Assembly: GCF_000143415.4 (NCBI RefSeq)
Contig: NW_003314296.1
Coordinates: 310,001 to 374,000 of the forward strand
From: Selaginella moellendorffii
Lineage: Eukaryota; Plantae; Lycopodiophyta
Length of the DNA stretch: 64,000 bases
Direction: 5' to 3'
Part shown: piece after piece, positions 1 through 64,000 of the stretch
Numbering within the stretch: position 1 is the stretch's first letter
How the letters are laid out: the number at the start of each line of letters is the position of its first letter
Made by a program: the position numbers and the translations under genes
Notes under the pieces: model-generated
What the model saw: only the letters and a program-made list of their open reading frames with translations
Told to the model about the DNA's origin: nothing
Databases searched by the model: none

Positions 1-463
1 CTGCCCTAGCATTTATCGCCATTGCCAAACGGCTGCACTGGTCTGGGAAGTGGTCTTTACATTGCGTCCATGTTGGATCTCCAAGTTTGAATATTTCAAA
101 ATTAGCACTTTTCTAAACATTGCCCCACTTGGCTGCAAGATAGTGAGCTCCCATGGGACCCCGGCTTCCGTTCGGGTATAACTCAGGCACCATCTTCTTC
201 CTCTTGAGATCTTTGAGAAGAGGAGTGAAAATCTTCCATGCCGCATCCAGTTCACTGGTCCTGATGAAGAGACAGCACTCTCCAGCAATGGCATCCAGCA
301 GTAATTGCTTGTAAGCATCAGGGATTTCTTTTGAGTATCTGTTACATAGGAACTTTAGCTCGTAAAAAAGAAGAGAACTGTTAGCTCGGAGGTCCAGAGT
401 GCTTCGATTGAGTCTCATTCCCAGCCCTGGGACTTTGTTGTTGATCTTGAGATAAATGCCTTC
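1..463 (-). pseudogene. Duplicated 3' fragment of plastid glucose-6-phosphate dehydrogenase (end of penultimate exon, last intron, last exon, 3' UTR); runs off the left edge
   Basis: Aligns by eye to 30035-30510 ([47 protein letters not shown]). A ~20 bp deletion removes the splice donor, and many substitutions are CpG-to-TpG type. Confidence 0.93.
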
Positions 464-479
464 TGGATCTGGAAACCGG

Positions 480-790
480 AAGGAATTCCATCCTGGGATC
501 TGCAAGAGTGTAGTAGCATCACAAACAGTGTCATCAATTTCTACAGCAAGTGTGGAAGTATAGCTGTTGCTCACCACATCTTCGATTCTGCCGTGCCAAG
601 GATGAGGCTTAGTGGAACACACTGATAGCAGGCAAGGCAATGCAGCCAAAGTGGTGGACATCCTTGGCAAGCTGCTAGAGGAGGGCCTTGAGCTCAATGA
701 ATTTATGTTCCTCTCAGTTATCATGGGGTGCAGTGCTATGGGATGGATCAAGTAGGACCTAAAGTTTTTCTAGGAGATATGGAGTAGCTC
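480..790 (+). pseudogene. Degenerate PLS-class PPR gene fragment
   Basis: Manual translation gives [29 protein letters not shown] and [29 protein letters not shown], which match plant PLS PPR motifs. Stops and frameshifts are present. Confidence 0.8.
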
Positions 791-1021
791 TTGGGAGAGT
801 TGCCCATTGCGATGCTAGCACTCCGAACCAAGGGAGGTCCACTACAAATTGCCAAATCAGAGGGAGAGATAATGTCACATGTGTTGCATTTCTCTCCAGC
901 TTATTGTTACCTAAGCTATGCAGATTTCTAATTAGCCAAAGCAAACATCCACAAAAGTTTTATGGCAAATTGACCCTAGCCCAGGCTTGGGATCAGATGG
1001 CCCTTAGTTCATATATATAGA

Positions 1022-1047
1022 CTAGTATTACCCAACAAATGTTAGGT
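1022..1047 (-). other. Candidate Helitron 3' terminus: hairpin plus CTAG
   Basis: The minus strand reads ACCTAAC-ATTT-GTTGGGT-AATA-CTAG then T. This is a 7 bp stem (one G-T pair) ending 8 nt before the terminus, on the same strand as and downstream of the RepHel and RPA genes. Confidence 0.7.
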
Positions 1048-1772
1048 GAATATCAATGTACTTTTGTGAACTTCATAATATGAATATTAATATATTCCTA
1101 GGCATAATAAGAATAAATATTTATTACTAGCTCTGCTGGGATAGTTAGATGCTAATTCTAAAAAGAGAACAATTTATTAAAACTTGCTTAAGTTCAATAT
1201 GTAACAAGCACTTGGTTTATTTAGTTTTTACTTAGTGATTGCAACCAAACACTATTTCTTAAATGTTTAACTAGAATAGAATAATACAAGCTTGGACTCA
1301 AAGCTTAAAAGAATTATTCAACACATGAAGAGGTGGCTCAATCATATTCCTCAATTTGGTATATTATTTGGGCATTCCAGAGGTAAGAGCAGTTAATGGG
1401 ATGGTATGGTAAAGGGATTTTTGGTATAGAATGGCTGGTTTTGCATTTGCAAGCAAGCAATGTGTATTGAAGTATAAATGATTGTATTTTCTGGTGGACA
1501 ATGTGTTTGTTCATTATAACATGCTAAATTCTGATACAGTTGATGCATTTGTCATTTATTGTCCACTTGAGAATCATGTGTTGTTCTTCTTTCCCTTTTT
1601 TAGTTTTTGTATCTTGACATTCCTTTCTTGCTATAGATAACCATCAAACAGAGCTGATGTTTGCTAGGAGGTGTGTTTTATTTTATTTGTTTTTGCAAGT
1701 TCCATGTAACTACAAAACAAAACACAGATAAATATATCAACGTGTAAAAGATTAGAATGGAATCTGCATACC

Positions 1773-3743
1773 TTAGGTGTCAAGTCCAAGTATATAGAAC
1801 CTTAGCTTCTCCATGTCTTGGTATTTTTCAAGCTTGCTCCAGATTTTGAATTTGTAAATCTTTGATCGGATACCATCGATAAGTAGTGAGAATGCAGGGT
1901 AGTTCTCATCTCGCATTGTAGCTAGTTCCTTTGCTGACATTCCCACTATTTCCTGTGTAGCCTCTTGAAATGCAATGGCCCACATATGACTGCTACTATC
2001 CTCAATGCACATCTTTAGAGCATACTTGAACTCCATGTTGGCAGACACAATATTGCAATAACTGCAAAACCAACCATCTGCTGTTTGGGTAGTTTTTTTG
2101 CCACATTGCCGTGCATTCACAACATTGATGCATGCATTATAGTAAAACTCATCTGTCTTCATTTCCTTCACAGTAGCTATCACTCTATAGATAAGGGAAC
2201 TCTCTAACACCTTTAACTACATGTTTGATATCTCTGATAAAGTAGTGGTGCAGCTAACAATCTGTCTGGATGATGAAGTGCTCAAATGTATGAAGTTAGT
2301 GACATTGTAGTACAATGTCATCCATTCTCTCAAATCAGCCACTGCTTCCATTTCCAGTTCAATAAGAATAGTGCTCACACCAATTGCTGAAAGTGATTTA
2401 CCATTGTAGTCCGATACCTTTCCACCCTTGACACATATTATTGGCTGAACTCCACTGTCTATCCGCTCCTGTATATATGAGCCCTCTTCTTCTGCTTTTA
2501 AATCCCAGAGACATAGATCAACACTGTGGCCTGAATCATCACCTAGACACAATGTTCTCTTCTTCACAAAAGTTCCACTGTCACGAGATGTTACTGTAAT
2601 TGTACCAATCCATATTACGATACCAACCACATCAACAAAAGAGTCCCTTTCCTTCTGACACGCACTTAATATGCTTGTTTTTGCCAAGACAATTCTTGGG
2701 AACATTGCATCCTCATCCAAAGCTGTAAACTCCATACCTTTGTTAGCCTGAATCTCCCATGTTGCTTCAAATGGTGTGTATGCCTGATTGGAATGTCGTA
2801 TTCCACCACTACCAGAAAATGAATACACTGTACCCTGTACAATCTTATCTGACAAAACCAAGGCACAATCGTCGGAGCCAATAATTCTAATCTCTGTTCC
2901 CTGGACATCAACAACGTCAAATGACATTATGCATCCAGATCTTTTCGTGTTGAAGTGTATCAACTTGTTCTTGTGTGTGACTCTTGCATGGAAGGACCAC
3001 CTGTAAGAACGGTCACTGATTTCTTTGATGAACACCTCTTTTATGACGGCCTTTTTTGAGCTCTCTCCCTGTATCAAAGGGAACAAATTGAATAAACTGG
3101 TTTAGACGTGAAATACCTTTTCCATGGACTCCTGGGCTCGTTTTTGTCCCTGGCAAGTTCAATTGTAGCAGTTATTTTAGAATTAAAACCAAAGAAAGGA
3201 CTTACCACTTTCATATCTTGAAGGATAGGGTTTGAGTGTGTGTGCTTCCATACTCCACGGCAGAGCACCGCACGTCCTGCGGTGTCCGGTGCGCCCCTGG
3301 CGGTCCTTGAAAATCTGGAGGAGCGAGTGCTGAGCTTGCCCGGTCGTACTCATAACCGCATCAGGTCTCCAAGGTGAGCAGCCTCTAGTCGATGGAACAA
3401 TGTAGGTAATCCAGGAAGCATGCATCCGAAACAATCAATGACCTACAGAATATTTTGGTGTTTAAAATGCTCTGTCAAAAGGAAAATACACTTACTGTTT
3501 CCCATTTGTCTCAAGGAACGCGTAGTCCAGGAATTTTACAAACGAATTCAGACGGGCACCACATGAATCTATTAAACTTGAAACTCGGTGTGATGCAATT
3601 GCCTCGAGTATTTCTCTGTCATCCATGACAGAGAACTTCTTGGTCAGAGCACCAGGCTTTGAATCTATATTCGTCACACGCAACATGAGTTCCTCTTTCG
3701 AATTTTCTTTGACCCTTCTGATCCCATCATCTGTGCACTTCAT
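1773..3743 (-). pseudogene. Helitron-associated RPA70/RPA1-like ssDNA-binding protein
   Basis: An N-terminal OB exon (3492-3743) is followed by OB domains (WSFHARVTHK, SFDVVDVQGTEIR, VDVVGIVIWIG, KRTLCLGDDSGHSVDLCLW, GGKVSDYNGKSLS) and a C-terminal zinc ribbon (YNAC..QCGKK..WFCSYC). There is an in-frame stop at 2217-2219 and an rRNA insertion. Confidence 0.9.
3259..3409 (+). rRNA. ~150 bp fragment of nuclear 25S/28S rRNA (non-functional insertion)
   Basis: agagcaccgcacgtc...ggtgtccggtgcgccc...ccttgaaaat...gcccggtcgtactcataaccgcatcaggtctccaaggtga.cagcctct.gtcgatggaacaatgtagg is a recognisable conserved eukaryotic LSU rRNA stretch. It is a GC-rich island in AT-rich surroundings. Confidence 0.92.
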
Positions 3744-5889
3744 GATTGTTCACGATAGGGTTTCTCCGTGATATCTGCTATATAATGTTCACATTTATCA
3801 AACCGTTGGCAACGTTGTTATCACTGCCTTGATGCATATGCATTGGTTGAAATAATAAAATTTATTCTTGTATTAGTGGGGAAAAAAGATTACGACTTTA
3901 TCTTCCTCCTCCCTCTCCAGAAGAGTTAGTGGCAAAAGTAGTTTATCTTCTCGAGAAACTTAAGTTCTTGTTCATTTTTTTTAAAAAAAATCTGATTCTA
4001 CACTACCGGCCAAAAGCCCTTTCCACGATCTACCGATCTTCATGTTTAATAACAACTGTGGCAATACACGGCTCCTCTTTCCCACCAGCAAGTGCTCTAG
4101 AAAACTTAAAGGAATCGTGGCCTTGTCGATTCATCCCAAGCCACCTGCAGAAGCAGAGACATAAACGTTCTGTGAAGGTTTTGTAAACTTCTCAAAGTGG
4201 TTCGCCCATAATGGATCCCAGGTGCAGCACGTCACATCCAAGAAGGTAGTCATAGCACGCAAGGAATCTTTGCTTTACTATTCTGATTCTGCCGGTGGCA
4301 AAAGGATGAATCGCTGATGATGGAGTTCCATGACTGACTTGAAAATCACAGAGAACCGACACAGTATGGTCCATGTCTAGTCACAGGCGTTTTTCTAGGC
4401 CTTTCCCTTTTGTTACCAAGGTTATAAGGACCAAAGAGGATTACAACGCCCACGGAAACGGATTGCGTCCAGATAAGCACAAAATTGTGTCTGATGCATC
4501 TTCCAACACTCGAATTCCAGCTACACTTGCTGGTTATGAACGCAACTACTGAACACCATTTTGATCCATAGCGAAACAGTTTGATCTTCGTTTATTTGTA
4601 GTATAGAAACTTGATGCATTCTTAAGCTTTTCTAGGGCAAGTGTGTGCGAAGGGAAACAACTCCCAGGAAAAACACTTTCCTTTTCTTCTTTTTTTCATC
4701 TGATTCTTCGTCTGAAAATCAGACGAATCCAACCAGCTCCAACCAGCTGCTCAAAGCATGCGATCCAATAAGCCAGACAGTAGGGCATGCATGTGAGATG
4801 GCCTGCGTAATCTCCATTTCCCGGTGCCTGTCTTGCACGGTTAAGGAAACCTTTTCAAAAATCTAAAGGCTGAAGATAACAGGTGTTAGAACCCAGCGAC
4901 AAGTAAAAGATCCACACCTGATTCCGATGTAACTCTCGAACCACCCTCATCCTGCCCCAGCCGTTAAGCTGGAAGAGACAAACGGTACGTGAAAATTCAG
5001 TCGGGCATCATAAAGCAAGTCTACTCCACTACCCTGGTACCCCGTGTCAAATGCTCGACCTGTAGCAGCACCAGACATAAACAATCATGCAAAATTGCTG
5101 TTGCTAACTGTATGGCTTGTTGTGGACGGTAGTCCTTGTACTGCTGCACCTCTTCCACTCTCATCCATGTACACTGCTTGAACTGTGTCAGTTATCTCGC
5201 ATTTTCTTCCATACTGTATCGCTCTTCCTCCTGGTTTCCTCATGGTTTCTAGTGTATGACTGTGATAATGGTCTTGTGCTGGATGATTTTTTTGCACAAA
5301 GAATGCTTGTTTCCGTGTCTTGTATGCTAGAAGTTGATGTTGTGTAATCCAGAAACACAAAAGTCAAGTGTAAGCCTTTTTTTATGCAGGTTCCAAATGA
5401 TTGTAATTCAGCAGAGCAATATTTCTATCTACCAAGTAGAGTAATGGGAACTATTGCAAACCATCGTTGAAGAGCTGTAATATTTACAAATTACGGTGCA
5501 AAAGCCAGTGCTACTTTGTCAAAGCTAAGAAATTGGTTCCTTTTCAACAAAGTTTGCTGCTGGGTTTTGCCTTTAAAGCAGAAGCTGGTGTGCCAAATCC
5601 AAACCCTTCACACTCACCCGAGGAGAGGAACTATGTCGTGTGGTCTGTTACACAGGTGGAGCTTGTCCATACGTACATGGACTTCCTCTTCCATGGGGGC
5701 TGCTATCTGGTTCGGCTGGATGAGCTGTATTATTTGGCTTTATTTAGTTTATTTTCTGACAATTTGAAATTTGTTTTATACCATCATTCTAATTAATGAT
5801 GAGAGGACCATAGTATAGATTAAAACTTTTTTTCTCAATCTATTTTTTAATATCTGTAAGACACAATATTTTTCCTTTTTCTCAATCTC

Positions 5890-8539
5890 ATTTTAATATT
5901 TGTCATGCTCATTGAATAGCCCACCGCTTGATAAGACTTATCATTCCGTTCAGCTGTTGAATCTGTAATAATAACAAATACAGCTCAAAAAATACAAAAT
6001 CATCTGAGAGGGATTAGAGGAAGATCAAGTACATTCTTTTGGGTTTTCAGCAATTGCTATTTTTAGATGTGCCTCCACTCTGAAATGGAAATTTAAAGTT
6101 AGTAATAGATACAATCCATACGTACTTCAGTGATAGTTCCCTCAATGTAGCTAGTTTAGGGAAGTTATGTATTGGCTGAGCATCTTTTAGTGTGGAGGTG
6201 ATCTCAGTGTCTGTTTTTTTTTCTAAATAGAAACTCTGCCATTTGTTATTTTACATTCTGGAAATCATCAAATTTTGAGTTAGCTTAAATTTAATTTATG
6301 TTTCTCACAAATTTACACCAAATACCTTATCTATTTCATTAGCAAAGTGAGATTCCGATGCCTTTGTTACTTTTCTTTGAAAATGTTCTGTGTCCTCGCA
6401 ATCTAAGAACAATGATTAGCATTGTGAATATATTTTAGCAAAGAAACATCATTCTTGTGTTAAAAAGTTCTACCGTGAAGATGTTCTATTTGTTGTTCAT
6501 TTTGAAATTGGTATAAAGTGTTTTCTTTATGCATCATGTTTTTTTTCTCAGTAGCAAAAGCAACATCAGCAACTGGTCTATTGGTCTGCTTTTAGAAAAA
6601 GAACTTAATAAAAAGGTATAAACAAACAAGCCAACCATAATCTTTTCTGCATTATTTGCAGTTGATACTCTAATTGTTAAACAATAGGTGTTCTTTCAAA
6701 TCCTTATTTATCATGAGTGAGCTCCACAAAGTTTGCTTCCAAAACTCCTAAATAACCTTAAAGAATGTATCAAAGACCAATAGTAGAATAGTAAAACTTG
6801 CCATAAACACTTTACCCTTGTTTTCGTGATGAATTCCATATTTTCCAAAAGGGCTGTCATATATTAAATGAGAAAAATGATCTTTCTGAATGATTGGTTA
6901 CCTTAATAAGTCGGTTTTTGTGGTAGACATTAAATCCTTGTATATCTATTTGTTGTGTGTACCAAAAGTTTACTTTTGCAGACATCTACATTCAAAGTTG
7001 AATAAATATCAAAGAAAATTTTAAAAATGGGGACAACTACTTTTAAATCATTTTGAAACTTGAAATTAAATTGCTCTATATGCATTGCATCACTCCTTAT
7101 GTCAGAGTGTTCAACTTCTTGATTTCGAAGAATGATCTTGAAGTTTTCTGGTAGATGCAAATACAACATTGAAATATATACCTGCAAACCTGAGTGGATG
7201 AGAAAGTGTATTTTAAATTTTTTCTTACCCGTAGAGAACTTTTGTACAGGAAAAAGTGTTTAATATTGGAATATTTGTTTGCCATTTCACATTGTATGTC
7301 ATGTTGACCGTTTCTAATTTGGATATCCTTAATGGGTGTCAGAAAAGTAAACTTTTAAAATATAAAACATACATGAGGATCAGATTTGAAGTCTAGTTCA
7401 ATTTGTTGCTCGTCATTCTCCCATAGATTATAGATGATTATTCTTGTCCCTTGGTCATTAATTTTCTTGAACTTGAATAGTAGAGACACATAACTTAAGA
7501 TTATTGATCTAGAATACCTACTTGGCTATGAATAGATCCTTCATTTTGATAAGGACTCCATTTAGTGATTACATCCATATGAATTTTCCAATCTTGATGT
7601 GTACATTTATGGATCTCTTTTAACTCAAGCCCATATCCTTCATAATTCAGCTGCAAATATGAACAATGTGATGAATACACATCTAAGAGAATTTATCCAC
7701 TCAAAACCATTGGAACTATAATATCTTGCTGCACTGTATCACGGAGAAAGCTATAAGAGAGTAATCCCACACTTTGAATAAATCTGTACACAATGTTAAA
7801 TAAAGTGGCGAAAAATATGGCAGTCAACTCTTATACCTGTCACCTACTGCAGTGTTTGATTTTGAAAATACAATGACATCTGCACCAAGGCGCGTTGTAC
7901 TTGTCTTGAAACCATTTCCATTTGGTAGTATAAATAATATTAAAAAATGTAAAAAAAAAGATGGCACTTACATTGTCCAATTGTTCTACTGGCTGTGTCA
8001 TTTACAGAATACCCAAAGGACATACATTGTCGCAAATGATCAAGAGTCATGCCATCACCATTGTCTAAATTAACAAATACAATGTTACTTGCATAAAGAA
8101 AGAAAAAAGGAAAAAAAAAAATGTCTTACAAACCTTCAAACAGAAGCATTGGCGTGCCATTAACTGGATTCTTGAGAACATCTATGTTGGCAAATGTCGC
8201 TCCATTTGTTGTCTGGTCGAGTGCATTATCAAGCAGCTCTGCTATTGCTGCAAAAAGTGTAAGATCATGCATTAGAAAGAAAAGAGGAACAGTGATATGC
8301 CTATTTGAATTACCACCAAAAGCCCACTTGTGGCTTCTTGCGTTAGAATGAAGGAATTTGGGATGCATTCGTACGTGGTCCATTCCAGCTACAAAACCAC
8401 GTAATGAGTTACTTCCTTAAAAAGCAGTCATAATGAGCAAGGACCTGGCATTGTTTGTGCGTTAGAACCATCGTAATTTCCTGCTTTCCAAAACTGGGAA
8501 CATTGTCTTGGCTGCTGTGTACAAACAACTGTTTTATCA
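5890..8539 (-). pseudogene. MORC: MORC/CRT1-family GHKL ATPase (HATPase_c + S5), multi-exon; 5' part lost in the gap
   Basis: Exons translate to CSQFWKAGNYDG, HVRMHPKFLHSNARSHKWAFG, AIAELLDNALD, DNGDGM..CMSFGYS, GNGFKTSTTRLGADVIVFS, QSVGLLSYSFL, GTRIIIYNLWEND, IQGFNVYHKNRLIK/PFW and GVLEANFVE..HD..GFERT. There is an in-frame TAA near 6678 and an AG-to-AA acceptor change near 7922. The 3' end is approximate. Confidence 0.92.
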
Positions 8540-9056
8540 NNNNNNNNNNNNNNNNNNNNNNNNNNNNNNNNNNNNNNNNNNNNNNNNNNNNNNNNNNNNN
8601 NNNNNNNNNNNNNNNNNNNNNNNNNNNNNNNNNNNNNNNNNNNNNNNNNNNNNNNNNNNNNNNNNNNNNNNNNNNNNNNNNNNNNNNNNNNNNNNNNNNN
8701 NNNNNNNNNNNNNNNNNNNNNNNNNNNNNNNNNNNNNNNNNNNNNNNNNNNNNNNNNNNNNNNNNNNNNNNNNNNNNNNNNNNNNNNNNNNNNNNNNNNN
8801 NNNNNNNNNNNNNNNNNNNNNNNNNNNNNNNNNNNNNNNNNNNNNNNNNNNNNNNNNNNNNNNNNNNNNNNNNNNNNNNNNNNNNNNNNNNNNNNNNNNN
8901 NNNNNNNNNNNNNNNNNNNNNNNNNNNNNNNNNNNNNNNNNNNNNNNNNNNNNNNNNNNNNNNNNNNNNNNNNNNNNNNNNNNNNNNNNNNNNNNNNNNN
9001 NNNNNNNNNNNNNNNNNNNNNNNNNNNNNNNNNNNNNNNNNNNNNNNNNNNNNNNN
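8540..9056. other. Assembly gap (N run)
   Basis: Run of Ns. Confidence 1.
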
Positions 9057-10435
9057 CTACCTTTTCAAAGTCAGTTGATAAAATTATAAACTACAAATTA
9101 ACTTTATAAACGATAGATTTCTACTTCTTCCGTTATGTTTTCAGAGGTTTTTACATGCAAATGAAAGACTGCTAGGTTGCTATGCTAGAGTGGATTGCCA
9201 GGTGCGGTCAGGCAAGAGAAACAGGTCTTGTCCCCACATTCACGTGCAACATTCCTATTTTTTCTTTCCTCTGCTACCTGACTGCTTCTCTGTTTTGGGC
9301 TGCTCCCAGATTCGGGTCGGAGCGATCGAGCAAAATGGATCCGTTAGAGTTAATCAGAGCTTCACTTTTGACATCAAGGACAATTTTTGCAGCTTTGCAA
9401 GTTTTTTTCTACTGACGAGTTTGGGTGGTTGGGCAGAATGCAGTTCTGCTGTTACACATTGTTTCTAAGACACGTTTTGGAGGAGAAGACTCGCTTGGGA
9501 TTTCTACGGAAGTTCGTGTTGTTGATCTTCTCGATAAAAAGGGAGGTCTGAGGAAGGTGTCTTTTCTCCTTGTGCCACCTTATTGCTCTGTTTCATTTCA
9601 GGTGGTCAAGATGGAAAAACCAAGTGGTATGATCTTTCTGGGAAGAGATTAATGCCGGGGAAGGTGATCAGTCTGTTCGCTTGACTTTTAAAAATGTTCG
9701 TTGTTGTCGTGTATTTGCAGGTTTTAATGGACTTAGATGCAAGAATAGCTGAACCCGAGCATGATATCAGTGTTTTCTTGGGTACATGGAATGTAGGAAA
9801 TGCAAGACCGGTATGTCAGCTATAATTCTGGACCAATTTGCTGATCTTTGGCAGCTCAGGCTGTGGATTTGTCATCGTGGCTTATTACAAAGAGCAAGCA
9901 TGCTGAATTGCTCTACTTCTTCTTGGTACATGTCCATTTCATTTGAGGATTCAAAAAGTGCAGTGTCACCTCCTTTCCTCTGTTAAAAAATATAAATAAA
10001 ATACAAGAGATCTTTTCCAGTGTTCATCAAGGGGAATTCGTTTTCATTTTGTCATCAAAAGAAAACTTAGTATCAAGAAGGTAAGTTAGGGCGAGTAAGC
10101 AATGGGCAGAGACTGACCACCACAATTCCTATAAGCCCGTGATTGGAGTTCGTTAATGATATCAACATTGAAGCCACGTAACAAAGGTAGTGTGGGATTA
10201 AACTTGCAAGCTTGGTCCGAATTTGTTTTGAAGCAGGTTCATTCCAGTTCAAAACCAAGTCATCCACGTTTCATAGACATTCTAACCTTTGATGTCAATC
10301 TAATAGAAATTGGTTAACTTAAGTACAGAGTTTCATTACCAGCGTAAAGTTGATACAGTTGTAAGGTTATGGTTTATATAACCATTTTATTTTGAGGAGC
10401 ACTTGCATTTTTTATTTACTCCCAGTATAAGCCCT

Positions 10436-11649
10436 TCATTTTTTGGATGATGGTGCAAAACCAATTACATCATTAGATACATCTAGCACAAACCTCCCCA
10501 CGGGTGGATGTTTTATCATTTGTGTCTTGACATGTGTCGAATCCTTTTTCCAGCTCGTAAGAATTGGTTCTTTAGAACCGTAAAGATGATCAACTAAGTA
10601 TGATGGAATGTTAACATCCCTGGTCGTATTTTCCATGTGTATCTTCCCCTTTAAAGTCATAAGCTGTTTCACTGGGCCAACATACTTGCACACAGCACAC
10701 ACTGCAGTGTCTTTAGATGTTCTTTGTGTCACTATTGTATCACATGAGCTGCAAACGGTATGGATAAAAATAGGACGCAGCCTATCTATCTCAAACCATC
10801 CTGGCACCTGTAATTGATTTGATGTCTGTTTTAGCATGTATTATATCTCATGTGGCTTACCCCATTACAACATATAGCAAGACTCCGGTATAAGGCTGTT
10901 AAAAAATGGTTCTTTGCTGGATCAAGTATGCGTGTGACAATAGTCATTCCAGAGACATTCGCTCTTTTAAATACACCATCTCCTTGTAAGTTTATAAAGC
11001 ACCGGCTAGGAGCGGTTTCTGAAAGGAGTTCATTTAGCATCTCTCTGAATATATATATATTGCTTGCTAGGAATTTTACCTGGCACAAGTAAAATTGGGA
11101 TCTATCAGTAATAGAATAAGTAAGTAATTATTCTATTACAGTTAACGTGTCGCTGGAGTCTCCATTGTCTGCAACTCTGATCTCAGCAGTATTATGTGCT
11201 AGGCTGTTGACCTTAATCATGACAGCTTCAATAGATCCAATTGAATCACGTCCCCTATGCATGTTAGTAAACTCTGCTATGCTTATTGTGGGCACAGACA
11301 GTCGCAACAAAGGCGGACTGTGCTGGAATTCTTCAACTATGGTTGTGTCCATGATCTTCAGAGTAAATCCCCATGTCCCCCTATCGTATTTTGGGACTGT
11401 GGGGATAACTTCAAAACCATACAACTTGAGCCATTTTCCTCTGGTAAATTCCTGTGCACGTTTCTCTGCTACTTCGTGGAACATCCATACGGTAATAGTT
11501 TCAGTGCCACCAAAGTCAGTCATGTCTACACGCAGTCGATTGCCTCCATGCACAAGGCCTCATTTGAGACCGTAGCTGTTGAGTGTATACCCTGCAAACA
11601 TTAACGTGCTTGCACTCTCATCAATGCCAGGTTATTTCGATCGCTGCTG
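10436..11649 (-). pseudogene. Second, divergent RPA1-like OB-fold/zinc-ribbon ssDNA-binding protein
   Basis: An OB-like segment (LRVDMTDFGGTETITVWMFHEVAEK..FTRGKWLKLYGFEV) and a C-terminal CSSC...CAVC zinc ribbon followed by a beta-rich tail, as in RPA70 DBD-C. Split by an intron or frameshift; the 5' end is in a gap. Confidence 0.65.
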
Positions 11650-11749
11650 NNNNNNNNNNNNNNNNNNNNNNNNNNNNNNNNNNNNNNNNNNNNNNNNNNN
11701 NNNNNNNNNNNNNNNNNNNNNNNNNNNNNNNNNNNNNNNNNNNNNNNNN
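11650..11749. other. Assembly gap (100 N, probably unsized)
   Basis: Run of 100 Ns. Confidence 1.
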
Positions 11750-11990
11750 CTGGTATATAGCAGATTCTTATATACCAATGTTTCTGTAATGACATATTGT
11801 TCTTAAAAGGCTGGTATTCGTAGTAGATTTCTTGCAAGCTCTGGTGAGAGTAGTGAGCTTTGTTACAATAAAAAGATGTAGATGTTCGCCGCAGTTTTTA
11901 GGTTTCTGCTAGCTCAGTTCTTAATTAATATAGTAGTTCATGTTTTGTACATATTAATTAATAAATATTTATGTTAATTATTTAATATTT

Positions 11991-12088
11991 GAATCTATAT
12001 TCGTCACACCTAACACTAGTTGCTCAATCAAATTTTATTTGGCCTTTTCTGTTCCCATCCTCAATGTTCTTCATGATCTTTCATGCTA
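11991..12088 (-). repeat. Diverged duplicate of the 5' end of the RPA70-like gene (3661-3757)
   Basis: gaatctatattcgtcacac is identical to 3661-3679, and gapped similarity continues through cttcatgat (the ATG). Confidence 0.75.
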
Positions 12089-12922
12089 TAAATAGGTATA
12101 TATATTTATTAAATATAAATATATGCTTGTTTATAGGATGATTAATTCCACATATACTTGCTATAAGGAACATGATGTTAACATTAACATATTTAGATGT
12201 AAACTAAGGGTAAAAAATAATTAAACGTAAACTAAGGTTTTAAAAAACATCTCCTAGGATACATCACCACTATTTGGTGGTAATACCCCTACCTGCTTCG
12301 GTGATAGCGCTCTATTGCATGTAATTATGCTACAGCGCATTGTCAAGCGAGCCGTGAGACTACAATTGAATCGGAGTGCCCACGCTCGTCATGGGAATGG
12401 CCACCACACTTATCTCCGTGATATATTCTTCAGAGTCTTTGACCACTTTCCTGTCTCTGCCAGCTCCTCATCGCAAGGAAGGTAACATTAGAGCAAGGTT
12501 GTGATTTTTCTACTCAATTCTTCTTCCAGAAGCTCCTTTGCAACCTTTGCTCTCAAAGGGAGATTTCAAAAACAGCAACAAACTAAGCAGCACTGGATCT
12601 GAGCACGACTTCAACGAAGTAAAGAAGCCGTCCCAGCACCGTCTTGTCACGTACATCTACTCATTCTTTTATCTTTTGCAAGTATCTACTTGGCTATGTT
12701 GCTCACTGGACCGGGATGCTATTAACGTTGGCTAGCTTTCAAAATGGGTCCAGATTGGCACAATGTGGTTCACAGCGGCACTATACATTTTGTTGCTCAT
12801 AGCTTCACTCATTTTTTCAGCGCTGTTATATACATATCACATGGGCTGTTCCTTCATTTCCCTTTTTTATCTTATAAAAAACATAAGCATGAAGCATCAC
12901 TTGTTTCTTTTTTCCTATGAAT

Positions 12923-13185
12923 CTACAGTGGTGTTCTGCTTCCAGGGTCTTTATCAATTTTTTGCACTGAAGCAGTGAGATCTCCATCTTTATCTATGTT
13001 TATAGTGCATATGTCTCCGATTTCACTTCCATGATTCTTTAAGAATATCTGCCAGTTTGTATCGGTCTCAAATATGTTGTCGTTGTTTGTACCAGAGTAC
13101 AGTTTGAACATGATTCATCGAACACACAGATAATGTTTTGAATGTTGCAGCGGAAACAGTCTTATTCGTTTGGAAACTGCTAGTG
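12923..13185 (-). pseudogene. Possible degenerate B3 (REM-like) DNA-binding domain fragment
   Basis: TNWQIFLKNHGSEIGDICTINI resembles the B3 C-terminal W..F...N.L..GD.C.F motif. There is an upstream in-frame stop. Confidence 0.4.
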
Positions 13186-13257
13186 GTTTTCAAATATTTT
13201 TTCTACAAATTATAAAATACAACACACATACATACCGTCAACCAAACGCCTTTGCAG

Positions 13258-14350
13258 AAGTGGAAAGGACGAAAAGAACTTTGTTCCCCCCAATCTACCC
13301 AGAGATGTAGTTTTCAGAATTGCAGAAAGCAATGGCTATTGTAGCGCAGTTTTTTCATGTATAGCTAAAGAATTTTCCATGGAATTTCAAAGTGATAGAA
13401 TTTGGCAATTGCATTGTGAACAGGATTTTTCTGTCTACATGTGTACAGATTACGAAGGTAGACGCTGCAGAACGTACAAGGTTTGTATTTTCACTGATTT
13501 GCTTAAAACAAATGTCAAATTTTGCTACAGGAAACTTACAAGAGTTGGTTCAATGTGTTCAAATGCTACAATTATAATATTACCTCTGTAACCAAAAAGC
13601 TGTGCCTTAAAATACGAAGCTTCCTCAGATTTAAAGGTTTTGAGTACATGTCAACCAAAGGTTTACCAAATAACGTCATAAATGAAGCGGAGGCAATTTT
13701 GAATGTCAACCTTCCAAATTCTTTAAGATGTCTACTGCTTTCTATGGACGGTCAGCCTGAAAATTGTATCATCAGTGGTTTACAGCATCAAGAATACAGA
13801 GGTTTTATTGGTACTTATTGGACCTGTAATACATTTATATGCTCAAAATTACTTTCACTCCGAGAGATTTGCTTGTTCACCATAGACTTGAGATTATCTG
13901 TGCCTTGTTTCCCTGCTAACTTGGTATCATTTGGTTGCTCATTGGATGCTTCGAAAATTTACTTTATAAATGTTCATTCAAGTAATGTAGACTGAACGTT
14001 AAAGAAGTCTCATTAGTAATTGGTTGAACAGGTGATATTTTCATAACTTCAAAAGATTTCAGACTCAATTTGAAGTTATGCTGTGTACACCTATATCTGT
14101 TCGTGGTGAGATGTCACTCATTTGCTGGCTTGCAAAGCTTTCATCTAATCTGCATACTGGAAAATCTCATTTAATTCAAAACCCCATTAAAGCTATATTT
14201 CAAGGTGGTTTGGCAGCAAATAGACTGTATCATGTAAGGCTTTACCAGTTTGTTCTTTGCGAATTCATTGTGTCTATGTCCTTTAGCATGGTTGTGTACC
14301 AATACCGGAGTTGTCATCCTTTGCCAGTGATGAGTTTACATATGTAGCAT
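13258..14350 (+). pseudogene. SKIP16-like F-box/SMI1-KNR4 protein (ApaG part eroded)
   Basis: F-box-like LPRDVVFRIAE..SDRIWQLHCEQDF, then DYEGRRCRTYK|ETYKSWFNVFKCY, then SMI1-like INEAEAILNVNLPNSLRCLLLSMDGQ..GFIGTY..LLSLREI, then LICWLAKLSSNLHTG. This order parallels plant SKIP16/FBXO3. There is a GT-AG intron at 13481-13530. Confidence 0.75.
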
Positions 14351-14756
14351 TTATATGCATAGATTCAGAATACCTCTCACTGTACAACAACATATACCTT
14401 TGTGCATCACACAAGTCAAAAAGTAATGTCAATGATACTCTTTTGCACAAATTTAGCATATGGTTTGGTTCTCAAGAGGTAAGAATCTTTACTTGGTATT
14501 ATATAGATGATAAATTAGTGTACAGGAGTATTGCTATGATGGAAGAACATATGGTGTCATGACTAAAACATTTACATTGGAAGTTCCACTATGCACTGTG
14601 TGGGTTGTATGCAAGTCGGAATCAGAAACTTTGACTAAATCCCTGGATGTATCTTTTTTGGATTATATGTTTTAAAGGAGTTACATTATCGTCTCATAAT
14701 ATTATATTCACTTTGATACTCCTCTCCCATTTAGTATTGTCTCTCTTTGACCTAAA

Positions 14757-14984
14757 ATGGAACAGAAGGCCCATAAATGTCCTTTTGGCAGCTCTGTTTG
14801 CACAAGATACGAGGATTGCTTGCTCTGTGGATTTCAGAATTGCACAAAGTCATATAAGATTTGTAATTCATTCAAGCGATGTGAATATTGTTTGTTTAAA
14901 AAAGCTGTTCTGAAATTTCAAGATCAGCATGGAGTCCAAGAGAAAGATGCTTTGAAGGAAGTTTCAAAAGCTTGGAATTCGTAA
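14757..14984 (+). CDS. Small Cys-rich protein with an HMG/YABBY-like C-terminal helix (hypothetical)
   Basis: Intact 75 aa ORF with 8 Cys, ending EYCLFKKAVLKFQDQHGVQEKDALKEVSKAWNS. Confidence 0.35.
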   Translation: MEQKAHKCPFGSSVCTRYEDCLLCGFQNCTKSYKICNSFKRCEYCLFKKAVLKFQDQHGVQEKDALKEVSKAWNS

Positions 14985-15968
14985 CTAAAAATTTGCAAGT
15001 ATCATTTAATCACCAAAGTCATCAAACCATGCTCATTGGCTTTGGCAACTAATTCATTTTATGTTTTGGCTTTTTCTTGGGGACGATTTACTAACTACTA
15101 CATCTATTTGACATTTCTTCCCAACTACGTCACATTTTTCTGGAGTTTTGTCTGTGGCATTTGATTGTTACCTGTCCAACACCTCAATTTGATGGTGAGT
15201 AACCTTTACCTTGCAATAGACTGTAGTGATTGGACATTGGCTCCTATGGCAAACCACCCCAATTTGAGCTATTAGTAATTCCTGTCACAACAAATAAATC
15301 TGTAGCATGTGGATTTGCCCAGACAACTATCAACCATGTGAGTAGTGCAAATATGGTTTCTAGGAGGCAAATTGTTTTTTTCAGTTTCTCCTTCGGTGAC
15401 CATTCTTTGGGCAACTCTGCTAGAATAGCTTTTAAGGAAGATAGAGATAAGGGTGCTCGAAATCAAGCAAATTTACAGTTACAAAGTCGTTAATATCCTT
15501 ATACCCATGATTTTCAAGACAGTCAATACAGAAAGGAAACCTTTAGTTCAAACAATAGATTTCGATGAAGCATGGTTTCTACAAAAAATGGCAAAACCAA
15601 ATTTGTTTGTGGCCGGATTTGGCTATCACACACTACCTCAACATAACAGCATGGGAATTCTAAGGTGTTATTTCTAGCCTCTCTAGACAATTACATTTCT
15701 TTGTGATTAAATATTATACATTTGTTTTTTTATTTTAGGAGTCACCTTTTTTTTCATTTTGGCAACCATTCCAAGTTATCTCTTTATATAATAAACTATT
15801 TATTTTAGTTTTACTTATGTGTGAATCACTATTCTAGGATAAATGCAATTGTGTATGTGTATCACTAATATGTTTGAATTTGTAGACAGAAAAGTAAGTT
15901 TTTTTGATAAATTTTAATTTAGAATTTTTAAGTTCACATTTAATAATTTGTTGTTTAGTGTTGAAAAT

Positions 15969-18900
15969 CTATAAAATTTCCTTGTAGACTACATTCTTTG
16001 TGTATGTAATTTATTGTCTCTTTTTAAGTTTACCTTGGTTCTTACATTCCTCTACACATATAACTATTTGGTCTTTAAAGGTACATCGTGATAGTGTAAC
16101 ATATAATTGCCCATGTCCAAAAACAAGACGTGGTAAGAGGATTCCAACATTATTTAAAGTTTGGCCCTGTGATTTGCATATTGTAATTGAGAATGTAAGT
16201 CTCAAAGGAAATTATTGTCTTTTTAATACAAATAACACGTCACCATCTGTAGGTTTTAGTATGATTCTTGGTAGTAAGACCTTTTTTCCTTCTCTATCTC
16301 CATGTAATATTTTTGCTTCTATTACATTTTGTAACGTTGATGTAATCATTAACTTAGTACCATTACATAAACCTTTTTTTACATCAAGATTTCATAGAAG
16401 CATCACAATGCTTCCAATTTTTATATTTAAGTTATGCGGAGGCATCTCAAATGGTGTTATGGAATTAAGATATTCTACTGGGTAGTCCAGTATTTCTTCA
16501 AAGGAATCACTATCAATTGTATCCACACTTTTAAAAGAAAATAGTCTTCCTGACATCCTTGTTAGAACTTGTTCATTTATATCTAACAAATGATCATTCA
16601 ATGTTATTAAGATTGCTTTTTGTGAGTTACTTATAGAAGGTAACACTTTTTGACCAAACACAACATCTAACATGGAATTCTTGGTTGTACATTTTTTTGG
16701 TAGTTCTACTATATCATCTTCATATCCATCAAGTCTTGGTAAATTACCATTTCCGAGTCTAATTAACCACTCTGACCACTCCTTTTCATCTTTGTTAATA
16801 TGCATATTTTCTGTAAGTGTATATTTCACTACAAATGGCCATATAAAACTTGACTTAACACTATTTTGTACAATTTGAACCTGTCGTGCTCTTTTAAGCA
16901 TAAGTAGTGTTTGTCTAAAATCACCACCAATTACAACAGTTATACCACCAAATTTATCAGAACAACCTTTAATGTCACGTATTACACGTTCTACAGCATT
17001 AAATGCATGTACTGGAACCATACTTATTTCGTCCCAAATTAGTAAGTCTATTTTTCTAATTTCATCAGCCTCTTTTGAATTTTCCCTTAAATCAGATGTA
17101 CATGTTTCAGTGACTGGTACAGGTAATTTAAATGTAGAGTGTACTGTGCGACCACCAATTAATAGTGTGCTTGTAATTCTTGTCCATGTTACAAACAAAG
17201 TCTTTCTTCCAAGTGCTTGTGAATGTGTTATTAATGTATTGAATAGAAATGATTTTCCTGTTCCTCCTACACCATCGATAAAAAATATTTATGGTTCATT
17301 TTTATCATCCAATGCTTTACATACTTTATCAAAGACATATTGTTGATCTTTATTCAGTAATGATTTGTTTCTTTCAATATCTTGGTATTCAAACATTTCA
17401 TTCTCATATATGTTGGTTCTTTCTTTATTATTTTCTAGATATGGAGTACATGGTATAGTAATATCATAATCTAAAAGGCATTTCCCATGTTGTTCTAGTA
17501 AAAGAAACAACTCTTGAAGTGCATGTGCATATGCTACATCCTCATTATTGTGTTTACATATTAAATCCTCACACATATCTACTTTGTATTTATTCCATAA
17601 TTTTTTAGGATCATTAACCTCACAAAAGAGACACATTATTCCAAATAAATATCTAATTTTAGAAGGCATTTGAAATGTGAAAGACTCCTCTAGACATATA
17701 TCCCATTCTTAGTCATCCTGTAATAATCCCATCGTTTGTGCAACTTCTCGATAGCTATCATATTGTATGTTTTTCCAATTACGTAAATGTTTAAAACTTG
17801 TTGCACCTTTATTATACAACAATAATAATTGCATATAAAATCGTTCACTATCTTTCAGTGGTACAGTGTACATTCTACCTATAAATTTCCAACCTCGTTG
17901 TCTTTTTACCCATGTTTTAGTTTTTGCATTCCAAATATACCATTCCGGAATTTCTGGATATGTCAATGTTCTTGCAAATTCATCTCTTTTATTCAATTCA
18001 AACCATTCAGTAAGTTTTGTTCTATGACCTTTCTTTAATGCAATTTCTTCTTCACCCTCATTGAAGTAAACACTTTGCAAATTTGGTAAGTGCACATCTA
18101 ATCTTTCAATTGAATGTGATCTTCCATGTAAATCATATCCAAATAACCTCCACATTCCTTCAGCAGCTGATATATAACGGCAATTTCTGAATGCATTTAT
18201 TTCATTCCAATCAAGAATATTCTCTTTCTCTGTGTTTCCTTCTTTGTGAAAGTGTATCTCTGCACAATCATGGCCTTTATATATATATTTAAAAATATAT
18301 TTCACACTTTTCACAGTTGAGCAAACCTCTACATTAATATGAGTTTTATATTTACGCAAAAGATACTTACTATAAGGAACAACAAACCTATTGTCAATTT
18401 CATTATTTTTAATGTAGATTTTATGACTATCATAACGTCTTTTGTACTCTGGGAATTGGCCACTAATATTTTTTGTCTCTTCACAGTAATCTCGTGGATA
18501 TTGAGATTTACATTCACCTTTTTTGTAACATGGACTTTCAGGAAATCCAGGAACATATGGACCATGTATCATATGTTTTTTCAAAAGTTCATACAATCCA
18601 GGATCACTATTTGGGTTTGGTATTTTTGCACTAACAATGTTGTCTATATCATCTACGGTTTTGATTTTATTCTCATTTTTTAGAATTACAAGTAGATGAC
18701 AATGTGGTAGTCCTCGTTTTTGGTACTCAATTACATACACATATGCATTAACTTTTCCAAATATTTCTTCTTTGTATATGTCATCTATAAGTTTTTGTGT
18801 TTTAGCATGGAAAACACGTGCTACCAAATCTGGTCTGTCTAAAGAACTTTGTCCTAGTAATAAATTCTCAGTTATCTCTTGCCATTTTGGGTTACACGTC

Positions 18901-20374
18901 ATCATAATAAATAAATCAGGTTTTCCATATTTTCTTACTAAGCTCATAGCGTCTTGATAATTTTGATTCATTTCATATTTCTCGGTCTACCGATGAATCC
19001 TAACGGCAAAATCACAAGTTTTCCAGCACATATCCCTTGTTGTTCTGCTTTGTTTATAACAAAATCAGAAAGACCTCTGTATGCTTCAACTCTTAATTTT
19101 CATTCATGGTTTTTTATCCAATCGAGACGACCACCCTCTACTTTAGTGTACATGTCAACCATGTATTGTTGGGATAATTTTCCACCCATTAAAACTGAAT
19201 TAAATTCAATAATCTTAAAACTATCTCTTATCAAACCACGAATAGCAAACTTGTAGCAATAATACTCCATCATTGTTATCTTAGTTCTTTTTAAAGACAA
19301 ACCCTTGTCTGTGTATTTTAAATCTGGTGACCAGCCTTCATTTCCATTTGGAAAAAGCAGTGGATATACTATAGGATCACAACATGATGTCACAATTGAT
19401 ATCTCTTGCATACTTTCACCTTTCAGATGTATTGCAATACTACAGTTAAATGGAGGCTCCCCAGTAGGGTTTGTAAACACTGCAGCAACTTTATTTGAAT
19501 TTGGTGCATTATATCTTCTTGGATCTATTGTATTTTCACCTTTTATATACATTACAATATTATGTAGTCCATTATTTATATTTGAACTTGTCATATGAAG
19601 CTCATCTTCCACATCTTTTAGCATTTTAAATGCCTTTGCATATGGATTAATTTCTCATAATAAAGCATCTAATTCATTCATCAGTGTTGTATCACATTTA
19701 CTGTTATATTTACTTTTCATTCTTGTTTCTGTAGCTTCTAGTGTGTCTAAAATATAAAGTTGAGAATATTTTGCATCATGACCTTGCTTAGGACGGAAAC
19801 TGCCAATTGAATGGTATACTTGTCCATGAATTTTGAAATAATATGGTCCATTGCCAATCATTTCATCAATATTTGCCCCCATAGATGCAAATGCCAAAGC
19901 ACTGTTATAATTTCGAATTAATTCTTTGAATTTTCCTCATTAGTCTGTTCCATCTAATAATTTATGAATCAGTTCAGGGAACTCAATTTGTTTTTCTATA
20001 GACACACATCCACCATGACAACATTGTGATTGTGTTTCTGAAGCAAAAAGAAAAGCTTTACAATAGTCACAATGTTTATCCATGAGTCCAATATAATCTA
20101 CTTTACATTTACCATCTATGTTGTTTTGCAAGAGTCCTAAATGTTTAGTGTTTTCCATGCTCTCGGTTTCATTTCCAAGATTTACTTCATTAACAGGTAG
20201 GGTAATAATCTCAAAAGTGTTTCTAAAAGTCTTTTCTATGGGTATTGGGGGTTCTTCAAAGGATACCAGGTTTCTCACACTTACATCCATACTTCTATTC
20301 ATATATAGAGATGAATTCAAAGTTGTTGAACTTTTTTTTATTATACAGCCTTCATGTAAAATTATATCACACAA
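15969..20374 (-). pseudogene. Helitron Rep/helicase (HUH-Y2 replication initiator + PIF1 SF1B helicase)
   Basis: Rep motifs GKPDLFIMMTCNPKW, VYVIEYQKRGLPHCHLL (HUH) and KYIFKYIYKG (Y2). N-terminal C-x2-C...CCHGG and FKIHGQVYHSIGS. Helicase motifs [35 protein letters not shown] and [13 protein letters not shown], with a TKNVVYKEIL* end. Several stops and frameshifts. Confidence 0.96.
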
Positions 20375-20851
20375 GCATCATATTAAGGAGCTGTGCTTCT
20401 GCCAGCACTTTGTTTCAGTGTGCTTCTATTTTCTTGTGGTTTGGCTATTAGTCTATTTACTTATTTTCACCATCTAGAGCCTGCACACACTGTCTAAGCT
20501 TCTATTTTCTAAAAGAGATTGTAAAATCTCCTACAGATCAATGTATTTTGGAGCAGAACAACATTACAAAGCCGGGAAAAACAAAGCTCAGGAAACATAG
20601 AAACAAAATTACCTCTTGACAAATGTGAAAGCAACCTAATTGTGCAGTCCTTTTTTCTATGATTTGAAACAGTTTTTCCTAGCCTACGTGTCTGTTTAGG
20701 TACACTCTCGAAAAGCCTTTGACAGTAAAGAGTTTTACCACAGCTTTTTCTGTCAATCATTTTTTCATTTGGCTTGGGGATAAAAAATTACAGAGTCATA
20801 CCGATATGATAGCCCGGGTTAAAAGATTATAGAGGGTGAATCTCTTTTGGC

Positions 20852-21245
20852 AAGATGTCCGGGGAAAAACTCAGTATCATGGCTCTCTATGATGGCACGA
20901 TGGCAAGCTTGAGCAGGCAAAGTACAAGAGGCCCATGTAAATGATGTGAAACTCCATGGTGATGGGCTTTGCTCTCTAGACAAGGACGGGAAGCTCTAGA
21001 GCTCTTCCATGCCATGGCCTTGAAATAGGAGGAGATCGCTTTCGTGAACGTGTGGCAGTACTTGGAGTCTGCAACCATGGCTTGAATCTCACTGCAGATC
21101 ACTTCAGCAGCATGTGTTTGCAAGGGCCGGGAAGCTGAAGGATTCCAAGGGGATGCTGGGCAAGAGGAGTGAGAGAGTCTGCTGGTAGCTTGTCGAATGT
21201 ACTGGGATCTAAGCACTGCTTTGCAGACGGCACAGGAGTTTGGTG
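20852..21245 (+). pseudogene. Degenerate PLS/E-type PPR fragment
   Basis: Pieces read KNSVSWLSMM, NSMVMGFA, GREALELFHAMAL, VLGVCNHG, FARAGKLKDSKGML and ESLLVACRMY. Confidence 0.7.
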
Positions 21246-22254
21246 GTTGTAACAAGGATCTTTTTTCATATATAATGCTTGCAAAAGGTGGCAGTTAAGT
21301 TTTTGAAGTGTTTTGTAAAATTGGGAGAATGTTTTGATATATTTGAGTGTGTATTTCTTTAAAAGGAGTGGAAGCTTTAAAGACACAGCTTTTCAAAACT
21401 TGGTTTGTTTTTTTCTTTCTTTCTTTCTTTCTATTCTTGTTTTCATCTCTCATTTTTTCAAAACATCAAAGGCCTACATATGAATGAATGATTGTTTTGG
21501 AAGTTAGCTGTATCATTCTCTTGTGCTATTTGACACATTTCTTGTCGCCATTTCCAATGGGGCTTTTGCAAATGCAGGGGTAAGCTGTAGGTGTGTGTCT
21601 GACCTCATCTCCAGATAATGTAAATGCCAGAGAATATTTTTTTTGGTGTGTCTGCTCTTGGATCCAATGCTTGTGAAGGCGCTTCCGTTTTTCTTGCTCA
21701 TCTGTCTCACGCTCACTGAATAATCATCCTTTGACACCTTAAGAATACCTTAGCAGTTGATCCACACAACAAAACAAAAAACAGCGCTATCACAAAAATC
21801 TAGAGGCAATGTGATCCCAGAGCCAGCCAACACAGATCCTAGGCTCTGCCCTTGATGCTCATGGCAATCCGCTGCAATTGGAGGGAAAAGAGAAAAAACT
21901 CAGTTAAAACTGGATCTTACAAGTACAAAACCAAACAAAGAAAAATGTTACCTGTACACTGGTTTGGAGAGCTTGATCAACGTATTTTAGTGGTTGTTTC
22001 TCCATTTGAAGAGTTCCCCTGCAGGATAAAAGTCTATTGCTAAGCAAACATGAGTCGTAATCTGCAAGGAAAAAGTCAATTTAGAAAGCAAGATCAATTC
22101 CCGAATCTCTCTTTCAGCACATGTGCAATTAACTTGTTCAAAAGATCAGTGCAAGTTTTAAGTCAGAAATATCACATTGTTTCTGCTGATTATGACGCTT
22201 ATCCGTGCTCTTCATGGCAAAATACTGGCAGGAACCTTTCAACTCTACTAAATT

Positions 22255-24091
22255 TACACTTGCATCACAAAAAGGCTTTTTAATTCCATATATAAGAAAC
22301 GACTATGAAAAAACTCACCTTCCTGTGTCACCAAAACCAAGAGATTTGACAGGGCGAAAATGGTGGAGTCCGTTTCTCACCACTAGTTTGAATCTGCATT
22401 TAAAACAAGTAAGAAAACTGGAGAAGTCATCAGACTAAACATGCACTCATGAATCTTTCTAATAGCATCCCAAGAGTTTAGATAAACGACTTTAGAGTGT
22501 TTAGCCCAAAGGTCGTTGGTTGTCTTGTCTGGACACGAGCAAAAGAAAAAAAAATCTTGAACTCCCAAACAACCCTCTGTTACTCGCTCTTGCACAACAA
22601 GAACAAGTTAGCCACAGAGATCAAGAGAAACGAGGGATCATTTTAAAACCTAGAGCCATATGCACACTGGGAATCTTGTTGCAAGCCCTTGGCGCAACAG
22701 GATGAGAGATCCAGGAGCACCAGGCAGTCTCTACGTTGCTTGATCATATATGAGCTGCCCAAGCACGTACTCCATAATAAGAGGCAGTAAAATATGCACA
22801 TGTAAAGAAGCACTGAGAATATGCATACATCTGAACCAGGTCTGCAGCTGCATCATGTCTTGACAACACTGTCACCTCCAAACCTCGCAGCATATCTCTG
22901 GCCTAAAGAAATCGTCAACAAGAACAACACAAGAAAGAGAAAACGTACCATAAAATTTGCAGTCTCTTGATCTTCCAAAGTCGTATCAAACAATGACATG
23001 TGGGTATAAATATTTTTCCTTTGACAAGATTGTATGGCACACACAACATGGCGAACAGGAGGGATTGTACACTTGCATCACAAAAAGGCTTTTTAATCCC
23101 ATAAATAAGAAACGACTATGAAAAAACTTGCCTTCCTGTGTCACCAAAATCAAGAGATTTGACAGGCTGAAAATGGTGGAGTCAGTTTCGCGCCACTAGT
23201 TTGAATCTGCATTTCAAACAAACAAGAAAACTGGAGAAGTTATCAGACTAAACATAGGCTTATGAACCTTTCTAATAGCATCCCGAGAGTTTAGATAAAC
23301 GACTTTAGAGTGTTTAGCCCAAAGGCCGTTGGTTGTCTGGACATGAATAAAAGAAAAAAAATCTTGAACTCCCAAACAGCCCTCTGTTACTCGCTCTTGC
23401 GCAACAAAAACCAAGTTAGCCTCAGAGATCAAGAGAAATGAGAGATCAACCATTCGCACACTGGGAATCGTGTTGCAAGCCCTTGGCGTGACAGGGTGAG
23501 AAATCCGGGAGCATCAGCCAGTGGGGAACTCGTCACAGAGCTGGAGATCGTGTTCTTCAGACTGTCCGCCATTGACCTGTGCATGTGTCGCGAATGGCGA
23601 TGAACAATCAACGATCCAGCCTTTTGCTTCTGCCACCAAAATCAAGAGATTTGACAGGCTGAAAATGGTGGAGTCAGTTTCTCACCACTAATTTGAATCT
23701 GCATTTCAAACAAGCAAGAAAACTGGAGAAGTCATCAGACTAAACATGTGCTCATGAATCTTTCTAATAGCATCCCGAGAGTTTAGATAAATGACTTTAG
23801 AGTGTTTAGCCCAAAGGTCATTGGTTTTCTGGACACGAGCAAAAGAAAAAAAATCTTGAACTCCCAAACAGCCCTCTGTTACTCGCTCCTGTGCAACAGA
23901 AACCACGTTAGCATCAGAGATCAAGAATCAAGAGAAATCTGGGAGAAATCCGTGACAGGGTGAGAAATCCGGGAGCACCAGCCAGTGGGGAAGTTGTCAC
24001 AGAGCTGGAGATCGTGTTCTTCAGACTGTCCGCCATTGACCTGTGCGTGTGTTGTGAATGGCAATGAACAATCAACGATCCAGCCTTTTGC
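22255..24091. repeat. Three diverged copies of a ~460-560 bp unit (22255-22722, 23068-23627, 23634-24091)
   Basis: The blocks caagagatttgacagg, aaaactggagaagt.atcagactaaacat, gagtttagataaa.gactttagagtgtttagcccaaagg and aaaatcttgaactcccaaaca occur three times. The ORF track shows QERVTEGCLGVQDFF three times. Confidence 0.92.
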
Positions 24092-24132
24092 AAAGGATAT
24101 GCACACTCCCGCTGCTGCGTTCACCACCACCA

Positions 24133-24133
<1 letters not shown>

Positions 24134-24189
<56 letters not shown>
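24134..24189. repeat. Compound (CA)n(GA)n microsatellite
   Basis: Directly visible. Confidence 0.95.
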
Positions 24190-25722
24190 TTGCAGCTCAC
24201 AATCTACTCGATTGGCCTAAAAGATTCACTTGATTTGGAGGGTCATCAAATTCAAATTTGAAGAGTTGCCACCCCTTGGCACTTTGATCTATGCCATCTA
24301 TTTGAAGTTTTTGAATTTGAACCGTTAGATTATAAGTATATTCAGAAATAATATTCTAAAAATGGAATAAAAGACGCCGGATGCCATATGCCAATAGCAC
24401 ATTTAAATAAGGGAGTATGATTAAAAATATTAGATACTATAAGTGCTTGAGATATAGGAATAGGTTTCTTAATTGGGGTTTAGACCCTTGCTTATATACA
24501 AGAATGGATGGACCATATTCAATTCCAAATGGACAATTCATATGCTTTAGTACTATAATTAGTGGTAATACATATATATACATACATGTATTTATAAACC
24601 TTACACCATCCTCCCCTCCGAAAGATGAAAATGTGATGATAATAAGTCAGATGGAACATCTGGAGCTTCTACTAGGTAATTATAAATTACTGCAAGAATC
24701 TAAAACTCCTACAAAACCACCAATAAAGTTGCTGATAACCATGATTAAAATAAAACCCAAAGCTATCACATAAGCATCAGCCAAGTACAGAATCTTGGTG
24801 AACTAATTGCAACTCTAGATATAACTCCCAAATGCTCAAACCAACAACACAACCATAATTTTGAATTGAAGCAAGGGACTATAAAAATCATTATAGTCCA
24901 TAAAACACCATTGTAGTAAACAATACATTCCGACTTTAAGTTTACATATCAACAATCCTCCAAGACCACCATTAACTCAGACTTAGGACCATAAGTAAAA
25001 CCATCATCTTTGTCTGGCATTACACATAGGAGGTCGAACTCACTCCATTCATCCTTTTTATTCCCTTTTCGAAGTTAAAAAATAATTGAAGCATTGGCTT
25101 TGTTTGGACTCATTATTCTCGTCCTCACTTCATTATTTATGTTTGATCTCACTCCACTATCACATCTATTTGGTTTCACTATATTGAGGCTAAATGTTCC
25201 ATTTGGAGTCACTATAGTCATCCTCACTCCACAATCTATATCATTTATCTTTGTTCCACTATTATATTCACTCGTCCTCATTCGTCATTGGGGCCGGACT
25301 CCCATCCATCCCCTATACCCCCTCCGAAGAAAAAAAAGTTTGAAGTGTCAAGGAAAAAAGGAAAAAATGAGAAAAATTGAGGAAAAATAATTATGAAAGA
25401 AGAAAAAGTGAATAAAGAAGAATTAGAAAAAGAATTTGCAACAATTGACAATGCAAAAATGGGGAAATCAAAATAAGGACATATGCTTAAAGCTTGGAAA
25501 AATCCACAATATAAGCAAAAAATTCACACCACTCAACCTCCTTGACACACAACTCAACACTTGAGACGAGAAAATCAATAACAACATCCACACTCTTAAG
25601 GGAATACATAAACTCCTCAGCAGCAATAATAAAGCAAAAACTCTCAGTAGCACTAACAAGTAGGGATATGCATATAACCAAAAACTCTAGCTAAAGTGAT
25701 TTAATCCTTGGAATAGAGAAAT

Positions 25723-26396
25723 TGTAGCGCACTTTATCTCTCTCCCATTAAGCCAATTGAAAAAAGGGCAATTGCTTAATGAGAGAGCCCTTAGTGGCTA
25801 TTTTATCTCCATTTATCCCCCAAAGTTCCAAGGATTCATGGTGATAGTATATCCAAATCTTATCCCATGATCATATGCACTACACTCACCCCCCCTTTAA
25901 AGATGTCAATGTCCTCATTAATTATTAACTAACAACCCCTACCGAGCCAAAGGGAACTAACACCTCCATTTCCGCACTAAATTTATAAATCTTTCTATTG
26001 TATAAACTAGCTATTCCATGTGAGGTAATTAATCATCCACCCATACTGCAACCCCACAGTGGATACCTTCGTCCATGGATACTCCACACAAGAGGAAGGA
26101 CATACGCATGGATGCCCAATATATACGATTTTAAATTTAGTGGTAGGAATATACCTTGCTCAAGGGTGTATTATATTTTTAAGTAGCCACTAATAAATGG
26201 GAATCGAACTCGTGCCATTTTTTCTAATACCACATGTAGCACACTTTATCTCTCTCCTCTTAAGTCAACTGAAAAATGGGCAATTGCTTAATGAAAAAGC
26301 CCTTAGTGGCTATTTTATCCCCATTTATCCCCTAAAGTTCCAAGGATCCACGGTGACAGTATATCCAAATTTTATCCCATGATCACAGGCACTACA
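25723..26396 (-). mobile_element. TRIM copy 1: LTRs 26235-26396 and 25723-25884
   Basis: Two ~162 bp TG..CA repeats, a degenerate tRNA-iMet PBS (TGGTATTAGAA) and a PPT (AAAGGGGGGGTGAG). The flanks GAAAT/AAAAT form a 5 bp TSD with one mismatch. Confidence 0.9.
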
Positions 26397-27003
26397 AAAA
26401 TACCCAATACCAAAATTAATCAAAGATTTTGCCAATGAAATAAAAGTAAGATTTTCAACTTCATGGACACACTTAACATCTAAAATAGTATGAAGAGGAT
26501 AGAAAACACTCAATTTAACACTAGATTGAGAATGAGAAACATCAAGTAGAATATTCTGCTTTAATATTTTATTATAAAACCCTAAAGTCAAATTTTTTAC
26601 TTTAAACTTTTAGGGCTAAAAATATGTGTTATAGACTTTTTTTAAAAAAAGAAGTGGGTCAAATATTTATTTAGAATATTATTGTATTTAAAAGTGTTCA
26701 ATATAAATTATTTTTTTATTATTTAATATTTAAATAGTTCTAATTTCCTCTTCTTTCAACAACAAACTAGTCATGGTTGCAAGTACTGACTAAGTGTATA
26801 ATCACAACAAATCATATAAATTCAAAATATAAATGGATAAAATTATAATGATATGACTAGTTGCATGGGTTTAAACTAATCAAGTTTCATATAAATTAAA
26901 AATAAAAAATTAGACTAAATTAACTTGGTATTTAAATTTTCTATAAATTATAAATATATTTATACAAATGTATTATAAAACTATGTTTTAAAATAAATTT
27001 TAA

Positions 27004-27070
27004 TTTATTATTTGTCTTAATAAAAAATGAAAAAATTTATTATTTGTCTTAATAAAAAATGAAAAAATTT
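27004..27070. repeat. Tandem duplication of ~32 bp
   Basis: atttattatttgtcttaataaaaaatgaaaaa occurs twice. Confidence 0.85.
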
Positions 27071-28803
27071 ATTAATATGTTATTATAAATATTTTTAGCA
27101 TAAATTTATGTTATGTAGTTTTGCTAAATAACTTTGAAGTTAAAATCCATTAAAATATAAATATTAAGTATTGCTCCTAAATTATACATAAAAAAACACA
27201 TTAACTTTTCCCCTGAAACAAAAGATTTAAATCTGATATATAAATTTTATTATATAATATAGATTTTATATAAAGCCACTTTAAATATAAATAATGAAAT
27301 TTGAAAACCATATCAAATTTTTAAATTTGATTATAATTCTTTTATCTTTAAATTTTACTTTTCTTAACACAGCTAAGCCTAAATTTGGACAACTTCATAT
27401 CTTACATCCAGAAGATATAAGAAAAATTATTGAAGGTGTATGGAATTTCATTGGAAAAATTCATTTAAAACGATATTATCCTGCAACTTATTCAAATTCA
27501 AAAATTATCTTGACTTCATTAAAAAATATGGAAATAATTGTTAAATGTAAAGATACATGTTTAAGTACTACACGAAAAATCAAAGGAAACAATATTAAAT
27601 ATGGGCTAGAAAATATTCTTCAACAAAGCTTAATTATTTTAAATAAAAAGTTATCTAGCTCTTTTGAGAAAGAAACTCTTAAGTATTCAATAAGATATGC
27701 CTTAGTAGATAATTATAATTATAATTCTTTATATGTCAGTTATAAAAACTATACTACATTAAAATGTTTAGGTAATTGCTATTTTACTTATATCATGGAT
27801 CAGCTCTTTATTCTGAAATTTATTTAATTTCTCCAAATTCTGAGGTTATACTATATTTTCTCTTTGTCTTGTCATATAATTTAATTTTATAAACATTTAG
27901 AAAGTTGGAGAGTTATTCCTAGAAAAAAACATATTTAACTGTATTTTAATTTTAGAAAATCAATCTAACTTAGTTTAAAGCATAATAAAAAATTATTATG
28001 GTCAACAAGAAAATATTGTAATAATCAGTGTTTGGTACCTTCATATTTAACAATTCAAAATGATTGTAATTTAGTAATTTATTTAGCTACATTTCCAAAT
28101 CATCCTTTATGGGCATCTAATACTGCTAATCATAAATTATGTATATAATGAATTTCTTAAAATTATCTATAAGTACTTGTATTTATATAAAATGTTAAAT
28201 TTTTAATGTTTTACCGTTGAGGAAAGTGCCAATTAATGTCCATAAACCGTTGGAATGCATTGAAAAATGCATTCTTTCTTAACTGAGGAAGATCTCCCTT
28301 ATAGAACAATATCTTCTTCTTCTTTGTAAGGTCACCTAAAAATTAACATATGCTAACAATCAAATGATGAGAAGTTCCAATTGTATAAGTAGCAACACCA
28401 TTGATAGTGGCAATCTAAAACCTTAGAGTGACTTTTCTTTTTCACTACTAACTTTGCTATTACAAAAATGCATTAATGGCTTTTATATATGTCATTATTG
28501 AGTTCAAGTTTGGGAAGTGTGTTAGAAAAAGATTTATATTTGTTGAGAGAAATTTTTACCTGTTCTCACCATTGGGGAAGCCATCACATTATGCCTTGAA
28601 GTGATGAGGTAGATTTGACTTTTGGAAGAAGAGGACTTATCATGACATCAATCCATGGAAGTGTTAATAAATCCTAAAGCAACTTCTTGACTTATACAAT
28701 AGTCAGGAACCTCTTATGTATAAATCTATAGAATATCCATTGTATATTTGCTAACTTAACTAAACTCCACTATGTATTTTGCTAATGTACAATGTTCACC
28801 ACT

Positions 28804-29156
28804 TGTAATGCATGTGACCATGGGATAAAATTTAGATATACTGTTACTGTGGATCCTTGGAACTTTGGGGGATACATAGGGATAAAATAGCCATTAAAGG
28901 TAAGCAATTGCCCTTTTTCCAATTAACTTAAGGGGAGAGAGATAAAATGCGTTATAGTTGGTATTAGAGCAAATAGCATGGGTTGGATTCCCATTAATTA
29001 GTGGCTACTTATAAATATAATATACCCTTGAAAAAAGTATATTCCTACCTCTAAATTTGAAAAATCGTATGTATTAGACATCCAGTTGCCTCACATGGAA
29101 ACATAGTAGGGGTTGTTAGTTAATAATCAATGATGACATTGACATATCTGAAAGGG
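28804..29156 (+). mobile_element. TRIM copy 2, truncated (5' LTR 28804-28956, PBS, internally deleted body, no 3' LTR)
   Basis: An LTR homologous to the other copies, followed by TGGTATTAGAGC and a partial internal sequence. Confidence 0.85.
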
Positions 29157-30127
29157 ATATTAACATACATATTAACCCCTAAACCTCCAATACTCTAAAT
29201 GCTATGGATTTTTGAGAATAATCACCAAGTCCCAACCTATGCTCTTATATACTCATGTCATGGCTATTTCTAATTACAAATTAACTTATTATCTAAGGTA
29301 ACCCCCTAAAACATTCTGTAACTATAACAGAATATTTTTCTAAATATTTGTGGGCTCATTTGTCGCTTTTGGTTGGGTTTCTCTGAGTTGCTCATCTATA
29401 TCAAACACATCATCATTTCCAGCCTTTCGCAAAACTTTATCTAGATCAATCTAATTCTTATTGTGAAAAAACATAATCTTGAGTTGACTCACATGAAAAG
29501 CTAGATGTATTTACATGAAAGTTGTTGGCAATTTTGAGCTTTCGTAAAATTGCCTCAACAATGACATAAAATCTCATCCAATTTTGCTGTCAAATTCAAT
29601 ATTGACATCCATAATAAGTCATTTTGATGATCTTCTGAGCCATTCATGTGTTAAACTCCTCCAGGTCTTCTATCTCTAAGCCTTCCTCCCCTACCCTAGG
29701 CTTAGCCGATCCTTCTTGCTGCTCTTGAACAATAGACAAGACCTTACACGAGAGAATCAATTACTAGCTCTACCTCACATACATAACACTGTAAGTCTTG
29801 AAAACTCAATCCAAATCACCACCTCATCAACAACACATCTATCTTATTTCTCTTGGGGCATGTCGACCTGTAAACAAATAAAACAAAAACCCATTGCTAA
29901 GACGATTGTTGTGGCCATTTGTTGTCCAATTACGGCCTCTCTTTTGAAAAGAAAGAAAGAGGGCAATTAAGAAACAAGCTTAACATACCTCGGCTTAATC
30001 TAATGCAGTAGCGATCTCCGAGTAAACCTCCCAATGCCCTAGGCTTGATCGCCATTGCCACGCCGATCGGACGGCACACCTCTCTTTATATGCGCGACCA
30101 CGTTGGATCTGCGAATTTAGCGCTTTT

Positions 30128-32360
30128 CTAAACATCGCCCCACTTCACGTTGTGCTTGGCCGCGAGATAGTGAGCTCCCACGGGACCCCGGCTTCCGTAC
30201 GGGTATAACTCGGGCGCCGTCTTCTTTCTCTCGAGATCTTTGAGAAGAGGAGTGAAAATCTTCCACGCCGCATCCAGTTCATCGCTCCTGATGAAGAGAC
30301 GGCGCTCTCCAGCGATGGCATCCAGCAGCAATCGCTCGTAAGCATCAGGGATTTCTTTCGAGTATCTGTTACATAGGAACTTTAGCTCGTAAAAAAGAAT
30401 AAAACTGTTAGCTCGTTCTACCTGTCTGCGTAGAGGAGGTCCAGAGTGCTTCGATCGAGTCTCATTCCCAGCCCCGGGACTTTGTTGTTGATCTTGAGAT
30501 AAATGGCTTCGTCTGGCTGGACTCGAATCACTAGCTCGTTTGTGGCTTTGTCTAATTCCGTACCGAGGTTCCGCTTGAAAAGATTTCCAGGGACGTGTCT
30601 AAACTGAACTCGAATCTCGGTCCTGTGAACCACACACGAAACAAAATATGAAACTTTGCGGAATCCAGAATGCAGCAATTTTACGTACCGTCTGGTTTGC
30701 AAAGCTTTTCCGGCTTTCATAAGAAATGGCACGCCATCCCAACGAGCATTGTCTATGAAGAGAGCTGCTGCTGCAAACGTCGGGGTGACGCTGTTCTTGG
30801 GCACGGTGGAATCGTCTGTGTAGCCGGGAAATCTCACACCGTCTTTGGAGTAACCTTTGTACTGACCAACAGCAGTATCTTCGATACTTAGAGGCCTCAT
30901 AGACCTTACAACTTTTACCTGGAGAAAACGAGTAAAATCTCTTCATACCGAGGCAAAAGTTTAGCTTACTTTTTCGTTTCTCACGTCTTCCGCATCTAAG
31001 CTTACTGGAGGCTCCATTGCAAACAGGGCTACAATCTGGAGTAAATGGTTTTGCATGATGTCTCGAATGATGCCGTAGCGATCAAAGTACCTGGAAGAAA
31101 TGTTAAGTCGTTTTACAAACAAAAAAGATGCGTGAAGCCTACACACCCTCCTCGTCCTTCGGTACCAAAGTCCTCAGCGAAAATAATCTGCACGTTTCGA
31201 ATGTATTTTCTCGACCACAAGGGTTCAAACACCAGATTGGAGAACCGGAGAACCGAGAGATTTTCAACAAGTTCCTTTCCAAGATAGTGATCGATGCTGT
31301 ACGAAAAAAGAAGAGACTATCAAGCCAAGTAAGAGAAATACCTTCTTACCGATATATTTGATCTTCATTCAAGTACTGCTTAAGTCCACTTGTTAGCTGC
31401 GCGCTAGATTCCGAATCACGGCCAAATGGCTTCTCCACAATCACACGAGTCCATCCTGTTGACGATGAGGCAGCGAGGCTGCCACACTTTGCTGCGTCCA
31501 CGAAGACATTGGGAGGAACTGATAAGTAGAACAAGCGGTGTGCAATTCTTCCTTGCTGCATCAAAGAAAAGAAAACAGAGAGTAAAATTCTCGCAAGTTG
31601 TTACAGCACGGAAAAACTAGATACCTCGTGGCCTTTGAGCTTCTCATTTAGCTGAGCGAAATTCTCAAGCGAGTCATATTGGCCAGGGTGATAGAAGCAG
31701 CGTTTCAAGAATTCCTCCATCTTGTCTCCACAGTTTTCACTGTAGGAAAGAAAAAAAAAACAAGTCGTTCTAGATAAACACTTCACGCAAACCTTCTATC
31801 GATCCGGCAAGTTAGATTGCCACTGATTTTCAATCGCAACTCTTCGTCGGTCATCTTGCTCCTGGCGTAGCCACACACTGTAAAATGCTGCTCTACGTAA
31901 GAGACGCTTCTTTAAGCCACAAAACCTTGTGAATATAAAAACGATGGATTCGTTCTTACCTGGGGAAGATGGCCGTCGTAGAACAATGCAAAGAGGGCCG
32001 GAAATATCTTCTTCTTTGCAAGATCACCGGATGCCCCGACGATTGTGATGCTAACAGTCGAATGAGAAGCGCCGGTGGTAGCAGCGACGCCATTGGCATT
32101 GGCAATCGCAAACTCTGGAGCTTGAGGAACAGCTGCCGCATCTGTGATAATCCTGGATCAAAACGCAACGCACTGCTCAGCATTCACATACCGAGTGAAG
32201 GCGAAGAATGCGCGTGGCAAGCTACCGCGGCTCGTTTCCCCCCAGAGACTAGCTTCCCCCCAGAGAACTTGAACAACCCTAGACGCAGAGAACGAACGGG
32301 GCTTGTGAGAACAGGAGGAAGCAATCCACGAGCACAAGATGCTTGTAGAATATTCGTCAT
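30128..32360 (-). CDS. G6PD: Plastidic glucose-6-phosphate 1-dehydrogenase (multi-exon)
   Basis: Transit-peptide-like first exon ([16 protein letters not shown]...), [72 protein letters not shown] and a YPYGSRGP C-terminus. GT-AG introns. Confidence 0.96.
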
Positions 32361-33255
32361 AGCACAGCCTTGACCTAATTTTTCAGTATTAATGTTTATT
32401 ATTATTATTACCTTTCTTAAATCCTTATATTATTGATAATAATTAATTATACTTTTATAAATTCAAATATTCATTAATTTAATCAAGCTCAAGTATTTCT
32501 TCATTAGCGGACAGAGCTTTCACCGTCTAATCCATTCTTCACTATGATATAATTCATAAACTAGGTTCCTGTTGTTGCTATTAAACTTGGTTTGGCCAAA
32601 ACATCAATCACTTTATCGCGTCCGCCCATGAGAAATCAGAGCCAATTGAGCAATCTAGGAAATAGTCAAAACATTGATCTCCATCTTTTCTAAGGGCTTA
32701 CCTATAACTCGGAAACGTATCCTTCCATGAACTCTCCCAAGGTTCCATGGGCTCCAAACCGACCGAGCAGTGATTCTGGCAGAACTCTGCAGCGTCGTCA
32801 AGATTTTCCAAACCCAAGACACGGCACAGGAGCTTCCACTCACCTTACGTCTGGCAGAAGCTATCAGATGAACAAAAGACCACGATGATGTCAGGTCCAT
32901 CAGGAAAACAGAAACAATATCACAGAGCTCTTGCAGATCATGGTCTTGCTTGAGTCCTCGGGGCAGATGATCACAATTGGTGATATCTATTGACCATCTT
33001 CAACTTGGCCTTCTCAATCATGCCAAAGTACTTGTGCGAATCATTATTTTGCATTTCTTGTACAATCTTAAACTTCAAGGCGAACGCCTCTTCGTCCACA
33101 GTTGGGAAACGCATCGTTAGAGTGAATTCTATATAGTCAACGGTCAGGTAGCATATTCCTCTAGAATATTTTGGTCAACTTTAGGGCTAAGTGTTACGGA
33201 TCCTTTTAACAAAAAGAAGCGGGTCGAATATCCTGCTGGAATATTATTGACCTCA

Positions 33256-34704
33256 ATGGAGCTGAGAAGGCGAGGGCGTGGCGATGGCGCTTCCCAGGCG
33301 GCCGACAGCGATTCTAGGGCGGAAATGGAGCCCCAGCGCCGCGCTTGGCCATACATGGCGCTTCTCGCGCTCCAATACGGCATCCAGCCTATCATCTCCA
33401 AGCGCTATAGCGGGTAAGATTTCGTCCCTTTGGATCCTCCATCAATCGTGATTCATCGCGATCGCGGATCTGGTGTAGGAAGGAAGTGATCATCTCCACG
33501 ACGGTGCTTGGATGTGAGATTGCAAAGGTATGTCCATTGTCGAATCGAAAGGAATTTTTTCTTCTTTGCTTTTTCCGGCCTTTGTTAAGTTTTAGTGTGA
33601 TCGCACAGACTGTGTTTGCGCTCGTATTTATGTTTCTCGATGGAAGTATTTGGAAACTTCACAAGGAATGGAACGCTATTGACGCATTGACAGCGTCAGC
33701 CCTTCCAGCAGGAATTTATGCTGTGCAAAACACTCTCTTGCAGCTCTCGTATCGTCACCTCGATTCGCTTACGTTTTCCTTGCTCAACCAAACAAAACTT
33801 CTTTTTACAGCAGTGTTCATGTTCTTTCTACTCGGGTAAGGATCCATTTCTTCCAATTTCCATTTTTCGTGAGTGATCATGTGTGTTATTCTTCGCAGGA
33901 TTACGCAGACAAAACAGCAAATTGGTGCTTTGCTCTTGCTAGTCTCGGCCGCTGTTCTGCTTAGTCTTGGTCAGAAAAGCTCCAAAAGCTCCGGTGATGT
34001 CGATCCGGAGTCGACTTTAATACTTGGAGTAATTCCGATCCTAGTTGCTTCAATGCTCTCCGGGTTGGCATCGACACTTTGCCAATGGGCCGCCCAGGTA
34101 CATCATTCCCTTCCCCTCTTTTATTATTTCTCGTGCCTCACTATCTCGGGATCCTGTGCCAGGTGAAGCGTAGAAGCACGTACTTGATGACTGTTGAGAT
34201 GTCAACTTTCGGAAGTCTGTTTCTCGTCGCAAGCTTGCTCAAGTCGCCCGACGGAGAAGCGATCCGGCGGCGTGGTTACTTTTCCGGATGGACCACGCTC
34301 ACCCTTGTAAGTCGTGTGGATTCTTCAATCTTGCGGCACTTATATGTGCGCATCCTGTTGCAGCTCCCACTCTTTACAAATGCATTTGGTGGGATCTTAG
34401 TTGGCTTAGTGACAACATATGCTGGTGGGGTTCGAAAGGTACGAAGAAGAGAAAGAAAAAAAAATCTATGTTTCTATTTTCTGTCGCCGTAGTGGAGCAC
34501 CCACACTCTCACACACACACACACTTGCTTTTGTTGCAGGGCTTTGTTATAGTGTCTGCTCTGGTGGTCACGGCGCTCTTGCAATTTGCTCTCGAGGACA
34601 TTCCGCCCTCCATCTACGTGCTAGTGGCGATGCCAATGGTCATCTCTAGCGCGGTCATATATCAGCGATACTCTGGTGTCTCCAAAAAGAAGAAAGCGTC
34701 CTAG
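33256..34704 (+). CDS. Nucleotide-sugar transporter, ROCK1-like (UDP-GlcNAc/GalNAc; CMP-sialic acid transporter family)
   Basis: LLALQYGIQPIISKR, VLGCEIAK, ALPAGIYAVQNTLLQLSY, LLNQTKLLFTA, SGLASTLCQWAAQVK, NAFGGILVGLVT and KGFVIVSAL, with a C-terminal KKKKAS di-lysine-like motif. Six short introns. Confidence 0.9.
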
Positions 34705-35937
34705 TTTTCCTTTGGGTAAAGCTCTTTTTTTGACTCTCTCTTTTCAAGAAATCCATCGCTGGGTTGGCTCAAGCTGATTGATTGTGCACTTTGGTTTGCT
34801 TGTCTCAGGCCGAAGCTCATTGTTAAATGGGGCCCTGTGTATTCCTTCCCTCTGGCTAGGGAGGGAATCACACTTTTGCAGCTAGTCTTTTTTATATTTC
34901 TCCTCCTCTTTGCGGTGGAGTGACGGAAGCAGAGTTGACTCCTTTAAAACGGGCCCGTGACGCAAGTTACGCTTTGATGCATCGACTTCTAGAAAGCTAC
35001 AGGTACGTTCTGCGTGCTCGCTGCGTTGTTATCAATACAGCTACTTATCGAGTGAGCATTTGGACTTTGTGGAGGGAATTCTTGCAGATTCTGCGGGAGT
35101 TTTTTCCCGAATATATCAAAGCAGCTCGCCACCCTGTGCCGCAAACAGCGCGAAGCGACTTGTCACCTACTTGGTCCAGGGAGAGAGATGTGTTGCTGCT
35201 GCTGCTGCTGTTGCTGTTCGCGAGAAAGATGAAGTCGAAAAGGAAAAGGGGCGGCTTACTTGGCGACGCTTGGAGCGTGAAAGCAGGCATGTATCTTTGA
35301 ATTTCGATGTGTTTGGAGATTTTGCTCCCGGTTCTCAGGTCCTCTGTGCAGGTTGGCCGAAGCTCCTTTTCTCCAAACGAAGGTCAGAGGCACAGGACAC
35401 GCAGCTTTATCCGTCATGGATGGGCGTATTAATTGCGAGAATGAATCAAGTCAAAGAAATGAGCATAGCCGTAAGAGCACCACCAAACTTCGGGTAAAGT
35501 CTCAAGCTGAAAAATCGATTTTTTATGCCAGGCTGATTGATCGTTCGAAGTCAAAGGATTGGCTTGGAGGAAGAGGCGCGTAAGCTTCCAGAGGATTGTT
35601 CGTGATCGCAAGTGAGTTTCTTTTTTACTTCTCCTTTTGTTTCGTGATCTCGCCTCGCTGTTCTCTTGATCTTATAGCATGAATCTTCACGGAGATCGAC
35701 GGGATTAAAATTTTCCAAAAGGTTCGCTCAACGAGAAGGCCACTAAAAAATGTTGGGAGAGATTTACGAATTCCAAGCGGCGCGTGAAAGCTGAAAACCG
35801 AATTAAAGAGGATCGATTAACACTAATGCGGCCATTCCATTAAGCTAAACATCATAACGTCCGTCCAGAAATTACCTTTGACCGTCATTTGTAAAGAAAC
35901 GAATCTCTGGCGCCGGGAAATGCGCTTGTCGGAAAGG

Positions 35938-36007
35938 TGACGGCTGACGGGCAAGAGCGCCAGTCAGCCCGTCAGCCCGTCAACTATCAAAACCGTCAAA
36001 AACGTCA
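35938..36007. promoter_or_regulatory. Cluster of six TGACG/CGTCA motifs upstream of the PP2C gene
   Basis: tgacggctgacggg...cccgtcagcccgtca...accgtca..aacgtca. TGACG is the TGA-bZIP core. Confidence 0.35.
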
Positions 36008-36611
36008 GTGCAAGTGGAGTTAAGAAAAGAAAAATAAAGGAAGACGCAAAAAAACTCGGCTATGGTGATATAGAAGAGAGCTTTGGCTGCGTTGTGTGTG
36101 TGTGTGTGTGTGTTATAGTTTTTATAGATAGTGTGTGTGTTCTACGCTAGCTATGGCGATGGAGGAGAGCTAGGGTTTCGAGAGGAGCGCGCAGCTAGGC
36201 GCTAGGCGCTGCGGCATCGGGCGCCGAATCGCCAGATTGACTGGGAGCTGCGTGGAGGGGGAATGCGTCGCGGCGCGCTAGGGTTTTGTGATTCCCGAGG
36301 TAAGATCTTCGCAGCGCCCGGAATGCGTCCTCTGCGCGTCGCCGATTTCTCGCGGGATTTCGCAGATTCTCGCGCAACGCTCGCGTAATATTTCGCAGTG
36401 ATCCGGCTTTTACTGCTTTCCCCGGCTGCTCGATCTCTCCTCCCTCCTCCAGATAGAGAGAGATGCCGGGGATTTCTTCTTTCATGAGCCGCGGGGAGAT
36501 TGGATCTAGCGGCAGCAGCAGCGGTAGAGGCAGCGGCAGGGTTTGTGAAGGCTAACAAAGATCCAAACGGAGGCCGAGCGAGGGCCGAAGAGGCAGAGGG
36601 AGGATGTGATA

Positions 36612-39339
36612 ATGGGAAACAGCGTCTCAAGAGTGGTGAGCTGCTTCGTTCCCAGGCGGGAGCACGATGGGGCGGGAATTGTGCTCTCGGATCATCCTCT
36701 CGATGAAGGCCTCGGCCACTCCTTCTGCTACATCAGGCCTACATTGGACTCCTCCGCCAGCTCGCCCGCCCAGCACCAGTCCGGGGACTACTCCTTCTCC
36801 CACTCGACGAGCTCGTCCATCCACACCGACTCGGAGCCATTTGGGTCGAGCGTGGAGGCGGAGGAGCAGGCGCCGGCGATGCCCAGGATCAGCAAGAACG
36901 CGCTCAAGTGTACCATCTCCGAGACCTCTTTCAAGGCCATCTCGGGGGCGTCCGTCAGCGCCAACACCTCCACTTCCAGGTCGGCCCCTTTGCTCGATAG
37001 CTTCACCGCCTTCTCCAGTGTCCCGGCCGCGGCGTTCGAGAGCACGCCATCGTTTACAGCGCTGCCACTCCAGCCGATACCCAGGGGAATTGCTCACTCG
37101 GGACCCATCACTGGATCGTCAGGCTCTTGCTCGGGGCCGCTGGAGAGGGGATTTCTATCCGGCCCGCTGGAGAGGGTGTTCATGTCGGGTCCTCTGGAGC
37201 GGGGGTTCCTGTCCGGGCCCCTGGAGAGAGACAAGGGGGGCTTCATGTCTGGGCCATTGGAGAGGCAACTCTCCGGGCCTCTCGAGCAGGGAGGAGGTGG
37301 GCATTTTTCCGGGCCGGTTTTGTATCCTTCCGTATCGCACAGGGGACGAAAGAAGACGCTGGGCGAGTACGTGAAAGATGCAAGCTTGCCGGTTCGTCGG
37401 GCCTTCTCCAAGACGGTTTCCAACATCGCTCGCACTAGGAAGTCACTGGTTCCACACCGGAAGAAGCATAGAAGAGGTGGTGATCGCGACCAGCAGCATG
37501 CGAGCGAGTCGGTTGCGGACACTTACTCCATGTCGTCGGAGTTTGACGCGAGGGAGAGTCACCTTCAGTGGGCACAGGGAAAAGCCGGGGAGGATAGAGT
37601 CCATATAGTGCTGTCTGAGGAGCACGGATGGATGTTCGTGGGGATTTATGACGGCTTCAATGGCCCAGACGCACCGGATTTCCTCATGAGCAACCTTTAC
37701 CCGGCCATATACAAGGAGCTGCAACGTCTCTTGTGGGACCAGAAGGAGGCATTTCAACTTTCGCAAAGTCCGTGCTCGCAGAGTCTACTTACGAAAGCGA
37801 GACGTGAGATCGATGTTGGTGCCAACGGTGGTTTGGCGAGAAACGGCATGCAGGCGACGAGGTCGAGGAACTACCCCTCGCCTATGGATTGCCAGGACGA
37901 TTGCAGCTCACTGGGAGTGATGGAGCTGGACGGGAAGTCGTCGGAGGATAGGCAAGGCACGAGAGCTTGCGGTGGTGGCGAGGTTGACGGCAAGCAGGTC
38001 AAGCTTAAGTCCATACTGGGAGTGAAACTCAAGCAGGCATGCAGGAGGAAGCACAAGGGTGGCAGCAGCAGCAGCTACAAGAAGCTGTTCCAGTGGCGGT
38101 ACGACTGGGAGCACGAGAGGCTAGAGTCGGAGAGGCTGGGCAAGGCGAGCGTCTGCGAGGAAGTGGACAGCCCGCCAATCCAGTCGAGGAGAGGCCGGGT
38201 GGATCACTCGGGCGTCTTAAAGGCGCTGGAGCGGGCACTCGAGGAAACGGAGCACGCCTATCTCGAGATGACGCAGAGGTCCGTGATGGACAACCCGGAG
38301 GTGGCGCTCGTCGGCTCTTGCCTGCTCGTCATGCTCATGAAGGACGAGGACGTCTACATTATGAACGTTGGCGACAGCCGCGCGGTGCTGGCGCAGGACA
38401 CAAGGTCCTCTCGCAGCGGCAGCAAGTGCCAGTCGGTCCACTCCAGCGACAGTAAAGAGGCCGAGCACGAGCGCATCGGCGCCAGGGACTCGATGCTGCG
38501 GATGGAGCTGGAGAGGATCATCGAGGAAACCCCGACAGAGCTTGCGGCACTGGAGGCGGCGTATGATGTCGGGGACCTGGCGCCACCGCCTCTCTCGCCA
38601 ACTTTGGAAGCTCTCCAGCTCTCCTGCGATCACAGCACGAGCATTGAGGAGGTGAGTTCTCTTTTCTGCCTCTCTCTCTCTCTATGTGCACGCCACACAC
38701 ACTGACTTAACGTTGACAGGAGGTGATGCGTATAAGGATGGAGCACCCGGATGATGAGGCATCTATAGCGAATGATCGCGTCAAGGGAAGGCTGAAAGTG
38801 ACTCGAGCTTTCGGCGCGGGATACTTGAAACAGGTGTGTTCTTGCATGTTTTTTTTTCTTCTCCTGTTTGTTCTAAACTTTAGCTCTCTTTTACCAACAC
38901 AGCCCAAGCTAAACGACGCTGTTCTCGAGATGTTTCGGATCGATTTCATTGGCGACGAGCCGTACGTGACTTGCACGCCCTCATTGCAGCATCACAGGCT
39001 GGGACCCCGGGATCAGTTCCTGGTGCTCTCCTCGGACGGTCTCTACCAGTACCTCAGCAACGAAGAAGTGGTGGCTCATGTGGAATGGTTCATGGAGAAA
39101 TTCCCAGACGGTGACCCCGCTCAATACCTTATTGAGGAGCTTCTCTTTCGCGCTGCCAAGAAAGCCGGTATGTTCTACTAGTTCTTATAGTTCTTTAGTT
39201 CTTAGCATGGGATTGATTACCAGGTATGGATTTCCACGAGCTGCTAGACATTCCCCAGGGTGACCGCCGAAAATACCACGACGACGTTTCGGTGATGGTG
39301 ATCTCGCTCGAAGGGAGGATTTGGAGATCATCCGGCTGA
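36612..39339 (+). CDS. POLTERGEIST/PLL-like protein phosphatase 2C (clade C)
   Basis: N-terminal [12 protein letters not shown] (myristoylation/palmitoylation pattern), [13 protein letters not shown], repeated [53 protein letters not shown] and [24 protein letters not shown]. Four exons. Confidence 0.95.
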
Positions 39340-39676
39340 AAGAAAGAAAGACGATCGATCGATCTGGCAACCCCGGAGATTGGAATTTTTTTTCTTCTTC
39401 CAAGGACCAAGACAAGGATCAAAAAAAAAAGAGAAGGAAATCTGTGTGATGTGACTTTCTTGAAGAGGCACGAGGACTTTGCTCGCGATTTTGATTAGTG
39501 ACAAAAAAGCATATGATACTGCGCGCGGCTGTAATGGATGATGATGGCTATTAAATTTATTCCCAGGCTTCTAGATTCCTCGCTATCTCTCGATCGGGTC
39601 GGGTGGAAGGAATGGGAAATAAAAAGTGTTTCCTGACAACGAAAGAAGAAAAAATCGTCGATTCAAAGGCTTACTT

Positions 39677-42540
39677 TCATCGTTCTAAGTTGGCGGCGGT
39701 GGAAAGATCTAATCTAAAACACCGCACTGCGCCAAGCAATTCTTCTGGTAGCTCGCTCTCACTTTCGGCCTGTGATCCAGGAAGAAAAAAGGAAAAAGAG
39801 AATTTATCGACCATCACTATCATGCTCCTAAGGAAATTGGTGGCTTACCCTCAACGAGAATCCCATATCTACAACCAACGCGGATATGTACCCAAATACG
39901 ATGCTCATCACTCCACGGACTATTCCCGACGATCCCATATTCACATCCACCTGTGTAACAGCACCCAACACTCTTGTAAACTATGAAGCAAGCAAACCAA
40001 ATGAAAGCTTGGTTTATTACCTCGATGTAGTTTTTGCCTTTGTGATAGCTGCAGTCCAGGATCTGGCCGAGTACCACGGCTCTCGATCCCACGGCTTGCC
40101 TCACAATCCAAGAGCCCTGGGTTCATGAAAAAAAAATGACTAGATTGAACAAACGAACTTTGTGTTACCTCGGGAACTGAGGGCAGCAGAAGAAGGCGTT
40201 GATTCCGGAAGTTGTCATCTTTGTGTATAAACTGATGCAGCAGCGACCCTTCCAGTATCTTCGTACGTGTTGCGAAGTAGTAAACCAGGCTGTAGTAGTG
40301 ACCAGAGTGAGGAACCTGCGAAGGTAAAACGCTGGTTATGCATTTTGGGCATCGAAAACTAATTACCTGCAAGTTGAACGTAAAGAAAAAGGCGTCCTTG
40401 CTCTGTTTTTGAAGTAAAATACGGACGAGAAAAATGAGGCGTGTCCAACAGAGAAAATAAACTACCTCTACCTCTGAAATGCCCCGTAAACAGGAGACAT
40501 TGTCTAGTTTGTCCTTGCTTTTGTACCAGTCTGCCGCAACAAGCTTAAAAATCGGTTCTTCCGCTGCAACCTGGTGAAAGGAGTTGAGAGAATCGAAACG
40601 CACCAAACGAATGATTACCAGCAAACCATCTCTCAGGTATCTTTTTCCTCGAAGTTTGAACAAGCTGCTGTCGGGCTCGGACACTGAATTGCGGCCAACT
40701 CCGCGGGACAGCGTTCCCGAGAAAGAGCACCACTTTTGCAAACCATCGCTGTGGCCATTGTATGCTGCAACATACACATAAGGTCCAAAAGCAACTCGGA
40801 GAAGATTTAACAAATGCATACCTTTGGCATTTCGAAGCCTTTCGTCTGATACATCGCTATGACTCTGAAAAGACACACGCAGAAGAATATATCAAATCAA
40901 GTACGTTTGCTTTTCCAAACCTCTGTGTCTGAAAATTGGTCCGCGCGTGCATCGAAAAAATCCTCCGTATCCGACGACCCGAGGAATGGTGTGGAAGCAA
41001 TACGTTGACGAATATTGCTGGCAGTGGCTGGTTCTTCCGTTACAACGATTGAATTTTCTCGGGGCCTTGGCATCATATTGGACTGTGTTGAATTCATTCG
41101 GTGCGCAGCAAAGTAGTCTCTTACACCTGCAATGGCACTAAGTAATAGGAATCACTCGTGTCACAATATATAAGCTACCCGCAATAACGCTCAAGAGATT
41201 GTCTCTAAGGTGGATACCATAACTGGAAGTTATGCAGCCAGGCCAGCCACCAGCGTCTATTTCAAACACGCTCTCCACCATACACTTTGAAGGCGTCAAT
41301 GGGGTGATCATATAGCCTCCACCTTCATTCATCCGACATCAGAGCCATTAAGTACAATCCTTCGCTGAAAATTGTTTTGTCTTACTATGTATTGTGGCAC
41401 GAACATGTCCAGGCTCAGTTGCCTTCCTATCCACTGACCTGTAAAAGATAGCTGTAGAAAAACCTTAGTTCTCTACATGGCTCTCAACATGTATAGCTTA
41501 CTGTATGCTCCATTGTCCTCACGCATCCAGTAGCGTGAAATGCAAAAGTCTCTCGGGCTCAAGTACCTGTAAGAAAGAATCTTAGTAATCACGGCGACAT
41601 TCCGAGTTCATACTTGCCGCCAATCTTGCGTCAAGCAAACATGAAGAACATCGGAATGGTCGTCTATAACTTCCACAATCGACGCTGTTTCAACAGTGTG
41701 ATCCCATCTATACAAAACAAAACAAATCAAAACAACAAACGTTAGCTTATCCAGACATTTTAAGCGTGCTACTCACTGGAATCGCTCGGGTCCATAGTTC
41801 ATGATCTCATCAAAAATAAGGTCCGCCTGGCCTTTCACAACTCCGACAGCTTTCATCACAGAGACCTGTAAGGTACAAAATCCTAGTCAATGGAGACAAA
41901 ACCATGACGAGAACAGAGCTCACCTTGGACCCACTACACATCTCCTTAAAGAACCTCAGGCCTGAAGCAAACTACGGTCAAAGCAGGCAAATTTAAAGAC
42001 GAGCAGTCACCATTCTCACAGCGAACAAGTTTCCATTTCGGCGGATCTGGAAAAGCTTCTGGAGTTCCGGGCTCCACGACAGGTGCCACTGCCAGCATAC
42101 TGTCATAACTCAGCAAAAAGAAAAAGATTCCTAGTTGACAAACCCTTTCCAATTGTCCTGAGACGCTTCATGCTCCAGGATCCTTGCCTAGTCCTGGAAA
42201 CGAGCACAAAAATTTACTCGGAGATACTTTCTTCCCTACACGACATGCTCACATACTGAAGCTTTCAGTGGAAGGCCATGAGTCCAAACAAGATAGAGCT
42301 GGCTGTAAAACAAGAAGAAACAAATCAACCAATCAATCTAGTCACTGGAAAGAAGAAAAAGTTACAGGAACTTCTTTCGAGTAATCACACACACTGTAGA
42401 GACGAATCGTGTAAAGAACCTGCCAAAACAGGACGATCACTCTTGCAAAGCTCTAGATTTTTTATTTCCTCGAAGCGATCGAGACAAAACCTTGCCGTTC
42501 ACCAATTGCCGCCCGGTATATCACCTACAGTTCATCCACA
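39677..42540 (-). CDS. EDR2-like START + DUF1336 protein; N-terminal PH region appears degenerate and the start is uncertain
   Basis: WKLVRCENG/LRFF, MKAVGVVKG, PRDFCISRYWMREDNG, GGGYMITPL, DSSLFKLRGKRYLRD, LQVPHSGHYYSLVYYF, GSWIVRQAVG and LPEELLGAVRCFRLD. Many short introns. Confidence 0.85.
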
Positions 42541-43815
42541 TTGATCAAATCGAGGTTTGCCACATACCAGATCGTCCTTGTGACGCAGCTCCGCGAATCG
42601 CTGGCCTAAAATGTGAGCACGCAGTGGATTCCACCGGCCTTGCTCGCACCGAAGCTGTCAGTCCTGGCGCCCACCCTCATCATCCTCTCTCAAGAACCCT
42701 AAAACTTCTATACAAACATTTCTTTACTTTCCTTTTTCCCCTTGATTGCCACGTTACAGCAAATAGAAAAATACTTTTTTGATTCTTCTGATCTGACTGT
42801 GCATGCATGGATGTGAATCTGGAGGAATCATGGGGATGATTCTTGAAATATTTTTGAGATCATGTTACATGACATCAGAAACTCTTTTGCCATCCACTCC
42901 AAAAAGCTGAGCACTAGGCTTTTATTTTTGCCTCCTTTTGTTTTTTATTTGTGATTCTTCTAGGATGTGTTCTGACTGAGGTTGTATAGAATGTGCCCCA
43001 ATTGCTCCATCCATGTGACATCCAGCAAGCAGCCTCAACAAGTCCTCCAATACAGAATCAATAAAACACTCAACTGGCAGACACCCAACCACCACAAAAC
43101 AATTCAATCCACTCCAACCTCCAAAAAGAGAGGAATTCATCCTATCAAAATCGAGTGGTGTGTGGATGGAATATCCCACATTCATGGATTAGGGTTCAGT
43201 GTGAACCAACCAACTGGGCACATGGTAAAATGTCAGGCCTTGATGCGAGCACATGCACGCACGTTGCGTTTTCTGACTTTTGGCCTTGATTGTAAGCTCG
43301 GGGGGACGGCTCAGATGTGCCCTCAATAAATGCGAATCGTTGGTTCGTTGGTTTAAGTCAATTTCTTTGACTCTCTTGAAGATTAAAGGGCTGATTAGCA
43401 CAAGTTTACTTACGAGTTTTTCTCGAGACAGTGGTTGTGGACAACATAGTTACGGTATTCAACCACGCTGTACGACTTCCCATGCGTACGTACAGTAATA
43501 GAAAATTCTTGCTTCAGTCTCTGTGAAGCACATGATCATCACCTCCCAAACCTGGAGCTATGATCCATGGTGGTTTGCTTTAACCTTTTCTTTGGTTTTC
43601 TAAACCATGTGGTCGCTTTCACACGCATTAATACTGGCTTCTCCACTATAAAAGCCGCTGAAACGCCCCCAACGCAAGAGCAGAGCTTAGTAGCGAAGAA
43701 GAAGAAGACGAGGAAGAGGAAGAGGAAGAAGAAGTTCCTCCTGCCGCGTTGAGGAGAAGCTCTTTCTTCCTTGCTTGTTGGTAATCGATCCAAAGTTCCA
43801 GCATTTCTTCCTTTC

Positions 43816-44376
43816 ATGGCGTCCTCCAAAGCCACATTTGCGCTGCTGGTCCTGGCAATGCTGCTTGTCTCACAGGTACGCAATTCCTTCCCTCTCTCTT
43901 CTCTCCCCGTGCCAGATCTAAATCTGCTTTGTCGATCTTCTTCTCCACGCAGGTTCAAGCTTCTTCTCTAGTGACCGGTTCCAAAGCAGTCGATGTAAGT
44001 TCCCCTGCCCGAATCGAAAGTCTCGTCAGTTTCTAACCCCGCTGTGTCTTGGATTTCTTGTTCTTCCCAGGTCCAGAAGAACAAAGGAGGCCAAATCCAA
44101 CCGCAAAGTAAGCATCACCTTCCGACTCTGTTCCGTCACACTGCCCTGTTTCTCCTCCTGACGATCCTCTGTTTCTGGTGTTCTTTCCGCTCAGGTTGCA
44201 CGAATCTCTGTAACTACCGCTGCTCTCAAACTCAGTACCACAAGCCTTGCATCAAGTACTGTAACCTTTGCTGCCAGAAATGCCTCTGCGTTCCCCCCGG
44301 CTTCTACGGCAACAAGCAAGTCTGCCCCTGCTACAACAACATGAAGAATGCCCGCGGCGGTCCAAAGTGCCCGTGA
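43816..44376 (+). CDS. GASA/Snakin cysteine-rich peptide
   Basis: Signal peptide MASSKATFALLVLAMLLVSQ and a 12-Cys GASA domain (CTNLCNYRCS...[24 protein letters not shown]...KCP). Four exons. Confidence 0.95.
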
Positions 44377-45835
44377 AGAGTGTATCGATCGCCCGGCACT
44401 CGACGAGATCTTACTTAGCTTCTTGCAGACGGACTTGTATTGGCATGAAAAAATCTGCCCATCTGTTTCAGAAGACTCTCACCAAGTTGTAAGAGAATGA
44501 ATACTATGGCTTTCTCCTCGCTCATCTTCTCCGCGATCGAACGGCAATGGGCGAGACACGTGAGCTGACACGAGCGCGGCTTTTCGTTGGCGAAAAGCTT
44601 TCCTCGACAACCAACTTGACTGTTCCTGAATCTGAATTTGTTGACTGGACTAGCTAACAGCAATAAATCAGAGGAAAGTTCGCAAACATAGATTCTATAC
44701 CGAAACCATCTCTCCTTGTGATCGTCCAGTTGCAAATCAGTGAATGTAGAAACAAGTTTAATAAACTAACTAAAAAGTAGTCGTAGTCCCAATGTTGATC
44801 ATGCTAAAAGATAAGCCTGCAGATTTAGCCTGGATTAGGGCGCAGTGCTGCTATTAAAGAACAGAGCCAAGGCGTTTAAGGGCGCCCCGCTTGATTGTCT
44901 TCTGGTTCTGGGGACGGCCATAGATGTAGGTGATTAAATAAGGTTTGTGGAAAATTAATTAGCCTGGAGTTTTGCTGTAGGTTAGGTTACATCAACCAAC
45001 ACATTTAACTCAAGATATACCACCTTGTTTAGTTTTGTTTGCTCTCTTTGACTATGAAGAGCCCAAAAAAAGTATAAAAATCCCCTTTGTAATATATTAT
45101 ATCAGGAACACTGCACACTTACTTGAACAAAACTGTTTAAAATTAATTAGGAAATATGAGGCTAATGGGAAAGATGCCATTTTCTCACATGCTCATGGAA
45201 TGTGGTGATGATTTGGGGTTTGGCTTGTTTGACTAGTATAAAGCACTTGGGTTTAGGACCAAATTGCTCTTTGGCGTACCTTTTCAAGAGTGTCTTATCA
45301 AATATAATACAGGGTTATCAATGAGAGTTGAAGGTGGTAAGGTAAAGTTTCTTTTGTCTCTCTTTAATGATGAACTTAGAAAGTCACATAGCATAGCATG
45401 TGTGAGTAGGACACATAAATTGCCTCCAAATTCATCATAAAAGAGAAATAGCTCTCATCTTGTCATATGTAACTTTGTATTCTATAAATAAAAAACAATT
45501 TTAGAATAAAAAGGTTAGTTGGGAACAAATTGGCAAAGCTTGGATTCTTAAACCTCCTCAGTGGACAATGCAGTATATCTAAACTTTGTTGAATAGACGA
45601 TGCCTTTTGTATTTTTTTAAATTATTATTCTAGTTTTTCTGAATCCAAGATTTTCATATATAACAAAATAAATGTCAGGGATATTAATTAATATTAGTTT
45701 AAAATGTTAATTTAATAATATCTGTATCTCAGAGTTTAAATATTTCGCATTAATACTGGCAGATTAAGCGGCACAAATGCAGAAGAGCCGAAAAGAAAGA
45801 AGTTCTGTTTGAGGACAAGCTCTCTTCTTAATTCC

Positions 45836-46228
45836 ATGGCGTCCTTCAAAGTTACGTTTGCACTGCTGCAGGTAAGGAATTCCGTCTTCTCTAGTCGCTG
45901 GTTCCAAAGTAGTCGAATTAAGTTCCCTGCACGAATTAAAATCTCTTCGATTTCTAACCCGTGCTTATCAACTTCCAACTCTGTTCCGTCACACTGCTCT
46001 GTTCTCCTCCTGATGATCCTCTGTTTCTGGTGTTCTTTCCGCTCGGGTTGCACGAATCTCTGTAACTACCGCTGCTCCCAAACTCAGGACCACAAGCGTT
46101 GCATCAAGTACTGTAACCTTTGCTGCCAGAAATGCCCGTGCGTTCCCCCGGCTTCTACGGCAACAAGCAAGTCTGCCCCTGCTACAACAACATGAAGAAT
46201 GCCCGCGGCGGTCCAAAGTGCCCGTGAA
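45836..46228 (+). pseudogene. Duplicated GASA pseudogene
   Basis: Near-identical last exon and 3' flank (to ~46510). The 5' exons are partly deleted, the acceptor is changed CAG to CGG, and a C6 run is shortened to C5, causing a frameshift. Confidence 0.9.
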
Positions 46229-46986
46229 GAGTGTATCGATCGTCCGGCACTCGACGAGATCTTACTTAGCTTCTTGCAGACAGACTTGTATTGGCATGAA
46301 AAAATCTGCCCATCTGTTTCAAAAGGCTTTAGATTAGTTGTAAGAGAATGAAATGGATTCAAGTATACCATACTCTCTTTCGCTTTACCTCCTCGCTTTT
46401 TCGCGACCAAACGGTGATGGGCGAGACACACAAGAGTCACTTCTCGTTGGTGCCGAAACGCTTTCCTCGATAAACAGCTTGACTGTTCCTGAAATTTGTT
46501 GACCGACATTAGCTCGCTAAGCAGCAGTCAGAGGAAAACAAAACTAGGTACCTTTCAGGAAAGCGGCTCTCACATGATACCAATAAAGAAACCGAAAGCG
46601 ACATGGTCCTGCGTTCTTGTTCCTCTGGCGACGATGTGAGCGAATCAAACAAACAAACCGAAAGCGAACAGCACTTAACTCGCGAACGCATCGAGAGCGG
46701 CCTCTTTCTGCCGTGCCGACAGTCGGTGTCCAATGCGCTCGTCTATCATGCCTGTAAGCTCTGAGAACATTTAACACCAAGTAGTTAGGCCGATACAAGC
46801 AGCGGTTGGGCAACAGTTATGGCGAGTAACTTCCCGATCGAAAATGTATTTCATACAAGGCAGTGAGGAAACGAAAGCATTGCACACTACACGGCACAGA
46901 GTATATGGCGTGATTCACTTCTCTCTGGAAAACAAAAGAAAAGAACAAAGTGAGTCACTCAACATGAAACTTGACTTTACCTTTGA

Positions 46987-47725
46987 TCACTTGGACATCA
47001 TCATCTTTACAAAGTCCTCGTAGTTGATCTGCCCATCGCCATCCACGTTTGCCTCGCGGATCATCTCGTCAACTTCGTCGTCGGTGAGCTTCTCCCCGAG
47101 ATTCGTCATGACGTGCCGCAGCTCCGCCGCGGAGATGAAGCCGTTTTGCTCCTTGTCAAACACGCGAAACGCCTCCTTGAGCTCCTCCTCCGAGTCGGTG
47201 TCTTTCATCTTCCTGGCCATGAGGTTTAGAAACTCGGGGAAATCCACGGTGCCGCTGCCGTCGGCGTCGATCTCGTTGATCATGTCTTGGAGCTCCGCCT
47301 CGGTGGGATTTTGTCCGAGCGATCGCATCACTGTTCCCAGCTCTTTGGTCGTAATGCATCCTGTTCAAAGCCACAAAAGAATGTGAAGTTCTACCCAAGA
47401 GCTAAGATCACTTCACTCGAAAGAACAAGAATCTAGGAAACTCTTTAAACTAGATTCAAGAAGAATGCCAATTGTCAGTGCCAAGAACATCGAGCAAGAA
47501 AGCTAGACACCCTAAACCGATACTTCCATGAGAAATGCCAGGCACAGAGAAAGGAATCGGCATGAAGAAAGAGCGCAAATGCTGGATCAACATTACGAGC
47601 AATGCATCCACAAACCGCAAAGAAACTGCGCAAGAATCAAAGATTCTACCGTCGCCGTCCTTGTCGAAGAGGCTGAATGCCTCCTTGAACTCGGAAATCT
47701 GCTCCTCCGTGAGCTCCTCCACCAT
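46987..47725 (-). CDS. CAM: Calmodulin variant (exons 47650-47725 and 46987-47360)
   Basis: 149 aa protein with four EF-hands and the conserved plant CaM intron in the Gly26 codon. Confidence 0.95.
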
Positions 47726-48616
47726 ACTTCCTCGCTGGATCGATCGGTGGATTCAAAAGAGAAATCTCCCTCGCCGCGACGCCCTCGCAGCTCGAAATCG
47801 CGGATGAAATAGCCCTAGCCGTACACGCCTTGTGGCACCGTGTACGGCAGCCAGGTAGTTGAGCTGACTGACGGCGCGAGACGTCCGTTATCGACCCGCC
47901 GACAAATTGCCGTACACGGAAACGCGGGAAAAAAGATCCTCACGTACACATATACGACCTTCCCCAAAATGCGCCTTTCCCGAAAAAGACCTGCCCCAAA
48001 AGAGACCCTGATTGCATGGTCCCGCATGCCACGTCATGCACCCATCCATGGACAATTTTTTTTTCTCCTTGTCCCTTTCGGAAATATGCTCCACTCACTC
48101 AAAAAAAATCACTGAAACCAGCAACATCTTTCTTCTAGGTGTATCAATCAATCCTACAACCAATGAATGATAGAGCAATTTTTTCCAAACTTGTCCATGT
48201 AAGATAGTGACTCTTCATAAGAATAATAATATGAATAACAATAAGTTGTACAAGCACTGAGGTATGAAACGTAATAATTTTCTTCTTGATCTCCAAGCAT
48301 AGAAATGTTTTGCCTATATGACACAAGGAATGTGCTATCACTTTGTTTTTGCTGGTTGCTGGCCAGACCACTTCAATGCACCTCACCATTCGATCCATTT
48401 GATCGAAAACATCAGCTGAACCGAAAACTCTCTCGATCTCAATTTGCGGTAAAAAACTCTCTGGAGTGACCGATCCACAAATCCCGGGCCGGAAGAGAAC
48501 TTGTTTACTCTACATCATACTTAAGCTTTCTTGTAAAAGTAGAATCCACTTGTAATGGATGTTGGTCATTGTGGCTGGTTATTTTTGTCACGGGGTTCAA
48601 CCGGTGCTGATCATGA

Positions 48617-49942
48617 TCAATGGCTGCTGTCTGATGACGCTTGAATCAGCGACGAACGCCGCCCGCCCCGGTTCGGCTCATACAGCCTGCACTCACACAT
48701 ACAGTGATATACTTTGGAGACAAGACATTTCAGGGACTTAATCAAACGACTCGTATTACCCAAGCTGTAATGACGTCTGAAGGTTTTGGTCGCTCAAGCT
48801 GCTCTGCTGCTGCTGCTGCTGCTGCTGCTTCTGGATATGAATCTGCATTTGCTGCGAAATTGCCTGCTGCTGAGCCTGCTTCTGCTGCTGCTGCTGCTGC
48901 TTGTGTTGTTGCTGTGATCTGCTCGAAGACAAGGACAAGGACGCATTTCCGAAGCTTGGAGGTTCCCTTGTCTCCAGTGGGTTGACGCTTCCCTGCGCAT
49001 GGTCGGCAAGCTGCGAAAGAAGCAGGATTTTTCCTTGTGTGATTCAAAAAACAGAACAAATTTGATGGGCATTGCATTACTCGTCGTCGCAGCATTTCGT
49101 TTTCCTTGTGCAGCTGGAGCTCCTGTTTTTCGTGCATGGGCGATTAGCGATTCAGCTTTGGTAAAAGTTTACCCGTCTGCGCAGGTCCTCGATTTCGTCG
49201 AGAAAAACTTGCTCCTGGTGCATGGAGAGTGCACACTAGCTTGCTCAACATGGATAGCATAACGAAATCAGCTCCTCAGGAATCTAGATATTGAAAAACA
49301 GGAAGGAATCTATAAAAGGTTTCGACATTGACCTTTCGAGAACGTATTCTGTTGAGCCCAAGCTCCAGCTGCTGCTCTAGGCTTTGCAAATCTTTGAGAG
49401 CCAAGTGAGCGAGATCGTCACCCAAGAGATGCCTGGCAAAGAACTCGAGAGAATCATTCAAAGTATATATATAGAGTGTATATGATCATACCTTTGAGTT
49501 TGCTGTGAGCGCTCCAGCTGCTGCTTCAACCTTATGACTTCGCGGCTGAAGTACTACAACATATGTTATATTGAGACTCTGATTAAATTTCCAATGAAAT
49601 TCTTTGAGAATGCATGCGAGCCACAAGATGTTTGAGTGATCTTGTTTGCTATGAGAAGAAAGAAAAGAAAGGAGAAAAACTTACATCACTGTCGTGGTGC
49701 TGGCTTGCTATATTCCCGCCCTGGACGCTCTCAGGGTACTTTCCATACCTATCCAATATCTCCTTCATACTAATGACATCCACCATCCCACCAAGAAAAA
49801 AAAAATCGGCCAGCCATACAATCAACCAAAAAGAAAATGGGAAGAACAAGTCAGTCACAATTTTATAGACAAATCGTCTAGCTATAGCCAAGAAACCCAA
49901 AAAGGAAGTTCCTCTTGAAGTGTTACTGTTCCAAAAGATGAG

Positions 49943-49981
<39 letters not shown>

Positions 49982-50558
49982 CAAAATAAAAACGCTGTGC
50001 TGTGCGAAGTTTACACGAGAGAACTAAAGGCAACACATCCCAGCTGGAGATTTGGAGGGTACCACAAAAAAGATCGTCACAGAACCACGCAAAGAACAGG
50101 GACTAGCAGTAGACTCGCAATAGTAGTACATGGCAAAAGGAAGAACAAGAAAGAAGCAAAACTTCCAAAACAATGGACACCATAGCCACCATGAGCAAAA
50201 GAGGAAGGGAAAAAGAAAAAACTGCCAAGCAAAGCAAAACCACTCACCTTGTACTGGCGTATTCGAAAAGTTTCCCTGTGCTGGAGAAGATGATGAGCGC
50301 AACTTGAGCGTCGCATAGAACTGAGAGCTCGTGAGCTTTCTTGAGTAGGCCCCCGCGGCGCTTGGAGAAAGTAACTTGGCGGCTGGTAGCGTTTTCGATT
50401 CGCTTAATCTCGATCTTTCCTCGCCCCACGGATGGCTGCTGCTGATGATCTGACCTCTTCTCCTGGGGAGATTTGGCGCTGGATGCCTGCTGATGGTGTT
50501 CTTGCTGCTGCGCCGCCGAGGAAGACGATGTCCCGAGGCTAAGTCCCTCGGACTCCAT
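48617..50558 (-). CDS. MIKCc-type MADS-box transcription factor with an N-terminal extension and poly-Q C-terminus
   Basis: MADS domain [41 protein letters not shown] exon [10 protein letters not shown]-box exons ([33 protein letters not shown] and two 42 bp exons) and C-terminal QTSLQLG. Confidence 0.93.
49946..49977. repeat. (GA)n microsatellite in the MADS first intron
   Basis: Directly visible. Confidence 0.9.
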
Positions 50559-53543
50559 AGCTACCTGGTGCTAGTGATCTCCCTCTCTCTTTTCCTGCTC
50601 GATTTGATCCGGGGCCTAATACCCATGAGCAAATTCAGCAGCCCATTGCTTCATCCAGATCATTGATAAAAATGATGGAGATCTGGATATGGGGTGTTTC
50701 TGCAAAGCAAAGCAAAGCTTAAGAGGATGATATCAAGGTAGATGGACAGAGAAGAGATAGAAGATCAAATCACTCTCTCGAATGCTCACTTCTTGTTCTA
50801 AACTAGGAGAACCTTTGTCTTGTGGGGAAATAGAAGGAAGTATAATCCATGGCTTGCTCCATCTCTCTCTCTCTCTCTCTCTCCTCCCCTCTCTCTCTAG
50901 AGGTTTTGTGCTTCCAGCAAATTTGGACTGCACACTCTCACAGACCGCTTTTGGAGTGGAAAAGGAGAGAAGGAAAAGGAGAAAAAAACTCCACACGAGA
51001 TACACACATATAGCAGTAGTATGTGCAGCAGTAGCAGCAGCAGCAGATCAGGTCTTTGTTGGGACCCTGGCGTCTATCAGTGTCGAAATGCGTGCTTCAC
51101 ACAAGAAAAAAAATGCAGCCGGAGGATCAAGGACTCCTGATGCTAAGTAGAGCATGATCAGGAGTTAAAAAAAAAAGGTGAACCAAGAACAATCGAAATG
51201 GTAAAGGGGCAATTTGGTTGCTCTCAATTCTCCAAAGGCCGATGAAACTTAGCTTTCATTCTTGGCTGCTTTTTTCGTGCTGTTGGCTGCTGCTTGCTCC
51301 GGGCTGAGACTCTCTCCTCTTCTTGTCTTTTTTCTTCTTTTTTTTCTTTCTTCTGCTGCTTGCTGCTGGCTCCTGAAGCCCCTCTGACCAAGTGAGTAAA
51401 TTCAATCACTTCACCAGAAAATAAAATAAACCTTTAAAAAAAGGGAGAAGAACATTGATATCCATATTTGGACATATCTCGCATTCCACAAAGAGAAACA
51501 AAGATGGAGCCAAATGCCAATCTTCTCCCTTCTCTGCTCTAAAAGAGGTGTGTGTGTGTATCTGAGAGAAAAACAACAACCTATATAGCTCTTCTTCACT
51601 GACTCAAATATAGACTCCAGTTCCCTGGAGAATGAATCAGGTCATAATTAGGCACTAACCACCCGTTAATTGGTCCCTAAAGTAGTGACTTTCTATTTTT
51701 ATTAGAGAAGGGCACCCCCATACACAAATAGCAACCTGCCTGTTTCCACAGATCCGCCCTTTGCACTTGATGCCGTCACGCGGCTCCACCTCGCTGTTGA
51801 CACGTGTTTTTCTAGTACATGCCTCGTGGCGTGGCACTTCATCCATCATCTTTTTTCGGCCAAGTGAATATTGGGATATCGTTTCATGGTTTTTAATTTT
51901 TGGTTGTCCCCACCCATAAATCATGGAGTGGCTTCTGTGGACACAGGAGAATCACGCCCAGGGGTTTTCGTTAAACATGCCCGGCTCCTTGTTTACATGT
52001 GTATTTACAATTTTTACATTTTTTGCTTTCTATTTTTCTTTTTTCCCCTTTTCCTGCATGTGACAATCAATCCACTGCGTCCTGGGGAAGGCCTTACCTG
52101 CAAAAGCATTAACAACAACACTGCAAGTTAAGATTGGATGTCCGCACTTCACGTGCAATTTTCTAATGATTTTTTTCTTTTAAATTAAAAATAGAAAATA
52201 AAAAACATCACATTTTCTCATTTGGTTGTGAAGTCAACATGTGTCGCGCAAGACATATTCCCATGCTGTCGATTTCCGGAGGAGCTGGACGTTAGGACAT
52301 GGAAATTGGAAGACATAAATGAAACACTGAGTGACCTTGTCACTACTCTTTCTTTTGGGTCTTAAATTTTCTTTCCTTTTGGCTAATCTAACATCACTAA
52401 GGGAACTTGTACGTACGTAAAGAATCATATTTTCCAAAGGAAGAAAGAATGAGTGCGTTGCGTGCACAAAAGTTGCCAAAGCACACACTTGTTCTTGCAT
52501 GTATGTCAACTTTACTCTTTGTGCTGTTTGGTGTTCTATTCTACCATTCCAGCATTTTTCAGAGTGTCTGAGCTGGAAATTTAAGAGCCTCAAAATTTCT
52601 GCTGCGAAAGAAAAAAGGCAAATTGATCATAAAGAAAAAGGGAAAAGTGGCTTTATGCTTAGTTTGTGGCGCATAGTGCACCAGTCAACTTTAGTCAAAA
52701 GTCATAGGAAGAACATATATTATGATTTTATGAAGTAAGAAAGCTTACTAGCCTGGATCTTCACTTGCATCACACCAAAGATTTTATTCTTGTTGAGTTG
52801 TCAGTTCTAGGATGCCCTCCAAACACGATCTTTCCAAACTGCTCGATATTTTAATTCGTCCAACTCGGTACTTGCTTACCCACTAAACAAATATGAAATG
52901 TAAGTTTTTCTTTACCTTATTGGTGGTCATTGGTGGTGGTGCTACTGCTGTTTCTACCCTTGCTCTTGACTTTTTCCAGAAAATGTACAAAATCAGAAAG
53001 AAAAAAAAGGAAGAAATGGCACACCAACCAAACCAGCATGACTAAAACTAGCTTATTTACATTGCATTTGAGTCCTGTTGTCCGAAGGCCATGGATCCAG
53101 TTAGGTTCCAGCGATGACTTATTTTAATCTCTGCTTGGAATTTCACTCACTTTTAATATCACTTACCAAGCAATGGATACATATTTTGTTGCAACTACGA
53201 TGCACATAAATCTGCATAGTAGTTTGCATTCTAGCCCAAAAATGCCCTTCAAGAGTAACATGACAACAAGGGGTGTGTTTTTAAAGAGCTTAAAGCCAAA
53301 GCTAGGCATCGGTCCCAACACTAAAAACTAAACAAAGAGATATTAAACTTGGTTGCTTGGTTGGGCATGACGCACAAACCAAGTCATTTTTCTTCTTTAA
53401 TATATACCTTAAACAATGGAAAACCATCGATGTCCAAATACCTTACGCTCTTCTTTCAGTTTTAGTCAAGTTAGTCTCACCAGAATCGAACCTCAAACCA
53501 CGGAGAAAGTTAGTTATCCGTGATTTCGTTTTGCTTCTTCTAA

Positions 53544-54032
53544 ATGGTGGCGGAAAAAGCTAGAGTTCTCGACATTCTAAATCCAAATAAATGGCATGGC
53601 TGCGTGAGATCGAGAATCCCAGCAGCAGCGTCGAGGGTCTGGAAGATCGCTAGTGATTTCTGTGGCCTCCACAAGATCATGCCTGTGGTGGATGTTTGCG
53701 ACCAGGATGGTGCTCCAGGCTGCGTGAGGTTCTACACAATGGATTTCCCGGCAAGGCTTCCTGGGGGTGAAGGAAAGCTTGGGCCAAAGACCGACTTGTA
53801 ATGACAACTTTGTGTTGTGTTCCAGGCCGAGGGAAACAACTTAAGCCTCGAGGATTGCCTTGTGAATGTCAGGCTTCGTGAAGGGATGGACAAGAGCACG
53901 ATTGTCAACTGGTCCTTTGAGGTGAGTGCTCGAAGCCTGACTACCAAAGACAAGGCACTGGGAGATCTCACGGAGCTTGCCAATGCTTACCTTAAAGGAT
54001 TAGAGATGGCAGCCATGTCTCGTAGCAACTGA
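53544..54032 (+). pseudogene. Bet v1/polyketide cyclase (lachrymatory-factor-synthase-like) gene, disrupted
   Basis: KWHGCVRSRIPAAASRVWKIASDFCGLHK..PGCVR and TIVNWSFEV. In-frame TAA TGA at 53799-53804, with the WAKDRL motif shifted into another frame. Confidence 0.75.
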
Positions 54033-56849
54033 ACGAGAAAAGGAACTAAGGGAAAAGAGAAAAAAGAATGGAAGAGGAATGTGAGTTCTTCACTTTCTAG
54101 AGAAGCTTTTAAGATTGAAACAAAGGTCACAAGGCCCAGCTTACTGAGACAGTAAACAAAGCAGGAAAGTACCATGTGTGCAATAAAAAAACAAGTATTT
54201 ACATTTCCCTCTTCAAACACAAGGAAGCTACGAAAAGAAATCATATTAAATCTCTGTAAGTATAAGAATGGCCGGGATCAATTTTCTTGCAAGTTGCAGA
54301 AAATATGAGAGCTGATGAGACCAATTGCCTTTTTTTTGAGTTGCAAACACAAAAAAAAGGAAATGCTCGGGTGCAGTGCTGGCAAGGCTCAAATGGAAAA
54401 GAATTACACATAGAGATTTCAAGTACTTGGCAGTACAACTTGCTCTTTAAAAACAACTCTATGCATTTTGAAGCAGATTTAGCATACCAACTCTTATATA
54501 TATTTTTATTTCATTTAACTTCTTCAATTCTAAAGTAAACTATAAAACCTAAACTTCAAAAGAGTGGACAGTCTTATGTAATTATGTGAAGATAAGGGTA
54601 AACCTTAACATTAAAAGTAAAGTTTTTTTTGAAAGTCCCCTCTTTTTTTATTCTCTTTTTTTTCAACAAATGCTGTAAAAAAGATAATTACCATAAAAAA
54701 CAAAGGAGAAGCCATATTTTGAACACTTATAACTTGCTCAATATATGTCTCTCCTTGTGACATGATGATAAATGTATTTAAATCCATCAAAATAAATCGT
54801 GAAAGTTAAGAGCAAGGCCAAATGGATTCCTTTCATACTCAGTTGTCCTAAATCCATGTACTAGAAATAAAGCATTTAGATAATGTGATATTTATCTCTT
54901 GATTGATTATAGAATAAAAGATTTCAATAGGAATATAATTTTTATTTAAATATCAAAGATATAGAAAATATAATATATCCAGCATAATTGTTCAATTTAA
55001 TTATTGTAAAAGTGTAGCTTGATTGGCATATTGATATATTATTAATATTATATCATGCTAGAAAGAAAAGAATATAATTTTTATTAGCTAAACTAGATAG
55101 TAATTAACTCTATGATAAGCCCAAACTCCTTGTTGACAAAGTAATTATTATTGATTGAAATTGCTTGCTCTATCAGATGTTTATGTCAAGAGTATTAATT
55201 TATAGTGGTAGTTCCTTCCACACAACAAACAATTGCACAAAAGTAAACATGACTTAAAAACAAAATAAGGACTTAGAGGGGGGGGCGGGGGGTGGGTGAT
55301 ATTGTGATATATGTTTTTTGCTAAATGTAGTAGCCTAGAGTTGTGAAAATCTTTTTTGCAAACATTATTGCCACCTTACTAGAATAAACACTAATACCTT
55401 GATGTCTATTGCACCCATGTACGAAGAGTTAGGAATGGCTACAAAGTTATTTCAAAATGGAAGTTAAGATTTTTTAAACACCATGGGTAGTAAAACAAAT
55501 CCTATCCATTAAAATAATGATAAAATAATTTGGAACATTAAAACAAGGAATGTAATTTTCTTAAAAGAAACCAAAACTAAAATTTTCAGATTTAAAATAT
55601 TATTTATGAAATAAATAATTTAATTCATCCACAACAACAACATGGTTTGCTTAGTCTTACTTATTTGTTTAAATTTCAGTTGATAAATAGTATTAAGGAA
55701 TGTAAATATTCATAATTGCACAGATGTCAAAATAATCTTTAAACTTCTTTTGCCAAAAAAAAACACAGTTTTTATTGTAAAAGCTAGTATTTATGATTCC
55801 AAAAATTAAACAAATTGAAAGTTTTTTCATAACAGAGTCACAACAATACACTTAATTGGGGAGTTAAATCTTCTTGAGAAAAACTAAAGCCACCTTTTGC
55901 AAATAAAAATTTGTGTTATTGCAAGTTAGACACAAATTAAAGTTAGAAATTTCCCTTATAATTGCATTTAATTGCCAATGGGTGACCTAAATCCATTCCC
56001 CATTTTCAAAGGTAAAGTCTTTTATCTAGGAGATAATATCACATGAAAGAAAACCATAGAAGAATGCCTCATTTAGCATCTATGTGTATCCTCATGAAAG
56101 AAGTGTAAATCTTCCTACTTTTACCTCAAATAAGTTGTCAAAAGGATTTTAGAGGCTAGAGCTAAAGCACTATTATAAGACAACTTAAAATTTTTCTACC
56201 TTTTGGCAAGCTTGGTGCCTTGCAAAAAAAAAGAAAAAGAGTTGAACTTCCAAGCAGACAGCCAAGGAGCGATAGAACAAAAATAATTCTAGAGCATCTA
56301 ATATCCTAACACCAAGTGTAGTTTCTATGAATAAAAATATCTTACAAGTAAAACACAATATAATTTTTGGATAATAGGGCAAAAAATTAAAAAAGACTTT
56401 TAACAAGTAGCACAATGAGCGAGAAAGAAGCTATTCTAGTGGAGTAGGTGAGTGTGGTGGTGTGGGCAAAAGATGTCTATGATGGCAGTGGCAAGAAATG
56501 GTGTAGCGTGGTGGGAAGCATGTTGGGGGTAACAGAGGAGCAGTATTGTGTTGGTGGGTGGGTGGGGTAGCCAGATGATGGGCAGTGGAGGCAGTAGCAA
56601 AAGGGCTAAACATTGTAAAAAATTTATTTTCAAGTCTACTTCCATTCCTTTTATAGTTTATAATTTGCATTTGCTCTCTAGAATCAAGCATTTGCCAAAG
56701 GCCTGTGAGTACTCAATTGAAATACTTGTTTGAATAAGGGCTTTCTTTGTTCAAGAATAAGCATGTATTAAGAGTGCTTCATGTTCTAGATGAGGTGAGC
56801 AATTTTCATTTGTGTTACTGTTAAGCTTCTTTGTGAAAAGGATTATCAT

Positions 56850-57061
56850 TGATGAAGAGGTAAATGTTTTATTTTGTATATCTTCCCAAGGAGATTAAAA
56901 AAAGAAATTTTAGGTGAAATGGAGTTATGTTTAAGGTTAGGCATCTAAAGAAGAAAAACCCAACCTAGGCAAAAAGTAGTTAGGAATAATTATAAAATCA
57001 TGTAGTATATAAGTAGTATTTAAACTTATTATTTGCATTGAATTAACCATTTTTTCTCTTG
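56850..57061 (+). mobile_element. 5' part of an LTR (gypsy remnant A)
   Basis: Starts TGATGAAGAGGTAAATG and is the inverted homolog of 57257-57498. Confidence 0.7.
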
Positions 57062-60000
57062 CTAAGTAAGGCTTTTTCTACTTGTACTAAAGTTCTCATC
57101 CCTACTTGTAAAACAGTGACAAACAAACAAAGACGAGAACATAAAATAAAAAGAGAATAAGAGAATAGAAGATAACTTAGTTTCGAACCCCAAAGGCATG
57201 AGTAAAGATAAGCATATATCACTCTCTCAACTCTACTTTGCACAAACAGTCATAGACAAGAGAAAAAATGGTTAATTCAATGCAAATGCATATAACAGTG
57301 AGTGGAGGTTGTTTTCCAACACGTTTAAGTGCTATTTATATATTACATGATTTTGAAACCATTCATAACTACTTCTCACCTAAATCAGATTTTTCTTCTT
57401 TGGATGCCTAAGCTTAGGTGTAATTCTATTTCGCCCAAGATTCTTTCTTCTACTTTTCCTGGGAAGATATATAAAATAAAACATTTACCTCTTCATCACT
57501 CCCCCACGATAAAGCTACTGCTTGTCCTCAGGCAGTCAGATTCTCTAAATCCTGCTCTAGGTTGCTAAGCTTGGTCTTCATAGTGACAAGCTCAACACTG
57601 CATAGATCGTCAAGTTCCTGACACATGATCTAATTCTCTTGGTCGAGCATAGCAATGTGCTAGTTTTGGTGGCTAATGCACTCTACATCGGTGGATGTGG
57701 AAGTCAGGATTGCGCTTTTGAGCTCTTGGATTATGTGGCACTGATAATTCTGCTCGCCCATGACTCCATCCACGTTTTTGGTAATTGTCTTGAGGTAGCT
57801 CAAGACTTGTACGCGGTACTTCGTAGTTTCCTCATCTTCTACCGGTTGCATTGACTCGTCAACTGGCTGCTTACCTCCCTTGATATGTTGAATGAGCTCT
57901 TCCATGAAGCTTCGAACTGCTAACTTGCTAGGCTAACTCGCAGACTTGTGCATGAAGGTGCAGCTAGCCTTGACCTTATAGTGTTGCTGCAGTGTCTATT
58001 GCTGCTGTGACTGCCTCATCTTGCTAAACTTGTCGGTCAAGGGAGTGGCGTTGTTAGATGCATAGGTGGACTAGAGAAAACTTAACTTATACTCCTCAGA
58101 TTCACCTAGACTCTCTTTTGTAACCTCATCCTCTTTGTCCTGTTGAGTTTGTTAGCCTGATCTTCTTGGCCTAAACTCACCTTATTAATTGTATCTATAA
58201 CCAATGGTTTTGCAACATCTGTAGGTGCATCATGTGTTGGATCTTGTGGCCTAAGTTCTGGAATTTCTTCCACAACTTCGGCATCTATTATTTACCTAAA
58301 CCCTAAACCGGCCTAAACACTAAATCGGTTGTCCATTTGTATATTCGTCACTTCTTTGATGCTCGGAAAAAAATGTATAAGCATCAGAGTTGTCTTTGTA
58401 GACATGGACGAGTTGCAACTTTGTTCCTAATCCAAGTGTGGCATTTTATCACCATACTTGCTACATCCAGCTTTTCTATGGTATACTCAACCACTAGATT
58501 GCTGCAGAATGAACCTTGGAGGTTTCATAGCTTGGATTTTTGGATTTACATGGAGTTTCTTTTTGAGGGGAGAATTTTCCTCACTTGAATTTGTATTGTC
58601 GGGATTCCTCGCTATCTTCCTCATAGGAGATATTGGAGGTGGTTGCTCAATGGCAAGGTGAGGCATGGTATCCACTTGAGTAGTGTAATGTTCGTGGATG
58701 CACTGCAAAAAGATGAAGACTCTTTTTTGTCTTCACTTGCCTTCCCTTGCCTACTTGTAAGGTAACATTTTTCATTTTGGCCACAAATCCATTATATGCG
58801 AAATGAAATATGTTTATTTGCCTTCTAGTTTTGATAGCTTCTGTAGCACATGTGATTATGGGATGAAATTTGGATATACTGTCACCATGGATCTTTGGAA
58901 CCTTGGGGGATAAATGAGGATAAAATAGCCACTAAGGGCTCTCTCATCAAGCAATTGCCCCTTTAAAGGGAGAGAGATAAAGTGTACTACAGTTGGTATC
59001 AGAGAAAATGGCAAGGGTTCGATTCCCATTGATTAATGGCTACTTAAAAATATAATATACCCTTAAGCAAGGTATATTCCTACCCCTAAATTTGAAATCA
59101 TATGTATTGGGCATCCATGTGTACATCCTTCCTCTTTGTGTGGAGTATCCATGGACGAAGGTATCCACTGTGGGACTTCGGTACGGGTGGATGACTAGTT
59201 GCCTCACATGGAATAGTTAATCTACACAATGGAAGGATTGGTAGATTCAGTGTGGAAATGAAGGTGCTAGTTCCCCTTGGCTCAGTAGGGGTTGTTAGTC
59301 AATAGTCAATGAGGACATTAACATCTCTAAAGGGGGGGTGAGTGTAGCACATGTGATCATGGGATGAAATTTTGATATACTGTCACCGTGAATCCTTGGA
59401 ACTTTAGGGGATAAATAAGGATAAAATAGCCACTAAGGGCTCTCTTATCAAGCAATTGCCCTTTTTCCATTTAGTTTAAGGGGAGAGAGATAAAGTGCGT
59501 TACAACTTCCAACAGATAGGTTAGCATTTTGCACAATTGTCCTTTTGTCGATAATGGCACACAACATCTTAAGCCTAATATGATAGTTAGGCTTCAAGTA
59601 AGTGAAGTTGCCTCCTCATTTGGATGTGTAGTTTGGGAGGATGTATTTTTTGGGTATGCAATCCTTCTTGCTTATCGTGATTATTTTACCCTCGTTGTTT
59701 AGGCGAAAAATCTGAGCAAACTGGGTGAGTCCAAAAGGATGGACTCACCCACCAAAAAGAAAAACATGCTCCTTTAGGTATCATTTTTGCATAAGCTCAA
59801 TCCCCTGCTTGACTAAAATTTCTCCTTTGAGCAACTTTGCATAGGCAATTAACCCAAAGGCATTAAGCCAAAATTTATCATAAGGAGAAAGCACAAACTC
59901 CCTAGACAACTTTACTTAGCCATAATTCAGTTTTTTGTTGTTAGATGAGATTTCTTCCATATACTCTTCTTGCTTAGGCATTTTTGCCATCCGTGGAGAT

Positions 60001-61200
60001 TTGTAGGCGAAACACTTAGCATTATACGACTGAAAGACAAAGTGTAGTGCCAACACAAGTGCCCAAGAGAGATTTTGCATCGATGGTGCAAGAGTGGAGT
60101 CAATAGCTTGTAGCAGTGGTGTAAGGACAAATTCACTTTGCTGAATCGAAAGTGTGCTCAACCTAATAGGTAACAACAATGGTGTTTGCTCTTGCACAGC
60201 CCTAGATGTCTTTTTTGTTGTCATACATTGCTTCGAAGCTAAGCTTGGAGTGTCAGTGCATCTTGGCAAAGGTATAGGTGTAAAGTGAGTGAGATGGAAA
60301 GAGTAGAGGAAAAAAAAAAGCTCCTTAGCCACTTCCAAATTACCTAAGTCATTTTACCTTACTACATTAGCCTTAAGATTTCTCCTTTTGCTTTTGTTTA
60401 CTTTTGTATGCAAACGTATTATGGAATTTTTTTTTCCTTGTTAACCTAGTAATCACTGCTCATTAATCCTCATGGTTTGTTAGCAGAGTTTGTAAAATGG
60501 TTCCAGAAAAATATAGACATTACTCTTAGAGTGTCTGCCCCTTTTTTTCTTTTCCTCTAAGTCTTGCATTGCTTAAAGAAAGTTTCTATAGACCATATTA
60601 ACAAGATTTTGAAGGAAAGTTTGCTTCAAGGAAAAAAAATCTGTCCAATGTATCCTTTGATTTTTTTCTTTGGAACTTCTATATAAAAAAAACACTAAGA
60701 TATATGAGGGTTTCTGTAGTATAAATACAAATCTTTCCCAAAGGACATGTATTTTCCCTCTGTTTAAAATAAACAGATATTTGTTTGAGCTTATCAGGAA
60801 AGATTACTCCTTCTATCCAATTCCACTGATCTAGCTTTATAGGGAGATAGAAAAGCTTAAAAATAAAATCTTGAGTGATCTTAATATCCCTTCCATCCAT
60901 TTTGAAAGTCAGTTTTACAATATCCCATAATTGAAGAACTAATCTGCCTTTCTATGGTTTTATAAAGTTTGATGTCGCTTTGTAAAATTTTCCTAGACCC
61001 CTTTCCTTCATCCAATTGGCCACTCTATCTATGCATTTAAGTAGTTCATCAAGATGAATCCCTACGAGGGCTTCATTCATGAGGTTATTCATAGTTTTAT
61101 ACCCTAAGATATAAATAATATTTATGTTTATATTTTCATAATATTTCCTTAAACAGTTTAAATTTACTATTGCAGTATCGTCCTCGTTTAAGGTACAAAC
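57062..61200 (-). mobile_element. Ty3/gypsy remnant B: integrase tail, extra 3' ORF region, PPT and 3' LTR (from 57498)
   Basis: On the minus strand GTGGGGGAG (PPT) is followed by TGATGAAGAGG. 58490-61200 is the reverse complement of 62010-64000 apart from the TRIM insertion. Confidence 0.75.
58842..59504 (+). mobile_element. TRIM copy 3: LTRs 58842-58991 and 59343-59504, nested in gypsy remnant B
   Basis: TG..CA LTRs, PBS TGGTATCAGAG at 58994, PPT AAAGGGGGGGTGAG and TSD GCTTC/ACTTC. Absent from the homologous right arm. Confidence 0.92.
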
Positions 61201-61219
61201 TAAATCCTATCTATCCATA

Positions 61220-62090
61220 TAAAACATTTCACAAATAGGGGTTGGATTTTGTGAGTCTTATAGTGATAACCAGTAAAAGGAACAAATACATTTTAGTCAC
61301 TATTATTTATGTGACCAAATGGGCAGAAGATATGTATATGAAACTAGCTGCTAATATTGCTAAATTCCTTTATGAAAATATCATTGTAAGATTTGGTTTG
61401 CATAAGAAAAATCATCACAGATACAGGCACCTATTTCATCAATGAAACAATAAAAAATTTTATGTAAAAATTCATCCTTAAACACAAAAAATCCATGCTT
61501 TATTACCCACAAGGGAATAGTCAGGCTGAATTTACTAACAAAGTAGATTTAGAAAATATTTTAAAGAAAATTGGAAAGAACAATAAAAAAGACTAGGATG
61601 AGAAAATCCTAGATGCTTTGTGGGTTTATAGGACTGCATATAAAGTACTTACACGCATCACACCATTTCATCTCATTTATGACAAGAAGCTTTAATGCTT
61701 ATAAAATTTATTATTCCTTCTTTGCATATTGCAATTAAAAATGGCTTAGACGAAAAAGAAGCTCTTAAGCAAAGACTATCCAAAATAAAAACTTTAGACG
61801 AGTTTAAGTTTAGAGCAATCTAGACCCTACATGCAATTCAAAAAACCAAAAAAGGTAGGCATAACAGACAATTAAAAATCTTTTGCGAGCTTAAACCAAG
61901 AGATAAAGTCCTTTGGTATCAAAACAAAATAAATGCTTTTGAAAATAAATTTGAGAAAAAATGGAATGGTCCATTTATGTTGTCTAAGATATTAGCTCCA
62001 AAAATGACTAAAATGCACACCTTAAACAAGGACAATACTGCAATAGTAAATTTAAATTGTTTAAGGAAGTATTATGAAGATATAAGCATA
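61220..62090 (+). pseudogene. Degenerate Ty3/gypsy integrase
   Basis: GLDFV..NKYILVTIIYVTKWAE, FLYENIIVRFG, IITDTGTYF, YYPQGNSQAEFTNK, ALWVYRTAYK..TPFHLIY and KWNGPF (GPF/Y motif). Stops and frameshifts. Confidence 0.9.
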
Positions 62091-64000
62091 AATATTGTTT
62101 ATATTTTAGGGTACAAAACTATGGATAACCTCGTGAATGAAGCCCTCGCAAGGATTCATTGTGATGAGCTACCTAAGTGCATAGATAAGGTGGCCAATTG
62201 GAAGTGACATCAAACTTTATAAAATTACAGGAAGGCAAATTAATTCTTCAATTATGGGATATTGTAAAATTAGTTTTCAAAATGGATGGAGGGGATATTA
62301 AGATCACTCAGGATTTTATTTCCAAGTTTTTCTATCTCCCTATAAAGTTAGATCAGTGGAATTGGATAGAAGGAGTAGTCTTTCCTAATAAGCTCAGATA
62401 GGGATCTGTTCATTTAAAACATAGGGAAAATATATATCTCTTGGGAAATATTCGTATTTATACTAGAGAAACCCTCATATATCTTAGTGCTTTCTTTGAC
62501 AGAGAAGTTCCAAAGAAAAATTTCAAGGGATACATTGGATAGATATTTTTTTCTCTAGAGCAAACATTCCTTCAAAATCTTGTTAGTGGCCTATAGAAAC
62601 TTTCTCTAGGCAATGCAAGACTTATAGAAAAAGAAAAAAGAAGGGGTAAATACTCTAAGAATAACATTATACTTTTCTTGCCCCATTTTATAAACTTTGC
62701 CAACAAACTATGAGGTTTAATGAGTAGCAATTACTAGGCCAACAAGGAAAAAATATTCCACAATATGTTTGCATACAAAATCAAACAAAGGCAAGAGGAT
62801 AAATCTTAAGGCTAATAAAATAAAGAAGAAAGATTTAGGTAATTTGGAAGTGGCTAGGGAGCTTTTTTTTCTCTCTTGCTCTTTTCCTCTCACTCACTCT
62901 ATGCCTACACCTTTGCCAAGATGCACCAACACTCCAAACTTAACTCCGAAGCAATGTACAACAGCTCAAATGCCATATAGGGCCGCATAAGAGCAAATGC
63001 CATCATTGCTGCCTACTGAGTTGAGTGCACTCTCAATTGGGTGGAGTGATTTTGTCCTCATACCACTGCCACAAGCCATCAATTCCACTCTTGCAAAAGA
63101 ATTTTTGCCATCCATAAAGATTTGTAGGCAAAACACTTAACATTAGGCGATTGGGAGATGTAGTGCAGTGCTAATGGAGGTGCCCAAGAAAGATCTTGCA
63201 TCAATGATGCAAGAGTGGAAAGGCAAAATAAGTATGTGGAGAAAATCTCATCTAGCGACAAAAAGTTGGATTATGGCTAAGTAAAGCTATCTAAGGAGTT
63301 TGTACTTTCTCTTTATGACAAATTTTGGTTTAATGCATTTGGGTTACTTACATATGCAAAATTATTTAGAAGAGAAATATCGATTGTGCAAGGGATTGAG
63401 TTTATACAGAAGTGGTACCCAAAGGAGCATGTTTTTCTTTTCTGCGGGTGAGTCTATCCCTTTAGACTCACCCAATTTGCTCAAATGTTTCGCCTAGACA
63501 ATGAGGGAAAAAGAATCACAATGAGTAAAAAGGATTATATGGCTGAACAATACGTCCTCCCAAAGTACATATCTGGACAAGGAGGCAACTTCACCTACTT
63601 TAAGCTTGATTATCATGCTAGGCTTAAGGTGTTATGTGCCATCATCGAGACTGGATGGCAAATAAACATAACTCATTTTCATTTACAATGGATTTATGGT
63701 TGAAATGAAGAATGTTACTTTACAAATAGGAAAGGGACGGCAAATGAAAATATGAGTTTTCATCTTTTTGCAACACATCTTCAAGCATTACATCGCTTAG
63801 GATCTTGCGCCTCACCTTATCATTGAGTCACCACTTGCACTATCTCCTCCGAGGGAGATAGCAAGGGATGTGGAAGTGGAGAAAAATCCCAACAATATAA
63901 ATTCAAGCGAGGAAAATTCTCCCCTCAAAAAGAAATTCCACCTAGATCCAAAAATCCAAGCTGCAAAACCTCCAGGGTTTATTCCATAGAAATCCAGTCC
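62091..64000 (+). mobile_element. Post-integrase region of gypsy remnant A with a degenerate extra ORF; runs off the right edge
   Basis: Contiguous with the integrase. Broken reading frames are shared with the inverted copy (MDG.DIKITQDFI.K.FYLPIKLDQWNWIEGV.FP). Confidence 0.7.

What the first reader, a model, noticed from the sequence alone, without database searches (positions are those of the whole stretch)
5890..8539. A Helitron carrying its own MORC (transposon-silencing GHKL ATPase) gene
Seen: an intron-containing MORC/CRT1 gene with the GHKL motifs (ELLDNA, DNGDG, GNGFKTS) and S5 region lies between two RPA-like genes. It is co-oriented with RepHel and upstream of the Helitron 3' hairpin-CTAG. 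It is AT-rich and diverged, unlike the host genes at 30-54 kb, yet has few visible lesions (one TAA, one AG-to-AA acceptor). Known: plant MORCs compact chromatin and help silence transposons. Inference: this may be long-carried, element-adapted cargo rather than a recent chance capture. It could act as a dominant-negative/decoy anti-silencing factor, or as a source of siRNAs against host MORCs. I do not know of a described Helitron-MORC module, but could not check.
Basis: partly seen in the sequence, partly recalled or inferred. Interest (0 to 1): 0.85.

Follow-up and report, generated by a model that had tools for sequence, protein, structure and literature searches.

The report
Helitron family carries modified MORC gene
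A family of rolling-circle jumping genes in the spikemoss Selaginella carries a whole copy of the plant's own chromatin-silencing gene MORC7; every copy sampled, including this one, is now broken and not expressed, but the family kept an altered version of the protein readable for a long time, so it was probably useful to the transposon.

Summary
Real, and a family trait. The window (Selaginella moellendorffii) holds a 23.3-kb Helitron (24420 to 1127, minus strand). Inside it lies a DNA-level capture of host MORC7, with 18 of 19 exons and the introns in host positions. Four more copies sit on other scaffolds (90-97% identical; different flanks where seen).

This copy is dead, with seven lesions rather than two. 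All five copies are broken, and two RNA libraries show no element-type reads.

The inferred family ancestor, however, is open through exon 16. Against the host, dN/dS is 0.16. CpG decay hit 68% of synonymous but 19% of nonsynonymous CpG sites, and 0 of 41 stop-creating sites (about 15 expected). So the protein was under selection while the DNA decayed like methylated transposon DNA. Selection inside the family is only suggestive.

The protein is altered. The core catalytic residues are kept, but the ATP-lid lysine (MORC2 Lys89 equivalent) and the C-terminal dimerisation coil are lost.

Long-carried cargo is supported, anti-silencing is untested, and the siRNA idea is disfavoured. I found no paper describing it. 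This scan had already noted the same family on other scaffolds.

The parts
1127..24420 (-). Helitron copy, 23.3 kb, non-autonomous now; 5' TC at 24420-24419 after A (24421); 3' CTAG at 1130-1127 before T (1126)
   Evidence: homology with L003-L007 ends at 1129; head-to-tail junction in L006 fixes the 5' end as TCATACTCC; L002 shares the 5' end
1127..1150 (-). 3' terminus; family form is a GC-rich hairpin + 7 nt + CTAG|T; the window copy has lost the right arm of the hairpin
1773..3743 (-). RPA70-like accessory gene; one stop in the main exon; carries a private 150-bp rRNA insert
3259..3408 (+). 150-bp fragment of 26S rRNA gene, present only in this copy
   Evidence: Rfam LSU_rRNA_eukarya E 3e-26; absent in L003-L005; DNA joint 3258-3409
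5847..8539 (-). Captured MORC7-derived gene (pseudogene in this copy). Exons: 1 <8539-8445, 2 8388-8314, 3 8247-8134, 4 8064-7972, 5 7921-7837, 6 7783-7708, 7 7650-7522, 8 7471-7373, 9 7327-7229, 10 7181-7041, 11 6985-6902, 12 6853-6802, 13 6747-6636, 14 ~6594-6474, 15 6402-6326, 16 6257-6126, 17 6079-6033, 18 from 5962 (stop at 5911-5909 or 5849-5847 by frame). Exons 15-18 are inferred from homology, without RNA support
6636..8388 (-). GHKL ATPase + S5 module (exons 2-13): catalytic Glu, Asn, G1/G2 boxes, alpha- and gamma-phosphate lysines kept; ATP-lid lysine K182 changed to N in all five copies; 4-residue deletion (KDAR) in S5
5847..6079 (-). Remnant of the C-terminal coiled-coil exons 17-18, out of host frame and truncated; exon 19 not detected
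   Evidence: host helix 643-748
8540..9056 (.). Assembly gap hiding the MORC start codon and upstream DNA (about 1.08 kb in L003 and L005)
10439..11560 (-). OB-fold / RPA-like gene with a CxxC...CxxC tail; a homologue (47-66% in translated blocks) lies in a distant Helitron family (L008)
13184..13992 (+). F-box-like/SUKH cargo gene (5' part); homologue at 43-45% in L008
   Evidence: SMI1_KNR4 E 2.5e-4, below Pfam cut-off
15960..20400 (-). RepHel transposase (Helitron_like_N + PIF1 helicase), broken by stops

Best explanation
A Helitron ancestor copied the whole host MORC7 gene as DNA, introns included (shown). Replicating master elements then kept it as a protein-coding accessory gene while it drifted away from the host gene (shown for the frame and catalytic core; that this happened inside the element is strongly inferred, about 0.7). 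The product would be about 640 aa: a nuclear-signal-like N-terminus, a GHKL+S5 ATPase module with core catalytic residues, an altered ATP lid, a shortened linker and no dimerisation coil (shown by sequence). Most likely use (inferred, untested): counter-silencing. A coil-less, lid-altered ATPase module could pair with host MORC7 through the ATP-dependent GHKL interface, or occupy its DNA or partner sites, without forming a working clamp, and so loosen MORC-dependent repression of the element when it is active. Inserted copies, including this one, decay as ordinary pseudogenes and are silent.
For: Whole-gene colinearity with host MORC7, 71% DNA identity across exons and introns. Five copies on different scaffolds, with unrelated 3' flanks where seen. 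The element models form a supported clade next to host MORC7 on a branch about 5 times longer; amino-acid changes are 53 element, 15 host, 23 unresolved. dN 0.137, dS 0.857; ML omega 0.16, p about 1e-27 against 1. Context-matched test: CpG transitions at 27/40 synonymous vs 13/67 nonsynonymous sites; 0/41 stop-creating sites vs 14.7 expected. CpG o/e is 0.40, like RPA 0.31 and RepHel 0.34 and unlike host genes at 0.77-1.02. Six of six exon length changes in exons 1-16 are multiples of 3, vs 4 of 14 introns. Catalytic residues kept, lid Lys lost. MORC2's ATPase fragment dimerises on ATP without the C-terminal coil.
Against: No intact copy among five, and no full-length element-type protein among the best 120 hits. 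No element-type RNA reads in two libraries. Selection on the internal branch of the family is not significantly stronger than on terminal branches (omega 0.19-0.28 vs 0.57-0.60, p 0.27-0.30). [quoted passage not shown] Keeping every core catalytic residue fits an active enzyme as well as a decoy. MORC4/7-type proteins in Arabidopsis mostly repress protein-coding genes. A related Helitron family has no MORC in the 22 kb fetched (L008), and derivatives without it exist (L006).
Confidence: 0.45

Rival explanations
1. Selected accessory gene, but with a role in transposition rather than counter-silencing: an ATP-driven DNA-binding or chromatin-opening module that works beside RepHel and the RPA-like proteins on donor, circle or target DNA.
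For: All core catalytic residues are kept. The gene sits among other long-kept accessory genes (RPA70, OB-fold, F-box/SUKH). The same selection evidence applies.
Against: A related family (L008) lacks it in the DNA fetched. No Helitron is known to need a GHKL ATPase (own knowledge).
Confidence: 0.22
2. The constraint dates from a period as an ordinary host duplicate of MORC7 (since lost). It was captured late and has only hitch-hiked since.
For: The within-family test is not decisive. No host flanking DNA was found in the element to tie the capture to the present locus. A third MORC7-like fragment (XP_024521937.1, 86% to the host N-terminal part) shows that other duplicates arose. No expression.
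Against: The divergence carries a directional CpG-deamination signature not seen in local host genes. The internal family branch has 15 synonymous, 13 nonsynonymous and 0 stop changes, and ML omega 0.19 (p 0.01-0.07 against 1). No such paralogue was found in the protein searches.
Confidence: 0.2
3. The cargo is kept as a source of small RNAs against host MORC7, or as camouflage that makes silencing costly to the host.
For: Such cross-talk is described for captured genes in maize and rice. Copies share 33-57 24-mers with at most 2 mismatches with the host gene.
Against: Only 0-2 perfect 24-mers and 1-6 perfect 21-mers per copy. Synonymous sites diverged freely while the frame was kept, the opposite of selection for nucleotide match. 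The host gene keeps CpG o/e 0.91 and is transcribed (two reads with host-type spliced letters).
Confidence: 0.06
4. Neutral passenger: a chance capture, never selected in the element; the low dN/dS comes from the host lineage alone.
For: All copies are dead; the L002 lineage is neutral (omega 0.87-1.05); 13 of 109 invariant residues changed.
Against: Most synonymous change is directional onto the element (72 GC-to-AT vs 17 AT-to-GC transitions). About 15 stops would be expected and none is fixed. Exon indels keep frame.
Confidence: 0.04

Closest known systems
Plant Group II MORCs (AtMORC4/5/7; S. moellendorffii MORC7, XP_024528529.1)
   Same: Donor gene: same intron positions, GHKL+S5 module and catalytic residues; supported sister group in the tree.
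   Different: Inside a Helitron, multi-copy, 3.5-5 times faster protein evolution, lid Lys lost, KDAR deletion in S5, C-terminal coil lost, all sampled copies broken and silent.
Helitron gene capture (maize, Arabidopsis, rice)
   Same: Host gene DNA with introns carried between 5' TC and 3' CTAG ends.
   Different: Typical captures are fragments, mostly pseudogenes; this is a near-whole gene with long-lasting selection on the reading frame.
TET/JBP dioxygenase genes in fungal Helitrons and other DNA transposons (PMC12730594)
   Same: A Helitron carrying a chromatin/epigenetic enzyme proposed to help escape silencing.
   Different: Those enzymes would erase a silencing mark; here the cargo derives from a repressive host factor, so any benefit needs altered or antagonistic action. 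Donor and element are in the same genome.
VANC / KIU (Ulp1-bearing) anti-silencing genes of Vandal Mutator-like elements (PMC5735166, PMC13317346)
   Same: A plant DNA transposon accessory gene, partly host-derived, kept by selection.
   Different: VANC has shown, sequence-specific demethylating activity and is unrelated to MORC; no activity is shown here.
RPA70-like accessory genes of plant Helitrons (own knowledge; Pfam matches)
   Same: Host-derived, intron-containing gene carried by the same element.
   Different: RPA is widespread in plant Helitrons and has an obvious ssDNA role; MORC was seen only in this family.

Membership tests
Helitron (Helitron1 type) | Rep/HUH + PIF1 helicase transposase | tested here: met
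   PF14214 E 2.5e-39 and PF05970 E 2.7e-47; broken by stops in this copy
Helitron (Helitron1 type) | 5' TC, 3' hairpin + CTRR, inserted between A and T | tested here: met
   A|TC at 24421/24420 and CTAG|T at 1130-1126; full hairpin in L003-L006, right arm lost in the window copy
Helitron (Helitron1 type) | Dispersed copies with unrelated flanks | tested here: met
   3' flanks of window, L003, L004, L005 and L006 share no homology; L002 5' flank differs
MORC (GHKL+S5) | GHKL motifs I-III and gamma-phosphate lysine of the S5/transducer domain | tested here: met
   E126, N130, G163, G165, M166, S180, G190, G193, G195, K197, K468 kept in the ancestor and the window; PF17942
MORC (GHKL+S5) | ATP-lid S-x-K lysine contacting the beta-phosphate (MORC2 Lys89) | tested here: not met
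   K182 is invariant in 65 plant MORC7-type proteins but N in all five element copies; equivalence to Lys89 is by motif alignment
Plant MORC | C-terminal coiled coil for dimerisation | tested here: not met
   Host helix 643-748; element exon 17 out of frame, exon 18 frameshifted and stopped, exon 19 not found
Plant MORC Group II (MORC4/5/7) | Phylogenetic placement and shared intron positions | tested here: met
   Selaginella clade SH-aLRT 100 inside the MORC4/7 group (99); quick tree, no bootstrap; introns 1-17 colinear
Functional MORC gene | Intact, expressed reading frame | tested here: not met
   All five copies disrupted; no element-type RNA reads in X20 or X21
Functional MORC gene | ATPase activity and ATP-dependent dimerisation | not testable with these tools
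   needs biochemistry
Transposon-encoded anti-silencing factor (VANC-like by function) | Maintained by selection as an element gene | tested here: inconclusive
   Strong selection on the host-to-element stem with a methylation signature; within-family test not significant against terminal branches
Transposon-encoded anti-silencing factor (VANC-like by function) | Expression relieves silencing of cognate elements | not testable with these tools
   no assay; no expression seen

The most novel reading that the evidence does not exclude
A plant Helitron domesticated a host chromatin repressor and remodelled it (lid lysine and dimerisation coil removed, catalytic core kept) into an antagonist of the host's MORC7: a transposon-borne counter-silencing protein built from the silencing machinery itself.
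Probability: 0.3. Interest if true: 0.85.

Novelty: new variant of a known kind. Interest (0 to 1): 0.6.

Why it matters
Transposons with counter-silencing genes are known (VANC, fungal TET/JBP), but I found no report of one carrying a MORC. The case offers a natural variant, shaped by selection, that keeps the catalytic core but drops the lid lysine and the coil. That makes it a ready probe of what those parts do in plant MORCs and of whether a transposon can turn a repressor against its host. It also warns that the published count of five Group II MORC genes in Selaginella (PMC6048995) may include Helitron cargo; I could not check the gene list.

Tried and rejected
(1) 'Single-copy host gene beside a Helitron': rejected; the gene lies inside defined termini in several insertions, and the true host gene lies elsewhere among HSP33, PPR and SRP54 genes. 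(2) The hairpin-CTAG at 1048-1022 as the family end: rejected; homology with all copies stops at 1129. (3) Count-based test of the internal family branch (p 0.001): discounted, because polarising with the host inflates synonymous counts; the ML result is the one relied on. (4) Search for host flanking DNA in the element: nothing. (5) MORC in a distant RPA-bearing Helitron (L008): none in 22 kb. (6) RPA70 as a control for within-family selection: too few changes to inform. (7) Four contig look-ups (P0001, P0220, P0225, P0226) were not on record, so the copy count is a lower bound. (8) Rfam scan of the element: nothing at E 0.1; only the targeted scan showed the rRNA insert. (9) DNA contig depth was not used as copy number, as the tool warns. 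(10) The careful tree did not finish; the quick tree is cited. (11) Paper searches found no Helitron-MORC description; the library is incomplete.

Full report
Source. The best match to the gene's first complete exons is Selaginella moellendorffii MORC7 (XP_024528529.1, 758 aa), and RPA-like models of that genome match the window at 97-100%. Earlier notes of this scan had named the organism and reported a Helitron with MORC on other scaffolds. I treated them as leads and tested the claims here.

Observation. Three-frame reading shows the MORC exons on the minus strand from the edge of an N gap (8540-9056) down to about 5850, with ELLDNA, DNGDG and GNGFKTS. Pfam finds Morc6_S5, RPA domains at 3101-1776, and Helitron Rep and PIF1 domains at about 19650-16400. 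The upstream 'RPA-like' gene at 11560-10440 has only weak OB-fold hits but is conserved in a distant Helitron.

Element limits. Homology of four other loci with the window stops at 1129. Their shared end is a GC-rich hairpin, 7 nt, then CTAG|T. The window copy has lost the hairpin's right arm and ends at CTAG 1130-1127. A head-to-tail junction in L006 fixes the 5' end as TCATACTCC, which lies at 24420 after an A. The element is thus 23.3 kb and the MORC is well inside. The 3' flanks of the window, L003, L004, L005 and L006 are unrelated, so these are separate insertions, not alleles.

Donor and mode of capture. The host gene lies among ordinary genes and has 19 exons. The element copy aligns to it as DNA across exons and introns (71% over 1.9 kb), with introns 1-17 in the same places. 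L002, L003 and L005 supply the start codon and an N-terminus with the KKPKI motif. This is a whole-gene DNA capture. No host flanking DNA and no exon 19 were detected. A protein tree of database models places the Helitron models as a clade (SH-aLRT 100) beside host MORC7, within the MORC4/5/7 group, on a stem of about 1.0 against 0.2 for the host (quick tree).

Copies. MORC-bearing copies are the window, L003, L004, L005 (96.5-97% to the window) and L002 (90%). L007 holds a fragment and L006 lacks the gene through an internal deletion. This is a lower bound. Exon by exon, every copy is broken by its own lesions. The parsimony ancestor is open through exon 14, and exons 15-16 keep the host phase in L003 and L004. 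One CGA-to-TGA change in exon 12 occurs in three copies; I read it as recurrent CpG decay because L003 and L005 keep the host's CGA.

Selection. Host versus ancestor, exons 2-13: dN 0.137, dS 0.857, ratio 0.16; introns differ by 0.49. A codon ML model gives 0.16 (p about 1e-27 against 1). Most change lies on the element side: 53 amino-acid changes against 15 in the host and 23 unresolved, and 72 GC-to-AT against 17 AT-to-GC synonymous transitions. Host CpG sites decayed far more than other C/G sites (66% vs 28%, p 1e-5). The ancestor's CpG o/e is 0.40, like RPA (0.31) and RepHel (0.34) and unlike host genes (0.77-1.02). Within the same context, CpG transitions hit 27/40 synonymous but 13/67 nonsynonymous sites, and none of 41 stop-creating sites where 14.7 were expected. 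All six exon length changes in exons 1-16 are multiples of three, against 4 of 14 introns (p 0.011). So the frame was protected while the DNA was decaying like methylated transposon DNA. That this happened inside the element is an inference. The direct test is weaker: the internal family branch has omega 0.19 (p 0.01-0.07 against 1) but is not distinguishable from terminal branches (p 0.27-0.30). The L002 lineage is neutral.

What the protein became. Using the MORC2 structure paper (PMC5811534) and an alignment to MORC3, the general base, Mg ligand, G1 and G2 boxes, lid serine and alpha- and gamma-phosphate lysines are all kept. The lid lysine that contacts the beta-phosphate is Asn in all five copies, though it is invariant in 65 plant relatives. 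In all, 13 of 109 invariant residues changed (host 0), including a four-residue deletion in S5. The host's long C-terminal helix (643-748) is lost: exon 17 is out of frame in the window and L007, and exon 18 is frameshifted and stopped in all four near copies. This coil mediates MORC homodimerisation (PMC5651269).

Expression. In two RNA libraries (1.4 billion letters read from each) at 90% likeness, the MORC and RPA genes have essentially no reads; two reads at 8036-8134 carry host-type spliced letters. The tissue is not given, so a narrow expression window is not excluded. The one strong RNA signal, at 3259-3408, is a 26S rRNA fragment private to this copy.

Mechanism. Shown: whole-gene capture, amplification with the element, selection on the frame and catalytic core, loss of the lid lysine and coil, and death of the sampled copies. 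Inferred: that selection acted in replicating master elements (about 0.7). Untested: what the protein did. I rank counter-silencing first (0.45): a coil-less module could still engage host MORC7 through the ATP-dependent interface or compete for its sites. A role in transposition (0.22) and earlier life as a host paralogue (0.2) are real rivals. The siRNA reading is weak because perfect matches to the host are almost absent. The donor's clade in Arabidopsis mainly represses protein-coding genes and only some RdDM loci, which tempers the counter-silencing story.

Comparison and novelty. It works like other selected transposon accessory genes (VANC/KIU; TET/JBP in fungal Helitrons) but belongs to none of them. 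It is a Helitron and a Group II MORC derivative, but not a functional canonical MORC. Paper searches found no Helitron-MORC module. Verdict: new variant of a known kind, interest 0.6.

Method notes. The reads call used 5,940 letters.

Noticed in passing
window 3259-3408: 150-bp 26S rRNA fragment inserted in the RPA70-like gene of this copy only.
   Followed up: yes
window 13184-13992 (+); L008 15767-16492: F-box-like/SUKH gene inside the Helitron, with a 43-45% homologue in a distant Helitron family; matches the cargo described in note s1-339338.
   Followed up: partly
window 10439-11560 (-); L008 18857-19943: OB-fold/RPA-like gene conserved at 47-66% in the distant family, where it lies on the opposite strand to RPA70.
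   Followed up: partly
window 1022-1048 (-): Second weak hairpin + CTAG|T, 105 bp beyond the family's 3' end; may be another Helitron end or a substitute terminator after the hairpin was damaged.
   Followed up: partly
window 99-463 (-): Decayed 3' fragment of the G6PDH gene (85% to 30114-30510), outside the element.
   Followed up: no
window 4000-4035 and 4580-4975: RNA reads with consistent differences and loose ends map here, suggesting a captured fragment of another expressed host gene.
   Followed up: no
window 3658-3752 and 11988-12083: 95-bp internal repeat (79%) matching the first coding exon of the RPA70-like gene.
   Followed up: no
protein P0001 (XP_024521937.1): A third MORC7-like fragment in Selaginella, 160 aa, 86% to the host N-terminal part; genomic context could not be fetched.
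   Followed up: partly
L006 19250-19290: Exact head-to-tail junction of two family members (CTAG followed by TCATACTCC).
   Followed up: partly
L002 9731: Internal deletion joins the 5' part of RepHel directly to the DNA upstream of MORC; L003 has a different deletion (20979 to 9164).
   Followed up: no
run X6 (organism B): A run labelled as another organism holds contigs 95-99% like the MORC region at low depth; its identity is coded, so a second species or a mislabelled sample cannot be told apart.
   Followed up: no
window 59548-61194 and 62019-63648: Long inverted repeat, about 1.65 kb arms at 79% identity.
   Followed up: no
window 22255-24091: Three-copy internal repeat (about 470 bp) in the Helitron's 5' region.
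   Followed up: no
PMC6048995 Table 1: Five Group II MORC genes are listed for Selaginella; several may be Helitron cargo models; gene list not available.
   Followed up: no
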